Shown here: positions 1 to 64,000 of the stretch, in pieces
How positions within the stretch are numbered: position 1 is the stretch's first letter
Layout of the letters: each line of letters begins with the position of its first letter
Origin: a virus
Length of the DNA stretch: 64,000 nucleotides
Strand: one strand, 5' to 3'
Virus record (IMG/VR): IMGVR_UViG_3300011116_000225
Span: 5,408-69,407 of that record
Program-made: the position numbers and the translations under genes
The notes under the pieces: generated by a model
What the model saw: only the letters and a program-made list of their open reading frames with translations
What the model was told of the DNA's origin: nothing
The model's database searches: none

Positions 1-2
1 GT

Positions 3-866
3 GACGGTTCGCTTACATGGAACGGTTACTACAACGGTACAAACTGGATTTACAGTTACACAGGTGGTGCAGCTAGTCGTTTCCGCTTGAATGAAGCAGG
101 TGCGGCATGGTTTACCGCCCCATCAGGAACAGCAGGTAACGCAATCACCTTCACCCAAGCAATGACGCTTGATGCTAGTGGGAATTTGGGTGTTAACCAA
201 ACATCACCCAGCTTCAAGATTGATGCCATTGGAAGCACGACAAATAGTTCTGGCATTGTTACCACATTGCGTTTAAAGAATGGTGGTACAGCGGCAAATG
301 ATGGCGCAAAGATTCTTTTTACAGCAGGAACATCAACTGATGGCGCTGGTATTGGCTCTGGTGGGCAAGCATTAGATTCTGCTGACTTGCGGTTTTATGC
401 TGGAGGTAATACAGAGCGTGCCCGTATCGACTCCAGCGGTAACTTGCTGTTGGGGACTACTGCAAACATTACCAGCGCCAAATTTAATTTGGCACAAGGC
501 GCATCAAACGGCGTCATGTACCAACTTGCACAGTTCACTGGTGGCTCGGGAACAGGTGGTAATAATGTTGGTGGATTAAAGCGCCAATCTACTGCATCTG
601 TTGCAAACAGCGCCACAACAATCTTAAGTTCAATGAGTTTTGGAGAATTGATTGTTGTAACAGGAACAGGTTCGGGTGCTATTTTTGCAGACTTGTTAAT
701 GGGAAGCTACAACACAATTGCAGTTATCTCATCAAACACTCAGCAAGGAAGCCCTGCCTCCAGAACTTATTCAGTGTCTTCTGGTGCATTGCAATTGACA
801 ATGGGAAGTGCTACTGCAATGGCAGTCACGGCGCAATCAATAGTCACTGGCGCTTTAGGAACTTAA
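3..866 (+). CDS. Tail fibre protein, C-terminal part (5' truncated by window)
   Basis: Frame open from nt 3 (DGSLTWNGYYNG...); G/S/T/A-rich with fibre repeats AMTLDASGNL and ERARIDSSGNLL; same slot as 34988-36013. Confidence 0.8.
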   Translation, partial: DGSLTWNGYYNGTNWIYSYTGGAASRFRLNEAGAAWFTAPSGTAGNAITFTQAMTLDASGNLGVNQTSPSFKIDAIGSTTNSSGIVTTLRLKNGGTAANDGAKILFTAGTSTDGAGIGSGGQALDSADLRFYAGGNTERARIDSSGNLLLGTTANITSAKFNLAQGASNGVMYQLAQFTGGSGTGGNNVGGLKRQSTASVANSATTILSSMSFGELIVVTGTGSGAIFADLLMGSYNTIAVISSNTQQGSPASRTYSVSSGALQLTMGSATAMAVTAQSIVTGALGT

Positions 867-879
867 AAAGGAGTTAATC

Positions 880-1173
880 ATGTCAACAATCGTTTGGAAT
901 ATATCTCAACTTGACCGACAAACCTCAGATGGTTTTGTCACAACCGCCCATTGGCAAGCAACTGCAACAGATGGGGATTACTCTGCATCCATTGTGAACA
1001 CTTGCTCATGGAGTGATGGTTCTCCAACAGTGCCCTACGCCTCTCTGACACAAGAAACTGTATTGGGATGGATATGGGCCAATGGTGTTGATAAAGACGC
1101 TGTTGAAGAGGCTTTAGCTGCTCAGATTGAGTTGCAGAAAAACCCTGTTAAAGCCACTGGAGTACCTTGGTAA
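880..1173 (+). CDS. Putative tail fibre assembly/chaperone protein
   Basis: AAGGAG RBS; directly follows the fibre; ends ATGVPW. Confidence 0.6.
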   Translation: MSTIVWNISQLDRQTSDGFVTTAHWQATATDGDYSASIVNTCSWSDGSPTVPYASLTQETVLGWIWANGVDKDAVEEALAAQIELQKNPVKATGVPW

Positions 1174-1367
1174 TGGACAGCGTGGAAAAAGAATTCGCCA
1201 TCCACCAGGCCATTTGCGATCAGCGATACAAAGCGATTGAGGAAAAGCTCGAGTCTGGAAAAAGCCGAATGCAAAAGATCGAGATCCAGCTCTATATCGT
1301 TATCGCTGCCATCTTGTTTGGCCCTGGCGTTGCCGCTGACATTGTGAAAAAACTGCTTGGCATCTAA
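1173..1367 (+). CDS. Small coiled-coil plus TM protein, XhlA/holin-like
   Basis: HQAICDQRY coiled coil then hydrophobic IQLYIVIAAILFG; TAATG coupling; homolog at 36275. Confidence 0.6.
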   Translation: MDSVEKEFAIHQAICDQRYKAIEEKLESGKSRMQKIEIQLYIVIAAILFGPGVAADIVKKLLGI

Positions 1368-1370
1368 GAT

Positions 1371-2048
1371 GTGGATCCAATCAGCATCCTACTTATGGCC
1401 TCAAGCGCATTCAGCGCCATCAAACAGGGCATTGCAACGTACAAGGATGTTAAGAACACTGCCGGTGACGTTAAGAAGATCGTCAATGAAATTGCTGGGA
1501 TGTTTGGGCCAAACCCAACCAAAGAGCAAAAAAAGCAGATCATTGCAGAGCAAAAGCGCGTCCAGGAAGTTGCAGCCTACGACCCCAACCAGGTCATGGG
1601 TGACATTGCAAAGCGCTTGGGTGAATTCATGCGGCATATGCAGCAGATCCAAGACTTCTATAAAGAAGAAGAACGCAAGTCAAAAGAAGAGGTATACGAA
1701 GGTGTTGACTCTTTGGCCGAGCGTGCCTTGCAGCGTACCCTTGTGCTCACCCAGTTGAGGCAGATGGAGACTGACTTGCGCGAGCAAATGATCTATCAGT
1801 CGCCGCCAGAGTTGGGAGATTTGTGGACGCGGTTCAATGAGATGCGCGAGCAGATTGCAGTTGAGCAAGAGCAAGCCAGGGAAGTGCGTGATCAGCGTGA
1901 GGCGCAGGCAAGATGGCAACGAAGAAGAATGATCGGGGATCTGCAAGACAAAGCAATCTACCTGGCCGCCGCCTTGTTGATAATCGTCTACCTGAGCGTG
2001 TTCTGGTCACTCCTCGTGATGGACAGAAAAGTGCGATGGGGTTTCTGA
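1371..2048 (+). CDS. Coiled-coil membrane protein in lysis cassette
   Basis: GTG start; MDPISILL N-terminus, C-terminal TM; conserved in copy 2. Confidence 0.75.
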   Translation: MDPISILLMASSAFSAIKQGIATYKDVKNTAGDVKKIVNEIAGMFGPNPTKEQKKQIIAEQKRVQEVAAYDPNQVMGDIAKRLGEFMRHMQQIQDFYKEEERKSKEEVYEGVDSLAERALQRTLVLTQLRQMETDLREQMIYQSPPELGDLWTRFNEMREQIAVEQEQAREVRDQREAQARWQRRRMIGDLQDKAIYLAAALLIIVYLSVFWSLLVMDRKVRWGF

Positions 2049-2230
2049 TTGCGCTCATCGCAATGGTCTTGGTGTTTTGCTTGATGCTGCCAATTGTGGG
2101 GATCATGTACTTTGATACCTTGTCAACGCAAAAGGAAAGCAAAGCGCAGATTGAGCGAATGGAGAGATTGCGCAAACAACTTGAGGAAGAACGCAAGAAG
2201 ATGGATCAGGCCAACAGGAAGGAAGAGTAA
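2036..2230 (+). CDS. Small single-TM protein
   Basis: MGFLIALIAMVLVFCLMLP TM plus charged tail; conserved at 37143. Confidence 0.7.
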   Translation: MGFLIALIAMVLVFCLMLPIVGIMYFDTLSTQKESKAQIERMERLRKQLEEERKKMDQANRKEE

Positions 2231-2431
2231 ATGCGAATGCTGCTTTGTCTGACCATCATGGTGCTGGCTGGGTGCGAGGATCGTTATCGCTACGTTTGCC
2301 AGAACCCAAACAACTTTGAATTGAAAGAGTGCCAAAAACCTCAGTGTCAATTCACGCAGACGTGCCCAGAGTACCTTGTTGCTCCAGTGCTTGAAAAGAA
2401 GGTGGAACCCGATGTTGTCAAGTCAAAATAA
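2231..2431 (+). CDS. Cys-rich lipoprotein
   Basis: Lipobox LAGC plus four further Cys; conserved at 37338. Confidence 0.75.
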   Translation: MRMLLCLTIMVLAGCEDRYRYVCQNPNNFELKECQKPQCQFTQTCPEYLVAPVLEKKVEPDVVKSK

Positions 2432-2888
2432 ATATAGCCCCGAAGAGATCGAGGTCAGGATCTGGGGTTTTGTTGTGGTGATGATCACCATCATCTTGTT
2501 TGGCATTGTGATCGCCCTGCTATACAGCGTGACGTTTGTGACGCAACCCATCAAGTCAATGGCACCCATTGACCAGGCATACACCAAGATGCTCAATGAC
2601 ATTGTGTTGCTGATTGTTGGCGGTATCGGCGGCATTGTTGGCAAGCGTGCCGTGGGGGCCGTCAGTCAGGCCGTTACACCTACACCGCCACCTACACCTG
2701 CCCCGGCTGCACCAGCGCCTTCTATGCCTGTTTCTGCGCCTCCCAGCGGTGCTTTGCCAGTCTGGATCAATCCACCTTTGGATGAGAGCTGGACGCCACC
2801 GCCTCCACCGACCACGCCACCCGAGCACCTGGAACCAGATCACGTCCGCGAGGAGATCGCGGCAGCAAGACGTGAGGCCGGGCAGTGA
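2412..2888 (+). CDS. Two-TM membrane protein with Pro-rich tail (holin candidate)
   Basis: Two hydrophobic helices; conserved at 37531. Confidence 0.65.
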   Translation: MLSSQNKYSPEEIEVRIWGFVVVMITIILFGIVIALLYSVTFVTQPIKSMAPIDQAYTKMLNDIVLLIVGGIGGIVGKRAVGAVSQAVTPTPPPTPAPAAPAPSMPVSAPPSGALPVWINPPLDESWTPPPPPTTPPEHLEPDHVREEIAAARREAGQ

Positions 2889-3352
2889 ATCCATACCTGA
2901 TCATTGCGGCCATGATTGCTGTTGGCAGTGCATACGTTTATGGCCATCACAGTGGATATGCCGACCGTGACGCTGAGATGCAGGCTCATATTGCCAAGCT
3001 CAATGAAGAGTCACGCGCCAAAGAGCAAGAGATGGCAGCGTCTCTCAACAACCAAACAGAAACATTGCGAAAGGCCAAGAATGAGATCAACAAAAAACAG
3101 TCTGACATTAATGCTCTTGTTGATGCTGGCCGGTTGCGCCTCCCGATCCCAGCCGCCACAAGTTGCGTACAAACCACCCCAGATGCCAGCCCTCCCATCA
3201 GAGATCGGGGAGAAGAAAGACCCGACCCTTACCGAGAGGCTATTAAAGCTGTTGTCGCCATCGCCATTGAAGGAGATAGAAACACAGTCCAGCTCAATGC
3301 CTGCATCGACACCTACAACAAAGTGAGGGAGCAGATCAATGGTCAACGCTGA
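2885..3352 (+). CDS. Rz: Rz-like inner-membrane spanin
   Basis: N-terminal TM, coiled coil, GRLRLP motif, QLNAC C-terminus; contains a nested lipoprotein ORF. Confidence 0.85.
   Translation: MNPYLIIAAMIAVGSAYVYGHHSGYADRDAEMQAHIAKLNEESRAKEQEMAASLNNQTETLRKAKNEINKKQSDINALVDAGRLRLPIPAATSCVQTTPDASPPIRDRGEERPDPYREAIKAVVAIAIEGDRNTVQLNACIDTYNKVREQINGQR
3081..3326 (+). CDS. Rz1: Rz1-like outer-membrane spanin lipoprotein (nested in Rz)
   Basis: Signal peptide with lipobox LAGC, Pro-rich, alternate frame inside Rz; conserved at 38194. Confidence 0.8.
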   Translation: MRSTKNSLTLMLLLMLAGCASRSQPPQVAYKPPQMPALPSEIGEKKDPTLTERLLKLLSPSPLKEIETQSSSMPASTPTTK

Positions 3353-3935
3353 TCAACTCAAAAAGCTGCACATTGGCCCTGAGTGGGTTGATGCGCTCAA
3401 TGAAACCTTTGGCCGGTTCAATATATCCACCAAGAGACAGCAGGCCGCATTCATTGGTCAGTGCGGCCATGAATGTGGGAACTTCAAGGTGCTGCAAGAG
3501 AACTTGAATTACCGCGCAGCCACTCTGATGAAGTTGTGGCCCAAGCGTTTCCCCACTCTTGACATTGCCAACCAGTACGCTGGAAACCCAAAGAAGATCG
3601 CCAACATGGTCTATGCCAACCGCATGGGTAATCGTGACGAGGCATCAGGGGATGGGCACCGTTTTTTTGGCAGAGGTTGCATCCAATTGACTGGATACAG
3701 CAATTATTTTCACGCTGGCCAAGCCTTGGGCGTTGACTTTGTCATGCAGCCCGAGCTGGTGGCCACGCCAAAGTACGCTGCCTTAACGGCAGGCTGGTTC
3801 TGGTCAACGCATGACTGCAACCGCCTGGCCGAGGCCGGGGATTGGGCAGCACTCACCAAGAAGATCAACGGTGGGACAATTGGCCTTGAAGACCGCATCA
3901 AACACACCAATGAGGCTTTGGCAGTCCTGACATGA
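3339..3935 (+). CDS. Endolysin, glycoside hydrolase family 19
   Basis: AAFIGQCGHEC, ENLNY, GRGCIQLTG..NY, KINGG.IGL.DR motifs. Confidence 0.92.
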   Translation: MVNADQLKKLHIGPEWVDALNETFGRFNISTKRQQAAFIGQCGHECGNFKVLQENLNYRAATLMKLWPKRFPTLDIANQYAGNPKKIANMVYANRMGNRDEASGDGHRFFGRGCIQLTGYSNYFHAGQALGVDFVMQPELVATPKYAALTAGWFWSTHDCNRLAEAGDWAALTKKINGGTIGLEDRIKHTNEALAVLT

Positions 3936-4585
3936 CAAACCTGTATCAGCAGCTCGAAACCCCGGCACCGCCAGATCTGCCCTCACCGGGTCAGGTCTAT
4001 GACGAGCGCCTGACTGCGCAAACCCATCGCGGCTTGCTGGTGTACTTTCGCAAGCTGACCAATATCTTGTCAACGGTCCTTGGGCCTCGAGGTGGCAAGT
4101 ACTTGAACCTGCCTTATGGCGCGTTTCAAGATGGGACAGACCAGACGGCAGCCAATACGACAACTGCCTACGCCATCACATTTGACACGACAGACTATTC
4201 AAATGGGATCACTTTGTCAAATTCATCACGTCTGAACGTGTCCCAGGGTGGTTTGTACAACGTGCAATTCAGCGTGCAATTCAAAAACACAACAAATGAC
4301 ACGCAAGACGTTGAGGTCTGGTTTCGCAAGAATGGCACTGACATTGCAAAGTCCAACTCAAGGTTTGGTCTATCCCAAAGAAAAAGTGCTGGAGATCCAT
4401 CTCACACTGTTGCAGCATTGAATTACTTTGTGGACCTGGCCGAGAACGATTACCTGCAACTCATGTGGCGGCCATCAGACGTTGGTGTGTCCATTGAGCA
4501 GTACGCTGCCGGGACCAGTCCAACCAGGCCAGCGATTCCATCAGTGATTGCCACCGTGAGTTTTGTATCGAATCTTTCCGCATAA
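3932..4585 (+). CDS. Virion structural protein (beta-rich C-terminal domain)
   Basis: Position before tail hub; GLYNVQFSVQF/VWFRKNG strands; conserved at 39045. Confidence 0.55.
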   Translation: MTNLYQQLETPAPPDLPSPGQVYDERLTAQTHRGLLVYFRKLTNILSTVLGPRGGKYLNLPYGAFQDGTDQTAANTTTAYAITFDTTDYSNGITLSNSSRLNVSQGGLYNVQFSVQFKNTTNDTQDVEVWFRKNGTDIAKSNSRFGLSQRKSAGDPSHTVAALNYFVDLAENDYLQLMWRPSDVGVSIEQYAAGTSPTRPAIPSVIATVSFVSNLSA

Positions 4586-4592
4586 TCCCATC

Positions 4593-6074
4593 ATGGCACT
4601 CACCGCACTCAGAATCCCCCCAGGCGTGTACCGCAACGGCACTGAATATCAGTCAGCCGGGCGGTGGTTTGACGCCAACCTGGTTCGATGGTTTGAGGGT
4701 ACTTTGCGGCCCTGGGGTGGATGGCGCAAGAGATCGAGCAGCCAACTGACCGGGTCATGCCGGGGACTGATCACCTGGCGCGACAACTCAGGGGACCGCT
4801 GGATCGCTGCCGGTACGAATTCCAAGCTCTACGCCATGAATGAGGCTGGCACGCTCAAAGACATTACGCCAACAGGCTTGACTGCCGGTGTTGCTGATGC
4901 CGTCATCAAGACCGGGTATGGGTATTCCACTTATGGAAACTATGCCTATGGTGTAGCAAGGCCTGACACTGGCACCGTGACGCCAGCCACGACCTGGAGT
5001 CTGGATACCTGGGGCGAGTACCTGGTCGCGTGCTCAGACGCTGATGGCAAGCTCTACGAGTGGCAATTGGGATTTTCAACTCCAACCCTGGCCGTTGCCA
5101 TCACCAACGCGCCAACAGGCTGCAATGCCGTGATGACCACGGCAGAGCGCTTTGTATTTGCGCTGGGCGCTGGTGGCAATCCCCGTAAGGTTCAGTGGTG
5201 CGATCAGGAAAATAACACCGTATGGACCCCGGCAGCCACCAACCAGGCAGGGGATTTTGAGCTTGCAACTGTCGGTTCTCTCAAGGCAGGCAAGCGCGTG
5301 CGAGGTGTCAATCTGCTCTTTACAGATGTTGACGTTCACGTTGGCACCTACATTGGCCTGCCATACGTTTACTCATTTGAAAAAGCCGGGTCTGGCTGCG
5401 GGTTGATCTCCACACAGTCTGTGGCGGCCATTGACACAGCAGCGATCTGGATGAGCAAATCAGGTTTCTGGGTTTATGACGGGTATGTCAAGCCACTGGT
5501 TTCTGATGTTGGTGACTACATTTTCCAAAACATCAACTACAACCAGGCCAGCAAGATTTATTGCGTCCACAACTCAAAGTATGGCGAGATCATCTGGTTT
5601 TACCCGTCAAGCCAGTCAAATGAAAATGACTCATATGTCACCTACAACTACCGCGAGAACCACTGGTCGATTGGCAGTCTGGCTCGCACCGCGGGAACTG
5701 ACCGCGGCGTCTACTTGAATCCCTTGATGGTTTCATCTGACGGGTACATTTACGAGCACGAGGTTGGGTTTGCGTATGACTCTGTCGCGCCTTACGCCGA
5801 GTCTGGCCCGGTGGAGATCGGAACTGGTGAGCAGGTGATGCGGGTGCGTCAAATCATCCCTGACGAGCAAACACTGGGCGAGGTTGTTGTGTCGTTCAAG
5901 ACGCGAATGTATCCAACCTCAACTGAGACAACTTACGGACCCTATGCGGCAAGCCAGCCGACAGACGTGCGGTTTACTGGTCGCCAGGTCAAGGTCAGGT
6001 ACACAGGGGCGGTGCTCGATGACTGGAGAGTCGGCATCAACCGTTTGGACGTGATCGCCGCTGGCAAGCGTTGA
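4593..6074 (+). CDS. Tail hub / DNA stabilization protein (P22 gp10-like)
   Basis: ~490-aa W/Y/G-rich beta-propeller-like protein upstream of the ejection genes. Confidence 0.7.
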   Translation: MALTALRIPPGVYRNGTEYQSAGRWFDANLVRWFEGTLRPWGGWRKRSSSQLTGSCRGLITWRDNSGDRWIAAGTNSKLYAMNEAGTLKDITPTGLTAGVADAVIKTGYGYSTYGNYAYGVARPDTGTVTPATTWSLDTWGEYLVACSDADGKLYEWQLGFSTPTLAVAITNAPTGCNAVMTTAERFVFALGAGGNPRKVQWCDQENNTVWTPAATNQAGDFELATVGSLKAGKRVRGVNLLFTDVDVHVGTYIGLPYVYSFEKAGSGCGLISTQSVAAIDTAAIWMSKSGFWVYDGYVKPLVSDVGDYIFQNINYNQASKIYCVHNSKYGEIIWFYPSSQSNENDSYVTYNYRENHWSIGSLARTAGTDRGVYLNPLMVSSDGYIYEHEVGFAYDSVAPYAESGPVEIGTGEQVMRVRQIIPDEQTLGEVVVSFKTRMYPTSTETTYGPYAASQPTDVRFTGRQVKVRYTGAVLDDWRVGINRLDVIAAGKR

Positions 6075-6090
6075 GGCTTAAAATTTGACC

Positions 6091-6492
6091 ATGAAAGACA
6101 TTAGGCAAATCCTCACCGAAGACCTGGCGAAGAACTATGGCGGCTTTGCCATGACGGTTGATGCCTATTTTGATGGTTTGATGAATGCGCCCAAGACGGG
6201 GAACTTTGTTGTGCGTCAGGGTGACACTCTGATCTTGACAAAGAAGATTGAGAAAAACGGCATCGAGTTTCATTGCATCAATGGTGAGCGCGCAAAAGAC
6301 CTTGTTGCCAATGTGCAAAAGTACCTTGATGACTTGAAGGAGCATGGGTATGACTATGCCGTCACGTTCTACGACAACCCCCGAATCAATGACTTGATTG
6401 CACAACTCACTTACCCATCAGAGATCAAGAAGATTGATGATGGATTGTTCAGAACATACGAAGCCACAATGAGGTTCAAATGGGCGCATTAA
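6091..6492 (+). CDS. Virion assembly protein, possibly GNAT-like (P22 gp14/T7 gp13 slot)
   Basis: Size and position between hub and ejection proteins; conserved at 41204. Confidence 0.5.
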   Translation: MKDIRQILTEDLAKNYGGFAMTVDAYFDGLMNAPKTGNFVVRQGDTLILTKKIEKNGIEFHCINGERAKDLVANVQKYLDDLKEHGYDYAVTFYDNPRINDLIAQLTYPSEIKKIDDGLFRTYEATMRFKWAH

Positions 6493-7856
6493 ATAAATTA
6501 GGACAGGCCGCATCCAACTTTGTTGCTGCCCCTGCGGCAAGTATTAGTACTGGTTTCGCAGAGTTGGCAAAGCCAGCAGAGGCAGCCTTAAAATTTTCCA
6601 CAGAAAAGCCGCTAGAGGCTTTGGCTCTGGGGACTGGAGCATACTTTGCAGCTCCATATATTATGGGAGCATTGGGTGGCGCTGGAGCAGGCGCTGCTGG
6701 TGCAGGCGCTGCCGATCTGGCTGCGTATGACGCTATGGCTGGTTTGACTGCTGGTGGCGCAGGCGCTGGCGCTGCTGGCGCTGGCGCTGCTGGCGCTGGT
6801 CTTGCTGGCGGTGCCGCTGCTGGTGCTGGCAGTGCTGCCGGTGGCAGTTTTCTCAGTAATATCACGCCAACCCAGGCAATCATAGGCGCAGGTCTGGCCG
6901 CAAAGGCATTGGGTGGCAGCAGCACGCCGTCATCTTCAACAAGCTCAACGTCCATTGACCCTGACATTAAGGCCGCATATTTGCAGCAGTTAACTGACGC
7001 CAGAACCGCAGCGGCGGGTCTTGGAACCCGGCAATTTGAGGGTTTTACACCTGGCTATGCAACGGCAGAGCAGCAGCTCACGGCCACCGGCATTGGCGGC
7101 GCTGGTCAACAGACCACCAACCGGGCTGCCGAGCTGGCACTGGCAGAGGCTGGCTACACACCCCAGCAGATCCAGGCCATGACGGGTGCCCAGTACATGG
7201 GTGCATATCAAAACCCTTACGAGACACAAGTTGTGCAGGGTACGCTGGCAGATATTGAGCGTCAGCGCCAGATTGCCCAGCAGGCCCAGCAGGTCAAAGC
7301 AATTGGGGCTAAAGCATTTGGCGGTTCGCGTCAGGCAGTGGCTGAGTCACTTGCAAACGAGGACTACACGCGCCAGGTAGCAAACATTGCTGCCCAGTTG
7401 CGTGCCCAAGGATTCACCACGGCTGCCGGGCTTGGCCAGACTGATGCTGCCAGGGCCATGGAGGCGGCCAGGGCCAACATTGCCAACCAGATTGCTGGTG
7501 CAGGCATACGCCAGACTGCCGTGGGCCAGTTGGGTGCTTTGGGTGCCCAACAGCAAAACCTTGGCATGACGGGTGCGCAGGCCGTGATGACTGCCGAGCA
7601 GCAGCGCCAGCAGTTGGCCCAGGCGCGGCTTGACGCTGCACGCAACCTGGCTGCCGAGCGCCTTGGCCTGACTGGCAGTGCTTTGGGACAGAACGTGCCA
7701 AACCTTGGCGGCACGACAACCACGCCGATTTACCGCAATCAGATGGCAAGTGGTCTTGGCGGTGCTCTTGGTGGCGCTCAGTTGGGCAGCATCTTGGGTG
7801 GCAAGGAATACGCTGGTTATGGTGCCATCTTGGGCGGTTTGCTGGGCTTGGGTTAA
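6480..7856 (+). CDS. DNA ejection/internal virion protein 1
   Basis: A/G/Q-rich; YQNPY and AFGGSRQ motifs typical of podophage pilot proteins. Confidence 0.7.
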   Translation: MGALNKLGQAASNFVAAPAASISTGFAELAKPAEAALKFSTEKPLEALALGTGAYFAAPYIMGALGGAGAGAAGAGAADLAAYDAMAGLTAGGAGAGAAGAGAAGAGLAGGAAAGAGSAAGGSFLSNITPTQAIIGAGLAAKALGGSSTPSSSTSSTSIDPDIKAAYLQQLTDARTAAAGLGTRQFEGFTPGYATAEQQLTATGIGGAGQQTTNRAAELALAEAGYTPQQIQAMTGAQYMGAYQNPYETQVVQGTLADIERQRQIAQQAQQVKAIGAKAFGGSRQAVAESLANEDYTRQVANIAAQLRAQGFTTAAGLGQTDAARAMEAARANIANQIAGAGIRQTAVGQLGALGAQQQNLGMTGAQAVMTAEQQRQQLAQARLDAARNLAAERLGLTGSALGQNVPNLGGTTTTPIYRNQMASGLGGALGGAQLGSILGGKEYAGYGAILGGLLGLG

Positions 7857-7868
7857 GGGAAAAACATC

Positions 7869-9506
7869 ATGGCAGATTTCAATCTTGGCTTGCTGGGCGA
7901 CATTTTTGGCGGCGGCACGTCTGCCCTGAGTGAGTACCTGACGCCTCAACAACAAGAGTCAATGCAGCGCCAAGCGCTGCTGTCCACGGCTGCGGCCCTG
8001 CTCCAAGCAGGTGGCCCATCAACAACCCCCATATCCCTTGGCCAAGCGCTTGGTGCAGGCTTGCAGGCTGGGACTGGCGCATATGGCAAGGCTCAAGAGG
8101 GTGCGATTCAGCAGCTGCTGACACGGCAGAAGTTGGATGAGTACAAGCGCCAGATGACCATGCAAGAAAACATTGCAAAGATTCTTGGTGGCGGTGGTGC
8201 TGCTGCACCGATGCCTGCGCGTGGTGCGCCCATCACGCCCGAGCAGGCCATTGCGATGCCTGGGCTGCCTGCTGGGCCTACGATGCAACGCGCTGAGATG
8301 ATCAGGCAACCTGCACCGGCAGCAGCTCCAGTGCCTCAAAACGTCATCAAGGCCAACCAATACCGCCAATTGGCAGACTTGATGGCCGCATCAGGCAAGG
8401 GCGAGGATGCCAAGCGTTACCAAGAAATGGCCGAAAAGTTGGCCCCGACCTTTGAAGAGACTCAAGGCGACATTTACTTCAACGCTCAAGGCGAGGCAAT
8501 ACAGCGCACCAAGACTGGTGGCTTTAAGGTTGTGCCGTCAGAGTTTGCCCCGATGGACAAGCCAACCGGCACTCCCATGATGATGACTGATGCTCAAGGC
8601 AAACCTGTCCAGGTGCAGCGTTATGAGTCTGGAAAATTACAGGCCATCACTGACTTTGGACCTCCGCGAGAAATTGTGCTTGAGAAGTTGGGTGACCGAG
8701 TCATCGCGGTTGACAAAAACAAAGTCACGGCAGGCCAGCAATTCAATGTCGGCCTTGCGCCTCAAGTGGTTGGCGGTGCTGAGACGGGTTACTACGTAGT
8801 CGGTGGCGCTGGCCGAGGTGCTGGTCTGGCCGCGCCCATGCCTGCGCCTGCTGGTGCGCCTGGTGCTGTTGTGCCTCCACCTGTTGCTGGAGGCGCACCT
8901 CGAGCACCTGCGGCACCGGCTGCTGGCGCTGCTGCACCTACTGGTCCCCAGCCCATCATTCCTGGAACTGGCAAGGCATTTGGCAACGAGAAAGATCTGC
9001 GCTCTGAATTTACTGCACAGGCAAAACCTTTTGTTGAACTGGCGCAGGCATATCAAAAGATTGAGACTGCCGCAAAGAACAACACAAGTGCTGGTGACAT
9101 TGCACTGATTTATGGGTTTATGAAGGTTTTGGATCCCGGCTCAGTTGTGCGTGAGGGTGAATTTGCAACTGCTGCCAATGCCGGCGGCGTTGCTGATACC
9201 GTCAGGAATATGTACAACCGTGCATTAAATGGTCAGCGCATTGGTGAAAACATCAGGAATGATTTTCTGGGTCAGGCTCGCAACATCATTGAGTCGCAGC
9301 GTGTGCTGTCAGATGACATGGTTGCACGTTATACAAGCGTGGCGCAAAACTATAAACTCGACCCCAATCAAGTTGTTTTTGACCCGTTCAAGCGCATGAA
9401 GACGCCTGCTCAGATTGCTGGTGCTGCCGCTGCTGAAAAAACCACTGCGCCTGCACAGTCGGGCAATTTCTACGACAGATTTAACCTTGTTCCGAGGGCC
9501 AAATAA
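7869..9506 (+). CDS. DNA ejection/internal virion protein 2
   Basis: A/P/Q-rich; GDIALIYGFMKVLDPGSVVREGEF motif. Confidence 0.7.
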   Translation: MADFNLGLLGDIFGGGTSALSEYLTPQQQESMQRQALLSTAAALLQAGGPSTTPISLGQALGAGLQAGTGAYGKAQEGAIQQLLTRQKLDEYKRQMTMQENIAKILGGGGAAAPMPARGAPITPEQAIAMPGLPAGPTMQRAEMIRQPAPAAAPVPQNVIKANQYRQLADLMAASGKGEDAKRYQEMAEKLAPTFEETQGDIYFNAQGEAIQRTKTGGFKVVPSEFAPMDKPTGTPMMMTDAQGKPVQVQRYESGKLQAITDFGPPREIVLEKLGDRVIAVDKNKVTAGQQFNVGLAPQVVGGAETGYYVVGGAGRGAGLAAPMPAPAGAPGAVVPPPVAGGAPRAPAAPAAGAAAPTGPQPIIPGTGKAFGNEKDLRSEFTAQAKPFVELAQAYQKIETAAKNNTSAGDIALIYGFMKVLDPGSVVREGEFATAANAGGVADTVRNMYNRALNGQRIGENIRNDFLGQARNIIESQRVLSDDMVARYTSVAQNYKLDPNQVVFDPFKRMKTPAQIAGAAAAEKTTAPAQSGNFYDRFNLVPRAK

Positions 9507-11563
9507 TGGCTACATCTAACATTGAGCGCGTGCAAGAGAACGTGCGCAGAATGCAGGCCCAGAATGCAACTGAGGCCGATGTTGTTGGATACCTAAAAAC
9601 TGAGGGTTACACCCCAACACGGTTTGAGTCAGCAGTCGCCAGCGCCAAAAAGGTTGGCGGCCCACCCATTGATGCAGGCTTTGGCCGGTCCTTACTTCAA
9701 GGCTTGACGTTCAACACTGCTGACGAGATTGAGGCCGCAATGCGTGCCTTAATGTCCAAAGGCATGAGCGCTTTTGATGCCCAGCAGACCTTGAGTGGTT
9801 TGGTGACTGGTCAGGCACCGCAGTCGCAATACGAGAAAGAACTGGCCAGAGTCCGCGCTGGAATCAAGCAGTACGAGGAACAGTACCCTGGCCGCGCCTT
9901 CACGGGTGAGCTTGTCGGCGGTTTGCTGCCTACGGCTGCGGCCTTGATTGCAGCTCCATTCACTGGAGGTGCCACGGCACCCGCTGCCGCTACCGGAGCA
10001 GCTCGCACGGCTGCTGCTTTGCCGACCCTTGGCTCAATGACTCTCAGAGGTCTGGGCTATGGCGCTGCATCAGGTGCGGCTGCCGGGGCTGGCGGTGCCA
10101 CTGGCGGCCCTGAGAGCAGGGTCATGGGTGGACTTGTTGGCGCTGGGTTTGGTGGTGTTCTTGGTGCTGCTGCACCGACAGTGACCAGTGCCATTGGTAG
10201 TGGTGTAGGTAAATTTACACAGGCCGTTGGCATGACGCAACCTGTTGACGCTGCCACCAAGGCGCGTGAACTGATCGCCAAAAAGTTGGCCCAAGAGGGT
10301 CTTTCACCAGATGAGTTGGCGGCACGCCAGGCTGCCGTGGTGCGTACCCTGGGGGCCAGAGATGAGACGCTGGCTGACATTGGTGGTGAGGCCATGCGCC
10401 GCCTGGCACGCGGGTCAATGGCAATCCCACAAGGCGCACAGACAGAGGTGCGTCAGATGCTGACCGAGCGTGCAGCAGGCGCTGGGCCGCGCATTACTCA
10501 AGACATTACTGACTTGACGGCCATTGGTGCGCGTGACATTGGTGAGGTGGCAGATGAGATCATTCAGCGCAGATCTTTGTTGGCCTCTCCACTGTATAAG
10601 CAAGCATATGATGCCGGTCAGATCAATTCATTTGCCATTGACAATTTGCTGAAAAAGTCGAAAGACATTCAGTACGCCATTAGTGAGGCTCGCAGACTGC
10701 CTGAGTATGCAGATCTGCCAGACAACTCAATGCTGATGTTGGATAAGGCTTACAAGTATGTTGGTGGTCTTGCAAACAATGCCAAGTTATCTGGCAAAAC
10801 ATCACAGGCTGATGATTTAAATAATTTGCGTATATCTTTGCGCAATGCCATCACAGATCAAGTGCCTGTTTACGGCAAAGCTCTGGATACGTTCTCCAGC
10901 GAATCCCTACTCAAAGACGCGCTTGAGCTGGGTTCAAAGAACTTCTTGAAGAAGACCCCGGCAGAGATCAACCGTGAGATCAAGAAATTCCCAGGGGATG
11001 CCGAGCAGCAGATGTATCGCCTTGGCGCGGTTCAGTCTTTGCGTGACGAGATTTATGGGATGCGCGAGACGGCCAACATCGCTGACAAATTCCTCAACTC
11101 GCGTGAGATGCGTGACCGTATGCGCACTGTTTTCAACTCGCAAGGCGAGTACGAGGCATTCATCAAGAACTTGGAGCGTGAGCGCCAGATGGCCGTGACC
11201 AGGGGGAAAATTGAGGGGAATTCAGTTACCACTCCATTGGCTCAAGATGTTGCCGAAATAACTGCTCAGTCACCATCAGAGATGCTGCAAGCCGGTGCCC
11301 AGATGGTTGGTGGCAATATCACTGGTGGTGCTATGAACTTGATGCGCCAACTTGGACCACGTCTGCAAGGCATGAATGAGAATGTGGCAGAGCAAGTGGC
11401 TCGCAGCGTGCTTGACCCGAGGTTCATGCAACAGCAAGAATTCTTGTTGGGCTTGACCCCACTCATGGATCAACTGCGTCAGCGTGCGCTGCAACAGCAA
11501 ACCCGTGCTGCTGGGACCTCCACCAGCGCAGGCCAATTGGTTCCCGGCTTACTGGCAGACTAA
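9506..11563 (+). CDS. DNA ejection/internal virion protein 3
   Basis: QGLTFNTADEI motif; helical, Ala/Gly-rich. Confidence 0.7.
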   Translation: MATSNIERVQENVRRMQAQNATEADVVGYLKTEGYTPTRFESAVASAKKVGGPPIDAGFGRSLLQGLTFNTADEIEAAMRALMSKGMSAFDAQQTLSGLVTGQAPQSQYEKELARVRAGIKQYEEQYPGRAFTGELVGGLLPTAAALIAAPFTGGATAPAAATGAARTAAALPTLGSMTLRGLGYGAASGAAAGAGGATGGPESRVMGGLVGAGFGGVLGAAAPTVTSAIGSGVGKFTQAVGMTQPVDAATKARELIAKKLAQEGLSPDELAARQAAVVRTLGARDETLADIGGEAMRRLARGSMAIPQGAQTEVRQMLTERAAGAGPRITQDITDLTAIGARDIGEVADEIIQRRSLLASPLYKQAYDAGQINSFAIDNLLKKSKDIQYAISEARRLPEYADLPDNSMLMLDKAYKYVGGLANNAKLSGKTSQADDLNNLRISLRNAITDQVPVYGKALDTFSSESLLKDALELGSKNFLKKTPAEINREIKKFPGDAEQQMYRLGAVQSLRDEIYGMRETANIADKFLNSREMRDRMRTVFNSQGEYEAFIKNLERERQMAVTRGKIEGNSVTTPLAQDVAEITAQSPSEMLQAGAQMVGGNITGGAMNLMRQLGPRLQGMNENVAEQVARSVLDPRFMQQQEFLLGLTPLMDQLRQRALQQQTRAAGTSTSAGQLVPGLLAD

Positions 11564-11569
11564 GGTGCA

Positions 11570-12802
11570 ATGATGGCGACAGAGGCATACACAGGAAACC
11601 CGAACATCGCAAGACAGGGTGCCAGAGCGCGTCAGATCGCCCAGGCACGCAATGTTTCAGACATTGCTGACCCGCGCACCTACGGGTTCATGCAGGGCCT
11701 TCTAGGCTCCACGCCTGACGAGTTGGGTTACAGCATATTCGATGACCCAGAGACAAGACGAGCTGCCCAGCAAGCTGCGGAAGTTGGCCTTGTTGGCGGT
11801 GGTCTGCTGCAAGCGATACCAGTCATTGGCCCAGCGTTGAAGGGTTATGGTCGCCTGGCTGCTGGTCAGGTCAACCGGGCCATGATGGGTGAAGGTGGTT
11901 TGCTGGGTCCGATCACGCCGCAGCCAATGTATGTTGTGCCGCCTGGGAAGAGTATTAATCCACTTAATCTGAACAAAGGAATTTACAAACCAGAGTTAAC
12001 GATGGAGGAAATGCTCAAGGTCAAAGACATTCCTACTGTTGATCGAGTGAAGCAATCAATTGATTTGGTTGGCGAAAAAGAATTTGAAAAGATGGTTAAT
12101 GCTCAGTATAAAAAATATAAACCATCAGACCAAGATCAAGAGGCAATGCTTGTTGAGTCTGTAACTCTTGACATTCTTGGAAGAGCGCAAAGATCCCCCT
12201 ACCCCCAACAGGCAGCATTAGATCTTGCGCAGCAACGGGCCGCACTGCCTGTCAGTGAAGGTGGTTTAGGTTTGCCAGCGAACAATACGCCTGAGATGAG
12301 AGCGCAGGCGATGGGGTTTGATACCCCTGTTTATCATGCAACTGATGTTAATTTCACTTCAATAAATCCATCTGTCAAAGGAAAATATGGCGCTGGTGTT
12401 TATACAGCTACAACACCAAAATATGCGGAAATATATGCACAAGGTGAAAACGCAAGAACTCTTCCTTTAATGGCAAGAGGAAAATTAGCAAGTGATGATG
12501 AAAGAATTGCAATTGCAGATCAGATGCTTGAACAATATCAAACCAAAGAAGGTATGGATGTTCCTCTTTGGAAAAAAATGACAAAAGAAGAATTAGCTAA
12601 TAGAGGATATACAGGCGTAAGTATTGGAAAAGAAAGATTAATGTTCAACCCATCTGATTTACGCTCACGTTTTGCCGCATTTGACCCATTCCGCAAAGAT
12701 GTGGCAACTGCAACGGCAATGGGGGTTGCACTGCCAGATCTGCTGGCAGCAGAACCTACGCCGCAACCTCAATCATCTGGGTTGCTATATCCATTCCCAT
12801 AA
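11570..12802 (+). CDS. Putative ejected effector with C-terminal ADP-ribosyltransferase-like (ART-PolyVal type) domain
   Basis: VYHAT...F...GKYGAGVYTAT...AEIYA...GYTGV...ERLMFNP pattern; AT-richer 3' half; absent from copy 2. Confidence 0.55.
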   Translation: MMATEAYTGNPNIARQGARARQIAQARNVSDIADPRTYGFMQGLLGSTPDELGYSIFDDPETRRAAQQAAEVGLVGGGLLQAIPVIGPALKGYGRLAAGQVNRAMMGEGGLLGPITPQPMYVVPPGKSINPLNLNKGIYKPELTMEEMLKVKDIPTVDRVKQSIDLVGEKEFEKMVNAQYKKYKPSDQDQEAMLVESVTLDILGRAQRSPYPQQAALDLAQQRAALPVSEGGLGLPANNTPEMRAQAMGFDTPVYHATDVNFTSINPSVKGKYGAGVYTATTPKYAEIYAQGENARTLPLMARGKLASDDERIAIADQMLEQYQTKEGMDVPLWKKMTKEELANRGYTGVSIGKERLMFNPSDLRSRFAAFDPFRKDVATATAMGVALPDLLAAEPTPQPQSSGLLYPFP

Positions 12803-13161
12803 AAAGCCGCCACCAGCGGATCACGTTTAATCTTTACTCTGCGGCCACGCTGCCGGGCCATTCTGAATGCCTTGTCATCGAGTGACTCTTTGCGCCGCCA
12901 CTTGCGCACTCTGTCTGTTGAGCTGACAGGTGGCTGCCTCACGGCATCAACCCCGATGCCATACCGATAGACGGCCACAGGGTTGTGGTATCCATCGAGC
13001 TTGACCCACTGCTGGATATGGACCAGGTTATCGTCTCTGAGTCTTTTAACCAGCATCCTGGCCGACCTGGGCGTGCAATAGATCGTCTCAGCAATCTCTG
13101 TCGTGGTCATGCCAATGTCAGTGATTGCCTTGATGAGACGTGGCAGCCGGGTTGATTTCAT
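12769..13161 (-). CDS. HTH DNA-binding protein
   Basis: MTTTEIAETIYCTPRSAR helix-turn-helix; homolog 48318-48695. Confidence 0.7.
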   Translation of the reverse strand: MKSTRLPRLIKAITDIGMTTTEIAETIYCTPRSARMLVKRLRDDNLVHIQQWVKLDGYHNPVAVYRYGIGVDAVRQPPVSSTDRVRKWRRKESLDDKAFRMARQRGRRVKIKRDPLVAAFYGNGYSNPDD

Positions 13162-13427
13162 TTGGCAGCGGCAATGACTTCAAGCTCAAGGTCTTTGACC
13201 CTCTCGCGCAAGAGCTGGTTTTCATGCTCCATGTCCCGGTACTTGCGCTCCATGCGCTCACGGGTGAATGTCTCGCCATGAACGTACCCGATCAAGGTGC
13301 CATTGGTGATGGCCTTGCGAATGAGTTGCTCATACTCATGGCGGTTCAGCATGACCCCTGCCATGCCGCCAGGGGCACGCATCTTGTTGACCTCGAGGTC
13401 GATCTGGTTTTGCATGGATTCGCTCAT
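13158..13427 (-). CDS. Hypothetical early protein (coiled coil)
   Basis: Conserved with 48692-48967. Confidence 0.8.
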   Translation of the reverse strand: MSESMQNQIDLEVNKMRAPGGMAGVMLNRHEYEQLIRKAITNGTLIGYVHGETFTRERMERKYRDMEHENQLLRERVKDLELEVIAAAK

Positions 13428-13639
13428 TGTTCCCTCGCTTTCAGCATGGCGTCTGCCATCGCGTATGCGTACTCAGCCGCTTTTTCAACGGGGCTACCAA
13501 GGGCGGTTCCCTGAGACTGAGCAAGCAGCCCTTGCATCGCTTTGGCTGCAAAGTAATCGCGCAAGGTCATGCCTTGAAATGCTGCCGCATGACCGGCGCC
13601 TGTTTCTGGAAACACTGGAAATGCTGGATCGTTGTTCAT
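13424..13639 (-). CDS. Small phage protein, GMTLRDYFAAKAMQG family
   Basis: Widespread phage motif PAFP...GMTLRDYFAAKAM...AYAMADAML; copy-1 only. Confidence 0.8.
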   Translation of the reverse strand: MNNDPAFPVFPETGAGHAAAFQGMTLRDYFAAKAMQGLLAQSQGTALGSPVEKAAEYAYAMADAMLKAREQ

Positions 13640-13641
13640 GC

Positions 13642-13827
13642 TTAAACCCTCCAAACCAAACAATCCAATGCCACCACGATCAGGCCAATGAGACTGATCA
13701 CGCGAATGATCTTCTCAGCGGTGCTGCACTCATGGACGTGGATCTCAATGGCCGCGCCATTCTCAAGTGAGTTGGGAAAGGCCTCTGTGAAGGTCCTGGG
13801 GAATTTTCGGGTTGTGTTGTTTTCCAT
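13642..13827 (-). CDS. Small membrane protein (TRKFPRT motif)
   Basis: AAGGAG RBS; C-terminal TM; conserved at 48964-49149. Confidence 0.75.
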   Translation of the reverse strand: MENNTTRKFPRTFTEAFPNSLENGAAIEIHVHECSTAEKIIRVISLIGLIVVALDCLVWRV

Positions 13828-13856
13828 GATGGGACTCCTTTTGGTTGGTTGCGTGA

Positions 13857-14033
13857 TCAAATGACACCTCTCATTTCTTGAGGCATCACGCCTCTCATTT
13901 CCCAGCCTGCCAGGAAATAATTCCATCTGCCCTGCATGGCGGGATTAGAGTACTTGTCGCCTGTCATGGCCAGGTCGGCCTCGGTGTAGCCTTTTGATGA
14001 CATCAGTGCGTGGAAAACTTGTCGTGCTTTCAT
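13857..14033 (-). CDS. Hypothetical early protein (58 aa)
   Basis: Hand-translated MKARQVFHALM...GWEMRGVMPQEMRGVI; homolog 49447-49599. Confidence 0.7.
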   Translation of the reverse strand: MKARQVFHALMSSKGYTEADLAMTGDKYSNPAMQGRWNYFLAGWEMRGVMPQEMRGVI

Positions 14034-14422
14034 GTGTTTTCCTTTATGCCGTGTGCGGCTTCAATCTGTCGCACCCATGTTTTGCATTGCTCTTGGCTTA
14101 ACCAATTGGGGCAGTTCATGTAAATCTGCTCATCTGTCAGCGGCTTGCGCTGTGGTGGGGATGTGTAGAGCGGTTGTGGTTTGCTGTAAATGACATTTGG
14201 TTTGTTCAGCCACATTAATTCGCCGTGCGTCCCAATACACGCCACAGGCTCTTGCTCAATCTCTTGCCCAAGCCTTTGCACTTCACGCATGGCGTGTTCT
14301 GCCAATGCTTCATTGAGGGCAGACCTTACTTTCGCTCGTAGTTCGGCATATCCGTCATCCGTGTGGTGCATGGTCGCCAAATCAAGCGCCAGCTTCATGG
14401 CATTTAGTTGTTGTGGTGTCAT
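14030..14422 (-). CDS. Hypothetical early protein (EQEPVA...PLYT...RKPLTDEQI mosaic family)
   Basis: ATGA overlaps; typical mosaic phage motifs; copy-1 only. Confidence 0.7.
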   Translation of the reverse strand: MTPQQLNAMKLALDLATMHHTDDGYAELRAKVRSALNEALAEHAMREVQRLGQEIEQEPVACIGTHGELMWLNKPNVIYSKPQPLYTSPPQRKPLTDEQIYMNCPNWLSQEQCKTWVRQIEAAHGIKENT

Positions 14423-14688
14423 GCTTGTCCCCTTGCTTCGATTGCCTCTATACACGCCGCAACAGCATGACGCTCCTTAAAACTTGACAATGGTTGCCCA
14501 GTGGCATATTTAGAAGACAAAAAAACTTTGAACAACTTTTTGCACTCTTTCACACACCTCTCACGCTCTATTGCTGTGGCTTTTTCTTCAACCAATGCGG
14601 CAAACTCTTCAGCCGCCTTTAGCCAGTGTGGGTGCTGTATTGGAAAACCAACCTGCTTTGCAAGTGCAATGATTTCATCTTGTGTCAT
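14419..14688 (-). CDS. Hypothetical early protein (MTQDEII...ERERC family)
   Basis: AGGAG RBS, coupled overlaps; copy-1 only. Confidence 0.7.
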   Translation of the reverse strand: MTQDEIIALAKQVGFPIQHPHWLKAAEEFAALVEEKATAIERERCVKECKKLFKVFLSSKYATGQPLSSFKERHAVAACIEAIEARGQA

Positions 14689-14834
14689 AACTTCACTCCT
14701 TCATACCAACCCTCGACATATGCCTCATGGAATCCCCAAGCGAATAGCCAAGTCCAACTGAGCTTTTCATCGCGGGGGTAAGTAATCTTGGCCATCAACA
14801 GGCACAAGTCTTTGCTTGGTGGCGGCGCTTTCAT
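14685..14834 (-). CDS. Hypothetical 49-aa protein
   Basis: Hand-translated MKAPPPSKDL...GWYEGVKL; fills the gap with ATGA overlaps at both ends. Confidence 0.6.
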   Translation of the reverse strand: MKAPPPSKDLCLLMAKITYPRDEKLSWTWLFAWGFHEAYVEGWYEGVKL

Positions 14835-15079
14835 TGGTTGCGCTCCTTTAATGCTTGTTCAATGGATCTCGCAAATCGCACTCTAAAGTTTGGCACTACC
14901 CCAACAAAATTTTCGTTTGCGACCTTATCGGCAATGGTTTCAATCTCCTCATCAGTCAGCCCAACCCATGTGCGCTTTAAACACAGAGGCCACACTTGAC
15001 CAAGCGGGGTGAACAAAGGGCAGTCTCTGTCTGTGCTGACCACGCCATTAGACGGGTCATGCCATGCAATTGGTTTCAT
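14831..15079 (-). CDS. Hypothetical early protein (WVGLTDEEI family)
   Basis: AAGGAG RBS before ATG 15079 (alternative GTG at 15121); copy-1 only. Confidence 0.65.
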   Translation of the reverse strand: MKPIAWHDPSNGVVSTDRDCPLFTPLGQVWPLCLKRTWVGLTDEEIETIADKVANENFVGVVPNFRVRFARSIEQALKERNQ

Positions 15080-15117
15080 TGATTCTTGCTCCTTAATTTG
15101 TTTCTTGCGCCAGCCAC

Positions 15118-15225
15118 TCACAGCGCGTGATACCCATAAAGGAAAAGCTCCACGGCCACCCGGCACAGGAACCCGATGAATGGCAGCATCACCGCCAAGA
15201 AAACACCAAACCTAAATGCGCTCAT
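15118..15225 (-). CDS. 35-aa membrane peptide
   Basis: MSAFRFGVFLAVMLPFIGFLCRVAVELFLYGYHAL; conserved at 49638-49745. Confidence 0.6.
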   Translation of the reverse strand: MSAFRFGVFLAVMLPFIGFLCRVAVELFLYGYHAL

Positions 15226-15380
15226 TTGCTTTGCTCCTTATGTTTCTGAATTGACTCACGCAGCTGCTGGCGCAGCCAGTTGACGCCGCCAAGACGTTTC
15301 CATTCAGCATAGTGCGCCGGGATCAGTCTGGCGCTCACCGTGACGGCCACACTTGTCATCTCACTCTTGGGTCTGGGCAT
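15222..15380 (-). CDS. Putative ribbon-helix-helix (Arc-like) DNA-binding protein
   Basis: MPRPKSEM...VTVSARL...WKRLGGVNWLR; conserved at 49742-49900. Confidence 0.6.
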   Translation of the reverse strand: MPRPKSEMTSVAVTVSARLIPAHYAEWKRLGGVNWLRQQLRESIQKHKEQSK

Positions 15381-15382
15381 GA

Positions 15383-15628
15383 TCACCTCCAGGCCGCGAG
15401 GGCCGTTGCAAGGTCTTTGGTGGACACGATAAGCTGATCAAGGCGCATGGACTCATCACGCACAACAAAGAGTCCAGGTCCTCGCTTGGTGCGTCCCCAG
15501 GCGTCTTTGCGGTTGACGTTTAACAACTCATTCTTGCGCACCGCGTTGTACACCTGATGGGTTGTGAACCCCTCATCGAGGCACTCGCGCATGGTCCGAG
15601 GAACCCGGCAAAAGTCACTGATCGTCAT
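15383..15628 (-). CDS. Hypothetical early protein (possible winged helix)
   Basis: Conserved with 49903-50148; alternative start 15637. Confidence 0.75.
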   Translation of the reverse strand: MTISDFCRVPRTMRECLDEGFTTHQVYNAVRKNELLNVNRKDAWGRTKRGPGLFVVRDESMRLDQLIVSTKDLATALAAWR

Positions 15629-15728
15629 CTTCTTCATCCTCTACTGGGGGTTCATCATCAGGGTTGTAATCTGCGCGGCGGGTGAGGATCTGTCCCCACC
15701 GCCACTCTTCATAATCTTCTTGGTACAT
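15615..15728 (-). CDS. Small acidic protein (37 aa)
   Basis: MYQEDYEEWRWGQILTR...DEEDDDQ; homolog 50135-50254. Confidence 0.6.
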   Translation of the reverse strand: MYQEDYEEWRWGQILTRRADYNPDDEPPVEDEEDDDQ

Positions 15729-15738
15729 GGTTGGCCTC

Positions 15739-15966
15739 TCAGCGAGGCTTTGCACGCGCAATGACGGCACTGTCGATCCAGTCACCCATCTGAATGGGCA
15801 TCCACCCATTCTTTTGCTGACGACCACGGGTGAGGTTTGCCAGATGGCAATAGGTGCTGCCATTGCGCTCCGCGCCGATGCCGACAATGCGCCATAACTC
15901 ACCGGCATACACAATGATGCAGTCAACCTTGCTGCGGTCACCGATGGTTGCTTGTACTTCTGCCAT
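15739..15966 (-). CDS. First gene of leftward early operon, hypothetical
   Basis: AGGAG RBS; replaced by an unrelated gene in copy 2. Confidence 0.7.
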   Translation of the reverse strand: MAEVQATIGDRSKVDCIIVYAGELWRIVGIGAERNGSTYCHLANLTRGRQQKNGWMPIQMGDWIDSAVIARAKPR

Positions 15967-15999
15967 TTCGTTTCTCCTGGTTGGGTTGTTGATATGCGG

Positions 16000-16030
16000 A
16001 TCATACACCGATTGACTATCTCATCAAATC
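16000..16030 (-). promoter_or_regulatory. Leftward sigma70-type promoter with overlapping operator-like element
   Basis: Minus strand TTGATG-N16-TATGAT; copy 2 has TTGACA-N16-TATGAT. Confidence 0.6.
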
Positions 16031-16071
16031 CCCTACGCTACACTCAACTATTCCACCCGTACAATCAACCC

Positions 16072-16165
16072 GGCGGGTTCATCCTCCCGCTGATTGCACC
16101 GGGCACTCCACCCGATGCGGTTGCCACTTAGGGGGCTGGGCAGCGTTGTCTGGCCCCCATTTTTT
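16072..16165 (+). ncRNA. Candidate three-hairpin small RNA ending in an intrinsic terminator
   Basis: TACAAT -10 at 16060; stems GGCGGG/CCCGCT, ATTGCA-CGGG/CCCG-TGCGGT and GGGGGC../..GCCCCC plus T-tract; loops invariant in copy 2. Confidence 0.55.
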
Positions 16166-16172
16166 CATGGTC

Positions 16173-16202
16173 TTGCACAAGTTGTCAATTTGGGGTTAAC
16201 AT
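16173..16202 (+). promoter_or_regulatory. Rightward promoter, probably giving a leaderless HTH mRNA
   Basis: TTGCAC-N18-TAACAT ends 7 nt before ATG 16210, no SD; conserved in copy 2. Confidence 0.45.
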
Positions 16203-16209
16203 CCAAGAC

Positions 16210-16446
16210 ATGAAAACAACCGACAACCCCATCAAAGACGTGCTGGTCAAGGCCAGCGCTGCTGGCTACACAATGGCAGACGTGTGCCGGGTCGCGCAGA
16301 TCGACCAGTCCCAGGTCAGTCGCTGGCTCAGTGGCCGCACCAAGCCCCTTTATGACAGCGTCAAGCGCCTCAATGACGCCACTGATGCCTTGGTAGCGGC
16401 CAGGCTTGAAGTGCTCAACAAGGCCATGGATGAGGCGCTCAAATGA
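16210..16446 (+). CDS. XRE/Cro-like HTH transcriptional regulator
   Basis: TMADVCRVAQIDQSQVSRWLSG HTH. Confidence 0.85.
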   Translation: MKTTDNPIKDVLVKASAAGYTMADVCRVAQIDQSQVSRWLSGRTKPLYDSVKRLNDATDALVAARLEVLNKAMDEALK

Positions 16447-16913
16447 GGCACATTGGCATCGACCCAGGTCTGTCTGGTGCTGTGGCCATCATCTCTGATG
16501 ACTCACTCAAGGTCTTTGATATGCCCACCATGACTGTGGACAGAAATGGGAAGGCAAAGCGGCAGGTCAGCGCAAATGAGCTGGCCGAACTGCTGAACCT
16601 GTACGCAGGCAAAGACTGCCATGTTTACGTTGAGCGCGTCTCAGCCATGGCCGGGCAGGGCGTGACAAGTGTCTTTTCGTTTGGCCGGTCATTCGGGATG
16701 ATCGAGGGAATCTTGGCAGCGCTCAAGATGCCCGTCACCTTTGTGGCACCTGCCACTTGGGTCAAGGGTGTTGGCCGTGGCCCTGGCAAAGATGCCAGCC
16801 GGGCCAGGGCAATGGAGCTTTTCCCCAATTACGAATACTTCTTCAAGCGCGTCAAAGATGATGGCCGTGCTGACGCTGCACTCATTGCACATTGGGGGTG
16901 TAAACATGGCTAG
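16443..16913 (+). CDS. RuvC-like Holliday junction resolvase
   Basis: IGIDPGLSGA, VERV, FSFG, ADAALIA motifs. Confidence 0.88.
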   Translation: MRHIGIDPGLSGAVAIISDDSLKVFDMPTMTVDRNGKAKRQVSANELAELLNLYAGKDCHVYVERVSAMAGQGVTSVFSFGRSFGMIEGILAALKMPVTFVAPATWVKGVGRGPGKDASRARAMELFPNYEYFFKRVKDDGRADAALIAHWGCKHG

Positions 16914-17736
16914 CCCATTCATCATTGATGGCCCAACTTGCATCAGCTTTAGCGGTGGCAGGACCAGCGCATATATGCTTTGGCGGGTGCTGCAAGAGCA
17001 CGGCGGGAAACTGCCAGAGGAGGCCATTGTGTGCTTTGCCAACACTGGCAAAGAGGATGAGGCCACCTTAAGGTTTGTCCAGGCCTGCTCTGACAAATGG
17101 GGCGTTGAGATCCATTGGGTTGAGTATCGCGATGCAGACCCTGCCTTTGTGCGCGTTGACTTTGAAACCGCCAGCAGAAATGGTGAACCATTCGAGGCGC
17201 TCATTCGCAAGCGTCAGTATCTGCCCAACCCGGTGACAAGATTTTGCACGTCAGAGTTGAAGATTCGCACCATTCACAAGTACTTGAAGTCAATTGGCTG
17301 GGATGACCATAACGAAACCATGGACTGGGTTGGCATGAGAGCTGACGAGCAAAGACGTGCCGCGAAGATTGCCGACAAGTCAAGGATTCCACTGGTGACT
17401 GCTGGCGTGACAAAAGAGACTGTTGGCGAATTCTGGCGCAATCACTCTTTCGACCTTATGCTGCCAAACAACAATGGCGTGACCATGCATGGGAACTGTG
17501 ATCTTTGCTTTTTAAAGGGTGGCGCACAGGTGCTATCTCTAATTGCAGAAAAGCCAGAACGTGGTATCTGGTGGGCCAAAATGGAGGCGTTGGCGTTGGC
17601 GTTGGCGTCCAAGCCAAGCGGTGCGGTGTTTCGTTCCGACCGCCCATCTTATTCCGCAATGATGCAATTCGCATCAGAACAAATTGATATGTTTGACCCC
17701 AATGAAGAAGCCATTGCGTGCTTTTGTGGAGACTGA
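16906..17736 (+). CDS. PAPS reductase / adenine nucleotide alpha-hydrolase family protein
   Basis: PP-loop SFSGGRTS, FANTGKE, RFCT.ELK, GMRADE, GNCDLCFLKG; copy-1 only. Confidence 0.85.
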   Translation: MASPFIIDGPTCISFSGGRTSAYMLWRVLQEHGGKLPEEAIVCFANTGKEDEATLRFVQACSDKWGVEIHWVEYRDADPAFVRVDFETASRNGEPFEALIRKRQYLPNPVTRFCTSELKIRTIHKYLKSIGWDDHNETMDWVGMRADEQRRAAKIADKSRIPLVTAGVTKETVGEFWRNHSFDLMLPNNNGVTMHGNCDLCFLKGGAQVLSLIAEKPERGIWWAKMEALALALASKPSGAVFRSDRPSYSAMMQFASEQIDMFDPNEEAIACFCGD

Positions 17737-17737
17737 T

Positions 17738-17959
17738 ATGGATGACGCAGAACGCAAAGCCATGAGGGATCAGATCGTCTGGCTCACCCAGGAACTCGAG
17801 AAGGCCCGGCGCGCCAACCAGGACAAGACGCTGCTGCTGAGTCGGATGCTCAGTCCCGAGGACCTAGGGCACGCAGTCAGCAATGAGGTGCGGCAATTGA
17901 TCTACACAATTTTCATCAACGAACAGGATGCAGAAAGAGAATCATGGAGCAAAAAATAA
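17738..17959 (+). CDS. Hypothetical coiled-coil protein
   Basis: MDDAERKAMRDQ...; conserved at 51494. Confidence 0.75.
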   Translation: MDDAERKAMRDQIVWLTQELEKARRANQDKTLLLSRMLSPEDLGHAVSNEVRQLIYTIFINEQDAERESWSKK

Positions 17960-19059
17960 TCCTCAGACCCAGTGCAGCATCGCGCTGGATCGCCTGCCCG
18001 GCCAGCGTGCGCCTGTCCCAAGGCATCGAGCAAGAACCTGCCGGGGAGGCTGCGCAGATTGGCACGGCCATCCATGCCCTGGCTGAGTTGTGTTTCAAGG
18101 CTGGCTCAAACCCCCATGACTATGTCGGCAAGGCGGTGGAAGGTATCACCATGACCCAGGCAAACGCTGACTATGCCCAGCTCCACCTCGATGAGATCAA
18201 GCGCGTGCATGAGGAACTGGGGCACGTCAAGGTTGAGCAGTACGTCACGGTGCTGGACAACGACACGCTCAAGCTGGGTGGGACTGCTGACGTTGTTGGC
18301 ATTGGTGCCGGGAAACTCATTGTGTCGGATCTGAAGACGGGCAAGGGCTGGGTGGACGCTGACTCTGATCAGTTGAAGATCTACGCCTTGGGGGCCATCA
18401 GATCGGCCTCAAAGAACGGTATCCCACCGCCTGGGCAGATTGAGCTGCGCATTGTGCAGCCACACCATGGTGACGTGCGCAGCCACTCAATGACCTATGA
18501 GGAACTCTGGAACTGGTATCAAAACACCTTGCGCCCCGCGGTGCAGGCGGTTTCCAATCCAGACTCTCAACCCCAGCCCAGTGACAAGGCCTGCCAGTAC
18601 TGTTTGGCCAAGGTTGTCTGCCCGGCCCAGCAGCAAGGTTTTGCCGTGATGGCAGCCCAGCCTGACCTGACAAAACTGGACAAGGAACAGATCCAGGCCG
18701 TCATGCTGACCCTATCAGTTGAGCAGATCGCTGACCTCTTGGAGCGCGCGCCAGTGGTTGAGAAATTCATTGACGCAGTGCGAGATCACGCAGTGCAACG
18801 CATAAGGAAAGGTGATTCAATTCATGGCTGGCAGATGGTGCCCAAGCGTGCAACACGCAAATGGACTGATGAGGCTGCTGCCTTGCAAGCGCTCACTGAC
18901 GCTGGCATCGACAAGTCCAAACTGGTCTTGACAGAGATGGTGACGCCTGCCGTGGCTGAAAAGCTCCTGGGCAAGGACAAAAAAGCCATGGTGGATGAAC
19001 TCACCACAAAAGAATCATCGGGTTTGACTCTAGGCCGCGCAGTAGAGTTTGCCCAATAA
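17944..19059 (+). CDS. DUF2800 / PD-(D/E)XK exonuclease (Cas4-like)
   Basis: PSAASRWIACPAS, GTAIH, GTAD, DLKTG, QLKIYALG, CQYC..K..CP. Confidence 0.85.
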   Translation: MEQKIILRPSAASRWIACPASVRLSQGIEQEPAGEAAQIGTAIHALAELCFKAGSNPHDYVGKAVEGITMTQANADYAQLHLDEIKRVHEELGHVKVEQYVTVLDNDTLKLGGTADVVGIGAGKLIVSDLKTGKGWVDADSDQLKIYALGAIRSASKNGIPPPGQIELRIVQPHHGDVRSHSMTYEELWNWYQNTLRPAVQAVSNPDSQPQPSDKACQYCLAKVVCPAQQQGFAVMAAQPDLTKLDKEQIQAVMLTLSVEQIADLLERAPVVEKFIDAVRDHAVQRIRKGDSIHGWQMVPKRATRKWTDEAAALQALTDAGIDKSKLVLTEMVTPAVAEKLLGKDKKAMVDELTTKESSGLTLGRAVEFAQ

Positions 19060-19114
19060 TCCCATTCCCCCAACCGTGTCAATTGACACACAACCTTGAA
19101 AGCGAGAAAGCAAA

Positions 19115-19702
19115 ATGCTAAATCTGTCCTCTGGTGGCGGCTCAGGCTCCTACATTCGTTTTTCCCCCCAGGCCAATGCTTGGACAAATGCCGATGGAGA
19201 GATCCAATTGGGCAAAGTGGTCTTTGACATTGACAACGTCCAAACAGGCTGGCTCGAGCTGGGAGTCGGCGTGCGTGACTGGCAGCCTGATGTAGCCCTG
19301 GGCAAGAAGGGTCCGCAGCCCAGCGCAAACCATAAACGCGGGTTCAACGTGAAGTTTTATTCCAAGGCATTGGGTACTGTGGAGTGGTCCAGCAATGGCG
19401 TTGGCCCCAACATGGGACTTGAGGCCCTGTACAAGCAATGTGCTGAACAGCGTACTGGTACAAACCTAGACAAGCTCCCGGTGATCGAGTACACCGGCTC
19501 GCGCATGGAGAAGATCGGTAAGGGCACAACCCGCATTCCGGCATTCACCGTGACGGGTTGGATTGACAGGCCAGCAGGAATGGATGCAGAGGCTGCTGCA
19601 CCCGTTGACGAGTTTGATCCATTCCCAGCACCGGCACCTGCACCCGCAAAGGCTGCGCACGCTGCGCCTATCCCCGTTCACTCTGACGAGGATCTGTTTT
19701 AA
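19115..19702 (+). CDS. Putative single-stranded DNA-binding protein
   Basis: Follows DUF2800; flexible tail ending in acidic SDEDLF. Confidence 0.6.
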   Translation: MLNLSSGGGSGSYIRFSPQANAWTNADGEIQLGKVVFDIDNVQTGWLELGVGVRDWQPDVALGKKGPQPSANHKRGFNVKFYSKALGTVEWSSNGVGPNMGLEALYKQCAEQRTGTNLDKLPVIEYTGSRMEKIGKGTTRIPAFTVTGWIDRPAGMDAEAAAPVDEFDPFPAPAPAPAKAAHAAPIPVHSDEDLF

Positions 19703-19719
19703 GACGTAACGAATTAAGG

Positions 19720-19747
19720 GCCGGGGCTTTGTCCCCGGCTTTTTTTT
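19720..19747 (+). terminator. Rho-independent terminator
   Basis: GCCGGGG-CTTTGT-CCCCGGC followed by T8; identical in copy 2. Confidence 0.85.
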
Positions 19748-19752
19748 CCCTC

Positions 19753-19866
19753 ATGGAATCAAAAGAAGAATTCTGGCAACTGCTGGTGCTCATGTTGGCA
19801 CGGCGGGTGTACGAATTAGAAGAACGGCTCAAGAAATTGGAGAAGAAATGCAAGCCGAACAAATAG
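19753..19866 (+). CDS. 37-aa coiled-coil peptide
   Basis: MESKEEFWQLLVLMLARRVYELE...; conserved at 53509. Confidence 0.55.
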   Translation: MESKEEFWQLLVLMLARRVYELEERLKKLEKKCKPNK

Positions 19867-21941
19867 CAAAGGCGCTTGGCAACGCAAAGAGAGTTGGCAA
19901 AGGATGGTTGGCAAGTTGCCCATTGCCAGGGCATGGACAGGGCCATGGAGACAAGAACCCGAGTCTTTCCATCAGTGATGGAGATGACGGCAAACCCCTC
20001 TTTAAGTGCCACTCTGGTTGCGATCAGCATGAAGTGTTTGCGGCCATCAGGGATTACGGGCTGCTGCCAGACATTGAGATACGTGACCCTTTGGCATCGA
20101 TCAAGCCACTGCCTGCGCTCCAGGCACCAGTCCTTGAGCATGAGTGGGTTTATGTTGACGAGTATGGGGACCCGCTGTTTGTCAAGCAGAGATTTAAGAC
20201 CAGCACGGCCAAGGGTAAAGATTACAAGCTCATGCGCTGCGTCAAACAGCCAGATGGAACCCATGCCAGGTTTCCAGGGTTCAAAGACACGCGCCTGGTG
20301 CCCTATCGATTCCCCGAACTGCTGAACGCAAAGGCTGCGGGAAGGACCATCTTTTTGACCGAAGGCGAGAAGGCAGCCGATGCCTTGGTATCAATTGGAG
20401 TCATTGCCACAAGTGCTCATGCGGGATCAGGGTCATGGCCCGAGGAGATCACCCAGTATTTTGCTGGGGCAGTTGTCATCATGGTCCCAGACAACGACCT
20501 GGCGGGTTGGAAGTACGCCCACAAGGTGGCCGCAGCCTTGGTCCCGGTGGTGAAGTCCTTGAGGATCTTGGACCTGCCAGTTGAAGCGGCAACAGATGAT
20601 GCCTGGGAATGGGTCAACGTCTTGGGCGGCACCAGGCAAGAACTGGTCGAATTGGCAAAGGTCAGCCCATTGGTGACCTCGCAAGATGATGTAACGATCC
20701 CGGCAAGATTGGTGGCGGCACCGCAAAGCTCAGTTGCAGAACCATTTGCCGAATCTGCCGAACAGGTTGCAGAACCCAAAACCCAGGAACCTTACAAACC
20801 CTTCAAGATCGAGTCCTGGCAGTCAGTCAAGGATGAACCCGTCAACTGGTTAATCGAAGGCGTGATCCCTGAGAAGTCTTTTGTGGCCCTGTATGGGCCG
20901 CCAGCGTCATTCAAGTCATTCATTGCCATGGACATTGCCGAGTGCATCGCATCAGGCCGTGACTGGTTGGGAAACAAGATCAACGGCACCGGGCCAGTCC
21001 TATACATTGCCGGCGAAGGTCATGGCGGTATCGGTGCCAGGATTGCAGCCATCAAGCAGCACCACAACACGCCAGATGATGCACAGGTGTACGTTGTGCG
21101 CTCCCAGATCAACCTCAGATCAAGCGTTGATGATTTCTTGGCGCTCATTTCGGCCATCGATGAGCTGGTCAAGGAACTGGGTGTCGACCTGCGCATGATC
21201 ATCATCGATACCCTGGCCAGAGCATTTGGCGGGGGAAATGAGAACTCGAGTGATGACATGGGTGCCTTCATCCAGGCCACGGGAAAGATCCAAAACAGGT
21301 ACAGGTGCTCACTTATGCTGCTGCACCACGCTGGCAAGGACACGACAAAAGGACTGCGTGGGCACTCCAGTCTGCTGGGTGCCGTGGACACGCAAATGGA
21401 GATCATGCGGTTTCCAGAAACCACCAAAGGCTTGATCCTCATGTCCAAGCAAAAGGACGGTGAGGACGGTCAGAGGTACGGGTTTGAGGCCATCACGGTG
21501 GACATTGACAGGTCAGATCTGGGCCTGGAGAACGGCTCCAGCCTGGTCATTGAGGCGTCAGAGGTTGGCGAGATGAGGTCAGCAGACGCAGAAAATAAGC
21601 CAGAAAAAGGCAAAGCAATTGGCGCAAAACAGAAGATTGCTGAGAAGTCACTAATTGTTGCAATTAAAACCTTTGGCTCCATTATGGACACGCCAGAGGG
21701 ACGCAAAAACACCATCAGTTTGGAGCAGTGGAAGGCCGAATTCACGGCCATGATCGGGTCAGATGTGACCTCAAACCAGCTCGCAACGTACTGGGGAAGG
21801 GCCAAGGATCACGTCATAAAGAGTGGATTCGGGACCATCAGGAACAGCAGCGTTTGGGCAAACCGTAAGGACGTGACCACTGGTTTTGAGGCAGAGGCGC
21901 TGCTGAAAGCCGGGAAACTGGCTGCGTTGGTTGATGAATGA
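19848..21941 (+). CDS. Primase-helicase (Zn-finger, TOPRIM, RepA/AAA_25 helicase)
   Basis: CP...H...CHSGC, TEGEKAAD, PDND..G, GPPASFKS Walker A, IIDTL Walker B, HHAGKD, RGHSSL. Confidence 0.9.
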   Translation: MQAEQIAKALGNAKRVGKGWLASCPLPGHGQGHGDKNPSLSISDGDDGKPLFKCHSGCDQHEVFAAIRDYGLLPDIEIRDPLASIKPLPALQAPVLEHEWVYVDEYGDPLFVKQRFKTSTAKGKDYKLMRCVKQPDGTHARFPGFKDTRLVPYRFPELLNAKAAGRTIFLTEGEKAADALVSIGVIATSAHAGSGSWPEEITQYFAGAVVIMVPDNDLAGWKYAHKVAAALVPVVKSLRILDLPVEAATDDAWEWVNVLGGTRQELVELAKVSPLVTSQDDVTIPARLVAAPQSSVAEPFAESAEQVAEPKTQEPYKPFKIESWQSVKDEPVNWLIEGVIPEKSFVALYGPPASFKSFIAMDIAECIASGRDWLGNKINGTGPVLYIAGEGHGGIGARIAAIKQHHNTPDDAQVYVVRSQINLRSSVDDFLALISAIDELVKELGVDLRMIIIDTLARAFGGGNENSSDDMGAFIQATGKIQNRYRCSLMLLHHAGKDTTKGLRGHSSLLGAVDTQMEIMRFPETTKGLILMSKQKDGEDGQRYGFEAITVDIDRSDLGLENGSSLVIEASEVGEMRSADAENKPEKGKAIGAKQKIAEKSLIVAIKTFGSIMDTPEGRKNTISLEQWKAEFTAMIGSDVTSNQLATYWGRAKDHVIKSGFGTIRNSSVWANRKDVTTGFEAEALLKAGKLAALVDE

Positions 21942-21967
21942 GTCATGCGAACGTTGACAATGTCATC

Positions 21968-22100
21968 CACCACAAACACCACAAACACCACAGATGTGGT
22001 GAGGTTGTGGTGCCACATTCACCACAAACACCACAAACACCCCTATAAGGGGTTGTTTGTGGTGTGGTGTGTGGTGTGGTGTTTTGTTGGTGTAGTGTTT
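21968..22100. repeat. Iteron-like CACCACA(AA)/TGTGGTG direct and inverted repeat array; putative replication origin
   Basis: Five CACCACA units plus inverted TGTGGTG units around a CCCC-TATAA-GGGG hairpin, just after the primase-helicase stop. Confidence 0.7.
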
Positions 22101-22135
22101 AGCAAATTGATGATTAATGGATTGGAGGTAAAAGG

Positions 22136-22834
22136 ATGAGCGCAAAACAGGGTCAGGTGGGTCAGGGCAAAAGTCGGATGCCAGGTCGTGGGGTCAAGCC
22201 AGATTTCCCGGCGACCGATTTTGAGATCAGGCAGGCATCATGGTTGGCTGAAATTGAGCGCGTTAAGGTGGATCAGGATCGAAAATGGGGTACTGATAGA
22301 TTGTGTACTTTAGTTGATCTAGGGTTTCGGGAGAAATTCTGGCAGCAACAGCAAAGGGTTTGGCAGGCTTGTCAGGCCAGGGACAGTGAAAGGCTTGAGA
22401 AGTCAGCAGCAGGCATGGTCAGGGCGTATCAGGCGCTCGAGGCCTGGGCAGTCCAGCACGCAGTGCCTGTGCGGCCTGCCGTGGGCGCGGTTGAGCACGT
22501 TGGCAAAGATGGGAAACTGATGGTGGTGGTCGCAACCAAGCAAGATGCGGTCTGGTATCGCGAGAACCGTCCAGACGTTGAAGGCCAGCACGTTTGGTCC
22601 ATGGAGGAGATCGAGCTGCTGATTGAGGCTGAGATCAACCAGGCAGTGGTCGAGGCAAAGATCAGGTACGCTAGGTTTGACCCGGTGGTGGTCAATGTGG
22701 AGAAGTTGGGGGGTGAGACGGGCTTTGATGATTTTGTCAATGACCTGGATCTGTCAGCGCCAACGAAGGCACCTAAAATGTTTGACAGCAAAACAGCGGA
22801 GAAATTCAAGCATGGACAAAATCAGGCGATTTAA
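22136..22834 (+). CDS. Conserved hypothetical protein upstream of terS
   Basis: GGAGG RBS; conserved at 57152. Confidence 0.8.
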   Translation: MSAKQGQVGQGKSRMPGRGVKPDFPATDFEIRQASWLAEIERVKVDQDRKWGTDRLCTLVDLGFREKFWQQQQRVWQACQARDSERLEKSAAGMVRAYQALEAWAVQHAVPVRPAVGAVEHVGKDGKLMVVVATKQDAVWYRENRPDVEGQHVWSMEEIELLIEAEINQAVVEAKIRYARFDPVVVNVEKLGGETGFDDFVNDLDLSAPTKAPKMFDSKTAEKFKHGQNQAI

Positions 22835-22898
22835 GGCACTTTGTGCCAAATGCTGGGGTTGGGTACTTGGGCGCGTAAAAAGCGCTGGAAGGGGCTAA
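22812..22898 (+). CDS. 28-aa peptide
   Basis: MDKIRRFKALCAKCWGWVL...; same length and sequence kept at 57828-57914. Confidence 0.4.
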   Translation: MDKIRRFKALCAKCWGWVLGRVKSAGRG

Positions 22899-22902
22899 AA
22901 AC

Positions 22903-23334
22903 ATGGCTGGAAGACCTAAGATGCGCCGCGATCTCGAGCTGCTCGAGGATTTGCCCGAGGATATGGTCTTTGCCATGTTTGAGGCAGGCAAGCCGATCAG
23001 CACAATCTGCTATGAGCTTGGAATCGGGCGCAGGGCGCTTGAGAAGTGGATCGAGGAAAATGACCGCGATGATATGATTGCGCGTGCGCGCGCCAAGGCC
23101 GCCGATGAGCTTGCGTGCGAGACGCTGGCGATAGCGGACAGCGCCGATCCGGAGCACGCCGCGCACGCTCGCGTCCGCATCCAGACGCGCCAGTGGCTGG
23201 CTGAGAAGTGGAAACCAAGCGTTTATGGCACCAAACAGGCAGCGATCCAGGTCAACATTCACTCGATGCGCATGGACGCGCTGCGCCATGCCGAGGTCAT
23301 CGAGGCCGAGTTATCCACAGGCGAAGGCAAATAA
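22903..23334 (+). CDS. terS: Terminase small subunit (Sf6/P22-type)
   Basis: N-terminal HTH; ARA..AD.L..E.L.IAD and R.RI.TRQWLA.K..P.VYG motifs. Confidence 0.85.
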   Translation: MAGRPKMRRDLELLEDLPEDMVFAMFEAGKPISTICYELGIGRRALEKWIEENDRDDMIARARAKAADELACETLAIADSADPEHAAHARVRIQTRQWLAEKWKPSVYGTKQAAIQVNIHSMRMDALRHAEVIEAELSTGEGK

Positions 23335-23396
23335 GTGACAACTTATCCACAGATCAGCACTGGTTGCCTGTGGATAACTGTCATTTCTGTGCATAA
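23311..23396. promoter_or_regulatory. Cluster of four DnaA boxes
   Basis: TTATCCACA 23311, TTATCCACA 23343, TGTGGATAA 23369, TGTGCATAA 23388. Confidence 0.8.
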
Positions 23397-23652
23397 CTGC
23401 CAGAGCACGCATGGAATAACTTAACATAATGGACAATGTAACGATTAGGCTTTTGGTAACGATCAGCAGATTCCAGCATCCATGCCGCATTGCACGCAAG
23501 CAGTCACTAACCAGCAATTCACAGGCGCGTGCAAGTTGCGCACAGGCTGCTGGCCGCGGTGGCGCTGACCCTGGCCAGCCTGGCCGCGCCGAACCCCCCC
23601 TTCGCGCTCGCGGCGGGGGCAGGCTGACGCAGCACCTTGAGAAACACCGACC

Positions 23653-25137
23653 ATGACCCACCCCCCTACCCCAACCCCCATCGCGCCCAGCGTCCCAAAA
23701 AAAATTAAAAAAATTGAGACAACGCTCGACCCAAACCAGAACCCGTTTGTCGAATTCGTAAGACTCTACAAGAACAACCCTGTAAGGTTTGTGCAAGAAG
23801 TGCTGGGCGTCACGCCTGACCCGTGGCAGGCTGAATTTCTGATGCACATTGCCAAGGGCAACCGCCGCATCTCTGTCAGGTCTGGACACGGCGTTGGCAA
23901 ATCAACCGCTGGCGCTTGGGCCATGCTTTGGTATTTGCACTTACGGTTCCCGGTCAAGATTGTGGTCACGGCCCCCACCAGCAGCCAGTTGTATGACGCC
24001 TTGTTTGCGGAACTCAAGCGCTGGATCAAGGCCATGCCGCAGCTCTTGCAGGATCAGCTCGAGGTCAAACAAGACCGCATCGAGGTCAAGGATGCCGCCA
24101 CCGAGGCCTTCATTTCAGCGAGAACATCCAGAGCCGAGCAGCCCGAGGCCTTGCAAGGCGTGCACAGCGACAACGTGATGCTGGTGGGAGATGAGGCATC
24201 GGGTATTCCAGAACAGGTATTCGAGGCCGCTGGTGGCTCCATGTCTGGACACAATGCTGTCACCTTGCTGCTGGGCAACCCGGTGCGCAGCTCAGGATTT
24301 TTCTACGACACCCACAACAGACTTGCTGATGACTGGGTGACTATGAAGGTAGCGTGCGCTGACTCACCTCAAGTCAGCGAGGCCTACATTGAGGAGATGA
24401 AGGCGCGTTACAGTGAAGAGTCCAATGCTTACCGCATTCGCGTCTTGGGTGAATTCCCGCGCAGTGACGATGACACGGTGATCCCCATGGAGTTGCTGGA
24501 GATGGCCTCCAATCGGGATGTTGAGGCGAGTCAGCACGCCAGGATGGTGTGGGGCTTGGACGTTGCCAGGTTTGGTTCTGATAAGTCAGCCTTGTGTAAG
24601 AGGCAGGGCAATGCTGTCACTGAACCCATCAGGACGTGGAAGAACTTGGATTTGATGCAACTCACGGGTGCCATTGTGGCTGAGTGGGAAGTCTTGATGC
24701 CAAGCGCCAGGCCGCAAGAGATCTTGGTTGACTCGATTGGTTTGGGCGCTGGGGTTGTTGACCGGCTGCGGGAGTTGGGGTTACCGGCTCGCGGGATCAA
24801 TGTGGCCGAGAGTCCTGCCATGGGCAATACTTACAGGAATCTGAAAGCTGAACTCTGGCACAAGGCCAAGGCTTGGCTTGAGGCGCGGGATTGTCGGATG
24901 CCCAAAGATGAGGCGTTGATCGCTGAGTTGGCCACAGTGCGGTATTCGTTCACGTCCAGCGGCAAGATCCAGATTGAGGGCAAAGACGAGATCAGAAAGC
25001 GCGGCCTGCCATCCCCTGACCGGGCAGATGCGTTTTGTTTGACCTTTGCGTCTGACGCCGTTGTGGGGATGTACGGGTCGGCTGGGTCTGCCAAGTGGTC
25101 GCAGCCTTTGCGCCGCAACCTGCCAAGGGTTGCATAA
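23653..25137 (+). CDS. terL: Terminase large subunit
   Basis: SGHGVGKS Walker A, VGDEASG Walker B, LGNP, GLDVARFGSD nuclease, SPDRADA. Confidence 0.95.
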   Translation: MTHPPTPTPIAPSVPKKIKKIETTLDPNQNPFVEFVRLYKNNPVRFVQEVLGVTPDPWQAEFLMHIAKGNRRISVRSGHGVGKSTAGAWAMLWYLHLRFPVKIVVTAPTSSQLYDALFAELKRWIKAMPQLLQDQLEVKQDRIEVKDAATEAFISARTSRAEQPEALQGVHSDNVMLVGDEASGIPEQVFEAAGGSMSGHNAVTLLLGNPVRSSGFFYDTHNRLADDWVTMKVACADSPQVSEAYIEEMKARYSEESNAYRIRVLGEFPRSDDDTVIPMELLEMASNRDVEASQHARMVWGLDVARFGSDKSALCKRQGNAVTEPIRTWKNLDLMQLTGAIVAEWEVLMPSARPQEILVDSIGLGAGVVDRLRELGLPARGINVAESPAMGNTYRNLKAELWHKAKAWLEARDCRMPKDEALIAELATVRYSFTSSGKIQIEGKDEIRKRGLPSPDRADAFCLTFASDAVVGMYGSAGSAKWSQPLRRNLPRVA

Positions 25138-25145
25138 TTGGGGGG

Positions 25146-25302
25146 CGTCAACACGCATGGGGATTGCAAGGCTAACCATTTCCGACCTGCCGGAGCCCGA
25201 GAGGTTAGCTGTAAGCAGGACAGTCCCCAGCCGTGTTGGTTGGCCTTACCCGTTCACAGAAACTGCGGATAGACGCTACGGCTGATGGATACGTCAACCA
25301 AC
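25146..25302 (+). ncRNA. Candidate structured RNA with nested stems and a pseudoknot (copy-1 only)
   Basis: CAACACG/CGTGTTG, TGGGGATTG/CAGTCCCCA, GCTAACC/GGTTAGC, TCCG/CGGA; loop CCTGC vs GCAGG; second stem GTTGGTTGGC/GTCAACCAAC. Confidence 0.55.
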
Positions 25303-25327
25303 AAACTATTTTCAAGGAGCAATGACT

Positions 25328-25492
25328 GTGAAGATGACCAAAGCGCAAAAGAAGGTTGGCAAGGTGATGGGCGAGTACAAGTCTGGGACTTTGCATTCAG
25401 GCAAGGGCGGCAAGGTTGTGAAAAACCCCAAGCAAGCCATTGCCATTGCGTTGTCCGAGGCCAAGATCAAGCCCAAGAAGGCGATGAAATGA
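25328..25492 (+). CDS. Small basic protein, DUF6496-like
   Basis: KVGKVMGEYK.GTLHSG...KQAIAIALSEA; AAGGAG RBS. Confidence 0.7.
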   Translation: MKMTKAQKKVGKVMGEYKSGTLHSGKGGKVVKNPKQAIAIALSEAKIKPKKAMK

Positions 25493-25644
25493 AGGCCGGT
25501 TTGTACGCCAATATCCACGCCAAGCAGGCACGCATTGCGGCTGGCTCCAAAGAGAAGATGAGAAAGCCTGGCTCGCCAGGCGCTCCCACTGCCAAGGCTT
25601 TCAAGCAGGCAGCCAAGACGGCCAAAGTGGCCAAGAAGAAATGA
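25489..25644 (+). CDS. Small Lys-rich protein
   Basis: MKAGLYANIHAK...MRKPG.PGAPT; ATGA overlap; copy-1 only. Confidence 0.7.
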   Translation: MKAGLYANIHAKQARIAAGSKEKMRKPGSPGAPTAKAFKQAAKTAKVAKKK

Positions 25645-25892
25645 TCAAGCGCGGATCTGAGACGTTCTCAGGCTACAACACGCCCAAGCGCACGCCTGGC
25701 CACAAGACCAAGAGTCATGCGGTGCTGGCGAAGTCTGGGGACGAGGTCAAGCTCATCAGGTTTGGGCAGCAGGGTGTGACTGGGTCCCCTGATGGGTCCA
25801 AGAGAAACGAGGCCTTCAAGGCCAGGCACGCGAAGAACATTGCCAAGGGCAAGATGAGCGCGGCATACTGGGCAGACCGCGTTAAGTGGTGA
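25641..25892 (+). CDS. Small basic protein
   Basis: GYNTPKRTP..KSHAVLA..IRFGQQG..FKARH..SAAYWA; conserved at 60345. Confidence 0.8.
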   Translation: MIKRGSETFSGYNTPKRTPGHKTKSHAVLAKSGDEVKLIRFGQQGVTGSPDGSKRNEAFKARHAKNIAKGKMSAAYWADRVKW

Positions 25893-25915
25893 ATAAATTG
25901 AAATGGTGAGGACAT

Positions 25916-26422
25916 ATGGCAACTAAAGACTATGAACGCGCAGCCGAGCAGATGATGAAGGCCAACGGCGCCAAGTGCCCGGTGGCTACTCAAGACATTA
26001 CGGTGAACTTGAAGAACCGTGGCAAGGCCATCAATTCGGCAGAGTACGGCCCTGAGAACCCGGCACTGCCAAATAAGCAGTTTTGGATGAAAAAGGCAAA
26101 CACCTGGGAAGTGAGCGAGAAAGACGCTAAGACCTGTCTTTGCGGTAACTGCGCCGCATTCAATCAAGAGAAGTCAATGCTTGACTGCATCGCCAAGGGC
26201 ATTGGGGATGAGGGTGACCCTTGGGCCATGATCGAGGCCGGGGACCTGGGTTACTGCGAGATCTTTGACTTCAAGTGCGCATCGAGTCGTACTTGTGATG
26301 CCTGGGTTGCTGGTGGTGACCAGGCTGACGGTGAAGACAATGGCCAAGAGTACGGTGGAAACGACATGGGTTCTGCCGGTATGGGGTCGCTGATCACGAT
26401 CAATGTTGAGGGTAAGGATTGA
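25916..26422 (+). CDS. Cys-rich protein with acidic tail
   Basis: CGNC...GYC..FDFKC...TCDAW (possible metal binding); conserved at 60603. Confidence 0.75.
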   Translation: MATKDYERAAEQMMKANGAKCPVATQDITVNLKNRGKAINSAEYGPENPALPNKQFWMKKANTWEVSEKDAKTCLCGNCAAFNQEKSMLDCIAKGIGDEGDPWAMIEAGDLGYCEIFDFKCASSRTCDAWVAGGDQADGEDNGQEYGGNDMGSAGMGSLITINVEGKD

Positions 26423-27114
26423 TCGCACCCATCGCTGTTGCCACGGTCAAGGGCAAGTGCTTGCGCATGATGATGATGAGTGTGCGCGAGTACGCCAGCG
26501 AAGTGCCCATTTATTTGCGCGGCCCTGAGTCAGTCATTGGCCCACATGATGCCGATCACCAGATCCACGGCCAACCGTCTACGTTTGGCGAGTGCTACAA
26601 CGAGGTGATTGATGCCGTCTTTGCTGACGGGTTTGATTCTGTCGTTGTGGCCAATGATGACATTGTGCTCACGCCCACAAGTTACCAAGTACTGATGGAT
26701 GACGTGGCGCTGCTCAAGAAAGAGGTGCCCAAGCTGGGCTGGGTGGCCGCTAGGTGTGATGCGTCCAGGGCTACGCAAAACATCAGGTCTAACCCGTTTG
26801 GTGAGGATCTGTACTACTTCAAGCACCCCTGGGAAGATCACATCATGCCCATGGAGTGCCCATCTCCCATCTTTGCCTGGATCTCGCGTGAGGCCTGGGA
26901 AGTGGCCAAGTATCCACCGCTGAATTGGTACTCTGATGACGTGCAATGCACAGATTTGCTGGCCGCCGGGTTCCAGCACTACTTGTCCAGGTCATATGTG
27001 CATCACGTTGGCAGCCAGACAATTGGCCTTGATGGCGCCAAGTTGATTCAGCAGGCAACGCCATGGTTGAGAAAGAACCGACCCGAATATGCCAAGCAAT
27101 GGTTTGACACTTAA
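26419..27114 (+). CDS. Glycosyltransferase-like protein (GT-A/GT2 fold)
   Basis: YN..I, VVANDDIVL (DxD-like), WYSDD, YVHHVGSQT. Confidence 0.7.
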   Translation: MIAPIAVATVKGKCLRMMMMSVREYASEVPIYLRGPESVIGPHDADHQIHGQPSTFGECYNEVIDAVFADGFDSVVVANDDIVLTPTSYQVLMDDVALLKKEVPKLGWVAARCDASRATQNIRSNPFGEDLYYFKHPWEDHIMPMECPSPIFAWISREAWEVAKYPPLNWYSDDVQCTDLLAAGFQHYLSRSYVHHVGSQTIGLDGAKLIQQATPWLRKNRPEYAKQWFDT

Positions 27115-27622
27115 CCTGGGATCTGGCCGGGACCGGCGCACTGAGTGCGTGAACGCTGATATTCGCGCCGATGTTGGCGCTGACTGGATCGTTGACATTT
27201 CCAAATTGTCATATGGTGAGGTGGTTCAGTCGCCAATTGATTTGGTGACTATTCGGCCAGGGATGTTTTCAAAGATCATCGCCATTGACGTGCTCGAGCA
27301 TATCCATGACCTGGTCGCGGCCATGACCAATTGCCGGGATCTGCTGGAGATGGGTGGCGAGATGCACATATCAGTACCCTATGACCTGAGTCTGGGTGCT
27401 TGGCAAGACCCCACCCATGTGCGTGCATTCAACGAGAACTCATGGGTTTATTACTGTGCATGGGCTTGGTACTTGGGTTGGACGGGTTCAAGGTTCAACA
27501 TGGAGCACCTGGAGTTTAGATTTAGCCCAGGCACAGACTTAGAATTGCCGCAAGATCAATTGCTGCGCACGCCCAGGGCGGTTGAGTCCATGTATGTGGT
27601 TTTGAAGAAAGTCAAAATATGA
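27089..27622 (+). CDS. Class I SAM-dependent methyltransferase
   Basis: LNLGSG motif I, NADI, DVLEHI, GGEM.I.VP, QDPTH. Confidence 0.8.
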   Translation: MPSNGLTLNLGSGRDRRTECVNADIRADVGADWIVDISKLSYGEVVQSPIDLVTIRPGMFSKIIAIDVLEHIHDLVAAMTNCRDLLEMGGEMHISVPYDLSLGAWQDPTHVRAFNENSWVYYCAWAWYLGWTGSRFNMEHLEFRFSPGTDLELPQDQLLRTPRAVESMYVVLKKVKI

Positions 27623-29811
27623 TCAACGATCTGGAAATTAGCACCGACATTGCGTCCACCGAGCAGATGGACGACAGCGAGCTGCAAGGCATCATCACGT
27701 CTGACCTCGAGGACGCGATCAGCTACATCGATTCGGACCTGAGTCCCATTCGCGCCAAGGGCACCGAGTACTACCGTGGCGACCCCTTTGGCAATGAGGA
27801 AGAGGGGCGCTCCCAGGTTGTGGCCATGGAGGTGCGCGACACGGTGAGCGCCATGATGCCAAGCCTCATGCGCGTGTTTTTCAGCACCGAGAATGTTGTT
27901 GAGTACATCCCCCGTGGACCAGAGGACGTAAAGGGTGCGCAGCAGGCAACTGACTATGCCAACCTGATCTTCACGTCTGACAACAACGGGTTTATGACCA
28001 CCTATGCCTTGTTCAAAGACGCATTGGTGCGCAAATGCGGCATCGCAAAGTACTGGTGGGAAGAAGAGGAAAAGGTCCGCATTGAAGAGTATTCGGGCCT
28101 GGATGACCAGACCCTGCAAATCTTGTCCCAGGAAAATGCCGAGGTCAAGATTGTTGTGTCTTACCCTGACCCGTCAATTTCCCAGGAAATGATCGACCAG
28201 GTCAACGCGCAGGCAATGGCAGCAGGCCAGCCAGCACCGCCCGTGCCCATGATCCATGACGTGCAGATCAAGCGCGTGATCAAAGATGGGCGCGTGCGGA
28301 TCATGGCCGTGCCGCCAGAGGAGCTGGTGATTGATCGCCGGGCACGGTCCTTTGAGGATGCTGCCATCATTGCGCACCGCCAGATGTTGACCGTGGCCGA
28401 TCTGATCGCCATGGGCTATGACGAGGATGAGGTGCGCGACAACCTGACCTCAAACGACCTGGACTCCAACGAGGAGTTTTTGGCGCGACAGCCTTTGAAC
28501 AACATCACGGGCAACAACAACACGACCAACCCTATGATGCAGCGCGTTTTGTACGTTGAGGCGTACTCTCGGGTGGACTATGACGGGGACGGCATCCCCG
28601 AGCTGCGCAAGATCTGCTGCATGGGGTCTGGCTACAACATTGTGCGCAACCTGCCTGCCAGTTATATCCCCTTTGTGGACTTTCCCTGCGATCCAGAACC
28701 CCACACCTCGCCCCTGGAGTCCATGTCGATTTTCGATATCACGCATGATTTGCAAGAGATCAAGTCTGAGATTTTGCGCAACACGCTGGACTCTTTGGCC
28801 CAGTCGATCCACCCCAGGACCGCGATTGTTGAGGGCCAGGTCAACATCGATGACGTGCTCAACAACGAAACGGGTGCCGTGATCAGGATGCGTGCTCCCG
28901 GCATGGTGCAGCCATTCAACACCCCCTTTGTGGGCCAGGCCGCATTTCCCATGCTGGACTATGTGGACCAGATCAAGGAAGACCGCACCGGCATGAGCAA
29001 GGCCGCCATGGGTTTGAACGCTGACGCCTTGCAGTCGAGCACCAAGGCAGCGGTGGCCGCCACCATCAGCGCAAGCCAAGGCCGCATTGAGCTGACCTCG
29101 CGCATCTTGGCCGAGGGCATGAAAAAGCTCTTTAAGGGAATCTTGTTCTTGATCACCACCCACCAGGACAAACCCCGCATGGTGCGGCTGCGCAACGAGT
29201 GGGTGCAGATCGACCCCCGCGCCTGGGACAACTCCATGGACGTGTCGATCAACATTGGTCTGGGCCAGGGTGACGTGAACGAGCGCTTGCAGGGTCTGAT
29301 GATGATCTTGCAAAAGCAAGAGCAGGCCTTGAGCACCATGGGTGCCGATAACCCATTTGTGACCATGACCCAGTTTTCGCGCACGCTGCGCAAGATTGTG
29401 GAATTGTCCGGGTTCAAGGATGCCAGCCAGTACTTCAAGGACGTGCCCGAGGGCTATATGCCGCCTCAGAAACCCGAGCGCCCAACACCAGAACAGGTGC
29501 TGGCCCAGGTTCAGGCCGAGTCCATCCAGGCCGATATTCAGAAAAAGGCTGCCGAGCTTGAATTGAAGCGTGATCAGATGATTCGGGATGATGATTATCG
29601 AAGAGATCAACTCGCCCAGGACTTAATGCTCAAGAAGTACGAGCTTGAGTTAAAGTACGGGGTGCAGATTAGCACTGCCGAGATTGAAGCCCGGCAGGCT
29701 ATGGACAGAGAGGCACTGATCCAGCAGTCAGCTCTCATGGCCCAGGCCATGCAGCAGCCGACCCAGGCACCAGTGCCGCCCATCAACCCTAATAGTGGAA
29801 TGGTTCAATGA
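27619..29811 (+). CDS. Portal protein
   Basis: 730 aa between terL and scaffold; YYRG, EEGRSQVV, FKDAL..KCGI.K motifs. Confidence 0.9.
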   Translation: MINDLEISTDIASTEQMDDSELQGIITSDLEDAISYIDSDLSPIRAKGTEYYRGDPFGNEEEGRSQVVAMEVRDTVSAMMPSLMRVFFSTENVVEYIPRGPEDVKGAQQATDYANLIFTSDNNGFMTTYALFKDALVRKCGIAKYWWEEEEKVRIEEYSGLDDQTLQILSQENAEVKIVVSYPDPSISQEMIDQVNAQAMAAGQPAPPVPMIHDVQIKRVIKDGRVRIMAVPPEELVIDRRARSFEDAAIIAHRQMLTVADLIAMGYDEDEVRDNLTSNDLDSNEEFLARQPLNNITGNNNTTNPMMQRVLYVEAYSRVDYDGDGIPELRKICCMGSGYNIVRNLPASYIPFVDFPCDPEPHTSPLESMSIFDITHDLQEIKSEILRNTLDSLAQSIHPRTAIVEGQVNIDDVLNNETGAVIRMRAPGMVQPFNTPFVGQAAFPMLDYVDQIKEDRTGMSKAAMGLNADALQSSTKAAVAATISASQGRIELTSRILAEGMKKLFKGILFLITTHQDKPRMVRLRNEWVQIDPRAWDNSMDVSINIGLGQGDVNERLQGLMMILQKQEQALSTMGADNPFVTMTQFSRTLRKIVELSGFKDASQYFKDVPEGYMPPQKPERPTPEQVLAQVQAESIQADIQKKAAELELKRDQMIRDDDYRRDQLAQDLMLKKYELELKYGVQISTAEIEARQAMDREALIQQSALMAQAMQQPTQAPVPPINPNSGMVQ

Positions 29812-30068
29812 ACGAAGATCAAGTGCGTAAGGGCCGCAAGGCCGAGCAGTTGCTGCAAGACGAGGTCTTTGCGGCTGCGCTGGAAAAGCTCGAAAACGAG
29901 CAGTTGTGGGCATTCAAGGGCAGCAAGCCTGAGGAGGCCGACAAGCGCGAACAAGCATACGCAATGATCAAGGCCATTGAGTTGTTCAAGACCGAAGTCA
30001 CCAAGATGGTGGACAACGGCAAACTGGCGCAGCGAGCAATTGAACGCGCCCAGAAAGTCACCGTATGA
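29808..30068 (+). CDS. Small conserved head-region protein
   Basis: Between portal and scaffold, ATGA coupled. Confidence 0.7.
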   Translation: MNEDQVRKGRKAEQLLQDEVFAAALEKLENEQLWAFKGSKPEEADKREQAYAMIKAIELFKTEVTKMVDNGKLAQRAIERAQKVTV

Positions 30069-31060
30069 GCACGCAGGCAGCACAAGTAAGCGCCCCTGCG
30101 GGTCCAATGAATTTGGCCGAAGCGGCCAACGCTCTCGAGGGAATACTGCCAGTTGATGGAGAACAGTCGCCCGAAGAGACGCAGTTGCCAGAGTCCGAAG
30201 AGGATGATGGCGCGGCCTTGAGCGAAGAATTGTCAGCGGATGCAGACGCTGCTGACGAGGAAACGCAAGAGGAACAGTCCGAGGAAGATGAGGAATCTGA
30301 GGAGCAAGAACAGCCACAGGCTTTCACCGTCAAGGTTGACGGCAAAGAAGTTGAGGTGACGCTGGACGAGCTGCAAAAAGGTTACTCGCGGACCCAGGAC
30401 TACACACGCAAAACGCAGCAGATCGCCGAGATCAGGAAACAGGTCGAGGTTGAGACTGAGGCAGTGCGTGCCGAACGTGCGCAATACGCACAGATGTTGG
30501 GAGCGTTACAGGCCCAGCTCCAGAGTGCCGACACACAGATCGATTGGGACCGTCTTTACCAAGAAGACCCCATCGAATGGGTGCGGCAAAAAGAGGTGAT
30601 GCGTGAGAAACAGGAAAAGCTCCAAGCTATTCAGTTTGAACAGCAGCGAGTTGCCCAGCTCACGCAGCAAGAACAGCAGCAGCATTTTCAGACGCATTTG
30701 CAAGAGCAGCATTCAAAGCTGCTCGAGGTCATTCCTGAATGGAAAGACGTGGCAAAGGCGAAAACAGAAAAGCAGCTACTGGTCGAATTCGGTAAAAAAA
30801 CTGGATTTTCTCCCGAGGAGTTGAGTGCCATTGTGGATCACAGGGCTGTCGTTGCGTTGCGTAAAGCAGCGCTCTACGACCAGATGATGACCAAGCGAAA
30901 AGCAATCACCCCCGTGACCAATAACGGTCCACGGCCAGCCAAGCCAGGTGCAGCAGGCCGGGTCTCCCAAACAACTGAAGCAGTGCGTGCAAAACAGCGT
31001 CTCGCAAAGACTGGCCGTGTCGATGATGCGGCCTCCGCAATCTACCAACTTTTGAGGTAA
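30065..31060 (+). CDS. Capsid scaffolding protein
   Basis: Acidic N-terminus, TVKVDGKEVEVTLDEL.KGY.R.QDYTRKTQ, C-terminal KTGRVDDAA. Confidence 0.85.
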   Translation: MSTQAAQVSAPAGPMNLAEAANALEGILPVDGEQSPEETQLPESEEDDGAALSEELSADADAADEETQEEQSEEDEESEEQEQPQAFTVKVDGKEVEVTLDELQKGYSRTQDYTRKTQQIAEIRKQVEVETEAVRAERAQYAQMLGALQAQLQSADTQIDWDRLYQEDPIEWVRQKEVMREKQEKLQAIQFEQQRVAQLTQQEQQQHFQTHLQEQHSKLLEVIPEWKDVAKAKTEKQLLVEFGKKTGFSPEELSAIVDHRAVVALRKAALYDQMMTKRKAITPVTNNGPRPAKPGAAGRVSQTTEAVRAKQRLAKTGRVDDAASAIYQLLR

Positions 31061-31064
31061 CACC

Positions 31065-32027
31065 ATGACAATCGTAAGCAACACCTTTACGACCTACTCT
31101 GCAAAGGGTATTCGGGAAGATTTGAGCAATGTGATCACCAACATCGCTCCCGAAGAAACTCCATTCCAATCCAACATTGGCCGCGAAACCATCTCCAACA
31201 CTCTGTTTGAATTCCAAACAGATACCCTGGCAGATGCCGCAGCAAATGCGCAGCTCGAGGGTGATGACGTTGGCACCTTTGACTCTGTTGTCGCAACTGT
31301 GCGCGTGACCAATTACGCTCAGATCAGTCGTAAAACTATTGTTCTCTCTAACACAGAGGAAGTAGTTAATAAGGCAGGCAGACGCAGTGAGCTTGCTTAT
31401 CAAATTGCGAAAAGAGGCAGCGAGCTAAAGCGCGATCAAGAATTCATTTTCTTGAACGGCGGCATTGCTGTTGCAGGCAACACCACCACTGCTCGCGTGA
31501 CCGCATCCTTGGGCGCGTTTGTCAAGACCAACACTGACAAGCAGACCAACGGTGTCGATCCCAGCTATACCACGCTGCCCAACAGCGCTCGCACTGACGG
31601 CAACGTGCGTACCTTCACCGAGACGATCTTGAAGAACGTCATTCAAAAGGTGTGGTCCGCTGGCGGTACTCCGAAGATCCTGATGGTTGGCCCTGTCAAC
31701 AAGCAGCGCGTCTCTGGTTTCTCTGGCATTGCATCTTCACGTTTCAACATTGATGGCGGCGCAAAACCCGCGACATTGATTGGCGCTGTAGATATTTATG
31801 TCTCAGATTTCGGGAATGTGAGTACTATAGCTAACAGGTTCCAACGTGAGCGTGATGCATGGGTGCTTGATCCCGACTATGCCAAGATGGTTGTGCTGCG
31901 TCCTTACCAGCAAGTTGAGTTGGCAAAGACTGGTGACGCTGAGAAGCGTATGTTGTTGATCGAATACGGCTTAAAAATCACGGCTGAAAATGCCCATGGT
32001 TTGGCGGCTGACTTGATCACTTCTTGA
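31065..32027 (+). CDS. Major capsid protein (DUF5309/SU10-like)
   Basis: REDLSNVI.NI.PEETPF, NY.QI.RK, ELKRD.E, YVSDFG, LAKTGD motifs. Confidence 0.9.
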   Translation: MTIVSNTFTTYSAKGIREDLSNVITNIAPEETPFQSNIGRETISNTLFEFQTDTLADAAANAQLEGDDVGTFDSVVATVRVTNYAQISRKTIVLSNTEEVVNKAGRRSELAYQIAKRGSELKRDQEFIFLNGGIAVAGNTTTARVTASLGAFVKTNTDKQTNGVDPSYTTLPNSARTDGNVRTFTETILKNVIQKVWSAGGTPKILMVGPVNKQRVSGFSGIASSRFNIDGGAKPATLIGAVDIYVSDFGNVSTIANRFQRERDAWVLDPDYAKMVVLRPYQQVELAKTGDAEKRMLLIEYGLKITAENAHGLAADLITS

Positions 32028-32043
32028 TAACTGACTAGGAGAC

Positions 32044-32069
32044 GGGGCCAGGGAAACCTGGCCCCTCTT
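32044..32069 (+). terminator. Hairpin after capsid gene (weak terminator or mRNA stabiliser)
   Basis: GGGGCCAGG-GAAA-CCTGGCCCC, poor U-tract. Confidence 0.5.
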
Positions 32070-32071
32070 AC

Positions 32072-32386
32072 ATGGACAAAAAAATTCTTGATGTAAGCCC
32101 CGACACGGGGATCACTCGCACCTGGCACTACAACGCAGACACTGACGAGGCGACTATCCAGACCTCTCAGGACGTGACTGATGTGATCGAGGCCAACAAG
32201 CGTGACTTTGCAGCGATTGACAACAGGGCCAACTGGCAAGGCGAGTGGCATCATGTCGCCAGCATCCCAGAGTCTTTGTATTACAAGCTCAAGGCCGAAG
32301 GCAAGCTCGATGACCAGGCTTACATGAAGAAGTGGCTTAATGACCCCGACAATCGATTCTTTCGCGTGAGGCCCGGCCAAGTATGA
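32072..32386 (+). CDS. Conserved phage head-region protein
   Basis: QDV..VIE.NK, HVASIP, KWLNDPDN.FFR. Confidence 0.75.
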   Translation: MDKKILDVSPDTGITRTWHYNADTDEATIQTSQDVTDVIEANKRDFAAIDNRANWQGEWHHVASIPESLYYKLKAEGKLDDQAYMKKWLNDPDNRFFRVRPGQV

Positions 32387-33036
32387 ACTACATCGCGGTT
32401 TGCACGCCAGCGCGTGACCAAGTCCACACCAACTACACCTACTGCATGGTCAACATGGTGGCGTATCACACGCTCAACACCACTGATGCCATCAGTCTGA
32501 AACTGTTGCAGGGAACGCTGATTCAGAACCAGCGTGCTGACTTGTGCCTGGATGCGTTGCGTGAGGGTTGCACGCACATCTTGTTCATCGACTCTGACAT
32601 GACCTTCCCCCAGGACATGATCCAGCGGCTGCTGAAACATGACGTTGACCTGGTTGCGGCCAACTGCGCCAGACGCAGAATGCCCACAGGTCCAACCGCG
32701 CAAAACTATGACGAGAACGGCAAGCGCAAACCCGTCTATTCGATGCCAGAATCAACTGGTCTTGAAGAGGTTGGCAGCGTTGGCACCGGCATCATGCTGA
32801 TTAAGCGCAACGTCTTTGAGGGCATGAGCGAACCCTGGTTCGATATGCCTTGGCAGTACGACACGCGAGGCTACATGGGCGAGGACGTGTTCTTTTGCAA
32901 GAAGGCGCAAGAGCTTGGGTTCAAGGTGTATATTGACCATGACGTGAGCAAAGAGATCGGCCACATTGGCACGTTTGAATTTAAGCATGAGCACACCTGG
33001 ATCGTCAAAGAGGAAATGGAAAAAGAGGCAAGCTGA
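32383..33036 (+). CDS. Glycosyltransferase-like protein (GT-A fold)
   Basis: THILFIDSDM.FP DxD, GTG.MLI, GEDVFFC, HIG. Confidence 0.75.
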   Translation: MNYIAVCTPARDQVHTNYTYCMVNMVAYHTLNTTDAISLKLLQGTLIQNQRADLCLDALREGCTHILFIDSDMTFPQDMIQRLLKHDVDLVAANCARRRMPTGPTAQNYDENGKRKPVYSMPESTGLEEVGSVGTGIMLIKRNVFEGMSEPWFDMPWQYDTRGYMGEDVFFCKKAQELGFKVYIDHDVSKEIGHIGTFEFKHEHTWIVKEEMEKEAS

Positions 33037-33659
33037 TGGCACTGACTACATATACCGAGCTGAAAACATCAGTTGGCGACTGGCTCAACCGCACCGACCT
33101 GACAACGGTCATCCCTGACTTTATTGCGCTGGCCGAGGCTCAGATCGAGAGACAACTGCGCACCCGGCAGATGATCGTGAGATCCACGGCATCGATTGCC
33201 ACCGAGTACAGCGCGGTGCCTGATGATTTTCTGGAGACAAAGTCCATCAAGCTCACCGGCACAAACCCCGTCACGCCTTTGGGCTTTGAGACGATTGATT
33301 CACTTGACTCCTTGAGTGTGCAGTACCGATCCAGCGGCGTGCCGATCTTCTTTGGCATTGTCGGCGGCCAGATCCGAGTGCTGCCGATCCCTGACGCTGC
33401 CTACACCGCAGAGCTGGCGTATTACGCCAAGTTGTCAAAGTTGTCATCTACCGTGTCAACCAACTGGCTGCTGGCGCAAGCACCTGACGTTTACCTGTAC
33501 GGTGCATTGCTCCAGGCTGCGCCTTACCTGCAAGATGATGCGAGAATTACGGTGTGGTCAGCGCTGTACCAAGCAGGCCTGGATCAGTTGCAGATTGCAG
33601 ATGATCGAGGTTCAACAAGTGGCGGTGCATTGCTGACCAGGGCAAAAACATTTGGGTGA
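33036..33659 (+). CDS. Head-tail adaptor / tail tubular protein
   Basis: YTELKT.V.DWLNR.DL...FI.LAEA, NWLL..APD.YLYG. Confidence 0.7.
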   Translation: MALTTYTELKTSVGDWLNRTDLTTVIPDFIALAEAQIERQLRTRQMIVRSTASIATEYSAVPDDFLETKSIKLTGTNPVTPLGFETIDSLDSLSVQYRSSGVPIFFGIVGGQIRVLPIPDAAYTAELAYYAKLSKLSSTVSTNWLLAQAPDVYLYGALLQAAPYLQDDARITVWSALYQAGLDQLQIADDRGSTSGGALLTRAKTFG

Positions 33660-33663
33660 TTAA

Positions 33664-33849
33664 ATGGTAACGACAACCAAGGGCGAGATGGACGAGTCAT
33701 TGCTTGAAAAGCGTGAGGGGTCTGTTGATACTAATACCGAGACAACGAGCTGGGTTGAGTATTGGCATGAGGGTGAGTTGGTCCATCGATCAGTCAACAT
33801 GGTGCTAAAGCGCGGCGTCTTTGCCGATGGCATCAGTCAACAAATTTGA
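33664..33849 (+). CDS. Hypothetical protein
   Basis: 61-aa ORF in the structural operon. Confidence 0.6.
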   Translation: MVTTTKGEMDESLLEKREGSVDTNTETTSWVEYWHEGELVHRSVNMVLKRGVFADGISQQI

Positions 33850-33859
33850 GAGGTAAATC

Positions 33860-34315
33860 ATGGCGAATACTCAGGCAATGTGCACGAGCTTCAAAGGCGA
33901 GCTGCTTGTCGGCCACCACAACTTTGGCACTGGCGTTGTCCGAGGCGCCACCACGGCAGACACTTTCAAGGCTGCGCTGTACCTAGCCTCTGCCACCGTC
34001 AACGCAACCACCACGGCCTACAGCGCGACAAATGAAGTGTCTGGCACCGGGTACACGGCTGGTGGCGTCACAGTGACCTTTGGCACGGCCCCAAGCACCT
34101 CTGGGACCACGGCATTCGTTACCCCCAGCGCCAGCATTGCCTACACCTCAGTGACTCTCTCCACGGCCTTTGACGCAGTCCTGATCTACAACTCGACCCA
34201 GTCAAACAAGGCAGTCAGCGTCCACACTTTCGGCAGCCAGACCGTGACTGCTGGAACCTTCACGCTGACCATGCCAACCAATGATGCAAGCACCGGCCTG
34301 ATCCGGCTGGCGTAA
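33860..34315 (+). CDS. Tail/structural protein
   Basis: AMCTSFK.ELL, FKAALY, NEVSGTGYTAGG, LIYN motifs. Confidence 0.7.
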   Translation: MANTQAMCTSFKGELLVGHHNFGTGVVRGATTADTFKAALYLASATVNATTTAYSATNEVSGTGYTAGGVTVTFGTAPSTSGTTAFVTPSASIAYTSVTLSTAFDAVLIYNSTQSNKAVSVHTFGSQTVTAGTFTLTMPTNDASTGLIRLA

Positions 34316-34330
34316 CGCAGGGGCAGCACC

Positions 34331-34978
34331 ATGGCTGCTTACGGCACAGGCTATTACGGCAAGGGCGTCTACAACATTGGCAATGTTGTCATCAGTGGCA
34401 ACGCTGCCACTGGTGCCGTTGGCAGCGTCCTAGCCAGCAGATCAATTCAGGAAGATGGGACCATTGCCACCGGCAATGTCGGTACCGTCACGCTCACCAT
34501 CACCATTGCCATCACGGGCAATGCAGCCACTTGTGCCGTTGGCACGCTGGCGCCAGATTCATCCCAAGCAGTCACCGGCAATGCGGCCACACTGGCCGTG
34601 GGCACTGTTGCGCCTGCTAGGTCAATAGACCTCAGTGGCAATTCGGCCACTGGTGCGGTTGGTTCTGCTGAGGTGGGATACCCGGTTGACATTTCTGGCA
34701 ACTCATCAACAGGATCTGTCGGCACTATGTCGGCAAGTATTGTTTTCTCGCAGGCCATTACAAGTGTTTCCGCTACTGGTGGCGTCGGCAGTGCGTCAAA
34801 TGTCATTGCAGTTGCGATAATCGGCAATGAGGCATCTGGATCTGTTGGGTCCATGATTGGTTTTGGATGGGGAGTTATTCAAGACACGGCAGAGACATGG
34901 ACTCCAGAGTCTGACACGTCAGAGACCTGGACACAGATCGCAGACAATTCAGAAACATGGACGCAAGTCCCAGCATGA
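34331..34978 (+). CDS. Tail fibre-associated protein with G/N/A/T repeats
   Basis: Repeated (I/V)(S/T)GN(A/S)ATG.VG units. Confidence 0.65.
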   Translation: MAAYGTGYYGKGVYNIGNVVISGNAATGAVGSVLASRSIQEDGTIATGNVGTVTLTITIAITGNAATCAVGTLAPDSSQAVTGNAATLAVGTVAPARSIDLSGNSATGAVGSAEVGYPVDISGNSSTGSVGTMSASIVFSQAITSVSATGGVGSASNVIAVAIIGNEASGSVGSMIGFGWGVIQDTAETWTPESDTSETWTQIADNSETWTQVPA

Positions 34979-34987
34979 AAGTGAACT

Positions 34988-36013
34988 ATGGCAGATACCA
35001 CAACAACCAACCTTTTATTGACCAAGCCCGAGGTGGGGGCCAGCACTGACACTTGGGGTACAAAGATCAATACTGACCTTGACAGCGTTGACGCAGTCTT
35101 TGCGGCTGCTGGCACAGGCACCAGCGTTGGCCTGAATGTTGGAGCTGGCAAGACATTAAGCGTTGCCGGTACTTTGACAGTCACTGGTGCGGCAAGTACG
35201 ATCAACGCAACATCCATTGGCGCAACTACACCAGACACTGGTGCGTTTACTACAGTCAGTGCTACATCTTCTATTTCAGCAAGTAACAACCAAAACGCAG
35301 TATCAACGCTTGCCACATTCAACAACAATACACAAGGCACGGGGGCAGTAACAGAGGTTTATCTTACTGATAATACTACAGGAACTATGCGTTTTAATGT
35401 GTTTTCTGGGTCATACACAACTGCTGGACTTTTTGATTACGCATCTGGGGCAAAAATATTTCACTCGGGTTCTGGTGGGTTATCTGTCGGCGCATCTGGT
35501 GGAAATCTAACGCTGTTCTCTGGATCAAATAGTGCTGTTCTGTCTTCCACAGGATTAAAAACTGCAACAACTATCGGCGTTGGCAACGCAACCCCATCAA
35601 CCTCTGGTGCTGGCATCACCTTCCCTGCAACTCAATCAGCATCCACTAATGCAAACACTTTGGATGATTATGAGGAGGGGACTTGGACACCAACATTAAC
35701 AGCGTATGCCGGATCAATAACAGCTTACACATCACAAGGTTCTTATGTAAAAATTGGAAGGATAGTATTTGCTACTGTATATGCCGTTGTATCAAACGCT
35801 GGAACTGCATCAGGTGCTTATATTATTTCTAATCTGCCGTTTTCACTTGCAACTTCCGCCGAAGTTTACGGATATGGTGTAAACCTACTAAACAACGTTG
35901 GTTTAGTTGGATACGGATCAGGTTCAACTTCTTTATACTGCTTCACAGCTGCGGGAGCATTTCCGGGTGGAAGTGGAACTTATGTAACACTCAATTTTAA
36001 TTACAGCATTTAA
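34988..36013 (+). CDS. Tail fibre protein
   Basis: [22 protein letters not shown] anchor; [24 protein letters not shown] junction before a variable tip. Confidence 0.8.
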
Positions 36014-36023
36014 GGAACAAACC

Positions 36024-36269
36024 ATGTCAATCACCAAAACCACCAACATTGACCAAATCACCGTCACCGAAAACGGCATCGTTCTCTACCGTGAAGCCAC
36101 CCGCATCATGGAAGATGGCAACGAACTGAGCAAGACCTTCCATCGTTCTAGCCTCACGCCGGGTCAAGACTTGACGGGCATCCCTGCCAATGTCGTGGCA
36201 ATCTGCAATGTGGCTTGGACTGCTGATGTTGTGGCGGCTTATCAGGCGGCACAAGCTGAGAATGCTTGA
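36024..36269 (+). CDS. Putative tail fibre chaperone (different family from 880-1173)
   Basis: IDQITVTENGIVLYREATRI...FHRSSL.PG; follows the fibre. Confidence 0.6.
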   Translation: MSITKTTNIDQITVTENGIVLYREATRIMEDGNELSKTFHRSSLTPGQDLTGIPANVVAICNVAWTADVVAAYQAAQAENA

Positions 36270-36274
36270 CCGTA

Positions 36275-36472
36275 ATGACCGACTCCACTGAGACCAGGCT
36301 GGCGGTGCATGAGGCCATTTGCACAGAGAGGATGAAATTTATTTCTGACTCTCTTGCAAATGGGTCAGAGCGCATGACAAAGATAGAGTATTTGCTCTAC
36401 GCCGTGATCGTGGCCGTCTTGCTGGGTCCTGGCGCTGCTGCCTCGCTGTTTTCTAAGATCTTTGGTTTGTAG
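36275..36472 (+). CDS. XhlA/holin-like coiled-coil plus TM protein
   Basis: HEAICTER...IEYLLYAVIVAVLLGPG; divergent homolog of 1173-1367. Confidence 0.6.
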   Translation: MTDSTETRLAVHEAICTERMKFISDSLANGSERMTKIEYLLYAVIVAVLLGPGAAASLFSKIFGL

Positions 36473-36477
36473 CAAAT

Positions 36478-37155
36478 GTGGACCCCATCAGCATCCTCCT
36501 TTTGGCCTCGAGTGCATTCTCTGCAATCAAGCAGGGCATTGCCACATACAAGGATGTTAAGAACACTGCTGGTGACGTTAAAAAGATCGTCAACGAGATC
36601 GCTGGCATGTTTGGGCCAAACCCAAGCAAGGAACAAAAGAAGCAGATCGTTGCTGAACAGAAGCGCGTGCAAGAAGTGGCAGCCTATGACCCCAACCAGG
36701 TCATGGGAGACATTGCAAAGCGCTTGGGTGAATTCATGCGGCATATGCAGCAGATCCAAGACTACTACCATGAGGAAGAGCGCAAGTCAAAAGAGGAAGT
36801 CTATGACGGGGCAGACTCTCTGGCAGAGCGTGCCTTACAGCGCACACTTGTACTCACCCAGTTGACGCAAATGGAGACCGACTTGCGCGAGCAAATGGTT
36901 TACGGGGCACCTCCAGAATTAGGCAACCTGTGGACACGGTTTAACGAGATGCGTGAGCAGATTTCAATTGAGCAAGAGCAAGCCAGGGCAGTGCGAGATC
37001 AACGTGAGGCGCAGGCGAGATGGCAACGAAGACGGGTAATCGCGGACCTGCAAGACAAAGCAATCTACCTGGGAGCCGCCTTGTGCGTGATCCTATACCT
37101 GGCCGTGTTTTGGTCACTCCTGGTGATGGACCGAAAGACCAGATGGGGTTTCTGA
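36478..37155 (+). CDS. Coiled-coil membrane protein (copy 2)
   Basis: Homolog of 1371-2048. Confidence 0.75.
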   Translation: MDPISILLLASSAFSAIKQGIATYKDVKNTAGDVKKIVNEIAGMFGPNPSKEQKKQIVAEQKRVQEVAAYDPNQVMGDIAKRLGEFMRHMQQIQDYYHEEERKSKEEVYDGADSLAERALQRTLVLTQLTQMETDLREQMVYGAPPELGNLWTRFNEMREQISIEQEQARAVRDQREAQARWQRRRVIADLQDKAIYLGAALCVILYLAVFWSLLVMDRKTRWGF

Positions 37156-37337
37156 TCGCGCTCATATGTATGGTGCTGGTTTTCTGTTTGATGCTGCCGA
37201 TAATTACAGTAATCTACTTTGATACCCTGGCGGTGCAAAAGGAAAGCAAAGCCCAGATTGATCGAATGGAGAGGCTGCGCAAGCAGCTCGAGGAAGACCG
37301 AAAGAAGATGGACCAGGCCAACAGAAAGGAAGACTGA
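37143..37337 (+). CDS. Small single-TM protein (copy 2)
   Basis: Homolog of 2036-2230. Confidence 0.7.
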   Translation: MGFLIALICMVLVFCLMLPIITVIYFDTLAVQKESKAQIDRMERLRKQLEEDRKKMDQANRKED

Positions 37338-37544
37338 ATGAGACTGCTGCTTTGTCTGACCATCATGGTGCTTGCTGGGTGCGAGGATCGGTATCGATAC
37401 ACCTGCCAGAACCCTGACAACTTTGAACTCAAAGAGTGCCAGAAACCTCGCTGCTTATTTACGCAAACCTGCCCTGAGTATTTAGTTGCCCCGGTATTGA
37501 CAAACAAGATTGAACCAGCAAAGGCCGAAGATGCTAAAAAGTAA
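37338..37544 (+). CDS. Cys-rich lipoprotein (copy 2)
   Basis: Lipobox LAGC. Confidence 0.75.
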   Translation: MRLLLCLTIMVLAGCEDRYRYTCQNPDNFELKECQKPRCLFTQTCPEYLVAPVLTNKIEPAKAEDAKK

Positions 37545-38001
37545 ATACACCCCTGAAGAGATTGAGGTTCGTATCTGGGGCTTTGTTGTGGTGATGATCA
37601 CCGTCATTTTGCTTGGCATTGTGTTTGCCCTGCTCTATTCAGTGACGTTTGTCACCCAACCCATCAAGTCCATGGCGCCCATCGACCAGGCTTACACCAA
37701 GATGCTCAACGACATTGTGCTGCTGATCGTTGGCGGTATCGGCGGCATTGTGGGCAAGCGTGCCGTGGGGGCCGTCACCGCTGCAATAAACCCAGCACCG
37801 GCACCTACACCTTCCCCGGCTGCACCAGTGCCTTCTAGCCCTGTTTCTGCCCCTCCCAGCGGTGCTCTGCCAGCCTGGATCAATCCACCTCTGGATGAAA
37901 CCTGGACGCCGCCACCTCCACCGACAACGCCACCCGAGCACCTGGAACCCGATCATGTCCGCGAGGAGATCGCAGCAGCAAGACGTGAGGCTGGGCAGTG
38001 A
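37531..38001 (+). CDS. Two-TM protein, holin candidate (copy 2)
   Basis: Homolog of 2412-2888. Confidence 0.65.
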   Translation: MLKSKYTPEEIEVRIWGFVVVMITVILLGIVFALLYSVTFVTQPIKSMAPIDQAYTKMLNDIVLLIVGGIGGIVGKRAVGAVTAAINPAPAPTPSPAAPVPSSPVSAPPSGALPAWINPPLDETWTPPPPPTTPPEHLEPDHVREEIAAARREAGQ

Positions 38002-38462
38002 ATCCATACCTGATCATCGCGGCCATGATCGCCATTGGCGGTGCCTATGGATATGGCCATCATGTTGGTTATGCTGACCGGGACGCTGAGATGCAGGCTC
38101 ACATTGCCAAGCTCAATGAAGAGTCACGCGCCAAGGAGCAAGAGCTGGCAAGCTCACTGAACAATCAAACCGAAACATTGCGAAAGGCCAAGAATGAGAT
38201 CAACAAAAAACAGTCTGACATTAATGCTCTTGTTGATGCTGGCCGGTTGCGCCTCCCGGTCCCAGCCGCCCCAAGTTGCGTACAAGCCACCCCAGATGCC
38301 GCCCCTGCCGTCAGAGATCGGGACGAAGCAAGACCCGACCCTTACAGAGAGGCTATTAAGGCTGTTGTCGCCATCGCCATCGAGGGAGACAGAAACACCG
38401 TCCAACTCAACGCCTGCATCGATACCTATAACAAAGTGAGGGAGCAGATCAATGGTAAATAG
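37998..38462 (+). CDS. Rz: Rz-like i-spanin (copy 2)
   Basis: Homolog of 2885-3352. Confidence 0.85.
   Translation: MNPYLIIAAMIAIGGAYGYGHHVGYADRDAEMQAHIAKLNEESRAKEQELASSLNNQTETLRKAKNEINKKQSDINALVDAGRLRLPVPAAPSCVQATPDAAPAVRDRDEARPDPYREAIKAVVAIAIEGDRNTVQLNACIDTYNKVREQINGK
38194..38439 (+). CDS. Rz1: Rz1-like o-spanin (copy 2)
   Basis: Nested lipoprotein with LAGC. Confidence 0.8.
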   Translation: MRSTKNSLTLMLLLMLAGCASRSQPPQVAYKPPQMPPLPSEIGTKQDPTLTERLLRLLSPSPSRETETPSNSTPASIPITK

Positions 38463-39048
38463 TGATCAACTCAAAAAGCTGCACATTGGCCCCGAGTGGG
38501 TTGATGCGCTCAATGAAACCTTTGGCCGGTTCAATATCTCCACCAAGAAGCAGCAGGCTGCATTCATTGGTCAATGCGGCCATGAATGTGGGAACTTCAA
38601 GGTTCTGCAAGAGAACTTGAACTACCGCGCAGCCACCTTGATGAAGTTGTGGCCCAAGCGTTTCCCCACTCTTGACGTTGCCAACCAGTACGCTGGGAAC
38701 CCAAAGAAGATCGCCAATATGGTCTATGCCAACCGCATGGGGAACCGTGACGAGGCATCAGGGGATGGTTTTCGTTTTTCGGGAAAAGGTTGCATCCAAT
38801 TGACCGGCCACAGCAACTATTTTCACGCAGGCCAAGCCCTGGGCGTTGACTTTGTCATGCAGCCCGAACTGGTCGCCACTCCCAAGTACGCTGCCTTGAC
38901 GGCAGGATGGTTCTGGTCAACGCATGACTGCAATCGTCTGGCTGAGGCAGGAGACTGGGCAGCCTTAACGCGCAAGATTAATGGCGGGATAATCGGTTTG
39001 GAAGACCGCATCAAACACACCAATGAGGCTTTGGCAGTCCTGACATGA
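38452..39048 (+). CDS. GH19 endolysin (copy 2)
   Basis: Same motifs as 3339-3935. Confidence 0.92.
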   Translation: MVNSDQLKKLHIGPEWVDALNETFGRFNISTKKQQAAFIGQCGHECGNFKVLQENLNYRAATLMKLWPKRFPTLDVANQYAGNPKKIANMVYANRMGNRDEASGDGFRFSGKGCIQLTGHSNYFHAGQALGVDFVMQPELVATPKYAALTAGWFWSTHDCNRLAEAGDWAALTRKINGGIIGLEDRIKHTNEALAVLT

Positions 39049-39698
39049 CAAACCTGTACCAGCAGCTCGAAACCCCGGCACCGCCAGATCTGCCATCACC
39101 CGGCAGTGCGTATGACGAGCGCCTGACAGCGCAAACCCATCGCGGCTTGCTGGTGTACTTTCGCAAGCTGACCAATATCCTGTCAACGGTCCTTGGGCCG
39201 CGAGGTGGCAAGTACTTGAACCTGCCTTATGGGTCATTTCAAGATGGGACCGACCAGGCAGCAGCCAACACCACAACGGCCTACGCCATCACATTTGACA
39301 CAACTGACTATGCAAATGGGATCACTCTGTCAAATACTTCACGTCTAAACGTGTCCCAGGGCGGTTTGTACAACGTGCAATTTAGCGTGCAATTCAAAAA
39401 CACAACAAATGACACGCAAGACGTTGAGGTCTGGTTTCGCAAGAATGGCGCTGACATTGCCAAGTCAGGATCACGTTTTGGGTTGGGGCCGAGGAAAAGC
39501 GCTGGAGATCCATCGCACACCATCGCAGCCTTGAACTACTTTGTTGATCTGGCCGAGAGCGATTACATCCAACTAATGTGGCGGCCATCAGATATTGGCG
39601 TCTCCATTGAGCAGTACCCTGCCGGGACCAGCCCAACCCGGCCAGCAACTCCCTCAGTCATTGCCACAGTGAGTTTTGTGTCCAATCTTTCCGCATAA
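39045..39698 (+). CDS. Virion structural protein (copy 2)
   Basis: Homolog of 3932-4585. Confidence 0.55.
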   Translation: MTNLYQQLETPAPPDLPSPGSAYDERLTAQTHRGLLVYFRKLTNILSTVLGPRGGKYLNLPYGSFQDGTDQAAANTTTAYAITFDTTDYANGITLSNTSRLNVSQGGLYNVQFSVQFKNTTNDTQDVEVWFRKNGADIAKSGSRFGLGPRKSAGDPSHTIAALNYFVDLAESDYIQLMWRPSDIGVSIEQYPAGTSPTRPATPSVIATVSFVSNLSA

Positions 39699-39705
39699 TC
39701 CCATC

Positions 39706-41187
39706 ATGGCACTCACCGCACTCAGAATCCCCCCAGGCGTTTACCGCAACGGCACTGAATATCAGTCAGCCGGGCGATGGTTTGACGCCAACCTGGTTCG
39801 CTGGTTTGAGGGTACGTTGCGGCCCATTGGTGGATGGCGCAAAAGATCGGCATCCCAACTGACCGGGTCATGCCGTGGCTTGATCACCTGGCGCAACAAC
39901 TCAGGGGATCGGTTTATTGCAGCGGGAACTCATTCCAAGCTGTACGCCATGAATGCGGCAGGGACTCTCAAAGACATTACGCCAACTGGGCTGACTGTTG
40001 GCATTGCCGATGCGGCCACAAAGACCGGGTATGGGTACTCCACCTATGGCAACTTTGCCTATGGTGTGGCAAGACCAGACACAGGCAGCGTCACTCCAGC
40101 AACAACCTGGAGTCTGGATACCTGGGGCGAGTACCTGGTCGCCTGCTCAGATGCCGATGGCAAGCTCTACGAGTGGCAGTTGGGCTTTTCAACGCCGACC
40201 CTGGCCGCTGTCATTACCAACGCGCCAACGGGCTGCAACGCCGTTATGACCACGGCAGAGCGCTTTGTCTTTGCCCTGGGTGCCGGTGGAGATCCCCGCA
40301 AGGTCCAATGGTGTGATCAGGAAAACAACACCATCTGGACCCCGGCAGCCACCAACCAGGCAGGTTCATTTGAGCTGATTACTGTTGGGTCACTGAAAGC
40401 TGGCAAGCGCGTGCGCGGTGTCAACTTGCTGTTCACTGATGTCGATGTCCACGTCAGCACCTACATTGGCCTGCCTTACGTTTACTCCTTTGAGAAGGCC
40501 GGGTCAGGTTGTGGCTTGATCTCCTCCCAGGCCGTTGCGGCCATTGATACGGCTGCGATCTGGATGAGCAATTCTGGTTTTTGGGTCTACGATGGATACG
40601 TCAAGCCACTGGCTTGTGACGTTGGCGACTACATCTTCCAAAACATCAACGCCAACCAAGTCAGCAAAGTCTATGCTGTACACAACTCAAAGTATGGCGA
40701 GATCATTTGGTTCTACCCATCGAATGCCAGCAATGAGAACGATTCTTATGTGACGTATAACTACCGTGAGAATCACTGGGCGATTGGATCTCTGTCTCGC
40801 ACGGCTGGCACTGACCGGGGCGTTTTCTTGAATCCCTTGATGGTCTCTGCTGACAGCTATATCTACGAGCATGAGGTTGGCTTTGCGTATGACTCTGTTG
40901 CGCCTTTCGTTGAGTCTGGCCCCGTTGAGATCCAACCAGGTGAAAACATTATGAATGTGCGTCAGTTGATCCCTGACGAGCAGACCCTGGGAGAGGTTGT
41001 TGTGTCCTTCAAGACTCGCATGTACCCCACTGCCACAGAAACAACTTATGGACCCTACAGCGCCACCGAACCCACCAGCGTGCGGTTTTCAGCGCGTCAG
41101 GTCAAGATCAGATACACCGGGGCGGTGCTGGGTGACTGGCGAGTTGGCCTGAACCGTTTGGACGTGACACCCGCTGGCAAGCGTTGA
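39706..41187 (+). CDS. Tail hub / DNA stabilization protein (copy 2)
   Basis: Homolog of 4593-6074. Confidence 0.7.
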   Translation: MALTALRIPPGVYRNGTEYQSAGRWFDANLVRWFEGTLRPIGGWRKRSASQLTGSCRGLITWRNNSGDRFIAAGTHSKLYAMNAAGTLKDITPTGLTVGIADAATKTGYGYSTYGNFAYGVARPDTGSVTPATTWSLDTWGEYLVACSDADGKLYEWQLGFSTPTLAAVITNAPTGCNAVMTTAERFVFALGAGGDPRKVQWCDQENNTIWTPAATNQAGSFELITVGSLKAGKRVRGVNLLFTDVDVHVSTYIGLPYVYSFEKAGSGCGLISSQAVAAIDTAAIWMSNSGFWVYDGYVKPLACDVGDYIFQNINANQVSKVYAVHNSKYGEIIWFYPSNASNENDSYVTYNYRENHWAIGSLSRTAGTDRGVFLNPLMVSADSYIYEHEVGFAYDSVAPFVESGPVEIQPGENIMNVRQLIPDEQTLGEVVVSFKTRMYPTATETTYGPYSATEPTSVRFSARQVKIRYTGAVLGDWRVGLNRLDVTPAGKR

Positions 41188-41203
41188 GACTTAAAATTCA
41201 GCC

Positions 41204-41605
41204 ATGAAAGACATCAGACAAATCCTCACCGAAGACCTGGCAAAGAACTATGGTGGCTTTGCCATGACAGTTGATGCCTATTTTGATGGTCTGATGAATG
41301 CACCCAAGACGGGTAACTTTGTTGTGCGCCAGGGCGACACTCTGATCCTGACAAAGAAGATCGAGAAGAACGGCATCGAATTTCATTGCATCAATGGTGA
41401 GCGCGCCAAAGACCTTGTGTCCAACGTGCAGAAGTACCTCGATGACTTGAAGGAAAACGGGTATGACTATGCCGTCACGTTCTACGACAACCCCAGGATC
41501 AGCGAACTATTCCAGCAACAACCATATCCATTTGAAGTGAAAAAAATTGATGATGGTTTATTTAGAACATACGAAACAATTGTGAGGTTTAAATGGGCGC
41601 ACTAA
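41204..41605 (+). CDS. Virion assembly protein (copy 2)
   Basis: Homolog of 6091-6492. Confidence 0.5.
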   Translation: MKDIRQILTEDLAKNYGGFAMTVDAYFDGLMNAPKTGNFVVRQGDTLILTKKIEKNGIEFHCINGERAKDLVSNVQKYLDDLKENGYDYAVTFYDNPRISELFQQQPYPFEVKKIDDGLFRTYETIVRFKWAH

Positions 41606-43011
41606 ATCAACTGGGCAATGCCGCGAGCAGCTTTGTGCAAGATCCAATTGGGAGCACCAGCAATGCGCTGGCACAAGCAGACAAAGACCTGAGCTTGTCT
41701 CAGAATGCGCCTGCAATAGCAGCAGCAGTTGCTGCATATTATGGTGTGCCAATGGCAATGGAATATTTTGGTGCTGGCGCTGCTGGTGCTGGAGCAGGCG
41801 CTGGAACGGCAGCCGGAGCACTCGCTGCTGATAACGCATATTTGGCTGCGTCTGCATTAACTCCAGCTCAGGCCGCTGCGGCTGCCGCCGGATCAATTGA
41901 GGCGTCTCAATTAGCTGGCCTTGCAGGTTCTTCAGCGGCTGCTGGAGGTGCTGGCGCTGCCGCTGCCACTCCTGGCCTACTTGGTAGCGCAGTGAACTTT
42001 GCAAAAGAAAACCCCAATCTTGCACTGGCTGGCGCAGGCTTGGCCGCAAAGGCATTGGGTGGCAGCAGCACGCCGTCATCTTCAACAAGCTCAACGTCCA
42101 TCGATCCTGACATCAAGGCTGCATATTTGCAGCAGTTGGCTGATGCCAGAACCGCTGCGGCTGGCCTTGGTACAAGGCAGTTTGAGGGGTTCACCCCAGG
42201 CTATGCCACGGCAGAGCAGCAGCTCACGGCCACCGGCATTGGCGGTGCTGGTCAGCAGACAACCAACCGGGCTGCTGAATTGGCACTTGCAGAGGCAGGC
42301 TACACACCCCAGCAGATCCAGGCCATGACGGGTGCGCAGTACATGTCTGCATACCAAAACCCTTACGAGCAACAAGTGGTGCAGGGTACGCTGGCAGACA
42401 TTGAGCGTCAGCGCCAGATCTCTCAGCAGGCACAGCAAGCTCGAGCAACAGGTGCCAGGGCATTTGGTGGCTCGCGCCAGGCAGTGGCCGAGTCACTCGC
42501 AAATGAGGACTTCACGCGCCAGGCAGCCAACACTGCGGCCCAGTTGCGCTCTGCCGGGTTCACCACGGCAGCCGGGTTCGGCCAGACTGATGCTGCCAGG
42601 GCCATGGAAGCGGCCAGGGCCAACGCTGCCAACCAGATCGCTGGTGCTGGCATACGCCAGACTGCCGTGGGCCAGTTGGGTGCTTTGGGTGCCCAGCAGC
42701 AAAACCTGGGCATGACGGGTGCGCAGGCCGTGATGACTGCCGAGCAGCAACGCCAGCAGTTGGCCCAGGCGCGGCTTGACGCTGCACGCAATCTGGCCTC
42801 TGAGCGTCTTGGCCTGACTGGCAGTGCCCTGGGGCAGCAAGTGCCGAATCTGGGTGCATCTACGACAACTCCCATCTACCGCAACCAATTGGCAGGCGGC
42901 CTTGGCGGTGCTCTGGGTGGTGCTCAGTTGGGCAGCATCTTGGGTGGCGCTGGCAACCCTCAGTATGCAGGTTATGGCGCAATCCTTGGTGGCTTGCTGG
43001 GTCTAGGTTAA
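41593..43011 (+). CDS. DNA ejection protein 1 (copy 2)
   Basis: Homolog of 6480-7856 with a divergent N-terminus. Confidence 0.7.
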   Translation: MGALNQLGNAASSFVQDPIGSTSNALAQADKDLSLSQNAPAIAAAVAAYYGVPMAMEYFGAGAAGAGAGAGTAAGALAADNAYLAASALTPAQAAAAAAGSIEASQLAGLAGSSAAAGGAGAAAATPGLLGSAVNFAKENPNLALAGAGLAAKALGGSSTPSSSTSSTSIDPDIKAAYLQQLADARTAAAGLGTRQFEGFTPGYATAEQQLTATGIGGAGQQTTNRAAELALAEAGYTPQQIQAMTGAQYMSAYQNPYEQQVVQGTLADIERQRQISQQAQQARATGARAFGGSRQAVAESLANEDFTRQAANTAAQLRSAGFTTAAGFGQTDAARAMEAARANAANQIAGAGIRQTAVGQLGALGAQQQNLGMTGAQAVMTAEQQRQQLAQARLDAARNLASERLGLTGSALGQQVPNLGASTTTPIYRNQLAGGLGGALGGAQLGSILGGAGNPQYAGYGAILGGLLGLG

Positions 43012-43023
43012 GGAACAAACATC

Positions 43024-44676
43024 ATGGCAGATTTCAATATAGGCTTGCTGGGTGACATTTTTGGCGGTGGTACGTCTGCCCTGAGTGAGTATCTGACGCC
43101 TCAACAACAAGAGTCGATGCAACGCCAGGCGCTGTTGTCCACTGCTGCTGCCCTACTCCAAGCAGGTGGACCCTCTGCCACTCCCATCTCACTGGGCCAA
43201 GCGCTTGGTGCAGGCTTGCAAGCTGGGACTTCATCCTATGGCAAAGCTCAAGAGGGTGCGATTCAGCAGCTCTTAACCCGTCAGAAGTTGGACGAGTACA
43301 AGCGCCAGATGACTATGCAAGAAAACATTGCAAAGATTCTTGGCGGTGGTGGAGCTGCTCAAATGCCTACACCTGGCGCACCCATTACGCCTGACCAGGC
43401 CATCGCCATGCCTGGACTGCCTGCTGGACCCACTGTGCAGCGTGCTGAGTTAATTGGACAAGCAGCGCCTGCTGCTCCAGCAATGCCAGCCAACGTGATG
43501 AAGGCCAACCAGTATCGCCAATTGGCAGATTTGATGGCCGCATCAGGTAGAGGAGAGGACGCCAAGCGATATTTGGATATGGCTGAAAACCTTGCGCCTT
43601 CATTTGAAGAGACTGTCGGCGAACCATTTAAGGCTGCTGACAACAACTTTTATTTACGCACCAAAAGAGGTGGAGTTATACCAATGCAACAAGCGTTGGC
43701 GGTTAAGCCTGTCGGCACTCCCCAGCAGGTATTGGGCGCTGATGGCAAGCCAACTCTTGTGCAGATGTATGACGATGGAACCTTCAAGCCCATCACTGGC
43801 GTTTCACCATTAATACCGCCAGAAAAGATCGACACTGGTGCAGGCATAAGGTTTGTCAACCCTTACGAAATCAAGCCCGGCACGGTGTTTCCAAAGACAC
43901 TGCCACCTCAAGTGGTTGGCGGTGCAGAGACGGGTTACTACATAGTCGGTGGCGGTGGCGGTGCTGGCCGAGGTGCTGGCCTGACTGCACCCATGCCTGC
44001 GCCTGCTGGTGCTCCTGGTGCTGTTGCAGCTCCCACTGTCCCAGGTGCTGCACCTCGCGCACAAGTGGCCCCGGCTGCTGGCGCTGCCGCACCTACTGGC
44101 CCCCAGCCCATCATCCCCGGCACTGGCAAGGCATTCGGCAACGAGAAGGATCTGCGCACTGAATTTACCGCCCAGATGAAACCCTACACTGAGCTGGCGC
44201 AGGCATTTCGGAAGGTTGAAGCGGCGGCGCTTAATCCATCAGCAGCGGGTGACATTTCCCTGGTCTATGGATACATGAAGATCCTGGACCCTGGCTCAAC
44301 CGTTATGCAAGGCGAGCAAGCAACTGCGCAGAATGCTGGTGGCGTACCAGATCGAATTCGCGCCACATACAACAAGGCTTTGACTGGAGAGTCCCTTGCA
44401 GATAACGTGAGACTTGATTTTTATTCTCAGGCTAGAAATTTAATTGAATCACAACGTCAAATGGCAGCAGATGTTGGTGACAGATACAGGCAGTACGCCG
44501 ATGCATACAAACTGGACTCAAACCAGATCGTGTTTGATCCATTCAAGCGCATCAAGACCCCAGCAGAGATTGCTGCTGATGCTGCTAAAAAAGCACCAGC
44601 GACAACCACTACGCCTGCACCGGCATCATCAGGTTCTTGGTTCAACAGATTCAACCTTATCCCGAGGCCCCAATAA
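43024..44676 (+). CDS. DNA ejection protein 2 (copy 2)
   Basis: Homolog of 7869-9506 with a divergent central segment. Confidence 0.7.
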   Translation: MADFNIGLLGDIFGGGTSALSEYLTPQQQESMQRQALLSTAAALLQAGGPSATPISLGQALGAGLQAGTSSYGKAQEGAIQQLLTRQKLDEYKRQMTMQENIAKILGGGGAAQMPTPGAPITPDQAIAMPGLPAGPTVQRAELIGQAAPAAPAMPANVMKANQYRQLADLMAASGRGEDAKRYLDMAENLAPSFEETVGEPFKAADNNFYLRTKRGGVIPMQQALAVKPVGTPQQVLGADGKPTLVQMYDDGTFKPITGVSPLIPPEKIDTGAGIRFVNPYEIKPGTVFPKTLPPQVVGGAETGYYIVGGGGGAGRGAGLTAPMPAPAGAPGAVAAPTVPGAAPRAQVAPAAGAAAPTGPQPIIPGTGKAFGNEKDLRTEFTAQMKPYTELAQAFRKVEAAALNPSAAGDISLVYGYMKILDPGSTVMQGEQATAQNAGGVPDRIRATYNKALTGESLADNVRLDFYSQARNLIESQRQMAADVGDRYRQYADAYKLDSNQIVFDPFKRIKTPAEIAADAAKKAPATTTTPAPASSGSWFNRFNLIPRPQ

Positions 44677-46739
44677 TGGCTACGCAACTACCAAACGTTG
44701 AGCGCGTGCAAGAAAACGTGCGCAGAATGCAGGCTCAGAATGCAACTCAGGCCGATGTTGTTGGATACCTAAAGGCTGAGGGTTACACCCCGACAAGGTT
44801 TGAGGCGGCAGTCGCCAGCGCCAAAAAGGTTGGCGGTCCACCTGTTGAAGCTGGCTTTGGACGGTCCTTACTTCAAGGCTTGACGTTCAACACTGCCGAT
44901 GAGATTGAGGCTGCAATGCGTGCCTTGATGTCAAAAGGCATGAGCGCTTTTGATGCCCAGCAGACCTTGAGTGGTTTGGTAACTGGTCAGCAGCCACAGT
45001 CCCAGTACGAGAAAGAGTTATCCAGAGTCCGCGCTGGCATCAAGCAGTACGAGGAGCAGTACCCTGGCCGCGCATTCACTGGCGAGCTTATGGGTGGCCT
45101 GCTGCCTACGGCTGCGGCCCTGATCGCGGCCCCATTCACTGGCGGTGCTACGGCACCCGCTGCCGCTGCCGGTGCAGCTCGCACTGTTGCTGCTTTGCCA
45201 ACTCTGGGCCAGACAATGGCTCGAGGTCTGGGCTATGGCGCGGCATCAGGTGCGGCTGCCGGTGCTGGCGGCGCCACTGGTGGACTTGAGAGCAGGGTCA
45301 TGGGTGGTGCAATTGGTGGTACTGCTGGTGCTGTCCTGGGCGGTGTTGCTCCAGCAGTCACTGGTGCAGTTGGTGCTGGTGGCCGTAAAGTGCTTGAGGC
45401 AACTGGTCTGATGCAAGCGCCAGACGCTGCCACTAAGGCGCGTGAGTTGATTGCCAAGAAGTTGGCCCAAGAGGGTATATCACCAGAAGAACTGGCGGCA
45501 CGCCAGGCTGCTGTGGTGCGTACCCTTGGGGGCCGGGATGAGACGCTGGCAGACATTGGTGGTGAGGCCGTGCGCCGCCTGGCGCGTGGCTCAATGGCAA
45601 TTCCCAATGCTGCGCAGACAGACGTGCGTCAGATGCTGACAGAGCGTGCCATTGGCGCCGGTCCTCGAATCACTCAAGACATTACTGACTTGACGGCCAT
45701 TGGTGCGCGTGACATTGGTGATGTGGTTGAAGAGATCATCAGGAACAGATCAATGCTGGCATCCCCACTTTATGACCAGGCATATGCCGCCGGTCAGATC
45801 AACTCATTTGCCATTGACAATTTGCTGAAGAAGTCGAAAGACGTGCAGTACGCCATCAATGAGGCACGCAAGCTGCCACAGTATGCAGATCTGCCTGACA
45901 ACCACATGCTGATGCTGGACAAGGCGTACAAGTACGTTGGCGACCTTGCAAACAACGCTAAGTTGTCTGGCAAATCATCTCAGGCCAATGACTTGAATGA
46001 TCTGCGCATTTCTTTGCGCAATGCCATCACGCAAGAAGTGCCTGTTTATGGCAAAGCGTTGGATACGTTCTCCAGCGAATCCCTGCTCAAAGATGCTCTC
46101 GAGCTGGGTGCAAAGAACTTCTTGCGCAAGACCCCGGCAGAGATCAACCGCGAGATTAAGAAATTTCCAGGGGACGCAGAGCAGCAGATGTACCGCCTGG
46201 GCGCGGTGCAATCAGTGCGTGACGAGATCTATGGGATGCGCGAGACGGGCAACATCGCTGACAAATTCCTCAACTCGCGTGAGATGCGGGACCGTATGCG
46301 TACTGTCTTCAACTCGCAAGGTGAGTATGAGACGTTCATCAAGAACTTGGAGCGTGAACGCCAGATGGCCGTGACCAGGTCACGCATTGAAGGTAATTCA
46401 GTTACCACTCCATTGGCTCAGGATGTTGCTGAGATAACTGCTCAATCGCCATCAGAGATGCTGCGAGCTGGCGCTCAGATGGCAGGTGGAGACTTAATGG
46501 GTGGCGCTACCAACTTGATGCGCCAACTTGCACCTCGCCTTCAAGGCATGAATGAAAACGTGGCAGAGCAGATCTCTCGCAGCGTGCTTGATCCCAGGTT
46601 CAACCAACAGCAAGAATTTTTGCTAGGCTTGACCCCACTCATGGATCAACTGCGCAGACAGGCGCTGCAACAGCAGACCCGTGCTGCTGGCACGTCCACA
46701 AGCGCAGGCCAGTTGGTCCCAGGCTTACTCGCAGATTGA
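44676..46739 (+). CDS. DNA ejection protein 3 (copy 2)
   Basis: Homolog of 9506-11563. Confidence 0.7.
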   Translation: MATQLPNVERVQENVRRMQAQNATQADVVGYLKAEGYTPTRFEAAVASAKKVGGPPVEAGFGRSLLQGLTFNTADEIEAAMRALMSKGMSAFDAQQTLSGLVTGQQPQSQYEKELSRVRAGIKQYEEQYPGRAFTGELMGGLLPTAAALIAAPFTGGATAPAAAAGAARTVAALPTLGQTMARGLGYGAASGAAAGAGGATGGLESRVMGGAIGGTAGAVLGGVAPAVTGAVGAGGRKVLEATGLMQAPDAATKARELIAKKLAQEGISPEELAARQAAVVRTLGGRDETLADIGGEAVRRLARGSMAIPNAAQTDVRQMLTERAIGAGPRITQDITDLTAIGARDIGDVVEEIIRNRSMLASPLYDQAYAAGQINSFAIDNLLKKSKDVQYAINEARKLPQYADLPDNHMLMLDKAYKYVGDLANNAKLSGKSSQANDLNDLRISLRNAITQEVPVYGKALDTFSSESLLKDALELGAKNFLRKTPAEINREIKKFPGDAEQQMYRLGAVQSVRDEIYGMRETGNIADKFLNSREMRDRMRTVFNSQGEYETFIKNLERERQMAVTRSRIEGNSVTTPLAQDVAEITAQSPSEMLRAGAQMAGGDLMGGATNLMRQLAPRLQGMNENVAEQISRSVLDPRFNQQQEFLLGLTPLMDQLRRQALQQQTRAAGTSTSAGQLVPGLLAD

Positions 46740-46745
46740 GGTGAA

Positions 46746-48134
46746 ATGATGGCAACTGGTTTACTGGATTACCTCGAGGCAATTGGTGAGACGGGTGCAA
46801 CTCTGGGTAGCGGTGCCGCTGCCACCATGGCCGGGATTCCTTACGGCATCTTGCAAAACATCAGGTCCGGCAAGTACGGCACAAAGGAAGGCGTCAAGCT
46901 GGCCGACAAGGCCACTCAAGACTTCATCAAGCAGTACACCTATGCACCTCGCGGCCAGATGGCCCAGAACGCGCTGCAAAGCGTTGCTGGCCTGCTTGAA
47001 TCCACCAAGCTGCCACCAGTATTGCCAGAGGCCGGGTTGCTGGCCGCGATCCCCAGGGCAGCGTATGCATCTCAACTTGAGCGTGCCGGTATGGCGGCAG
47101 AGCGTGCCATGGAGCCAGTCGCGGCCAACGTGATGGCGCGGGGCGGTTTGCCTGCTCAGTTGTTGACTGATTTGACTCAAGGCACGCGCAGCCAAATGCT
47201 GCCCGGCAACAATGTATTTGATCCAAGGTTTGACGCCAGGAAATTGGAGCAAGAACGACTCAGGAATTTAAAAACAAGCGTTGTTCCAATTTACGACTAC
47301 ACCGTCCCAAAGATTAACCTCGCGGATTATCAAGACTATCCATTCATCACCAGCATGTCAGATCGAACCAGGACTGGTTTGTTGACTGACATTGATGGCG
47401 TCTCATTGAATCGACCTGTTTACTTGCAGGGTGGACAACCTTACATGTATGAAAACCCTGGACAGGTTTGGGCATCAGGCACAAAGCCAGCCAGTGACAT
47501 TTACAAGATGGCGAACATGCTCAAAGAGACAACAGGCAAAGACCCGTTGTATATCCCTTGGGTTATGTCCCCATCAGGCAGTGACTTTGCCAACATGACG
47601 GGCGAAACCATGCTCTCTTATGCGCAGACCGTCATGGGCAAAGACACGAAAAAGGGTCTTGATAGGCAAATCAAAAACAGATTTATTCCAGACTGGCTTG
47701 GCCTTGATGACCCGGCAAGCATTGAGCAATTCAGAAATCTGTCTGACCGCAAACGCAAGTCAATGAAGAAGACATTGCTTGATAAGGAATTCAGAAATGA
47801 AGGCGGCTTGAGCATTGGCGAGGCCAGACTGGCGATTGCAGATCCCAATCAATTGAATTTGCCTGATGCAAGCATTTTGAATGTCGGACAAATATTCCCA
47901 GATCAACCATTGATCATGCAATCAGGTCACGCTGCATACCCATTGGGCGTGCCTGGTCAGGGACTTGGCGCAGTGGAAGGCGGCCAAAACATATTTGATC
48001 TGCTGCTGATGCACCGGCTCAATCGGGGCATCATTGACCCATCCAACCCAAGCAGAAAAGATATTCGCACGCTCGAGATGAAACCCTACGCTGGTTTGCT
48101 TGATGCCGATTTGCTCAAGTCTTTGGGCAATTGA
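46746..48134 (+). CDS. Putative ejected protein of unknown function (replaces the ART-like gene)
   Basis: Same slot and MMAT start as 11570 but unrelated sequence; multiple GLL motifs. Confidence 0.65.
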   Translation: MMATGLLDYLEAIGETGATLGSGAAATMAGIPYGILQNIRSGKYGTKEGVKLADKATQDFIKQYTYAPRGQMAQNALQSVAGLLESTKLPPVLPEAGLLAAIPRAAYASQLERAGMAAERAMEPVAANVMARGGLPAQLLTDLTQGTRSQMLPGNNVFDPRFDARKLEQERLRNLKTSVVPIYDYTVPKINLADYQDYPFITSMSDRTRTGLLTDIDGVSLNRPVYLQGGQPYMYENPGQVWASGTKPASDIYKMANMLKETTGKDPLYIPWVMSPSGSDFANMTGETMLSYAQTVMGKDTKKGLDRQIKNRFIPDWLGLDDPASIEQFRNLSDRKRKSMKKTLLDKEFRNEGGLSIGEARLAIADPNQLNLPDASILNVGQIFPDQPLIMQSGHAAYPLGVPGQGLGAVEGGQNIFDLLLMHRLNRGIIDPSNPSRKDIRTLEMKPYAGLLDADLLKSLGN

Positions 48135-48321
48135 AAAGATATTCTGGCTTGAATTTATTTGCCATCTTTTCGCTGTATCGCAAGGTCAAAAACTCGCGCA
48201 CTGACTCTGGCGTGACCTCTTTGATCTTTGACCCAATGCAATAGAACTCATGCAAGGTGAGCGCCTCAAGAATATCCTTGGACATCTTCACGTCTACATT
48301 GACATACGGGGATAATTTCAC
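48115..48321 (-). CDS. 68-aa hypothetical protein, convergent with and overlapping 46746-48134
   Basis: GTGA-coupled to 48318-48695; copy-2 only. Confidence 0.6.
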   Translation of the reverse strand: MKLSPYVNVDVKMSKDILEALTLHEFYCIGSKIKEVTPESVREFLTLRYSEKMANKFKPEYLFNCPKT

Positions 48322-48695
48322 TTCACTTCTCCAAAAAAAGCAGCCACCAGCGGATCTCTCCTGATCTTCACTTTACGGCCTCGATCACGCGCCTGTCTGA
48401 AGGCTTTGTCATCGAGGGACTCTTTGCGTCTCCACTTGCGGACCCTGTCGCTGACGCTACTGGGCAAAGGCTTGATGGCATCAATGCCAATGCCGTACCT
48501 GTAGACGGCCACCGGGATACCCCTGACCTCTGACCGGGTCCACTCTTGGATGTGGACCAGGTGCTGCCGGCGCAGCCGGTTGATCAGCAGCCTGGCAGAC
48601 CTGTCGGTGCAATGGATCGTCTCAGCCACCTCCGCTGAGGTCAGGCCAATGTCGGTGATGGCCTTGATCAAGCGGGGGAGCTGGGCAGACTTCAT
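48318..48695 (-). CDS. HTH DNA-binding protein (copy 2)
   Basis: Homolog of 12769-13161. Confidence 0.7.
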   Translation of the reverse strand: MKSAQLPRLIKAITDIGLTSAEVAETIHCTDRSARLLINRLRRQHLVHIQEWTRSEVRGIPVAVYRYGIGIDAIKPLPSSVSDRVRKWRRKESLDDKAFRQARDRGRKVKIRRDPLVAAFFGEVK

Positions 48696-48967
48696 TTGGT
48701 GGCGGCAATGATTTCAAGCTCAAGGTCTTTGACCCTCTCGCGCAAGAGCTGCATCTCCTGGTCCATGTCCCGGTACTTGCGCTCCATGCGCTCGCGGGTG
48801 AATGTCTCGCCATGAACGTACCCAATGAGCGTGCCATTGGTGATTGCCTTGCGGATGATCTGCTCATATTCATGTCTGTTAAGAATTACCCCTGCCATGC
48901 CGCCAGGGGCACGCATCTTGTTGACCTCGAGGTCTATCTGTTGTTGCATTGTTTCGCTCATGCTCAA
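48692..48967 (-). CDS. Hypothetical early protein (copy 2)
   Basis: Homolog of 13158-13427. Confidence 0.8.
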   Translation of the reverse strand: MSMSETMQQQIDLEVNKMRAPGGMAGVILNRHEYEQIIRKAITNGTLIGYVHGETFTRERMERKYRDMDQEMQLLRERVKDLELEIIAATK

Positions 48968-49149
48968 GCCCTCCAGACCAAGCAGTCCATCGCCACCACG
49001 ATCAGGCCAATGAGGCTGATCACGCGGATGAGCTTCTCAGCGGTGCTGCACTGATGGACGTGGATCTCGATGGCCGCGCCATTCTCGAGCGAGTTGGGGA
49101 ATGCCTCTGTGAAGGTGCGGGGGAACTTGCGGGTTGTTTCATTTTCCAT
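48964..49149 (-). CDS. Small membrane protein (copy 2)
   Basis: Homolog of 13642-13827. Confidence 0.75.
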   Translation of the reverse strand: MENETTRKFPRTFTEAFPNSLENGAAIEIHVHQCSTAEKLIRVISLIGLIVVAMDCLVWRA

Positions 49150-49420
49150 GGTTCAATTCCTTTAATTTGGTTTCGATTGCATCAACTATTTTTCTGCCGC
49201 TTTTTGACACTGGCCCACCACCGCCATTTAATCCAAAGTGATACCGCAATACATCGTCTGCCAGTATTTCCCTATCGGTCAACCCAACCCAGGGACGCTT
49301 TGAGTAACGCTCTTGAGGAGTCTGAGGAACGCCCCGAGTAATCGGCTGTATTCGATCAAACATCTTTTTTCCAAGATCATAAAATTCTTTGTCTTTGCCC
49401 GTACTGTTGTCAATTGCCAT
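49139..49420 (-). CDS. Hypothetical early protein (KRPWVGLTDREI family)
   Basis: AAGGAG RBS, MAIDNSTGKDKEFY start; copy-2 only. Confidence 0.7.
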   Translation of the reverse strand: MAIDNSTGKDKEFYDLGKKMFDRIQPITRGVPQTPQERYSKRPWVGLTDREILADDVLRYHFGLNGGGGPVSKSGRKIVDAIETKLKELNHGK

Positions 49421-49446
49421 GATTTCACTCCTTGTTTGCATATTGA

Positions 49447-49599
49447 TCACATTACACCTCTCATCTCCCAGCCCAGCAAAAAGTAATTCCAGCGGGTGGT
49501 GATGTTGGGGTTGGTGAACTTGGTCCCGTCCCAGGCCAGATCTGCTGGGGTGTAGCCCTTTGAGATCATCAGGGCCATGAAGACTTGTTGTGCTTTCAT
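49447..49599 (-). CDS. Hypothetical early protein (copy 2)
   Basis: MKAQQVFMALM...GWEMRGVM; homolog of 13857-14033. Confidence 0.7.
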   Translation of the reverse strand: MKAQQVFMALMISKGYTPADLAWDGTKFTNPNITTRWNYFLLGWEMRGVM

Positions 49600-49637
49600 T
49601 GATTCTTGCTCCAATATTTGTCGTTTGCGCCAGCCAC

Positions 49638-49745
49638 TCACAGCGCGTGATACCCATAAAGAAAAAGCTCCACGGCCACCCGGCACAGGAACCCGATAAA
49701 GGGCAGCATCAGTGCCAGTGCCAGTCCAAATTTGAATGCACTCAT
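49638..49745 (-). CDS. 35-aa membrane peptide (copy 2)
   Basis: Homolog of 15118-15225. Confidence 0.6.
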   Translation of the reverse strand: MSAFKFGLALALMLPFIGFLCRVAVELFLYGYHAL

Positions 49746-49900
49746 TTGCTTTGCTCCTTTTGTTTTTGAATTGACTCGCGCAACTGCTGGCGCAGCCAGT
49801 TGACACCGCCCAGGCGTTTCCACTCAGCATAATGCGCCGGGATCAGCCTGGCGCTGACCGTGACGGCCACCGAGGTGATCTCACTCTTGGGTCTGGGCAT
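49742..49900 (-). CDS. RHH-like protein (copy 2)
   Basis: Homolog of 15222-15380. Confidence 0.6.
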   Translation of the reverse strand: MPRPKSEITSVAVTVSARLIPAHYAEWKRLGGVNWLRQQLRESIQKQKEQSK

Positions 49901-49902
49901 CT

Positions 49903-50148
49903 TCATCTCCAGGCCGCAAGGGCCGTTGCAAGGTCTTTGGTGGACACGATAAGCTGATCCAGGCGCATGGACTCATCACGCACGACAAAGAGTCCAGGGC
50001 CGCGCTTGGTGCGTCCCCAGGCATCTTTGCGGTTGACGTTGGAGAGTTGGTTCTTGCGAACTGCGTTGTAGACCTGGTGCGTTGTGAACCCCTCATCCAG
50101 GCACTCGCGCATGGTCCGAGGAACCCGGCAAAAGTCAATGATCATCAT
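49903..50148 (-). CDS. Hypothetical early protein (copy 2)
   Basis: Homolog of 15383-15628. Confidence 0.75.
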   Translation of the reverse strand: MMIIDFCRVPRTMRECLDEGFTTHQVYNAVRKNQLSNVNRKDAWGRTKRGPGLFVVRDESMRLDQLIVSTKDLATALAAWR

Positions 50149-50254
50149 CTTCAAGCTCCTCATCTTCATCAATTGTGGGGGCGTCATCAGGGTGAATGGG
50201 CCGGGTCAAGATCTGCTGCCAGCGCCATTCGGATTCATCGATTTCTGAGTACAT
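50135..50254 (-). CDS. Small acidic protein (copy 2)
   Basis: EWRWQQILTR shared with 15615-15728. Confidence 0.6.
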   Translation of the reverse strand: MYSEIDESEWRWQQILTRPIHPDDAPTIDEDEELEDDDH

Positions 50255-50291
50255 GTTGGTCCTTGAAGCTGGGGCCGTGGCCCCGGCTGGT

Positions 50292-50552
50292 TTACTTGCG
50301 CTCAACGGTGCCGACCAATTCGCCATCCATGATCAAAAACAAAATGTGTTTGGCAATGTTGAGAGTTTGGCGGCTGCGGTCTTGTGCGCCGCCAGCAATC
50401 AATTCTTGAGCATCACTCATCAGGCCAGCAACAACCATGTTGCCGCCTGTGAATTTGTAGGTGATGGAATCTTTGACTGACTCAACGTATGCGTCAATGT
50501 CTGCAAAGCCGTACATGGATTCGTTGCGGCTGGTTTGGGTTGCGTTTGTCAT
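50292..50552 (-). CDS. First early gene, hypothetical (unrelated to the copy-1 gene)
   Basis: AGGAG RBS; MTNATQTSRNESMYG...LMSDAQE. Confidence 0.7.
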   Translation of the reverse strand: MTNATQTSRNESMYGFADIDAYVESVKDSITYKFTGGNMVVAGLMSDAQELIAGGAQDRSRQTLNIAKHILFLIMDGELVGTVERK

Positions 50553-50586
50553 TTCATTTACTCCTGGTTGCGTTGTTGATGAGTGA

Positions 50587-50615
50587 ATCATACATCGTTT
50601 GACCATCTTGTCAAA
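50587..50615 (-). promoter_or_regulatory. Leftward sigma70 promoter with operator palindrome
   Basis: TTGACA-N16-TATGAT on the minus strand; TTTGAC-N6-GTCAAA inverted repeat over the -35. Confidence 0.7.
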
Positions 50616-50658
50616 TCCCCTACGCATTAGTCAACTATTAACCCCATACAATGACCCT

Positions 50659-50754
50659 GGCGGGTTCATCCTCCCGCTGATTGCACCGGGCACTCCACCC
50701 GGGCGCAGTTGCCATTTAGGGGGCCGGTCATCACTGTCTGGCCCCCATTTTTTT
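50659..50754 (+). ncRNA. Candidate three-hairpin sRNA (copy 2)
   Basis: Homolog of 16072-16165; TACAAT at 50647; stem changes largely keep pairing. Confidence 0.55.
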
Positions 50755-50797
50755 GACTATTTGCACAAGTTGTCAAATTGGGGTTAACATCCAAGCC

Positions 50798-51034
50798 ATG
50801 AAAACAACCAACAACCCCATCAAAGACGTTATGGCCAAGGCCAGTGCCGCAGGCTACTCCATGGCCGATGTCTGCCGTGTCGCAGAGATTGACCAGAGTC
50901 AAGCCAGCCGGTGGCTCAGTGGCCGCACCAAGCCACTCTATGCCTCTGTGGTGCGCCTCAATCAGGTGGTCGATGCCATGGTAGCGGCACGCCTTCAAGT
51001 GCTCAACAAGGCCATGGACGAGGCGCTCAAATGA
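50798..51034 (+). CDS. XRE/Cro-like HTH regulator (copy 2)
   Basis: Homolog of 16210-16446. Confidence 0.85.
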   Translation: MKTTNNPIKDVMAKASAAGYSMADVCRVAEIDQSQASRWLSGRTKPLYASVVRLNQVVDAMVAARLQVLNKAMDEALK

Positions 51035-51501
51035 CGCACATAGGCATCGATCCAGGTCTTTCTGGCGCCATCGCGGTGCTCACAGATGACTCTCTCCAGA
51101 TCCACGATATGCCGGTAATGACCGTGGACCGTAATGGCAAAGCCAAGCGGCAGGTGTCAGCAAATGAGCTGGCCGAGCTGCTGAATCTGTACGCAGGCAA
51201 AGACTGCCATGTTTACTGCGAGCGCGTGGGTGCTGTCAGTGGGCAGGGGGTAACCAGCGTTTTTAGTTTTGGCCGCAGTTTTGGAATGATTGAGGGGATT
51301 TTGGCAGCGCTCAAGATGCCGGTCACCTTTGTGGCCCCTGCCACCTGGACCCGTGCCATTGGGCGCAGCCCTGGCAAGGATGCCAGCCGGGCCAGGGCAA
51401 TGGAGCTTTTCCCGAATTACGAATACTTCTTCAAGCGCGTCAAAGACGATGGCCGGGCTGACGCTGCACTCATTGCGCATTGGGGGCGTAAGCATGGATG
51501 A
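51031..51501 (+). CDS. RuvC-like resolvase (copy 2)
   Basis: IGIDPGLSGA. Confidence 0.88.
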   Translation: MTHIGIDPGLSGAIAVLTDDSLQIHDMPVMTVDRNGKAKRQVSANELAELLNLYAGKDCHVYCERVGAVSGQGVTSVFSFGRSFGMIEGILAALKMPVTFVAPATWTRAIGRSPGKDASRARAMELFPNYEYFFKRVKDDGRADAALIAHWGRKHG

Positions 51502-51715
51502 CGCAGAACGCAAAGCCATGAGGGACCAGATTGTCTGGCTCACTCAGGAACTCGAGAAGGCCAGACGCGCAAACCAGGACAAGACGCTGCTCATGGGCCG
51601 AATGCTTAACCCCGAGGATCTGGGGCACGCAGTGAGCAACGAGGTCAGGCAGCTCATCTACACGATCATCATCAACGAGCAGGATGCAGAGAGAGAATCA
51701 TGGAACAAAAAATAA
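51494..51715 (+). CDS. Hypothetical coiled-coil protein (copy 2)
   Basis: Homolog of 17738-17959. Confidence 0.75.
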   Translation: MDDAERKAMRDQIVWLTQELEKARRANQDKTLLMGRMLNPEDLGHAVSNEVRQLIYTIIINEQDAERESWNKK

Positions 51716-52815
51716 TCCTCAGACCGTCAGCAGCGTCACGCTGGATCGCTTGCCCGGCCAGCGTTAAGTTGTCTGTTGGCATCCCAGAGCAACCCTCTGG
51801 CGAGGCCGCGCAGGTCGGGACGGCCATTCACGCCCTGGCTGAGTTGTGCTTTAAGGCCAAGTCTGACCCCAAGGACTATGTCGGAAAGGAAGTGGAAGGC
51901 ATCACCATGACGGCCACCAATGCCGAGTATGCGCAGCTCCACCTCGATGAGATCAAGCGGGTCCATGACGAGTTGGGGCACGTCAGAGTTGAGCGGTACG
52001 TCACCATTGTGGACACTGACGAGGTCAAGCTGGCGGGGACTGCTGACGTTGTGGGCCTGGGGTCTGGCAAGTTGATTGTGTCGGACTTAAAGACGGGCAA
52101 AGGCTGGGTAGACGCTGACTCTCCGCAGCTCAAGATATATGCATTGGGCGCCATCAGATCAGCCGCAAAGAACGGTATCCCACCGCCTGGACAGATCGAG
52201 CTGCGCATTGTCCAACCGCACCATGGTGACGTGCGCAGCCACTCAATGACGTATAAAGAACTCTGGGACTGGTATCAGAACACGCTGCGCCCGGCCATTC
52301 AGGCCAGCACTGACGCAGCATCCCAGCCCACACCCAGTGACTCTGCCTGTCAGTACTGCCCGGCCAAGATCGTGTGCCCTGCCCAACGCAAAGGGTTTGA
52401 GGTCCTCGCGGCCAAGCCAGACCTCAGAACCCTGGACAAGGAACAGATCCAGGCCGTCATGCTGACCCTATCAGTCGAGCAGATCGCGGACCTCTTGGAG
52501 CGTGCGCCAGTGGTCGAGAAATTTATTGACGCTGTGCGTGACCATGCTGTGCAACGTATCAGGAACGGTGAGTCAATTCATGGCTGGCAGATGGTGCCTA
52601 AGCGTGCAACACGCAAATGGACCAATGAGGATGCTGCCTTGCAAGCGCTTACTGACGCTGGCATCGACAAGTCCAAACTGGTCTTAACTGAGATGGTGAC
52701 GCCTGCGGTGGCCGAGAAGCTGCTGGGCAAGGACAAGAAATCCATGGTCGATGACCTCACCACAAAAGAATCATCGGGTTTGACTCTAGGCCGTGCCGTA
52801 GAGATTGCCCAATAA
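51700..52815 (+). CDS. DUF2800 exonuclease (copy 2)
   Basis: Homolog of 17944-19059. Confidence 0.85.
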   Translation: MEQKIILRPSAASRWIACPASVKLSVGIPEQPSGEAAQVGTAIHALAELCFKAKSDPKDYVGKEVEGITMTATNAEYAQLHLDEIKRVHDELGHVRVERYVTIVDTDEVKLAGTADVVGLGSGKLIVSDLKTGKGWVDADSPQLKIYALGAIRSAAKNGIPPPGQIELRIVQPHHGDVRSHSMTYKELWDWYQNTLRPAIQASTDAASQPTPSDSACQYCPAKIVCPAQRKGFEVLAAKPDLRTLDKEQIQAVMLTLSVEQIADLLERAPVVEKFIDAVRDHAVQRIRNGESIHGWQMVPKRATRKWTNEDAALQALTDAGIDKSKLVLTEMVTPAVAEKLLGKDKKSMVDDLTTKESSGLTLGRAVEIAQ

Positions 52816-52867
52816 TCCCATTCCCCCAACCGTGTCAATGACACACAACTCTGAAAGCGAAAGCAAA

Positions 52868-53458
52868 ATGCTAAATCTATCCTCTGGTGGCGGCTCAGGC
52901 TCCTACATTCGTTTCTCCCCCCAGGCCAATGCTTGGACCAATCAAGATGGAGAGATCCAACTTGGCAAAGTGGTCTTTGACATTGACAACATCCAAACAG
53001 GCTGGCTCGAGCTGGGCGTTGGTGTACGTGACTGGCAGCCTGATGCTGCCCTAGGCAAGAAGGGTCCGCAGCCCACTGCAAACCACAAGCGCGGGTTCTC
53101 CATCGTGTTTTATTCCAAGGCACTGGGAACTGTCGAGTGGTCATCCAACGGTGTTGGCCCCAACATGGGCTTGGAGCAGCTCTACAAGCAGTGCTCTGAA
53201 CAGCGTGCTGCAAACCCTGACAAGCTCCCAGTGATCGAATACACCGGCAGCCGAATGGAAAAGATCGGCAAGGGCACAACTCGCATCCCGGCATTTAACT
53301 TAACGGGTTGGATCGCCAGGCCAGCAGGCATGGACGCGCAGACACCGCCAGTTGATGAGTTTGATCCTTTCCCTGCGCCAGTACCGGCACCAGCAGCACC
53401 CGCAAAGGCTGCTCACGCCGCACCCATTCCCGTTCACTCTGACGAGGACTTGTTTTAA
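52868..53458 (+). CDS. Putative SSB (copy 2)
   Basis: Homolog of 19115-19702. Confidence 0.6.
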   Translation: MLNLSSGGGSGSYIRFSPQANAWTNQDGEIQLGKVVFDIDNIQTGWLELGVGVRDWQPDAALGKKGPQPTANHKRGFSIVFYSKALGTVEWSSNGVGPNMGLEQLYKQCSEQRAANPDKLPVIEYTGSRMEKIGKGTTRIPAFNLTGWIARPAGMDAQTPPVDEFDPFPAPVPAPAAPAKAAHAAPIPVHSDEDLF

Positions 53459-53475
53459 GACGTAACGAATTAAGG

Positions 53476-53503
53476 GCCGGGGCTTTGTCCCCGGCTTTTT
53501 TTT
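53476..53503 (+). terminator. Rho-independent terminator (copy 2)
   Basis: GCCGGGG/CCCCGGC followed by T8. Confidence 0.85.
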
Positions 53504-53508
53504 CCCTC

Positions 53509-53610
53509 ATGGAATCAAAAGAAGAATTCTGGCAACTGCTGGTGCTCATGTTGGCGCGGCGGGTGTACGAATTGGAGCAAAGAATTAAAAAAATGGAGAA
53601 GAAGAAGTGA
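53509..53610 (+). CDS. 33-aa coiled-coil peptide (copy 2)
   Basis: Homolog of 19753-19866. Confidence 0.55.
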   Translation: MESKEEFWQLLVLMLARRVYELEQRIKKMEKKK

Positions 53611-54884
53611 GATATTTATCTGTGTGCTCTGGCATTGAGGCCGCCACAGTTGCTTGGCATCCACTTGGGTGGACGGCAGCGGCCTATTCAGAGATCGAAA
53701 AATTCCCATCGCAGGTGCTTGCGCACCATTACCCAGACGTGCCCAATGTGGGCGACATGACCAAATTTAAGGAGTGGAACATTGGAGCAATTGACCTTCT
53801 TGTTGGAGGAACCCCCTGCCAATCATTCAGCGTTGCAGGACTTAGAAAAGGATTGGATGACCCGCGTGGCAACCTCATGCTCACATTCCTTGCCATTGCT
53901 GACCAACATCGCCCCCGATGGTTGGTTTGGGAAAACGTCCCCGGCGTCTTGTCATCTAACGGAGGAAAAGATTTTGGCACCTTCCTCGGGGCGCTGGGGG
54001 AACTCGGGTATGGGTTCGCATACCGAATTCTTGACGCTCAGTACTTTGGAGTGGCCCAAAGACGCCGCCGTGTGTTTGTTGTCGGATACCTTGGAGACTG
54101 GAGAGTTGCCGCAGCGGTTCTTTTTGAGCGCCACAGCTTGTCAGGGGATTCTGCGCCGAGCAGAGAAAAGAGGGAAGGTGCTGCCGCCAATGCTAGAGAA
54201 AGCTCTGAAGTCGGTAGTCTGATTCCAGCAATGCACTCAGAACTATGCCCATCACTCAAAGCGCGTGATGCCAAAGGCCCATCAAGTGACGGTGACGGTG
54301 ACGGTGCAATACTTGTGCCAATGGCGCAACCCATTGCATATGCCTTTGATAGTTTGTCATCCAACTCTATGAAAAGCGCAAACCCTGTCAGCGGATGCAA
54401 TAAAGTCGAAATATCTAAATCGCTGGACACATCAAGAGGGCTTGATCCATCATGCAACCAAGGCGGTATTGGTGTGGCCCAACCCATCTCATTCAGCGCC
54501 CAGATGTCAAACCCTCAGACTGATGTTGAGATGTCAGCAACCCTGCAGGCAAAAAAACCAATGGCGGTGGCAGTTGGCACTGACCTCTACAACGGGGCAA
54601 TCACTGGCGATGTTGCTTGCACCATGTCAACGCATGGAGGTGATGGAAATGGAACTGGCCCGACCGTGATGCAACAAATGGCCGTGCGCCGCCTCACCCC
54701 TGTCGAATGCGAGCGCCTGCAAGGTTTCCCCGACAACTACACAGACATCCAACTCAAAGGCAAAGTCACGCCAGACGGACCCAGGTACAAGGCACTAGGT
54801 AACTCAATGGCGGTGCCCGTGATGGCATGGATCGGCAAAAGAATACAAGAAGTGGAGCAGATGCAATGCAAGCCGAACAGATAG
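53607..54884 (+). CDS. DNA (cytosine-5)-methyltransferase
   Basis: SVCSGI motif I, GGTPCQSFS catalytic PC, WENVPG, QRRRRVF, RRLTPVECERLQGFP, GNS; copy-2 only. Confidence 0.93.
   Translation: MRYLSVCSGIEAATVAWHPLGWTAAAYSEIEKFPSQVLAHHYPDVPNVGDMTKFKEWNIGAIDLLVGGTPCQSFSVAGLRKGLDDPRGNLMLTFLAIADQHRPRWLVWENVPGVLSSNGGKDFGTFLGALGELGYGFAYRILDAQYFGVAQRRRRVFVVGYLGDWRVAAAVLFERHSLSGDSAPSREKREGAAANARESSEVGSLIPAMHSELCPSLKARDAKGPSSDGDGDGAILVPMAQPIAYAFDSLSSNSMKSANPVSGCNKVEISKSLDTSRGLDPSCNQGGIGVAQPISFSAQMSNPQTDVEMSATLQAKKPMAVAVGTDLYNGAITGDVACTMSTHGGDGNGTGPTVMQQMAVRRLTPVECERLQGFPDNYTDIQLKGKVTPDGPRYKALGNSMAVPVMAWIGKRIQEVEQMQCKPNR
53782..54222 (+). CDS. Nested alternate-frame ORF resembling the beta polypeptide of M.EcoHK31I-type methyltransferases
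   Basis: TTG start with AAGGAG 7 nt upstream; RWGNSG...LEWP...C.LSD.LE...FFLS..AC.GILRRAEKRGK.LP. Confidence 0.6.
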   Translation: MEQLTFLLEEPPANHSALQDLEKDWMTRVATSCSHSLPLLTNIAPDGWFGKTSPASCHLTEEKILAPSSGRWGNSGMGSHTEFLTLSTLEWPKDAAVCLLSDTLETGELPQRFFLSATACQGILRRAEKRGKVLPPMLEKALKSVV

Positions 54885-56962
54885 CAAAGGCGCTTGGCAA
54901 CGCGAAGAGAGTTGGCAAAGGATGGTTGGCAAGTTGCCCACTGCCAACGCATGGACAAGGGCACGGGGACAAGAACCCGAGTCTGTCAATCAGTGATGGT
55001 GAGGACGGCAAACCGCTGTTTAAGTGCCACTCTGGCTGCGATCAGCATCAGCTGTTTCACGCCATCAGGGACTATGGCCTGCTGCCAGAGATCGAGAAAC
55101 GCGATCCATTGGCATCAATCAAGCCACTGCCAACGCTCACGCCGCAAGTGTTGGAGCACGAATGGGTATATGTGGACGAGGACGGGGAACCCTTGTTTGT
55201 GAAGCAACGGTTTAAGACCGGCACGGCCAAGGGCAAAGACTACAGGCAGATGCGTTGCGTCAAGCAGCCAGATGGAACCCATGTCAGGTTTCCAGGGTTC
55301 AAAGACACGCGCCTGGTGCCATACAGGTTCCCCGAGTTGTTGTCTGCAAAAACTGCAGGCCGCACCATATTTCTAACTGAGGGGGAAAAGGCAGCCGATG
55401 CCCTGGTATCGATTGGAGTTATCGCCACTAGTGCTCATGCAGGGTCAGGGTCATGGCCTGAAGAGATAACGCAGTACTTTGCCGGTGCAGTGGTCATCAT
55501 GGTCCCCGACAACGACCTGGCCGGTTGGATGTACGCAGGCAAGGTGGCAGCGGCGCTGATCCCTGTGGTGAAGTCACTCAGGATCTTGGACCTGCCAGTG
55601 GAAGGGTTGACAGATGATGCTTGGGAGTGGGTCAATGTCCTGGGAGGCACCAGGCAGGCATTGGTGGAGCTGGCAAAACTGAGTCCATTGATACGCCATG
55701 AAGATGACGTAACGATCCCGGAAAGATTAAGTGGGGCAACACCAAACGCAACAAACGTAAACGCACCAAACGCAACCAATCCAGGCAACGTCCACCAGGA
55801 AACTGACAAGACGTACAAGCCCTTCAAGATTGAGTCATGGCAGTCAGTCAAGGATGAACCTATTAAGTGGTTAATACAAGACGTGATTCCAGATCAGTCT
55901 TTGGTTGCCCTCTTTGGGCCGCCAGCCTCATTCAAGTCATTCCATGCAATGTCCATTGCTGAGTGCATCGCCAGTGGCAGGCCTTGGATGGGCAAAGAGA
56001 TCAACGGCAGCGGTCCAGTTTTGTATATCGCGGGGGAGGGGTATGGGGGAATAGGGGCCAGGATTGCCGCCATCAAGCAGCACCACAAGACCCCTGACTC
56101 AGCCCAGCTCTATGTTGTGCGCTCCATGATCAACCTCAGATCAAGTGTGGATGACTTCACGAACCTGATCCTGGCAATCGATGAGCTGGTGCAGTTGATC
56201 GGCGTTCAACTGCGCATGATTGTCATTGATACCTTGGCACGGTCATTTGGCGGGGGCAATGAGAATAATTCTGATGATATGGGGGTCTATATCCAGTCAT
56301 TGGGCAAGATCCAGAACCGCTACAAGTGCAGCCTCATGTTGCTGCATCATGCAGGCAAGGACAGTAGTAAAGGGTTGCGTGGGCACTCAAGCCTCTTGGC
56401 CGCGGTGGACACCCAGATGGAGATCTTGAGGTTCACAGACTCCATGAAAGGGCAGATATTTCTGTCCAAACAGAAGGACGGCGAGCAAGGTGAAAGGTAC
56501 GGGTTTGAGGCCATCACGGTGGACATTGACAGGTCAGATCTGGGCCTGGAAAACGGCAGCAGTCTGGTCATCGAGGCGTCAGATGTTGGCGACACGAAGG
56601 ACAGTGACCCAGAAAATAAGCCACAAAAGGGCAAACCAATTGGGGCAAAACAGAAGATTGCTGAGAAATCACTGAATGTTGCAATTAAAACCTTTGGCTC
56701 CATTATGGACACTCCAGAGGGACGCAAAAACACCATCACTTTGGACCAGTGGAAGGCCGAATTCACGGCCATGATCGGGTCAGATGTGTCCGCAAAAGAC
56801 CTGGCAACGTACTGGTTAAGGGCCAAGGATCACGTCATAAAGAGTGGCTTTGGGACCATCAGAAACAGCAGCGTATGGGCCAACCGCAAGGACGTGACTA
56901 CTGGATTTGAGGCAGAGGCATTGCTCAAGGCAGGGAAAATGGCGGCATTGGTTGATGAATGA
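54866..56962 (+). CDS. Primase-helicase (copy 2)
   Basis: Homolog of 19848-21941. Confidence 0.9.
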   Translation: MQAEQIAKALGNAKRVGKGWLASCPLPTHGQGHGDKNPSLSISDGEDGKPLFKCHSGCDQHQLFHAIRDYGLLPEIEKRDPLASIKPLPTLTPQVLEHEWVYVDEDGEPLFVKQRFKTGTAKGKDYRQMRCVKQPDGTHVRFPGFKDTRLVPYRFPELLSAKTAGRTIFLTEGEKAADALVSIGVIATSAHAGSGSWPEEITQYFAGAVVIMVPDNDLAGWMYAGKVAAALIPVVKSLRILDLPVEGLTDDAWEWVNVLGGTRQALVELAKLSPLIRHEDDVTIPERLSGATPNATNVNAPNATNPGNVHQETDKTYKPFKIESWQSVKDEPIKWLIQDVIPDQSLVALFGPPASFKSFHAMSIAECIASGRPWMGKEINGSGPVLYIAGEGYGGIGARIAAIKQHHKTPDSAQLYVVRSMINLRSSVDDFTNLILAIDELVQLIGVQLRMIVIDTLARSFGGGNENNSDDMGVYIQSLGKIQNRYKCSLMLLHHAGKDSSKGLRGHSSLLAAVDTQMEILRFTDSMKGQIFLSKQKDGEQGERYGFEAITVDIDRSDLGLENGSSLVIEASDVGDTKDSDPENKPQKGKPIGAKQKIAEKSLNVAIKTFGSIMDTPEGRKNTITLDQWKAEFTAMIGSDVSAKDLATYWLRAKDHVIKSGFGTIRNSSVWANRKDVTTGFEAEALLKAGKMAALVDE

Positions 56963-56988
56963 GTCATGCAATGTCTGACAATGTTATC

Positions 56989-57115
56989 CATTACAAATAC
57001 TACAAACACCACAGATGTAGTGCAGTTGTAGTGCTACACATACTACAAACACTACAAACACCCCGAAGGGGTTGTTTGTAGTGTGGTGTGTAGTGTGGTG
57101 TTTGTGGTGTAGTGA
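56989..57115. repeat. Iteron-like CACTACA/TGTAGTG array; putative origin (copy 2)
   Basis: Same layout as 21968-22100 around CCCC-GAA-GGGG. Confidence 0.7.
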
Positions 57116-57151
57116 TTATTGATTTGATGATTAATGGATTGGAGGCAAAGG

Positions 57152-57850
57152 ATGAACGCAAAGCAGGGTCAAGTGGGTCAGGTCAAAAGTCGCATACCCA
57201 GCCGTGGTGTTAAGCCAGATTTCCCGGCAACAGATTTTGAGATCAGGCAGGCATCATGGCTGGCTGAGATTGATCGCATTAAGGTGGATCAGGATCGGAA
57301 ATGGGGGACTGATAGATTGTGTACTTTAGTTGATCCAGCGTTTCGGGAGAAATTCTGGCAGCAACAGCAGCGGGTCTGGTCTGCTTGTCAGGCCAGGGAC
57401 AGCGAAAAGCTCGAGAAGTCGGCAGCCGGGATGGTCAGGGCTTATCAGGCGCTCGAGGCTTGGGCAGTGGGTGTCGGTGTGTCACAACGGCCAACGGTTG
57501 GCGCGGTGGAGCATGTTGGGAAAGATGGGAAGCTGATGGTTGTGGTCGCCACCAAGCAAGATGCAACCTGGTACCGCGAAAACCGGCCAGACGTTACCGG
57601 GCAACACGTCTGGTGCATGGAGGAGATTGAGCTGCTGATTGAGGCTGAGATCAACCAGGCAGTGGTCGAGGCCAAGATCAGGTACGCTAAGTACGACCCG
57701 GTGGTGGTCAAGGTAGAGAAGCTGGGTGGTGAAACGGGCTTTGATGACTTTGTCAATGACCTGGACACTTCAGCACCATCCAAGGCACCTAAAATGTTCG
57801 ATAGCAAAACAGCGGAGAAATTTAAGCATGGACATAATCAATCGATTTAA
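57152..57850 (+). CDS. Conserved hypothetical protein upstream of terS (copy 2)
   Basis: Homolog of 22136-22834. Confidence 0.8.
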   Translation: MNAKQGQVGQVKSRIPSRGVKPDFPATDFEIRQASWLAEIDRIKVDQDRKWGTDRLCTLVDPAFREKFWQQQQRVWSACQARDSEKLEKSAAGMVRAYQALEAWAVGVGVSQRPTVGAVEHVGKDGKLMVVVATKQDATWYRENRPDVTGQHVWCMEEIELLIEAEINQAVVEAKIRYAKYDPVVVKVEKLGGETGFDDFVNDLDTSAPSKAPKMFDSKTAEKFKHGHNQSI

Positions 57851-57918
57851 GGCACTTTGTGCCAAGTGCTGGGGTTGGGTACTTGATCGCGTTAAAACCT
57901 CTGGAAAGGGCTGAAAAC

Positions 57919-58350
57919 ATGCCTGGAAGACCTAAATTTAGACGTGACATTGCTTTGCTGGAGGAACTTCCAGAAGAGATGATCTTTGCAATGGTCGAGG
58001 CTGGCAAGCCAATGTCGGCGATTTGCATCGAGCTGGGCATTGGGCGCAAGGCGTTAGAGACGTGGATCGAAGATCAGGATCGTCCTGATATGATCGCCCG
58101 TGCGCGCGCAAAAGCAGCCGATGAGCTTGCGTGCGAGACGCTGGCGATAGCGGACAGCGCCGACCCGGAGCACGCCGCGCACGCTCGCGTCCGCATCCAG
58201 ACGCGCCAGTGGCTGGCTGAGAAGTGGAAACCGAGCGTCTACGGCACCAAACAGGCGCAGATCCAGGTCAATATCCACTCAATGCGGATGGACGCACTGC
58301 GCCATGCCGAGGTCATCGAGGCCGAGTTATCCACAGGGCAGGACAAATAA
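57919..58350 (+). CDS. terS: Terminase small subunit (copy 2)
   Basis: Homolog of 22903-23334. Confidence 0.85.
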   Translation: MPGRPKFRRDIALLEELPEEMIFAMVEAGKPMSAICIELGIGRKALETWIEDQDRPDMIARARAKAADELACETLAIADSADPEHAAHARVRIQTRQWLAEKWKPSVYGTKQAQIQVNIHSMRMDALRHAEVIEAELSTGQDK

Positions 58351-58412
58351 GTGACCACTTATCCACAGATCAGATGGGATTGCCTGTGGATAATGGCCAT
58401 ATCTGTGCATAA
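58327..58412. promoter_or_regulatory. Cluster of four DnaA boxes (copy 2)
   Basis: TTATCCACA 58327 and 58359; TGTGGATAA 58385; TGTGCATAA 58404. Confidence 0.8.
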
Positions 58413-58678
58413 CCACTGTCGTATGCCCGTAATAACTTAACATAATGGACAATGTAGCGATTAGGCTTTTGATAACGATCAGACGATTCCAGAGTACATG
58501 CGGCATCGAGCGCAAGCAGTCACTAACCAGCAATTCACAGGCGCGTGCAAGTTGCGCACAGGCTGCTGGCCGCGCCGGTGCTGGCGCTGGCGCCGGTCCT
58601 GGCCTGCTGGCCGCGCCGACCCCCCCTTGCGCTCGCGGCTGGGGGCAGGCTGATGCAGCACCTTAACAAACACCGACC

Positions 58679-60163
58679 ATGACCCACCCCCCTACCCCGG
58701 CACCGCCCACCGTCACTCTCCCAAAAAAAATAAAAAAAGTTGAGACAACTCTCGACCCCACCCAGAACCCGTTTGTTGAATTCGTAAGACTCTACAAGAA
58801 CAACCCTGTAAGGTTCGTGCAAGAAGTGCTGGGCGTGACCCCTGACCCTTGGCAAGCAGAATTCTTGATGCACATCGCCAAAGGGAACCGAAGAATAAGT
58901 GTCAGATCCGGCCACGGGGTTGGCAAATCAACCGCTGGTGCCTGGGCCATGCTTTGGTATTTGCACTTACGGTTCCCGGTGAAGATTGTCGTTACGGCCC
59001 CCACCAGCAGCCAGCTCTATGACGCGCTCTTTGCGGAACTCAAGCGCTGGATCAAGGCCATGCCGCAACTCTTGCAGGACCAGCTCGAGGTCAAGCAGGA
59101 CCGCATCGAGGTCAAGGATGCCGCCACCGAGGCGTTCATCTCTGCCAGGACGAGCAGGGCCGAGCAGCCCGAAGCCCTCCAGGGCGTACACAGCGACAAC
59201 GTGATGCTTGTTGGAGATGAGGCATCGGGTATCCCCGAACAGGTATTCGAGGCCGCTGGTGGCTCCATGTCTGGACACAATGCCGTGACCTTGCTGCTGG
59301 GTAACCCGGTGCGCTCCAGTGGTTTCTTCTACGACACCCACAACCGGCTTGCTGATGACTGGGTCACCATGAAGGTAGCGTGCGCTGACTCACCTCAAGT
59401 CAGCCAGGAATACATTGAGGAGATGAAGGCCAGGTACGGTGAGGAGTCGAACGCTTACCGCATCAGGGTTTTGGGTGAATTCCCACGCAGTGACGATGAC
59501 ACGGTGATCCCCATGGAACTGCTGGAGATGGCAAGCCAGAGGGATGTTGAGGCCAGCCAGCACGCCAGGATGGTGTGGGGCTTGGACGTTGCCAGGTTTG
59601 GGTCTGACAAGTCAGCCCTGTGCAAGAGACAGGGAAACGCCGTCACTGAACCCATCAGGACGTGGAAGAACCTCGATTTAATGCAGCTCACGGGTGCCGT
59701 TGTCGCTGAGTGGGAAGTCTTGATGCCCAGTGCCAGGCCAGCGGAGATCTTGGTTGACTCGATTGGCTTGGGCGCTGGGGTTGTGGACCGCTTAAGGGAA
59801 CTGGGTTTGCCTGCTCGCGGGATCAATGTGTCAGAGTCCCCCGCCATGGGCCAGACGTACAGGAACCTCAAGGCTGAGTTGTGGCACAAGGCCAAGGCCT
59901 GGCTTGAAGCGCGTGACTGTCGGATGCCCAAAGATGAACAATTGATCGCTGAACTGGCGACAGTGAGGTACTCATTCACGTCCAGCGGGAAGATCCAGAT
60001 TGAGGGGAAAGATGAGATCAGGAAGCGCGGCCTGCCGTCCCCTGACAGGGCAGATGCGTTTTGCTTGACGTTCGCAAGTGACGCTGTTGTCGGGATGTAC
60101 GGGTCGAGCATGTCGGGTAAGTGGTCGCAGCCTTTGCGCAGGAACCTGCCCAGGGTTGCATAA
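58679..60163 (+). CDS. terL: Terminase large subunit (copy 2)
   Basis: Homolog of 23653-25137. Confidence 0.95.
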   Translation: MTHPPTPAPPTVTLPKKIKKVETTLDPTQNPFVEFVRLYKNNPVRFVQEVLGVTPDPWQAEFLMHIAKGNRRISVRSGHGVGKSTAGAWAMLWYLHLRFPVKIVVTAPTSSQLYDALFAELKRWIKAMPQLLQDQLEVKQDRIEVKDAATEAFISARTSRAEQPEALQGVHSDNVMLVGDEASGIPEQVFEAAGGSMSGHNAVTLLLGNPVRSSGFFYDTHNRLADDWVTMKVACADSPQVSQEYIEEMKARYGEESNAYRIRVLGEFPRSDDDTVIPMELLEMASQRDVEASQHARMVWGLDVARFGSDKSALCKRQGNAVTEPIRTWKNLDLMQLTGAVVAEWEVLMPSARPAEILVDSIGLGAGVVDRLRELGLPARGINVSESPAMGQTYRNLKAELWHKAKAWLEARDCRMPKDEQLIAELATVRYSFTSSGKIQIEGKDEIRKRGLPSPDRADAFCLTFASDAVVGMYGSSMSGKWSQPLRRNLPRVA

Positions 60164-60189
60164 TTGGGGAATTCATAGGAGCAGCAAGC

Positions 60190-60348
60190 ATGAAGATGAC
60201 CAAAGCGCAAAAGAAAGTCGGCAAGGTGATGGGTGAGTACAAGGCTGGGACCCTGCACTCTGGCAAGGGTGGCAAGGTTGTGAAGAACCCCAAGCAAGCC
60301 ATTGCCATCGCGTTGTCAGAGGCCAAGATCAAGCCCAAGAAGAAATGA
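60190..60348 (+). CDS. Small basic protein, DUF6496-like (copy 2)
   Basis: Homolog of 25328-25492. Confidence 0.7.
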   Translation: MKMTKAQKKVGKVMGEYKAGTLHSGKGGKVVKNPKQAIAIALSEAKIKPKKK

Positions 60349-60596
60349 TCAAGCGCGGATCTGAGACATTCTCAGGCTACAACACGCCCAAGCGCACGCC
60401 GGGCCACAAGACCAAGAGTCATGCGGTGCTGGCGAAATCTGGGGATGAGGTCAAGCTCATCAGGTTCGGGCAACAGGGGGCAACTGGTTCCCCTGACGGG
60501 TCCAAGAGGAATGAGGCCTTCAAGGCCAGGCACGCGCAAAACATTGCCAAGGGCAAGATGAGCGCGGCCTACTGGGCAAACAAAGTGAAATGGTGA
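60345..60596 (+). CDS. Small basic protein (copy 2)
   Basis: Homolog of 25641-25892. Confidence 0.8.
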   Translation: MIKRGSETFSGYNTPKRTPGHKTKSHAVLAKSGDEVKLIRFGQQGATGSPDGSKRNEAFKARHAQNIAKGKMSAAYWANKVKW

Positions 60597-60602
60597 ACGA
60601 CT

Positions 60603-61112
60603 ATGGCAACTAAAGACTATGAACGCGCAGCCGAGCAGATGATGAAGGGCAATGGCGCCAAGTGCCCCACGGCCACTCAAGACATCACGGTGAACCTGAA
60701 GAACCGGGGCAAGGCCATTGACTCTGCCGCCTACGGCCCAGAGAACCCGGCACTGCCCAATACTGCTTTTTGGAAGGAAAAGGCTGACGAGTGGGAAGTC
60801 AGCATCAAGGACGCCAAGACAAGTCGATGCGGTAACTGCTCCGCATTCAACCAAGAGAAGTCGATGCTTGACTGCATCGCCAAGGGTATTGGTGACGAGG
60901 GTGACCCCTGGGCCATGATTGAGGCCGGTGACCTTGGGTACTGCGAAATATTCGACTTCAAGTGCGCGGCCAGCAGAACTTGTGACGCCTGGGTCGCTGG
61001 CAGTGACCAGGCTGACGGTGAAGGCGAAGACATGAGCGAAGAGGGCGATGGCGAAGACGAGTATGGCGGTATGGGTTCGCTGATCACGATCAATGTCGAG
61101 GCCAAGGATTGA
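60603..61112 (+). CDS. Cys-rich protein (copy 2)
   Basis: Homolog of 25916-26422. Confidence 0.75.
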   Translation: MATKDYERAAEQMMKGNGAKCPTATQDITVNLKNRGKAIDSAAYGPENPALPNTAFWKEKADEWEVSIKDAKTSRCGNCSAFNQEKSMLDCIAKGIGDEGDPWAMIEAGDLGYCEIFDFKCAASRTCDAWVAGSDQADGEGEDMSEEGDGEDEYGGMGSLITINVEAKD

Positions 61113-61813
61113 TCTCTCCCATCGCTGTTGCCACCGTCAAGGGCAAGTGCTTGCGGATGATGATGACGAGCGTGCGAGAGTACGCCAGCCAGGTGCCCAT
61201 CTATTTGCGCGGCCCTGAGTCAGTCATTGGCGCCCATGATGCTGATCACCAGATCTATGGTGAGGCATCCACGTTTGGCGAGTGCTACAACGAGGTGATT
61301 GACCGGGTCTTTGCTGACGGGTTTGACTCTGTCGTTGTGGCAAATGATGACATAGTGCTGACCCCCACAAGCTACCAGGTGCTGATGGATGACGTGGCGC
61401 TGCTGAAGAAAGAATGCCCCAAGCTGGGCTGGGTGGCTGCCAGGTGTGATGCGTCCAGGGCTACACAAAACATCAGGTCCAACCCGTTTGGCGAGGAGCT
61501 GCACTACTTTAAGTACCCCTGGGAAGAACACATTATGCAAATGGAGTGCCCCTCTCCCATCTTTGCTTGGATCTCGCGGGATGCCTGGGAAGTGGCGAAA
61601 TTCCCCCCGCTGAACTGGTACTCAGATGACGTGCATTGCACTGATTTGCTGGCCGCCGGGTTTCAGCACTATCTGTCCCGGTCCTATGTCCACCACGTTG
61701 GCAGCCAGACAATTGGTCTTGATGGCGCCAAACTGATCCAGCAGGCCATGCCATGGATCAGAAAGAACCGACCCGAATATGCAAAACAGTGGTTTGACAC
61801 TCAACCTGGGTAG
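61109..61813 (+). CDS. Glycosyltransferase-like protein (copy 2)
   Basis: Homolog of 26419-27114. Confidence 0.7.
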   Translation: MISPIAVATVKGKCLRMMMTSVREYASQVPIYLRGPESVIGAHDADHQIYGEASTFGECYNEVIDRVFADGFDSVVVANDDIVLTPTSYQVLMDDVALLKKECPKLGWVAARCDASRATQNIRSNPFGEELHYFKYPWEEHIMQMECPSPIFAWISRDAWEVAKFPPLNWYSDDVHCTDLLAAGFQHYLSRSYVHHVGSQTIGLDGAKLIQQAMPWIRKNRPEYAKQWFDTQPG

Positions 61814-62312
61814 TGGCCGGGACCGGCGATCTGAGTGCGTCAACGCTGACATTTTGGAGCGTGCCAAGCCAGACTGGCTGGTTGACATTTCCAAACCACT
61901 TGCGGCCACAACGATTGACTGGTGCGGGGAACCGCTGGAGATCGGGCCTGGCATGTTCTCAAAGATCATTGCCATTGACGTTCTTGAGCACATCCCTGAT
62001 CTGGTCGCGGCCATGACCAACTGCCGTGATCTGCTGGAGATGGGTGGCGAGATGCACATATCAGTGCCCTATGACCTGAGTCTGGGTGCCTGGCAAGACC
62101 CCACGCATGTGCGTGCATTCAACGAGAACTCATGGGTTTATTACTGCGCCTGGGCCTGGTACTTGGGTTGGACGGGTTCGCGGTTCAACATGGAGCGCCT
62201 CGAGTACAAATTAAGTGCAAGCGCAGACTTAGAATTGCCACAAGAACAATTGCTGCGCACGCCACGGGCAGTTGAGTCAATGTATGTGGTTTTGAAGAAA
62301 GTCCCAATATGA
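61779..62312 (+). CDS. SAM-dependent methyltransferase (copy 2)
   Basis: Homolog of 27089-27622. Confidence 0.8.
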   Translation: MQNSGLTLNLGSGRDRRSECVNADILERAKPDWLVDISKPLAATTIDWCGEPLEIGPGMFSKIIAIDVLEHIPDLVAAMTNCRDLLEMGGEMHISVPYDLSLGAWQDPTHVRAFNENSWVYYCAWAWYLGWTGSRFNMERLEYKLSASADLELPQEQLLRTPRAVESMYVVLKKVPI

Positions 62313-64000
62313 TCAACGACCTAGAAATCAGCACCGACATCGCATCCGCAGAAACGATGGATGACAGTGAGCTGCAAGGCATCATCACGTCTGACCTCGA
62401 GGACGCTGTCAGCTACATCGACTCCGACCTGAGTCCCATCAGGGCCAAGGGGACCGAGTACTACCGTGGTGACCCCTTTGGCAATGAGGAAGAGGGGCGA
62501 AGCCAGGTTGTCGCCATGGAGGTGCGAGACACTGTCAGCGCCATGATGCCAAGCCTCATGCGCGTATTTTTCAGCACCGAGAATGTTGTTGAGTACATCC
62601 CCCGCGGCCCAGAAGACGTGAAGGGTGCGCAGCAGGCAACTGACTATGCAAACCTGATTTTTAACTCTGACAACAACGGGTTTATGACCACTTATGCGAT
62701 CTTCAAGGATGCGCTGGTCAGGAAGTGTGGCATTGCCAAGTATTACTGGGAAGAGGAAGAGAAGGTCCGCATCGAGGAGTACTCAGGTTTGGATGACCAG
62801 ACCCTGCAAATCTTGTCCCAGGAAAATGACGAGGTCAAGATCGTTGTGTCCTACCCTGACCCGGCCATCTCCCAGGAGATGATTGACCAGGTCAACGCGC
62901 AGGCCATGGCCGCAGGCCAGCCAGCGCCGCAAGTGCCCATGTTGCATGACGTGCAGATCAAGCGCATTGTCAAAGATGGGCGCGTGCGGATCATGGCCGT
63001 GCCGCCCGAGGAGCTGGTGATTGATCGCCGGGCACGGTCCTTTGAGGATGCTGCCCTGATTGCGCACCGCCAGATGCTGACCGTGGCCGAGTTGATCTCC
63101 ATGGGATATGACGAGGACGAGGTGCGCGACAACTTGACCTCCAACGACCTGGACTCCAACGAGGAGTTTTTGGCGCGTCAGCCACTGAATAACATCACGG
63201 GCAACAACAACACGACCAACCCCATGATGCAGCGGGTTTTATACGTTGAGGCGTACTCTCAGGTGGACTATGACGGGGACGGCATCCCCGAGTTGCGCAA
63301 GATCTGCTGCATGGGTTCTGGCTACAACATTGTGCGCAACCTGCCAGCAGCCTATATCCCCTTTGTGGACTTTCCCTGCGATCCAGAACCCCACACCTCG
63401 CCCCTGGAGTCCATGTCGATTTTCGACATCACCCATGATTTGCAAGAGATCAAATCTGAGATCTTGCGCAACACGCTGGACTCTTTGGCCCAGTCGATCC
63501 ACCCCAGGACCGCGATTGTCGAGGGCCAGGTCAACATCGATGACGTGCTCAACAACGAGACGGGTGCCGTGATCAGGATGCGTGCCCCCGGCATGGTGCA
63601 GCCATTCAATACCCCATTTGTGGGTCAGGCCGCATTCCCGATGCTGGACTATGTGGATCAGATCAAGGAAGACCGCACCGGCATGAGCAAGGCCGCCATG
63701 GGTTTGAATGCTGACGCATTGCAGTCGAGCACCAAGGCCGCGGTGGCCGCCACCATCAGCGCAAGCCAAGGCCGCATTGAGCTGACCTCGCGGATCTTGG
63801 CCGAGGGCATGAAAAAGCTCTTTAGGGGCATCTTGTTCTTGATCACCACGCACCAGGACAAACCTCGCATGGTGCGCCTGCGCAACGAGTGGGTGCAGAT
63901 CGACCCACGCGCCTGGGACAACTCCATGGACGTGTCGATCAACATTGGCCTGGGCCAGGGTGACACCAACGAGCGCTTGCAGGGTCTGATGATGCTCATG
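62309..64000 (+). CDS. Portal protein (copy 2, 3' truncated by window)
   Basis: ATG ATC AAC GAC CTA GAA ATC AGC; collinear with 27619-29310. Confidence 0.9.
   Translation, partial: MINDLEISTDIASAETMDDSELQGIITSDLEDAVSYIDSDLSPIRAKGTEYYRGDPFGNEEEGRSQVVAMEVRDTVSAMMPSLMRVFFSTENVVEYIPRGPEDVKGAQQATDYANLIFNSDNNGFMTTYAIFKDALVRKCGIAKYYWEEEEKVRIEEYSGLDDQTLQILSQENDEVKIVVSYPDPAISQEMIDQVNAQAMAAGQPAPQVPMLHDVQIKRIVKDGRVRIMAVPPEELVIDRRARSFEDAALIAHRQMLTVAELISMGYDEDEVRDNLTSNDLDSNEEFLARQPLNNITGNNNTTNPMMQRVLYVEAYSQVDYDGDGIPELRKICCMGSGYNIVRNLPAAYIPFVDFPCDPEPHTSPLESMSIFDITHDLQEIKSEILRNTLDSLAQSIHPRTAIVEGQVNIDDVLNNETGAVIRMRAPGMVQPFNTPFVGQAAFPMLDYVDQIKEDRTGMSKAAMGLNADALQSSTKAAVAATISASQGRIELTSRILAEGMKKLFRGILFLITTHQDKPRMVRLRNEWVQIDPRAWDNSMDVSINIGLGQGDTNERLQGLMMLM

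What the first reader, a model, noticed from the sequence alone, without database searches (positions are those of the whole stretch)
16060..16165. Candidate regulatory sRNA in the divergent control region with two invariant anti-Shine-Dalgarno loops and a predicted target
Seen: between the two divergent promoters lies a TACAAT-preceded ~95-nt unit of two hairpins plus a terminator. Loops UUCAUCCU and CACUCCA are identical in both copies, while stems vary mostly compatibly (e.g. U-G to U-A, U-G to C-G). GUUCAUCCU is complementary to the start of the gene upstream of terS (AGGAUGAAC in copy 2 at ~57149; AGGAUGAGC with one G-U in copy 1 at ~22133). CUCCA complements the UGGAG of that gene's RBS, in the correct antiparallel order. 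CACUCC also matches GGAGUG RBSs of early genes. Established: P4 CI and P1 c4 RNAs regulate via paired loops. Inference: an RNA-based switch in a phage lacking a CI-type repressor. The matches are short and could be chance.
Basis: partly seen in the sequence, partly recalled or inferred. Interest (0 to 1): 0.74.

Follow-up and report, generated by a model that had tools for sequence, protein, structure and literature searches.

The report
Small structured RNA gene in phage control region

Summary
The structure is real. At 16060-16165, and again at 50647-50754, the + strand carries a -10 box, two hairpins, a U-rich linker and a strong intrinsic terminator. It lies between a leftward promoter and a rightward promoter whose Cro-like HTH gene appears leaderless. 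Related phage contigs keep the unit at the same place. Stems covary: 97.5% of cells pair in 24 distinct close relatives and 93.8% in 48 one-hairpin relatives. G-U pairs and the T-run fix the strand. The -10 box varies only as TAnnnT. Rfam 15 has no match.

The "invariant anti-SD loops" do not hold. Hairpin 1's loop is UUCAUCCU in 15 of 25 close relatives and CCAACA in 8, and many relatives have a single hairpin. Only C(A/G)GUUGCC before the terminator is constant. Loops are pyrimidine-rich, and CUCC occurs in 52 of 86.

The predicted target before terS fails. A 9-nt match to some start region arises in 27-35% of shuffled RNAs, and the site neither persists nor co-varies with the loop. No conserved phage target was found.

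Best reading: a new family of phage small RNAs acting through its loops, target unknown. The main rival is a cis antitermination or late-promoter module.

The parts
16000..16027 (-). Leftward early promoter P_L: -35 TTGATG (16027-16022), 16-nt spacer, -10 TATGAT (16005-16000). It drives the first leftward gene (15739-15966, 75 aa). It overlaps a 16-bp operator-like palindrome, TTGAC-N6-xTCAA, at 16012-16027.
   Evidence: Consensus scan. The hexamers are kept in 25 distinct relatives. The palindrome was read from the sequence; its function is inferred.
16043..16065 (+). Promoter of the small RNA (P_s): -10 TACAAT at 16060-16065, with a conserved upstream block (C/G)TCAACTATT at 16043-16052. No -35 hexamer is recognisable.
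   Evidence: TACAAT is invariant in 25 of 25 close relatives while its flanks vary. Across 123 family entries the hexamer is TACAAT 74, TAAACT 18, TAAAAT 12, TAGAAT 11, all TAnnnT. The block plus hexamer occurs only at the RNA loci in the window. The start site, about 16070-16072, is inferred.
16071..16092 (+). Hairpin 1: a 7-bp stem (CGGCGGG/CCCGCUG, with one G-U) and the loop UUCAUCCU (16078-16085).
   Evidence: 98.8% of cells pair. The G-C pair becomes A-U in 8 of 24 distinct sequences. RNAalifold predicts the same helix.
16093..16121 (+). Hairpin 2: outer helix AUUGC/GCRGU, inner helix CGGG/CCCG, loop CACUCCA (16104-16110).
   Evidence: 97.2% of cells pair, and 3 pairs show changes on both sides. 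L027 carries a wholly different 10-bp stem. The alternative closing helix CAACC/GGUUG is rejected, with 50% paired.
16118..16130 (+). Constant element CGGUUGCC (CAGUUGCC in most relatives), followed by a short U-rich linker.
   Evidence: C(A/G)GTTGCC is present in 25 of 25 distinct close relatives and in 30 of 30 distinct one-hairpin relatives found through the neighbouring RuvC-like gene with model R1. Its role is unknown.
16131..16165 (+). Intrinsic terminator t1: a 12-bp G+C-rich stem, a 4-nt loop, then A and T6.
   Evidence: Terminator scan. 96.9% of cells pair, with compensatory and G-U changes. A T-run follows only on the + strand.
16173..16212 (+). Rightward early promoter P_R (TTGCAC 16173-16178, 18-nt spacer, TAACAT 16197-16202) and the ATG (16210) of the 78-aa HTH gene, 7 nt after the -10 box with no Shine-Dalgarno. 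This implies a leaderless mRNA.
   Evidence: Sequence. GGTTAACAT plus a variable 7 nt plus ATG is kept in all 25 close relatives. A TAnnnT-N6-8-ATG arrangement lies downstream in 123 of 135 distinct family entries. HTH_3 match at 8.4e-6. Leaderless translation is inferred.
50647..50754 (+). Second copy of the RNA unit in the second, about 90% identical, phage genome of the record. It has TACAAT 50647-50652, loops at 50665-50672 and 50691-50697, terminator stem 50719-50746 and T-run 50748-50754.
19716..19751 (+). Second strong + strand terminator t2, between the early genes and the primase-helicase gene. It is context for the antitermination rival, and is not shown to belong to the unit.
   Evidence: Terminator scan, 11 pairs plus T8. 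A counterpart lies 2.7-3 kb downstream of the RNA in 11 of 11 related genomes.
22121..22141 (+). AGGAUGAGC at the start of the 232-aa gene before terS). The copy 2 counterpart is at 57138-57157. It is listed because it was tested and not supported.
   Evidence: present. (at chance level, not conserved, no co-variation).

Best explanation
This is a gene for a small non-coding RNA, about 95 nt here and about 60 nt in one-hairpin relatives.

Shown or well supported:
- It is transcribed rightward from its own -10-only promoter (TACAAT).
- It ends at a strong intrinsic terminator just upstream of the rightward early promoter of a phage of about 35 kb whose head genes resemble those of SU10.

Inferred:
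- The RNA starts at or next to the first hairpin, so it has no single-stranded 5' seed. It therefore most likely acts in trans through its pyrimidine-rich hairpin loops, which would pair with purine-rich stretches such as ribosome-binding regions.
- The constant C(A/G)GUUGCC, the U-rich linker and the U-tailed terminator would serve stability or chaperone binding.
- The target is not identified and may be a host mRNA.
- The promoter may depend on the Cro-like HTH protein bound at the neighbouring TTGAC/GTCAA sites.

I put about 0.9 on the RNA gene and its fold being real, and about 0.4-0.45 on the trans, loop-pairing mechanism.
For: (1) Anatomy. The -10 box, two hairpins, linker and 12-bp terminator with T6 all lie on the + strand. 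The + strand fold has z -3.41, against -1.75 for the minus strand.

(2) Covariation in the close group. 24 distinct sequences give 97.5% of 672 cells paired, 5 pairs and 16 cells with changes on both sides, 0 of 500 shuffles as high, and slid controls at 30-51% paired. RNAalifold finds the same three helices on its own.

(3) Strand. Frequent G-U pairs (for example columns 15-34 in 23 of 24 and 37-64 in 24 of 24) would be A-C mismatches on the other strand.

(4) Independent group. 48 distinct one-hairpin relatives give 93.8% of 808 cells paired, 7 pairs and 69 cells with changes on both sides, and 0 of 500 shuffles as high.

(5) Promoter. The hexamer changes only at positions 3-5 (TACAAT 74, TAAACT 18, TAAAAT 12, TAGAAT 11 of 123), while T1, A2 and T6 stay.

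(6) Fixed place. Model R1 hits upstream of the RuvC-like gene in 44 of 52 further loci. A motif scan gives at least 119 viral contigs. 123 of 135 distinct entries have the leaderless-type promoter plus ATG downstream.

(7) Loops. They are 77% pyrimidine against 50% in stems, and CUCC lies in or at a loop in 52 of 86 distinct RNAs.

(8) Single fold. The minimum-energy structure takes 0.61 and 0.41 of the ensemble, so there is no obvious competing antiterminator fold.
Against: - No transcript ends were seen. The four RNA-library runs are contigs only and may hold DNA, and some contigs run across the terminator and across the promoter gap.
- No conserved target among phage start regions. 599 regions in 11 genomes fall into 29 gene clusters present in 7 or more genomes, and the best median is -1.6 kcal/mol.
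- Own-versus-permuted tests on 110 loci show no co-evolving pairing with the leftward mRNA start (-4.44 against -4.78 +/- 0.24) or the rightward mRNA start (-5.50 against -5.55 +/- 0.22).
- The longest matches lie in conserved coding sequence and do not change when the loop changes. They are the 12-nt AGGATGAACCCG inside the primase-helicase gene and the 10-nt TGGAGTGCCC.
- No -35 hexamer is recognisable for the promoter.
- The one constant RNA element, CAGUUGCC, has no explained role.
- A strong second terminator downstream fits a cis antitermination reading as well.
Confidence: 0.42

Rival explanations
1. Cis-acting late or antitermination module. RNA polymerase that starts at TACAAT would become terminator-resistant. 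This could happen through the nascent hairpins themselves, as with HK022 put RNA, or through a factor loaded at the promoter, as with lambda Q at P_R'-tR'. The polymerase would then read through t1 and the conserved second terminator t2 to express the primase-helicase and late genes. The about 95-nt RNA would be the terminated by-product, like lambda 6S RNA.
For: - Promoter, then hairpins, then a strong terminator stand at the head of a gene array of about 31 kb, all on the + strand.
- A second strong terminator separates the early genes from the primase-helicase gene in 11 of 11 related genomes.
- No sigma-70-like promoter was found by the scan between t2 and the next genes.
- The promoter lacks a -35 hexamer but has a conserved block between about -30 and -18, where a loading factor could bind.
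- No trans target was found.
- RNA-library contigs bridge t1, although they may be DNA.
Against: - A well-conserved promoter, P_R, with a leaderless start lies between t1 and the first gene, so the early genes do not need read-through.
- The number of hairpins varies (one or two) and loop sequences differ widely even between close relatives. That is unexpected for an RNA that must dock on a conserved polymerase surface.
- No competing fold was seen.
- The put features are recalled from memory, not tested against a model.
Confidence: 0.2
2. Protein-binding or decoy RNA. An abundant early RNA would use its U-rich linker, U-tailed terminator, constant CAGUUGCC and pyrimidine-rich loops to bind or titrate a host or phage RNA-binding protein, such as an Hfq or ProQ-type chaperone, ribosomal protein S1 or a nuclease. 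It would not pair with a specific mRNA.
For: - The only invariant part is a short single-stranded motif next to the terminator, not a loop.
- Loops are kept in composition (77% pyrimidine) more than in sequence.
- No base-pairing target was found.
- A review describes the phage VP882 RNA VpdS as competing with host sRNAs for Hfq (PMC12197685, section 2, read).
Against: - There is no known protein-binding motif, and no GGA for CsrA on this strand.
- Nothing in the tools can test binding.
- Loop variety between near-identical phages looks more like changing specificity than a fixed protein site.
Confidence: 0.15
3. A P4 CI / P1 c4-like immunity RNA would use its two loops to pair with the Shine-Dalgarno sequence and start codon of the gene upstream of terS and block its translation.
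For: - The 9-nt (copy 2) and 8-nt plus G-U (copy 1) complementarity, together with UGGAG in the right antiparallel order, is present.
- CUCC-type loops recur in the family.
Against: - Matches of this length arise in 27-35% of shuffled RNAs.
- G005 has the same hairpin 1 loop but its gene start reads GAAAUGAAAC.
- G003 keeps AGAAUGAAC although its loop is CCAACA. G001, G002 and G004 also lack pairing.
The four one-hairpin genomes scored -3.9 to -8.6.
- UGGAG precedes 5-6 genes per genome.
- No match to Rfam C4.
- No integrase or other lysogeny gene was found.
Confidence: 0.04
4. Insulator only. The terminator would merely stop stray rightward transcription from entering P_R, with the promoter-like hexamer and hairpins incidental.
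For: The terminator is strong and sits just upstream of P_R.
Against: - The extra hairpins covary.
- The hexamer keeps T1, A2 and T6 through four variants.
- Neither feature is needed for an insulator.
Confidence: 0.05

Closest known systems
P1/P7 c4 RNA and P4 CI RNA (Rfam C4 antisense RNA family)
   Same: Small, structured phage RNAs that act through exposed loops. They are encoded in a control region in place of, or beside, a protein repressor. Loop differences set specificity (features recalled from memory).
   Different: - No match to the C4 model or any Rfam family, even at E up to 10.
- This RNA has its own -10 box and terminator, rather than being cut out of a longer transcript.
- No matching target boxes were found in the same operon.
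- The phage shows no lysogeny genes.
Lambda P_R'-tR' unit (6S RNA) and HK022 put RNA
   Same: A promoter followed closely by a structured short RNA and a strong terminator at the head of a long rightward gene array. put consists of two stem-loops just behind an early promoter (recalled from memory).
   Different: - Here a separate promoter with a leaderless gene lies between the terminator and the genes.
- Many relatives have one hairpin only.
- No Q-like or N-like protein was recognised.
- Cis action is untested.
Lambda OOP, P22 sar and lambda aQ antisense RNAs
   Same: Short phage transcripts with their own promoter and terminator in the regulatory region (PMC12197685, section 2).
   Different: Those RNAs overlap their target gene on the opposite strand. 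This RNA overlaps no gene. The only minus-strand promoter-like site across it is not kept in the one-hairpin relatives.
Hfq-dependent phage sRNAs (lambda PreS, VP882 VpdS)
   Same: Trans-acting phage sRNAs with a U-tailed terminator that act on host and phage mRNAs (PMC12197685, section 2).
   Different: No sequence relation was tested or expected. Those have defined seeds and targets. Here the 5' end is a hairpin and no target is known.

Membership tests
Rfam C4 antisense RNA (P1 c4 / P4 CI) | Scores against the family covariance model | tested here: not met
   No Rfam 15 family reaches its gathering score in the whole window. None reaches E up to 10 in 15950-16250.
Rfam C4 antisense RNA (P1 c4 / P4 CI) | Loops complementary to boxes in a transcript of the same phage that they repress | tested here: not met
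   There is no conserved or co-varying site in phage start regions or in the neighbouring mRNA starts. The search used simple hybridisation plus accessibility, so weak or interrupted pairings could be missed.
Rfam C4 antisense RNA (P1 c4 / P4 CI) | Matured from a longer transcript by RNase P | not testable with these tools
   In this window hairpin 2 is followed by G-CCA, but relatives read GCCU or GCCC. No processing data are available.
Independently transcribed bacterial/phage sRNA gene | Own promoter | tested here: met
   The -10 hexamer is invariant in 25 of 25 close relatives and varies only as TAnnnT in the wider family. No -35 hexamer is seen, and no start site was mapped.
Independently transcribed bacterial/phage sRNA gene | Intrinsic terminator on the same strand | tested here: met
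   A 12-bp stem plus T6, with 96.9% and 97.5% of cells paired in the two groups.
Independently transcribed bacterial/phage sRNA gene | Conserved secondary structure with compensatory changes | tested here: met
Independently transcribed bacterial/phage sRNA gene | Discrete transcript of the predicted size | tested here: inconclusive
   Only contigs of RNA libraries could be laid. One 151-nt contig of depth 2 ends at 16164 in the U-tract, while others bridge the terminator. DNA carry-over cannot be excluded.
HK022 put-type antitermination RNA | Two stem-loops directly behind an early promoter (feature recalled from memory) | tested here: inconclusive
   There are two hairpins in this window and in three other subgroups, but one hairpin in 48 or more distinct relatives.
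HK022 put-type antitermination RNA | Acts in cis to suppress downstream terminators | not testable with these tools
   A conserved downstream terminator t2 exists. Read-through cannot be measured here.
Transcription attenuator / riboswitch leader | Alternative antiterminator fold competing with the terminator | tested here: not met
   A single dominant fold takes 0.61 and 0.41 of the ensemble. No conserved pairing partner for the terminator's 5' arm was noticed on reading the family sequences; this was not scored.

The most novel reading that the evidence does not exclude
The unit would be an RNA-based early-to-late switch in a phage that lacks N- or Q-type proteins. The Cro-like HTH protein would shut off the two early promoters and turn on the -35-less TACAAT promoter. 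The nascent hairpins plus CAGUUGCC would make that polymerase resistant to t1 and to the conserved terminator t2, so only these transcripts reach the primase-helicase and late genes. The leaderless HTH gene would go untranslated on the long transcript. This would be a new, widespread family of factor-independent antitermination RNAs, beside HK022 put and the Bacillus EAR element.
Probability: 0.12. Interest if true: 0.85.

Novelty: new member of a known kind. Interest (0 to 1): 0.5.

Why it matters
Phage small RNAs are known mostly from a few cultured coliphages and vibriophages. This one is an uncatalogued, well-covarying RNA family with no Rfam match. It is present in well over a hundred freshwater viral contigs.

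It always sits at the heart of the early control region, in the place where lambdoid phages keep a repressor gene. It lies next to a gene that appears to be translated without a leader. It therefore gives a defined, small, testable element for asking how an abundant group of uncultivated phages times its gene expression or manipulates its host.

The family alignment is good enough to seed a curated RNA model.

The negative result also matters. Short anti-Shine-Dalgarno matches to a single phage gene are expected by chance, and comparison with relatives removes them.

Tried and rejected
1. Closing helix CAACC/GGUUG, from the single-sequence fold. Only 50% of cells pair in relatives, so it was rejected in favour of three consecutive hairpins.

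2. Minus-strand RNA, or a 5' leader of the leftward operon from the TTGACA-N18-AAAAAT site. It was rejected because G-U pairs become A-C, the fold is weaker, there is no T-run, and the site is absent in one-hairpin relatives.

3. blastn of the region against 50,697 phage records gave no match. TerL by tblastn has its best hit in an uncultivated spring virus at 69.5%. A scan of genome contigs with the RuvC-like protein gave only 3 MAG contigs at 54-75% identity. The host remains unknown.

4. RNA evidence. Four metatranscriptome runs are held as contigs only. No part of this can show starts, ends or strand, so it gives no verdict.

5. Target searches:
- Exact 8-mers.
- Hybridisation plus accessibility over 599 start regions.
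- Seed matches to the constant motif. Of 488 sites of 8 nt or more, 29 lie in start regions, which is little enrichment.
- Loop-centred matches of 9 nt or more.

6. The best recurrent hit is AUGGCAACUG at the start of the last tail gene. It ranks in the top five in 6 of 7 close genomes. But copy 1 changes on both sides without compensation. ATGGCAAC is also a common gene start: 7 on the + strand against 0.98 expected.

7. UGGCAACUGC, about 25 nt after t2, is complementary to the constant motif in 6 of 7 close genomes. It is absent in G004 and in the one-hairpin group, so it was judged unproven.

8. sRNA against its own t2 region in 11 genomes: own -4.5 against permuted -6.7 +/- 1.4. The method is unstable there because the G+C-rich terminator arms dominate, so it gives no support.

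9. P_s-like upstream block elsewhere in the window, as a sign of a class of late promoters: none.

10. tRNA- or tmRNA-like element: ARAGORN finds none.

11. Earlier findings of this scan: nothing on record.

12. Literature. The review PMC12197685 (outline and section 2 read) lists no RNA in this position. PMC4496710 (passages only) says nothing on put. Other papers were seen as search listings only. No supplements were opened. The searches named here do not prove that the family is unpublished.
Full report
**What the window is.** The window lies in a 69,407-base IMG/VR virus record. It holds two related phage genomes head to tail with a period of 34,587 bases. The RNA element therefore occurs twice, at 16060-16165 and 50647-50754. 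The two intergenic regions are 90% identical.

**Gene content.** The rightward array starts with a 78-aa HTH_3 (Cro/CI-type) protein and continues through:
- a RuvC-like resolvase;
- a PAPS-reductase-like protein;
- a PD-(D/E)XK exonuclease;
- a primase-helicase;
- small and large terminase;
- SU10-type portal, capsid and adaptor proteins, then tail genes.

A short leftward arm holds only small ORFs of unknown function. No integrase or long CI-type repressor was found among 50 ORFs of copy 1. The left arms of 11 related genomes hold only ORFs of 192 aa or less. No cultured relative and no host were found.

**The observation.** The 243-bp gap between the first leftward gene (ATG at 15966) and the HTH gene (ATG at 16210) contains, in order:
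- a leftward sigma-70-like promoter (TTGATG-N16-TATGAT, 16027-16000);
- TACAAT on the + strand (16060-16065);
- hairpin 1 (16071-16092, loop UUCAUCCU);
- hairpin 2 (16093-16121, loop CACUCCA);
- CGGUUGCC and a U-rich linker (16118-16130);
- a 12-bp terminator with T6 (16131-16165);
- TTGCAC-N18-TAACAT, with the ATG 7 nt after the -10 box and no Shine-Dalgarno, which implies a leaderless mRNA.

The + strand folds much better than shuffles (z -3.41 and -3.52; 1 of 200 shuffles each). The minus strand does not (z -1.75; 11 of 200).

**Relatives and structure: the close group.** I used the two neighbouring proteins as anchors and fetched 104 loci from viral contigs.
- blastn with the 109-nt element hit 53 of 106 loci held, duplicates of the same contig included. 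This gave 25 distinct intergenic regions.
- On their alignment the three-hairpin model pairs 97.5% of 672 cells.
- 5 pairs and 16 cells show changes on both sides. None of 500 column shuffles reaches these values, and partners slid by 1-3 columns pair in only 30-51% of cells.
- RNAalifold predicts the same helices unaided.
- The closing helix of the single-sequence fold fails, with 50% paired.
- Clear events are the G-C to A-U switch in hairpin 1 in 8 sequences and a wholly different 10-bp hairpin 2 in L027. L027 also has a G-C to A-U switch in the terminator.
- Abundant G-U pairs and the T-run fix the RNA on the + strand.

**Relatives and structure: the wider family.** A covariance model built from this alignment hit upstream of the RuvC-like gene in 44 of 52 further loci. 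Some of the other 8 lack upstream sequence. These relatives carry a shorter version: a -10 box, one hairpin, CAGUUGCC, a U-rich linker and a terminator.
- 135 distinct entries came from all loci held, and 123 have a TAnnnT-N6-8-ATG arrangement downstream.
- 48 distinct one-hairpin sequences pair in 93.8% of 808 cells, with 7 pairs and 69 cells changed on both sides and 0 of 500 shuffles as high.
- Further two-hairpin subgroups have unrelated stems, for example GACAGGG/CCCUGUC and GGAGGUGG/CCCGCCUCC.

**The promoter.** TACAAT is invariant in the 25 close relatives although its flanks vary. In the wider family it is replaced by TAAACT (18), TAAAAT (12) or TAGAAT (11), against 74 TACAAT. T1, A2 and T6, the positions that matter most in a -10 element, always stay.
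- Of the remaining 8 entries, 5 had no hexamer picked. In 3 my script picked an upstream hexamer although TACAAT lies further down.
- This behaviour fits a promoter, not an RNA seed.
- No -35 hexamer is seen. Instead a block (C/G)TCAA(C/G)TATT sits between about -30 and -18. It is found only at the RNA loci in the window.
- It resembles a half-site of the 16-bp TTGAC-N6-GTCAA palindromes that overlap the -35 boxes of the two early promoters. That the HTH protein binds these sites and helps this promoter is my inference.
- The first hairpin starts 4-7 nt after the hexamer, so the RNA has essentially no single-stranded 5' end.

**What is and is not conserved in the RNA.** Loops are not invariant.
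- In the 25 close relatives the hairpin 1 loop is UUCAUCCU (15), CCAACA (8), CCUCAUCCU (1) or UUCAUCUU (1).
- The hairpin 2 loop is CACUCCA(A) (16), AACUCCA(A/G) (8) or AUUC (1).
- The constant piece is C(A/G)GUUGCC, present in 25 of 25 and 30 of 30 protein-anchored distinct sequences. The 30 were found with a model that contains the motif.
- Loops are 77% pyrimidine against 50% in stems, and CUCC lies in or at a loop in 52 of 86 distinct RNAs.

**The predicted target.** The complementarities exist but fail three tests.
- Chance. A perfect complement of 9 nt or more to some start region appears for 177 of 500 (copy 1) and 136 of 500 (copy 2) shuffled RNA bodies. UGGAG precedes 5 of 59 and 6 of 46 predicted genes.
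- Conservation. G005 has the same hairpin 1 loop, but the gene start reads GAAAUGAAAC.
- Co-variation. G001-G003 have the CCAACA loop. G003's gene start (AGAAUGAAC) is almost that of copy 2, and nothing there pairs with CCAACA.

**Wider target search.** I compared 11 complete or near-complete genomes: the two copies, G001-G005 and G006-G009.
- Hybridisation plus sRNA accessibility was computed over 599 start regions. No gene cluster present in 7 or more genomes has a median better than -1.6 kcal/mol (29 clusters).
- With a wider search the one recurrent hit is AUGGCAACUG at the start of the last tail gene, complementary to the constant motif. It ranks in the top five in 6 of 7 close genomes. 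Copy 1 has changes on both sides that weaken the pairing instead of compensating. ATGGCAAC is a common gene start here, with 7 against 0.98 expected.
- A 12-nt match inside the primase-helicase gene and a 10-nt match elsewhere lie in conserved codons and stay the same whatever the loop.
- For 110 distinct loci, pairing of each RNA with its own leftward or rightward mRNA start is no better than with those of other loci.
- The target is therefore unknown. It may be a host RNA, or there may be no base-pairing target at all.

**Expression.** Six RNA-library runs hold parts of the region, and four were laid. All are contigs, which cannot show strand, starts or ends and may include DNA. I draw no conclusion from them.

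**How it most likely works.**
- Shown: a conserved, covarying, + strand structured unit with promoter-like and terminator signals at a fixed place in the early control region.
- Inferred: it is released as a discrete RNA of about 95 nt.
- Most likely (about 0.4-0.45): it acts in trans through its pyrimidine-rich loops, in the manner of loop-driven antisense RNAs. The U-rich linker and U-tailed terminator would give stability or chaperone binding. Expression may be coupled to the Cro-like protein.
- Main rival (about 0.2): a cis module in which polymerases starting at TACAAT become terminator-resistant and read through t1 and the conserved terminator t2 (19716-19751; present in 11 of 11 genomes). 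This would be analogous to lambda P_R'-tR'/Q or HK022 put (features recalled from memory). The separate P_R promoter, the varying number of hairpins and the variable loops speak against it.
- Further possibilities: a protein-decoy role (about 0.15) and a mere insulator (about 0.05) remain possible.

**Comparison with known systems and novelty.** It works like a promoter-to-terminator phage sRNA gene.
- It is not a member of the C4/CI family, and has no match to any Rfam 15 family.
- Unlike OOP, sar or aQ, it overlaps no gene.
- A 2025 review of phage sRNAs (PMC12197685, outline and section 2 read) lists VpdS, PreS, LPR2, 6S, 24B_1, PAK_P4 antisense RNAs, sar, OOP and aQ. None sits between divergent early promoters ahead of a leaderless regulator gene.
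- My searches do not prove that the family is unpublished.
- I rate it a new member of a known kind: a new, widespread phage sRNA family with solid structural support and unknown function.

Noticed in passing
window 1-64000 (period 34,587; RNA copies at 16060 and 50647): The record is a head-to-tail pair of two phage genomes that are about 90% identical in the control region. Their first leftward genes differ (75 aa against 86 aa, unrelated). This is probably two strains joined in assembly, or a concatemer, and it shows mosaic exchange right at the promoter boundary.
   Followed up: partly
window 16173-16212 and 50762-50800: The Cro-like HTH gene has its ATG 7 nt after the -10 box TAACAT and has no Shine-Dalgarno. 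The same spacing recurs in 123 of 135 distinct family entries, with other -10 variants. This suggests conserved leaderless translation of the first early gene. The RuvC-like gene overlaps its stop codon (ATGA).
   Followed up: partly
window 19716-19866: A strong second terminator (11 bp plus T8) lies after the early genes, and a counterpart is present in 11 of 11 relatives. In the close group it is followed by a 37-aa ORF (MESKEEFWQLLVLML...) that overlaps the primase-helicase start. How transcription passes this point is unexplained.
   Followed up: partly
window 19774-19783: UGGCAACUGC, a 10-nt complement of the RNA's constant GCAGUUGCCA, lies about 25 nt after the second terminator in 6 of 7 close genomes. 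Copy 1 has one G-U. It is absent in G004 and in the one-hairpin group.
   Followed up: partly
window 20830-20841: AGGATGAACCCG inside the primase-helicase gene is a perfect 12-nt complement of the hairpin 1 5' arm plus loop. It is kept (10-12 nt) in all 7 close genomes, whatever the hairpin 1 loop type.
   Followed up: yes
window 16012-16027, 16173-16188; 50599-50614: 16-bp operator-like palindromes of the form TTGAC-N6-GTCAA (perfect in copy 2) overlap the -35 boxes of both early promoters. A lone GTCAAC half-site sits upstream of the RNA's -10 box. These are likely binding sites of the HTH protein, but that is not tested.
   Followed up: no
whole window, + strand: GGCAAC is over-represented on the coding strand: 41 on the + strand and 22 on the minus strand, against 15.6 expected per strand. 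ATGGCAAC occurs 7 times on the + strand against about 1 expected, and at least five of these coincide with listed ORF starts.
   Followed up: partly
window 11570-12802: The last tail-region protein (410 aa) gives a weak, sub-threshold match to an ADP-ribosyltransferase domain of polyvalent proteins (PF18760, E 9.5e-4, below the curated cut-off). Its counterpart in copy 2 (46746-48134, 462 aa) shares only the first residues.
   Followed up: no
L140, L150, L211, L146 (viral contigs): A few pattern hits carry CAGTTGCC plus a terminator but lack the leaderless promoter context. They may be chance matches or remote relatives in other phage types.
   Followed up: no

Follow-up and report, generated by a model that had tools for sequence, protein, structure and literature searches.

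A conserved cluster of putative DnaA boxes at the terS-terL junction in a clade of uncultured freshwater podophages

The 64,000-nt stretch of viral DNA analyzed here, hereafter the window, comprises two podophage genomes in tandem, each ≈35 kb long and ≈84% identical to each other. In the first genome, the plus strand encodes a small terminase, TerS (143 aa; 22903–23334; PF20901 Sf6_terminase, E = 3.5e-16; phrog_1482, E = 6e-17), followed by a large terminase, TerL (494 aa; 23653–25137; phrog_2, E = 1.8e-48; PF03237, E = 1.8e-7). The terS stop codon occupies 23332–23334, and the 318 nt between the two genes form the largest noncoding gap noticed in the genome unit. This gap heads a set of co-directional late genes, in which terL is followed by the head, tail, and lysis genes. 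Related terL stretches are numerous, with at least 594 returned by a scan of viral contigs, and the hosts of the clade appear to be abundant freshwater Burkholderiales. The nearest cultured phages are distant: the portal shares 44% identity with that of phiM5 and 37% with that of Pelagibacter HTVC106P, the helicase matches cultured phages at no more than 38% identity and over partial length only, and our literature search found no close cultured isolate. Among relatives of ≈35–36 kb, contig break points differ, and one record carries assembly-type terminal repeats inside a gene region; these features fit a circularly permuted genome.

Four consensus DnaA boxes span the terS-terL junction. Box 1 (TTATCCACA, plus strand, 23311–23319) lies inside the last terS codons (..E-L-S-T-G-E-G-K), and the remaining three are located in the gap, with box 2 (TTATCCACA, 23343–23351) on the plus strand and box 3 (TTATCCACA, 23369–23377) and box 4 (TTATGCACA, 23388–23396) on the minus strand. 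The ≈84%-identical second genome carries a second copy of the array (58327–58412; boxes starting at 58327 and 58359 on the plus strand and at 58385 and 58404 on the minus strand), and the start-to-start distances of 32/26/19 that a preliminary description of this DNA had reported are confirmed for both 23311–23396 and 58327–58412. Four matches to the box pattern TTATNCACA are thus packed within 86 bp, twice in the window, and there are no perfect boxes in the window beyond these eight. Chance does not account for this number: 100 dinucleotide-preserving shuffles of the 64-kb window gave a mean of 1.28 occurrences of TTATNCACA and a maximum of 4, and none of the 100 reached the observed 8. One-mismatch sites, of which the window holds 26, are scattered.

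The boxes are also resistant to change. Among 16 distinct close relatives, box 1 is invariant in every sequence, and the eight specified positions of boxes 2 and 4 are invariant as well; position 5 is C or T in box 2 and, on the plus strand, C or G in box 4, which accordingly reads TTATGCACA or TTATCCACA. Box 3 is invariant at seven of its eight specified positions, with one mismatch in a single relative (L014). Overall, 31 of the 32 specified box positions are invariant versus 21 of 70 spacer positions, and the box substitutions are located at the free fifth base. Judged from these alignments, the boxes are kept from drifting, whereas the spacers change freely. Two further elements had been pointed out beside the boxes. 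The GATC that follows box 2 is present in both copies in the window but is kept in only 9 of the 16 close relatives, and the idea of a Dam-related function was dropped for that reason. The AT-rich tract after box 4, on the other hand, is real and belongs to a 20-nt block (23417–23436) in which 18 positions never vary.

Conservation extends well beyond these close relatives. Across 80 related terL loci, we counted 152 perfect boxes in the 62,110 nt upstream of terL (defined as the 900 nt before the gene) and none in the remaining 485,844 nt. At least one perfect box is present in 66 of the 68 loci with sufficient upstream DNA, and the two box-negative loci retain clusters of one-mismatch boxes. 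In five complete relatives, 19 of 22 boxes fall inside the cluster, the array being the sole box cluster of its kind in each genome, and 90 distinct family segments together hold 210 occurrences of the exact consensus TTATCCACA. From these comparisons, the boxes are conserved as putative DnaA boxes over a large phage clade that consistently carries them at the terS/terL junction. We found no paper describing such an array in the literature, and it is absent from the cultured relative MW202879.1.

The 32/26/19 spacing had been called invariant, which holds for the window's own subgroup, but other subgroups use other fixed slots, and all four slots of this spacing are occupied in only ≈25 of the 90 distinct family sequences. 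The subgroups differ in box number, spacing, and orientation, with one to six perfect boxes per sequence at fixed slots (a single one in 15 of the 90) and spacings of 11, 23, 24, 29, 38, and 41 elsewhere in the family, including tandem boxes 11 bp apart in one subgroup. In other subgroups, the tail of terS reads LST..P(K/R)LST and thereby contains two boxes in frame. What all boxes have in common is that they flank one invariant core, TTAACATAATGGACA, which is kept in all subgroups. Per genome, two to six consensus boxes take up fixed slots to either side of this core, which spans 15–20 bp. The box nearest the core is found at −33 (minus strand), −21 (minus), −15 (plus), or −77 (plus), depending on the subgroup, and downstream perfect boxes in other subgroups lie at +82 to +142. 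The downstream slot at +94 is occupied in the window by a weak box with two mismatches (CAATTCACA, plus strand, 23515–23523) and in other subgroups by TTGTCCACA or TTATCCACA; 11 one-mismatch boxes were found at +94. A perfect match to WATCAANNNNTTR, which we take to be the IHF consensus, is situated at +59 to +61 or +69/+70 in 33 of the 90 distinct sequences, and one more at +47 on the minus strand brings the total to 34 of 90; the window's own subgroup has none.

The fifth base of the box is ignored by DnaA, and position 5 is where the family varies: among 137 distinct sites it is C in 110, G in 22, A in 3, and T in 2, and TTGTCCACA is the main one-mismatch form. The predicted binder thus looks like DnaA, in that variation is limited to what DnaA tolerates. 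No DnaA-like domain was found in the phage proteins searched. A very improbable alternative is that another protein, whether TerS, a different phage protein, or a different host factor, reads the boxes and that the match to DnaA is coincidental. Such a reader could explain why the flanks of the box are conserved too, with A(G/C) before and G(G/A) after it, so that the selected word extends to 12–13 nt (extended consensus A(G/C)TTATCCACAG(G/A)). Several phage ORFs without an assigned function could supply it, among them a 232-aa ORF beside terS (22136–22834) that has no Pfam, PHROG, or Atlas match and whose predicted model (pLDDT 62.8) has no PDB match at E ≤ 0.001. Nevertheless, the concentration of variation at the DnaA-ignored position, with C in 110 of 137 sites, is not what this alternative predicts, and the motif stays constant across subgroups whose DNA-binding proteins have diverged (TerS to 47–58% identity, the helicase to 51–53%). 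The same word is also enriched in host-lineage MAGs and flanks dnaA there; a 2.3-Mb Polynucleobacter MAG contains 34 copies of TTATCCACA, 7 of which flank its two dnaA genes.

The core itself (TAACTTAACATAATGGACA, plus strand, 23417–23436, with the second copy at 58433–58451, plus strand, in the second genome) is invariant at 18 of 20 positions in the 16 close relatives. It holds the −10-like hexamers TAACAT and CATAAT, and the region's least stable 40 bp begin with it. Of the 40-bp segments in 23397–23480, the least stable one falls in the lowest 0.27% of the whole window, and at 100 bp the array region stands at the 13.5th percentile. The core word occurs once per genome copy, which excludes a repeated phage promoter, and in host-lineage MAGs it was found only on phage contigs, apart from one likely chance match. 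A promoter scan returned no sigma-70-like promoter on the plus strand of 22800–23800, and no conserved −35 element was found at 16–18 bp before the −10-like element of the core, the best match there being mostly 2–3 of 6. By eye, a TTGCAC-18-TAACAT arrangement is also seen upstream of an early HTH gene. A contig from an RNA library (X21, record 11) covers 23367–23680 and thus begins before the core is reached, a pattern better explained by read-through or DNA carry-over than by a start at the core; RNA-library cover is not distinguishable from DNA carry-over, and we draw no support from the sequencing runs (23, all as assembled contigs), of which X1–X3 contain 96–98% of the sampled words of this genome, while the matching contigs in X4, X20, X21, and X22 are fragmentary, stem from many strains, and show no ends. 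Directly after the core, the window carries a subgroup-specific direct repeat (GTAACGATTAG / GTAACGATCAG, period 18, plus strand, 23438–23466), in place of which other subgroups have two TGTAAG words (by eye).

A second repeat array lies upstream, beside the replication gene. The primase-helicase noted in the preliminary description is confirmed at 19848–21941 (plus strand; PF13481, E = 5e-43; PDB 1g8y RepA, E = 7.9e-9), as is the lack of a recognizable DNA polymerase, for which the ORFs scanned gave no PHROGs or Pfam match. The protein combines a Zn-ribbon and Toprim N terminus, an RSF1010 RepA-like helicase middle, and a divergent C-terminal domain of ≈110 aa, the N- and C-terminal matches being weak and below the Pfam cut-offs. 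Between subgroups, the C-terminal domain is 22–26% identical versus 50–60% elsewhere in the protein. Directly downstream of the gene, at 21942–22135, CACCACAAA-type 9-bp iterons run in direct orientation (21964–22050) and then inverted (22054–22084) around a central GC hairpin (22039–22053), followed by an AT-richer stretch at ≈22080–22125. The second genome has a corresponding array with the word ACTACAAAC at 56963–57133. An 8-mer present at least four times within 460 nt after the end of the helicase match was found in 41 of 46 loci; the iteron word is subgroup-specific, with at least 10 different words, and appears to change with the C-terminal domain of the helicase, which is a correlation between subgroups only. 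The iteron array contains no DnaA boxes and is located 1.2–1.4 kb upstream of the box array.

The P4 alpha-ori module has a comparable pri/ori layout. In SaPI elements, as described in the available text of PMC9371898, the rep origin likewise directly follows the gene of a self-loading primase/helicase (some such elements have pri and rep fused), 6–12 short iterons face in opposite orientations on its two sides, and a C-terminal DNA-binding domain sets specificity, a role that can only be predicted for the phage protein. Unlike the SaPI and P4 systems, the helicase here is RepA/SF4-like, and the array has a GC hairpin at its center and its AT-rich part to one side. We regard the iteron array at 21942–22135 as a better candidate for the phage origin than the box array.

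Of the three readings given in the preliminary description, namely a host-DnaA-dependent origin, a DnaA-titrating sink, and DnaA control of late transcription or packaging, the first is therefore the least favored. The iteron array directly follows the primase-helicase gene, the box closest to the core faces different ways in different subgroups, and GC skew shows no lasting sign change at 23.3 kb and thus no switch at the site. With a better candidate ≈1.3 kb upstream, the box array is probably not the phage origin. The P1 oriR, pSC101, F, R6K, and RK2 origins combine DnaA boxes, an AT-rich stretch, an IHF site, and short direct repeats within ≈250 bp. In such DnaA-assisted iteron origins the boxes are next to both the iterons and the rep gene, whereas here the iterons and the helicase gene are box-less and 1.2–1.4 kb away from the array.

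P1 has two origins, oriR and oriL, and the array might similarly be an auxiliary or alternative DnaA-dependent origin, in which DnaA and IHF would melt the 40-bp AT-rich core beside the iteron origin and the phage primase-helicase or host DnaB would enter at the melted core. We consider this unlikely, even though several features suit it. The genomes have no other DnaA-box cluster, and the array has boxes on both flanks of a core whose 40-bp stretch is among the least stable 0.27% of the window; the perfect IHF-type consensus is present in 34 of 90 distinct sequences, one subgroup has the tandem boxes 11 bp apart, and a phage polymerase was not found. Relatives without the primase-helicase also lack the array, although common descent confounds this joint presence of the array and the helicase/iteron module: wherever 2.5 kb or more of sequence follows the helicase gene (39 loci), the synteny is the same (array at +1270 to +1711), and an alignment-based scan for module shuffling returned only relatives of at least 49% identity. 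The case against an auxiliary origin includes the canonical iteron candidate after the helicase gene, 1.2–1.4 kb away, the variation of the core-proximal box in both orientation and distance, and the missing GC-skew switch. Neither repeated 13-mers nor a DnaA-trio-like periodicity was seen by eye, the unstable stretch is short (13.5th percentile at 100 bp), and the IHF consensus is absent from the window's own subgroup.

The position of the array invites a second alternative. The pac sites of headful phages are usually in or beside terS, and in P1 pac and lambda cos, packaging starts within or beside the gene for the small terminase, where repeated short sites surround a bend site at which IHF is an architectural factor. 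By analogy, the core and the subgroup-specific repeats could be the TerS/TerL target within a pac site, where DnaA and IHF would play an architectural or gating role. TerS is Sf6-like, the array has the usual terS-side location (box 1 within the gene and the rest directly after it), the break points of related contigs are compatible with circular permutation, and, much as in P1 pac, repeats stand on both sides of a bend site. Moreover, in four loci with an extra gene before terL (L048, L060, L063, and L088), the array stays with terS. The repeats of P1 pac and lambda cos are terminase sites, however (methylatable hexamers in P1), and here they are DnaA boxes. Distant relatives with homologous TerS (26–36% identity) and TerL (58–63%) have neither boxes nor core, and the core remains invariant while TerS falls to 47–58% identity, which suggests a host reader and not TerS. 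DnaA is not known to us to act in packaging, and searching the literature by full text found no paper pairing "DnaA box" with "pac site". A pac function in this sense is, in our estimate, rather improbable.

Among known systems, the array can be compared with DnaA-box clusters outside origins. In E. coli, the available text of PMC4585315 describes datA as requiring boxes 2 and 3, an IHF site, and their spacing, DARS1 as having three boxes, and DARS2 as having six boxes together with IHF and Fis sites. As in these loci, the phage array assembles several consensus boxes within 100–250 bp, in many subgroups accompanied by an IHF-type site at constant spacing, its sites are conserved while the spacers drift, and it is probably not at the replication start. 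It differs from datA and DARS in belonging to a phage that looks virulent, in occupying the terS/terL junction and partly a coding tail, and in being built around an invariant non-box core with box number and orientation varying by subgroup. The iss region of phage T5, in the accessible portion of bioRxiv 10.1101/866236, also has conserved consensus and near-consensus boxes; it is a large noncoding stretch of this lytic phage, distant from the mapped origins, and its function was proposed from sequence alone. It has eight boxes, in pairs 3 bp apart, within inverted repeats in the terminal repeat. The array described here has one to six boxes at other spacings, with no pairs 3 bp apart and no terminal repeat, and lies between the terminase genes of a permuted genome.

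The resemblance to datA and DARS raises the possibility of a host-takeover element that acts on host DnaA and not on phage regulation, disturbing host initiation through DnaA-ATP hydrolysis, nucleotide exchange, or titration. The pairing of boxes with an IHF-type site at a constant distance, seen in 34 of 90 sequences, is in keeping with this idea, as is the combination of fixed sites and variable spacers that the available part of PMC4585315 reports for datA and DARS, and the host lineage is poor in consensus boxes (34 in 2.3 Mb). Such a role does not require an invariant core or a fixed terS/terL location, however, and the window's own subgroup lacks the IHF consensus, while 15 of 90 sequences have only one perfect box. 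The idea also overlaps in part with our preferred explanation, in which the sink is a side effect, and as a separate account we hold it to be quite unlikely.

We favor explanations that combine a DnaA sink with control of late transcription or packaging. Specifically, we propose that the array is a non-origin site at which host DnaA assembles, acting as a gate for the late and packaging genes and as a sink for host DnaA, a reading to which we assign a probability of roughly 0.4. The array marks the boundary between the replication and terS genes on one side and the late genes on the other. Host DnaA would occupy the boxes on every phage genome copy, in many subgroups together with an IHF-like bending protein, and its occupancy would control the core, either through transcription into terL from the −10-like element or through read-through from terS. 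Phage replication would start at the phage's own iteron origin (21942–22135), so that the number of arrays would soon exceed the host's own consensus boxes, and DnaA would therefore be diluted over the arrays. This dilution would relieve the control and thereby serve as a copy-number timer for the late genes and packaging, with starvation of the host origin for DnaA as a side effect or second purpose. If DnaA binds the boxes, titration is arithmetically unavoidable; the fixed slots around the core exceed the needs of a pure sink. Speaking against a promoter switch, box positions relative to the −10-like element vary by subgroup, so no single geometry of activation or repression fits all of them. 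The AT-rich core flanked by boxes and an IHF-like site can also be reconciled with an origin or a pac site. A stronger version of our preferred reading, in which the array is a phage-borne DnaA-control locus, be it a datA/DARS-like element or a DnaA-titration timer, whose copy number licenses the late and packaging genes and shuts off or misfires host initiation, seems to us a doubtful extension; it would give hundreds of uncultured phages of streamlined freshwater bacteria a shared copy-number clock derived from the host initiator.

Non-origin clusters of DnaA boxes are already known from bacterial chromosomes (datA and DARS), and the T5 cluster has been proposed from sequence. Here, a box cluster is fixed at one genomic junction across a very large clade of uncultured freshwater phages. 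With a separate, phage-specific origin candidate beside it, the cluster allows a clean study of the benefit that a phage may draw from binding a host initiator that it would not need for starting replication; this benefit could be the timing of late genes, a gate on packaging, or shutdown of the host cycle. Should the switch be set by DnaA occupancy, this would tie phage development to the growth state of the host. Both the array and the iteron region are short, well-defined fragments suited to direct tests.

The remainder of the gap holds further elements. The block 23491–23552 is invariant at 48 of 62 positions in the 16 close relatives, and GC-rich CTGGCC-type repeats of variable length (23541–23593) differ among these relatives by indels of 1, 2, 12, and 21 nt. 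A 75-aa ORF (23429–23656) was rejected as a conserved gene because it is broken by 1- and 2-nt repeat indels in relatives, and its substitutions are mostly nonsynonymous. Structured RNA was likewise excluded, with no Rfam match at E up to 1 in 23200–23800 and, in an RNAalifold alignment of 12 relatives, a compensatory change in 0 of 52 pairs. Just before terL, a C7..G5 hairpin-like element (plus strand, 23594–23619), in which no compensatory changes were found, is kept in all subgroups and is also present in two distant box-less relatives (L091 and L093).

The array of four DnaA boxes at the terS/terL junction lies exactly where the preliminary description placed it, with boxes at 23311 and 23343 on the plus strand and at 23369 and 23388 on the minus strand, and with the spacing of 32/26/19 in both copies (23311–23396 and 58327–58412). 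Box 1 encodes L-S-T of the TerS tail, and boxes 2–4 fall within the 318-nt gap 5' of terL. All eight occurrences of TTATNCACA in the window are inside the two arrays, against an expected mean of 1.28 and a maximum of 4 in 100 shuffles; the 26 one-mismatch sites in the window are scattered, without any further cluster. Together with flanking bases, box 1 and box 3 (23309–23322 and 23366–23379) also form a perfect 14-nt inverted repeat, and boxes 2 and 3 a 10-nt inverted repeat whose 15-nt loop is constant in length and free in sequence; both repeats could pair in RNA or in single-stranded DNA.

The source record, an IMG/VR virus of 69,407 bases rated by CheckV as 100% complete and linear, matches itself in 11 collinear segments of 80–92% identity at an offset of ~35 kb and is therefore a tandem of two phage genomes of ~35 kb each, related yet distinct. 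The two array copies of the preliminary description are thus one locus in two genomes. The head-to-tail pair, only ~84% identical at an offset of about 35,016, could be a chimeric assembly via shared segments or a real heterodimer. One genome unit encodes a leftward block of small genes with an HTH gene, a PAPS-reductase-like protein, a DUF2800/PD-(D/E)XK exonuclease, the primase-helicase (19848–21941), a 232-aa protein of no known family, terS (22903–23334), and terL (23653–25137), the last followed by portal, scaffold, major head protein, and SU10-type adaptor; lysis genes and large virion proteins belong to the same unit. Scans of the ORFs of one unit found no DNA polymerase, integrase, or DnaA-like domain, in agreement with the earlier statement that a primase-helicase is present without a recognizable polymerase.

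Conservation in related phages, left for checking in the preliminary description, is borne out. A TerL scan of viral contigs returned at least 594 related stretches, and in the best 80 of these (80–100% amino-acid identity) we find 152 perfect boxes, that is, matching the consensus with the fifth base free, up to 900 nt 5' of terL (62,110 nt in total) and none in the 485,844 nt outside that zone. At least one perfect box is present in 66 of the 68 loci among these 80 that have 500 nt or more of upstream DNA; the two exceptions, L049 and L067, retain one-mismatch box clusters and the invariant AT-rich core that follows box 4 (23417–23436 in the window). Because the loci are homologous, these counts show conservation rather than independent events. 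In five complete relatives of 34.7–36.2 kb, 19 of 22 boxes fall in the cluster. In a set of 16 distinct close relatives, 31 of the 32 specified positions in the boxes never vary, versus 21 of 70 in the spacers, with the fifth base variable; in one relative (L017), TTATTCACA is the sequence of both box 2 and box 3, and it still satisfies the consensus. The array is genuine, under strong selection, and typical of a large clade of uncultured phages.

To compare its layout across the clade, we aligned sequences on the core, TTAACATAATG(N)ACA. Scanning viral contigs for exact matches to this pattern gave 120 loci, 60 with boxes or a downstream hairpin and 60 with neither, the latter being chance hits that served as a control. 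All loci pooled yielded 90 distinct 390-nt family segments, which contain one (15 segments), two (20), three (21), four (30), five (1), or six (3) perfect boxes. Counted from the core, upstream boxes occupy discrete slots at −111/−110, −100/−99, −78 to −76, −62/−61, −52, −33, −21, and −15, downstream boxes lie at +82 to +142, and orientation varies with slot and subgroup. In the window's subgroup, the occupied slots are −110(+), −78(+), −52(−), and −33(−), with only a two-mismatch remnant, CAATTCACA (23515–23523), at +94. A perfect WATCAANNNNTTR, which we take to be an IHF-type consensus, occurs in 34 of the 90 segments, in 33 of them on the same strand at +59 to +61 or +69/+70 and in one at +47 on the minus strand; it is absent from the window's subgroup among these segments. 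Short direct repeats occupy the stretch between the core and this position and vary from subgroup to subgroup (GTAACGATYAG twice with a period of 18 in the window; TGTAAG twice, by eye, in others); after them come GC-rich repeats, variable in length, and a hairpin-like C7..G5 element (23594–23619). Since this element also precedes terL in the box-free distant relatives L091 and L093 and the boxes and core are clade-specific, the terS–terL gap has two parts, the clade-specific boxes and core and a more widely shared leader 5' of terL.

The box word itself points to a conserved reader. TTATCCACA occurs 210 times over the 90 segments, and the most frequent one-mismatch form, TTGTCCACA, 44 times; the fifth base is C at 110, G at 22, A at 3, and T at 2 of 137 distinct sites. 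With flanks, the consensus extends to A(G/C)TTATCCACAG(G/A); similar bases flank R1 and R4, the strongest boxes of E. coli. Subgroups with a TerS only 47–58% identical and a helicase only 51–53% identical all share this word, which fits a conserved host reader and makes reading by some other protein very improbable. In other subgroups, the boxes within the TerS tail lie in frame as LST..P(K/R)LST, with variants that either leave the amino acid unchanged or replace it conservatively (TTG for Leu, ATA for Ile), an indication that selection acts on the DNA word. Relatives of the phage occur on MAG contigs labeled Burkholderiaceae, Polynucleobacter, and Limnohabitans, a weak hint to the host because such labels reflect binning only. 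A Polynucleobacter MAG contains 34 copies of TTATCCACA, 7 of them about 1 kb or less from its two dnaA genes, versus 12 copies of a reversed control. From these sequence features, we infer that the array sites are DnaA boxes.

A stronger candidate for the origin lies elsewhere. Directly after the primase-helicase stop codon, a stretch of 194 nt (21942–22135) holds 9-bp iterons, CACCACAAA, in five or six direct and several inverted copies around a GC hairpin. A listed 64-aa ORF at 21945–22139 is probably not a gene, as iterons occupy the stretch. The iteron word is ACCACAAAC in copy 1, ACTACAAAC in copy 2 (56963–57133), and GTAAACAAATGG, GGTCGAATCG/GGTCAAATCG, GGGACAAATCG, or GGACAAATGG in other subgroups; at least 10 different words are in use over the 46 loci with enough sequence, and in 41 of these an 8-mer is found at least four times over the 460 nt that follow the helicase match. 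At its core, the helicase matches RSF1010 RepA (PDB 1g8y, E 7.9e-9), and its last ~110 residues, with a weak HTH match below the Pfam cut-off, share 22–26% identity between subgroups versus 50–60% for the remainder. A report on SaPI elements describes a matching layout, with the origin immediately downstream of rep, 6–12 iterons in opposite orientation on two sides, Rep specificity from a C-terminal winged-helix domain, and a primase–Rep fusion in one type (PMC9371898). Anatomy and covariation thus make the iteron array the likely phage origin.

The host-DnaA-dependent origin raised in the preliminary description keeps some support at the boxes: these flank the core on both sides, many subgroups add an IHF-type site, and the least stable 40-bp window within 23397–23480 belongs to the bottom 0.27% of the window for stability, though the region is unremarkable at 100 bp. 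The iterons, however, lie 1.2–1.4 kb from the array in all 39 loci reaching that far; the iteron region has no box, and GC skew shows no switch at the array. DnaA-driven unwinding elements are directional, yet neither orientation nor distance of the box adjoining the core is fixed across subgroups. These points lower the origin reading, and an auxiliary origin is unlikely. A role as part of pac is similarly doubtful: L090, L091, and L092 (TerS 26–36%, TerL 58–63% identity) and MW202879.1 (related terL and portal, no terS match) are box-free, a mild argument against a need for the array by this terminase type. The first three also lack a close primase-helicase; the resulting link between array and replication module is confounded by common descent.

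The most likely reading, at a probability of roughly 0.4, is a non-origin site at which host DnaA would assemble to gate the late and packaging genes, host DnaA becoming diluted over the arrays as phage copy number rises; all of these functional steps are ones that we infer. The core contains −10-like TAACAT and CATAAT, and TTGCAC-18-TAACAT lies, by eye, just 5' of the early HTH gene; no −35 conserved among relatives accompanies the core hexamers, a promoter scan called none at the core, and neither an RNA family nor covarying structure was found at the array region. According to PMC4585315, E. coli datA has five boxes and an IHF site, DARS1 three boxes, and DARS2 six boxes plus IHF and Fis sites, with sites conserved and spacers drifting. 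The phage array resembles these in form, and purely datA/DARS-like host control is improbable. The T5 injection-stop region has eight boxes with a role proposed from sequence, in a paired layout unlike that of the phage array (bioRxiv 10.1101/866236). Full-text searching, with subscription journals outside its scope, found no publication on a terS/terL DnaA-box array or joining a DnaA box with a pac site.

Several further features accompany the locus. An A-run word at the 5' end of terL, AAAAAAAATT..AAAAAAATT (23695–23720), is conserved at the DNA level even in box-free distant relatives, and the first ~15 Pro/Thr-rich terL codons may be dispensable. Four loci (L048, L060, L063, and L088) have an extra gene of about 150–200 codons between array and terL, the array remaining joined to the terS end; in L048, the A-run word is duplicated 5' of the inserted gene. 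A C-5 cytosine DNA methyltransferase gene (53607–54884; PF00145, E 4.3e-55), found only in the second genome copy, is inserted directly 5' of its primase-helicase gene, and a strong terminator-like hairpin (19716–19743) lies just 5' of the primase-helicase gene at 19848. Another strong hairpin (16131–16158) has A and T runs flanking both sides, beside a canonical leftward promoter, TTGACA-18-TGAAAAAAT (16188–16159); with a possible rightward promoter within 16131–16202, the HTH-gene mRNA would be leaderless. Four sequencing runs with a single-organism label (X4–X7) contain 52–77% of sampled words of 20000–28000, plus many strain variants, and may be enrichment or co-culture material with this phage group.

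Follow-up and report, generated by a model that had tools for sequence, protein, structure and literature searches.

The insert that follows the large terminase gene (terL) in this phage sequence consists of two RNA modules, A and B, and is not one element. It appears to represent a large, widespread family of framed RNA cassettes, so far undescribed, that uncultured freshwater phages carry. Compensatory changes conserve the folds, which lie on the sense strand, the modules are non-coding, the arrays that they form abut tRNA genes on the same strand, and modules turn over between related phages. We think it probable that the insert is an A+B unit of this family, a non-coding RNA that is co-transcribed with the late genes, is probably processed by the enzymes that process tRNA, and carries a cargo that acts in trans.

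An optional insert between terL and a DUF6496 gene

The window, the whole 64-kb stretch of DNA analyzed here, is part of a 69-kb IMG/VR virus record and contains two related phage genomes of ~35 kb in succession (copies 1 and 2), which are 80-92% identical across the aligned blocks of a self-comparison. The closest terL among GenBank phage records is that of an uncultured freshwater phage (69.5% identity). In copy 1 every large ORF lies on the + strand, and the largest encodes 730 amino acids. The features of the region are listed in Table 1.

A first-pass annotation of the sequence had described an optional insert after terL, and we find it as described. In copy 1 the gap from the terL stop is 184 nt to an ATG at 25322 or 190 nt to a GTG at 25328, the position with which the DUF6496 start of copy 2 aligns. 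In copy 2 the gap is 27 nt (terL stop at 60163, ATG at 60191). The self-alignment of the two copies is interrupted precisely at the insert (25143/25329 versus 60169/60191), and the single other match to the insert in the 69-kb record is 14 nt long, which is chance level. The motif CGTCAAC does occur at both ends of the insert (25146-52 and 25292-98), but we attach no meaning to the repeat: by our own estimate a repeated 7-mer is expected by chance in 184 nt, and the relatives lack it.

Table 1. Features of the insert and its surroundings, in positions of the window
Feature	Position	Strand	Basis or remark
Sf6-type small terminase, copy 1	22903-23334	+	Pfam/ORF
terL (large terminase), upstream neighbor	23653-25137	+	494-aa ORF; Pfam Terminase_6N, 1.8e-07
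Module A, framed hairpin	25150-25237	+	fold z -3.84; frame common to 170 parsed modules
Module A cargo	25167-25220	+	five-sequence alignment A2
Cargo stems	25170-77/25203-10; 25181-84/25191-94	+	pair counts
Cargo pseudoknot	25186-90/25215-19	+	loop CCUGC complementary to GCAGG
Module B, closed by a 10-bp acceptor-like stem	25235-25302	+	stem 25235-44/25293-302; fold z -3.75
Linker with the RBS (AAGGAG) of the DUF6496 gene	25303-25327	+	same linker after modules in related loci
DUF6496 small gene, downstream neighbor	25322-25492	+	Pfam DUF6496, 6.2e-12
SU10-type portal, copy 1	27619-29811	+	Pfam/ORF
SU10-type capsid protein, copy 1	31065-32027	+	Pfam/ORF
Empty site, copy 2, between terL and the DUF6496 gene	60164-60190	+	self-comparison

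Fold of the insert and of module A

Each module folds well by itself. Module A (25150-25237) has a predicted energy of -36.3 kcal/mol (z -3.84) and module B with the bases that follow it (25235-25305) one of -24.9 kcal/mol (z -3.75); in both cases none of 200 shuffled sequences was as good. The whole 184-nt insert folds to -66.5 kcal/mol on the + strand (z -2.19, 5 of 200 shuffles as good) and to -60.4 kcal/mol on the - strand (z -0.97, 32 of 200). When the 64-kb window was scanned for the frame by structure, a single site emerged, on the + strand; five shuffled versions gave none. The four nested stems proposed earlier (25149-55/25232-38, 25158-66/25221-29, 25171-77/25203-09 and 25181-84/25191-94) are all in the sequence. 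So are the pseudoknot, which covaries in relatives, and the competing 10-bp stem, whose shared triplet has both of its pairings conserved in relatives.

The frame of module A reads AACACG, CAU and GGGGAUUG on its 5′ side and CAGUCCCC, AGC and CGUGUU on its 3′ side. Its 6-bp and 8-bp stems are separated by a small internal loop (CAU/AGC) and together make a quasi-continuous helix of ~17 bp. In the inserts at the terL site, such frames enclose a variable content of 4-110 nt.

A pattern specific to the cargo of the window's module identified four more members of its class, two in IMG/VR (L155, on the same contig as L019, and L457) and two in metagenomes (L458 and L462); three of the five metagenome matches to the pattern are chance matches. 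In the resulting five-sequence alignment (A2), which has an effective number of four sequences because L457 and L458 are nearly identical, we counted the four stems named above and a four-pair core of the pseudoknot. Standard pairs fill 98% of the cells, compared with 25-49% when the partners are slid by 1-3 columns as a control. Six pairs are altered on both sides, every one of the five helices (the pseudoknot included) has such a pair, and none of 500 shuffles matches the covariation score. The search for relatives that the first-pass annotation had proposed thus yielded compensatory changes in every helix.

The pseudoknot pairs CCUGC with GCAGG in the window, CUACCGU with ACGGUAG in L155, CUGCCGU with ACGGCAG in L457, and UACCGU with ACGGUA in L462. 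When loop and partner are shuffled, equally long matches arise in 453 of 20,000 trials for the window and in 308 of 20,000 for L155. The single strand AGCCCGAGAGG at 25195-25205 is unchanged in all five aligned sequences.

The near identity of most frames is partly a product of the exact 16-mer search by which they were collected. Outside the set selected by the 16-mer, frame stems are altered on both sides (GAGGAUUG/CAGUCCUC, GAGGAUUU/GAAUCCUC, UACACG/CGUGUG, AUCACG/CGUGAU and GCGGAUUG/CAGUCCGC), and one module of L457 has a wholly different frame stem (ACCUAUUU/AAGUAGGU). The CAU/AGC loop is constant in these sequences while the stems covary. The 3′ arm was left free in the search, and among the matches listed its changes at G-paired positions are almost only C to U, which keeps a G.U pair. 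At arm positions 11 and 12 the matches listed have 129 and 124 G-C pairs, 19 and 28 G.U pairs and at most one other non-pair, and at position 15, 130 modules have U.G and 21 have U-A. Since G.U pairs kept on the + strand would be A.C mismatches on the other strand, the strand that folds is the sense (+) strand.

Module B and its relationship to tRNA

The bases GUU(G) at the start of module B also belong to the basal stem of module A, and the tail AAAC directly follows module B. In the family the consensus is GUUGGUG...CACCAAC plus an A, beginning with the last GUU of A. Modules B at the terL site end in CACCAAC and are mostly followed by AAC. Among the matches listed, a B-type closing stem comes after 141 of the 170 A modules, with AAC next in 70 of those 141. 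The "second stem" of the insert is the family's closing stem of the tRNA-acceptor type.

In relatives, four B modules score above the gathering score (29 bits) of the Rfam tRNA model: L186 (44.9 bits), L014 (43.3), L109 (39.3) and L175 (35.4). Their alignments span the whole model, with GUUGGUG/CACCAAC as the acceptor stem, the next A as the discriminator, and canonical D and T arms. The anticodon arm is replaced by 42-59 nt in L186, L014 and L109; L175 has instead an insertion of 48 nt in the D region. ARAGORN calls the L014 module only when introns are allowed. In other classes of B this closing stem encloses unrelated contents. One such class shows covariation of the stem, GUUGGU/GCCAAC being replaced by GAUGGU/GCCAUC, and in L106 the stem has three extra paired bases.

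The window's own B has the features of an acceptor stem, as its 10-bp stem starts with G25235, is preceded by U25234 and is followed by A25303, and it has no D arm, T arm or anticodon arm. The Rfam tRNA model does not match the window insert even at E up to 10, ARAGORN finds 0 genes in it with or without introns, and no relatives of this B were found among the collected loci. Canonical tRNA genes are present in 17 of 139 array regions among the matches listed; all 21 of these genes are on the strand of the modules, and 19 are downstream of the array, often starting 6-10 nt after it.

Family size and turnover of modules

Among the matches listed, more than 120 IMG/VR stretches contain the 16-mer of the 5′ frame, and the 3′ arm accompanies it (with up to three mismatches) in 126 of 130 instances. 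A stricter parse of these matches gives 170 A modules of 38-145 nt, 159 of them unique, including three 38-nt "empty" frames almost without cargo. The unique A modules contain ~104 clusters of cargo and clustering of the 129 unique B modules gives 84 groups, again among the matches listed. The modules are organized in 139 arrays in this set, with one strict-frame A in 114, two in 20, three in 4 and four in 1. Genes that recur as neighbors in the matches listed encode terL (24), HNH endonuclease (17), DUF6496 (8) and the small terminase (8); such neighbors mark the borders of the packaging and head module. A gene for a helical protein of ~150 amino acids was a neighbor 10 times in the same matches, always downstream.

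The family is phage-borne, because the 16-mer in bacterial and archaeal genomes is within chance by our own estimate (113 stretches) and the 3′ arm accompanies it in only 4 of the 113, on contigs from metagenome bins that are phage-like by our reading of their flanks. A host chromosomal element was rejected on the same counts. Further searches for family members by sequence pattern returned almost only chance matches.

The terL site shows how readily modules come and go. Of 594 confirmed terL relatives in IMG/VR we kept the best 80 as loci, and the gap after terL was measured in the 72 of these 80 where the DUF6496 gene could be located. It is 7-26 nt in 57 loci and 97-532 nt in 15; L022 carries an insert too. 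One A+B unit is present in the window, L019, L080 and L022, A alone in L023 and L045, and B alone in L007, L008, L009, L015, L016, L018, L020 and L078. Two units are found in L014 and L046 and three in L039.

Twenty sites have terL at least 96% identical (18 loci and the two copies in the window): 10 without an insert, 7 with just B, 2 with A+B and 1 with two units. The L019 unit joins a B as in L007 to an A homologous to that of the window, where B is different, so A and B assort independently. Between L019 and L020, A appears to have been lost cleanly, and no target is duplicated. Public runs reveal the same polymorphism. Contigs that join across the insert were assembled from three of them (X4, X13 and X20); one X4 contig is identical to the window over 24972-25384, and one X13 contig has the window's A module (two differences) and a different sequence after 25240. 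Among the matches listed, 63 pairs of cargo are at least 90% identical, of which 25 have no similar flank on either side and 11 have both flanks similar, the flanks of the remainder being partly or wholly untestable.

The unit thus behaves as mobile or swappable, and near-identical phages differ by the presence, absence or swap of modules. The fold z-scores, the covariation and the swapping between relatives agree with the first-pass description of a mobile, structured RNA. That interpretation held in part: the insert is optional and mobile, but the picture of a single element is too narrow, the insert being made of two separable modules of a large cassette family.

Coding potential, transcription and database searches

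A coding region or decayed gene, the outcome that would have spoken against a structured RNA, is ruled out by three observations. Read in frame from AUG, 83 of 158 modules among the matches listed have a stop before the 3′ arm; the lengths of these modules modulo 3 (66, 42 and 50) have no triplet bias; and the relatives in alignment A2 differ by indels of 1, 2 and 3 nt.

We found no promoter or terminator at the insert on the + strand. Without a terminator there, an antiterminator or attenuator, one of the roles first suggested, was rejected. We also rejected a promoter for a phage RNA polymerase in the 5′ frame: the ORFs compared with Pfam have no RNA-polymerase match, and T7-type RNA polymerases are larger than the 730 amino acids of the largest ORF in copy 1. 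An RNA library yielded one 95-nt contig over 25162-25240, which may derive from DNA carry-over. By the longest ORF, which is a noisy measure in G+C-rich DNA, the neighboring gene is on the same strand as the module in 146 cases and on the opposite strand in 70 among the matches listed.

Rfam 15 has no match in the window at the gathering score. At E up to 10, the region 25000-25450 has only four matches, to snoRNA, miRNA and RAGATH-16 models, with E of at least 2.7, and a scan of 23 related loci with Rfam found nothing besides tRNA. The insert is unmatched in GenBank phage records. The five-unit array of L172, compared with GenBank phages, matches only an unrelated 80-nt stretch of a Pseudomonas phage. 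In the literature that we searched there is no description of the frame or the array. PMC10690425 describes candidate RNAs from IMG/VR by the thousand, without names and some of them tRNA-like, and its supplementary list of 8,495 such candidates may include this family.

Comparison with known systems

By analogy, the nearest counterparts appear to be the small stable RNAs of the T4 tRNA cluster and tRNA itself. The T4 species 1 and 2 RNAs (rnaC/rnaD) are small stable RNAs embedded in a phage tRNA gene cluster. Like the modules described here they are non-coding and structured, have no assigned function, and are on the same strand as adjacent phage tRNA genes; they are thought to be excised by tRNA-processing enzymes. 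The freshwater family differs in its standard frame, its tandem arrays and its more than 100 classes of cargo among the matches listed, as well as in rapid swapping between related phages and in sites inside the packaging and head operon.

In engineered "tRNA scaffolds", an RNA of interest takes the place of the anticodon arm. Some B modules resemble tRNA (RF00005) and such scaffolds in having the acceptor stem, D arm, T arm and discriminator A, with a domain of 42-59 nt where the anticodon arm would be. Without an anticodon arm, such modules have no decoding role. Unlike tRNA, the window's own B retains the closing stem only. Tandem units also recall type III antitoxin (ToxI-like) arrays, which are tandem near-identical direct repeats of ~34-45 nt; this candidate was rejected, as the units here differ in cargo and in length (38-145 nt).

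Two further systems share part of the organization. According to PMC4201824, YrlA is a modular RNA with a long protein-binding stem and a tRNA-like domain, and 22 bacteriophages carry the family. One YrlA member is cleaved by RNase P and has CCA added, with a 7-bp acceptor stem among the determinants of this cleavage (PMC4201824). The combination of a stem and a tRNA-like domain in a modular RNA is the likeness to our unit. In contrast to YrlA, the insert has no Rfam match, the YrlA motif GNCGAAN0-1G as given there is absent from both strands of it, and the 69-kb record has 0 matches to the Ro60/TROVE gene (PF05731). For the shuffling, the nearest analogue is the PeSL cassette (promoter/stem-loop) of T4-type phages; PeSLs flank protein genes and are reported to mediate modular shuffling (PMC2839356, PMC4122927). 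There too, short conserved non-coding motifs surround a variable content and appear to favor its gain, loss and exchange between close relatives. PeSLs place a promoter and a terminator around protein genes, whereas the content here is folded RNA and neither signal is present.

Proposed role and alternative explanations

We predict that the unit is transcribed by read-through together with terL and the head genes, because the insert has no promoter or terminator of its own on the + strand. RNase P would then cut between U25234 and G25235, as it does at the 5′ end of tRNA; G+1, U-1, a stem of at least 7 bp and the following A are all present. For the window's copy this cleavage is suggested by analogy only, since its B is not tRNA-like beyond the stem and is without relatives. 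Enzymes that process 3′ ends would trim past the closing stem and free module B, and module A would remain as a stable hairpin RNA or as a 3′ cap.

The junction of the modules is consistent with this order of events. The same GUU is used by the basal stem of A and the closing stem of B. In L457 and L458 the shared triplet is GAU and its partners are altered too (A begins with AUCACG and B ends with CCAUC), which indicates selection on each of the two pairings. The A state (-66.5 kcal/mol) is favored over the B state (-58.7 kcal/mol) by 7.8 kcal/mol in the intact 184-nt transcript. Our reading is therefore that one pairing precedes cleavage and the other follows it, and that they do not form an equilibrium switch.

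The frames may serve as scaffolds for processing and stability and provide homology for swapping, and the cargo RNAs may act in trans on a putative host or defense factor. The trans role is the weakest step of the proposal. We infer it from the number of cargo classes, their conserved folds, and the presence of cargo at least 90% identical in different backgrounds.

The same processing signals could instead act only in cis, with hairpins and a tRNA-like stem that serve to cut the late mRNA between terL and the head genes and to cap its pieces, in the manner of T7 RNase III sites, around a cargo that has no function. The unit does lie within an operon, 20-25 nt before the next start codon, with the RBS often directly after the end of the array; the ~17-bp frame helix with its small internal loop has a shape compatible with a T7-type RNase III site, where cleavage falls in the internal loop of an intergenic hairpin, and the three 38-nt frames are nearly free of cargo. 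We nevertheless consider this unlikely. Cargo without a function would hardly account for ~104 classes with their own folds, compensatory changes and pseudoknots, or for 25 of 63 pairs of at least 90% identical cargo in unrelated flanks (both among the matches listed). In addition, arrays precede tRNA genes as well as mRNAs, and close relatives do without any module.

Another explanation is that the arms are read as DNA, by a recombinase acting on an attC- or MITE-like mobile element, and that the RNA folds are incidental. Inverted arms, variable content, tandem arrays, presence or absence between near-identical phages, the apparently clean loss of A between L019 and L020 without target duplication, and AAC/GTT triplets at every module border all fit such an element. 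The likeness to integron attC sites is close in outline: an imperfect two-box hairpin with a variable center, arrays of units, and AAC...GTT ends. In attC, the R″ (RYYYAAC) and R′ (GTTRRRY) boxes place AAC/GTT at the inner end of the R stem. The insert does not match this consensus, as its AAC/GTT is at the outer end of the basal stem and the flanks are not RYYY/RRRY. The 69-kb record has 0 matches to the tyrosine recombinase family that includes IntI (PF00589), for which 14 of 14 control genomes matched. Unlike integron cassettes, these units carry no ORF as cargo, and it is the RNA pairs (G.U) of one strand that are under selection. A Correia-like MITE was rejected because, despite the inverted arms, the L019/L020 junction has no target duplication and the internal sequence is not uniform (~104 clusters in 159 modules among the matches listed). 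The + strand G.U pairs that would be A.C mismatches on the other strand, the cargo's own covarying stems and pseudoknot, the existence of tRNA-shaped B modules, and the full module in only 4 of 113 bacterial and archaeal matches, all phage-like contigs, leave a DNA element very unlikely.

The frame could also be the core of a new class of self-cleaving ribozyme, made of the CAU/AGC loop and the A/B junction, that processes the array without host enzymes. Its small conserved loop between covarying stems, peripheral domains that vary greatly in length, and tRNA neighbors are of the expected kind, and theta ribozymes provide a precedent for RNA processing elements beside phage tRNAs (PMC10879173). 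Against this, the loop variants AUC and AGU are tolerated, each closing one mismatch, and the simple nested pairing of 5′ and 3′ ends is unlike HDV-like folds. The earlier suggestion of a ribozyme-like RNA finds no counterpart among known classes: the Rfam 15 ribozyme families are unmatched even at E up to 10, and hammerhead, twister, twister-sister, pistol, hatchet and HDV-like ribozymes were rejected as they had no covariance-model match. The first-pass annotation had itself been unable to name a known ribozyme class, with which the Rfam result is consistent, and we give a new one an even slimmer chance than a DNA element.

A conformational switch or riboswitch, in which the A stem or the B stem sets expression of the downstream head genes, could draw on the shared GUU(G) and on the co-altered partners of GAU in L457 and L458, but it has next to no chance of being correct. 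In energy the B state lies 7.8 kcal/mol above the A state, and under the thermodynamic model the intact transcript forms the B stem with a probability of 0.0, so that an equilibrium switch is not predicted. There is no terminator and no clear sequestration of the RBS tied to either state, and the same junction precedes tRNA genes, where there is nothing to switch. The control of head-gene expression first suggested for the insert is likewise unsupported by our analyses.

Implications

Taking the proposal of processed, trans-acting cassettes further, and much more tentatively, freshwater phages may possess an exchangeable library of more than 100 kinds of small folded RNAs, pseudoknots and tRNA mimics among them, mounted on scaffolds (a hairpin of conserved sequence or a tRNA body) that double as processing signals and recombination joints. 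Such a library would be the RNA counterpart of accessory or anti-defense islands, and its members may act as decoys or aptamers against, for example, tRNA-targeting defense nucleases.

The family may account for a class of breakpoints in the assembly of phage metagenomes and of "optional" inserts between their genes. It provides a defined set of RNA folds for tests against host defense and the tRNA-processing machinery, as well as natural scaffolds for RNA expression. The accessory functions of phages have been studied almost solely as proteins. If the proposal is true, environmental phages hold a large and fast-moving pool of structured RNAs that is organized in cassettes on natural scaffolds, one of which would resemble the tRNA scaffold engineered for RNA expression in bacteria.

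Cargo exchange between scaffolds

Some modules found in related loci (L-numbers, mostly IMG/VR) differ in scaffold and share cargo. An RNA with the sequence ...GGUUCAUGUGGUUGCCGCC...CUGGUAAUUCCUC... lies within the A frame, a conserved hairpin base around variable cargo, in some phages, and forms a B module, which is closed by a tRNA-acceptor-like stem, in others (L084, L100, L107 and L177 compared with L007 and L019); the cargo is therefore able to switch scaffolds. A second, long cargo, GGUGUCUUGCAAGCCAGCC...UUCAUCCCGAUG, is common to L120 and L130 and also occurs just upstream of the L172 array.

Array position and flanks

Tandem arrays of A and B modules with as many as five units are found on the minus strand of L172 and L120, either separating an HNH endonuclease gene from the following late gene or preceding the small terminase gene. 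This is the region that contains the cos site in HK97-like phages. Inspection by eye shows that in many loci (for example, L102, L101, L106, L114, L175, and L179) a small hairpin capped by a GAAA-type loop stands immediately before the array's first A module; a terminator-like hairpin with a T run occupies this position in L090, L178, L191, L194, and L202. Arrays are frequently found at contig extremities among the loci matched by the 16-mer of the 5′ frame, which fits assembly breaks in a repeated, strain-variable region.

Coordinates of arrays, tRNA-shaped RNAs, and aligned genome blocks
Feature	Sequence	Position	Strand
Array	L172	~975-1804	-
Array near contig end	L099	2	
Array near contig end	L115	50	
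Array near contig end	L154	64	
Array near contig end	L143	5028 of 5050	
tRNA-shaped RNA	L186	6178-6281	
tRNA-shaped RNA	L014	4031-4143	
tRNA-shaped RNA	L109	2082-2190	
tRNA-shaped RNA	L175	1921-2033	
Aligned block of tandem genomes	window	1369-6494 vs 36476-41607	
Aligned block of tandem genomes	window	19830-25143 vs 54846-60169	

Tandem genomes and the DUF6496 gene start

The record contains two related phage genomes in tandem (window 1-64000), each ~35 kb, with block-by-block identity of 80-92% and several blocks that do not align. Assembly may have joined two strains that occur together, or the concatemer may be real. The ribosome-binding region of the DUF6496 gene differs when the cassette, an A plus B unit after terL, is present (25322-25336 vs 60191-60202). 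The cassette-bearing gene has an additional in-frame ATG-ACT 5′ of a GTG that aligns with the copy 2 ATG, and GTG 25328 is likely the start in copy 1. Elsewhere in the window, a 410 amino acid ORF (11570-12802) scores 20.4 bits against a polyvalent-protein ADP-ribosyltransferase domain, a weak match that falls short of the cut-off of 31.2.

tRNA-shaped RNAs

Four related loci encode RNAs shaped like tRNAs, in which the acceptor, D, and T arms are canonical. A 42-59 nt domain replaces the anticodon arm in three of the four; the exception, L175, has a 48 nt insertion in the D region. These RNAs seem to be a natural version of the tRNA scaffolds made by engineering.
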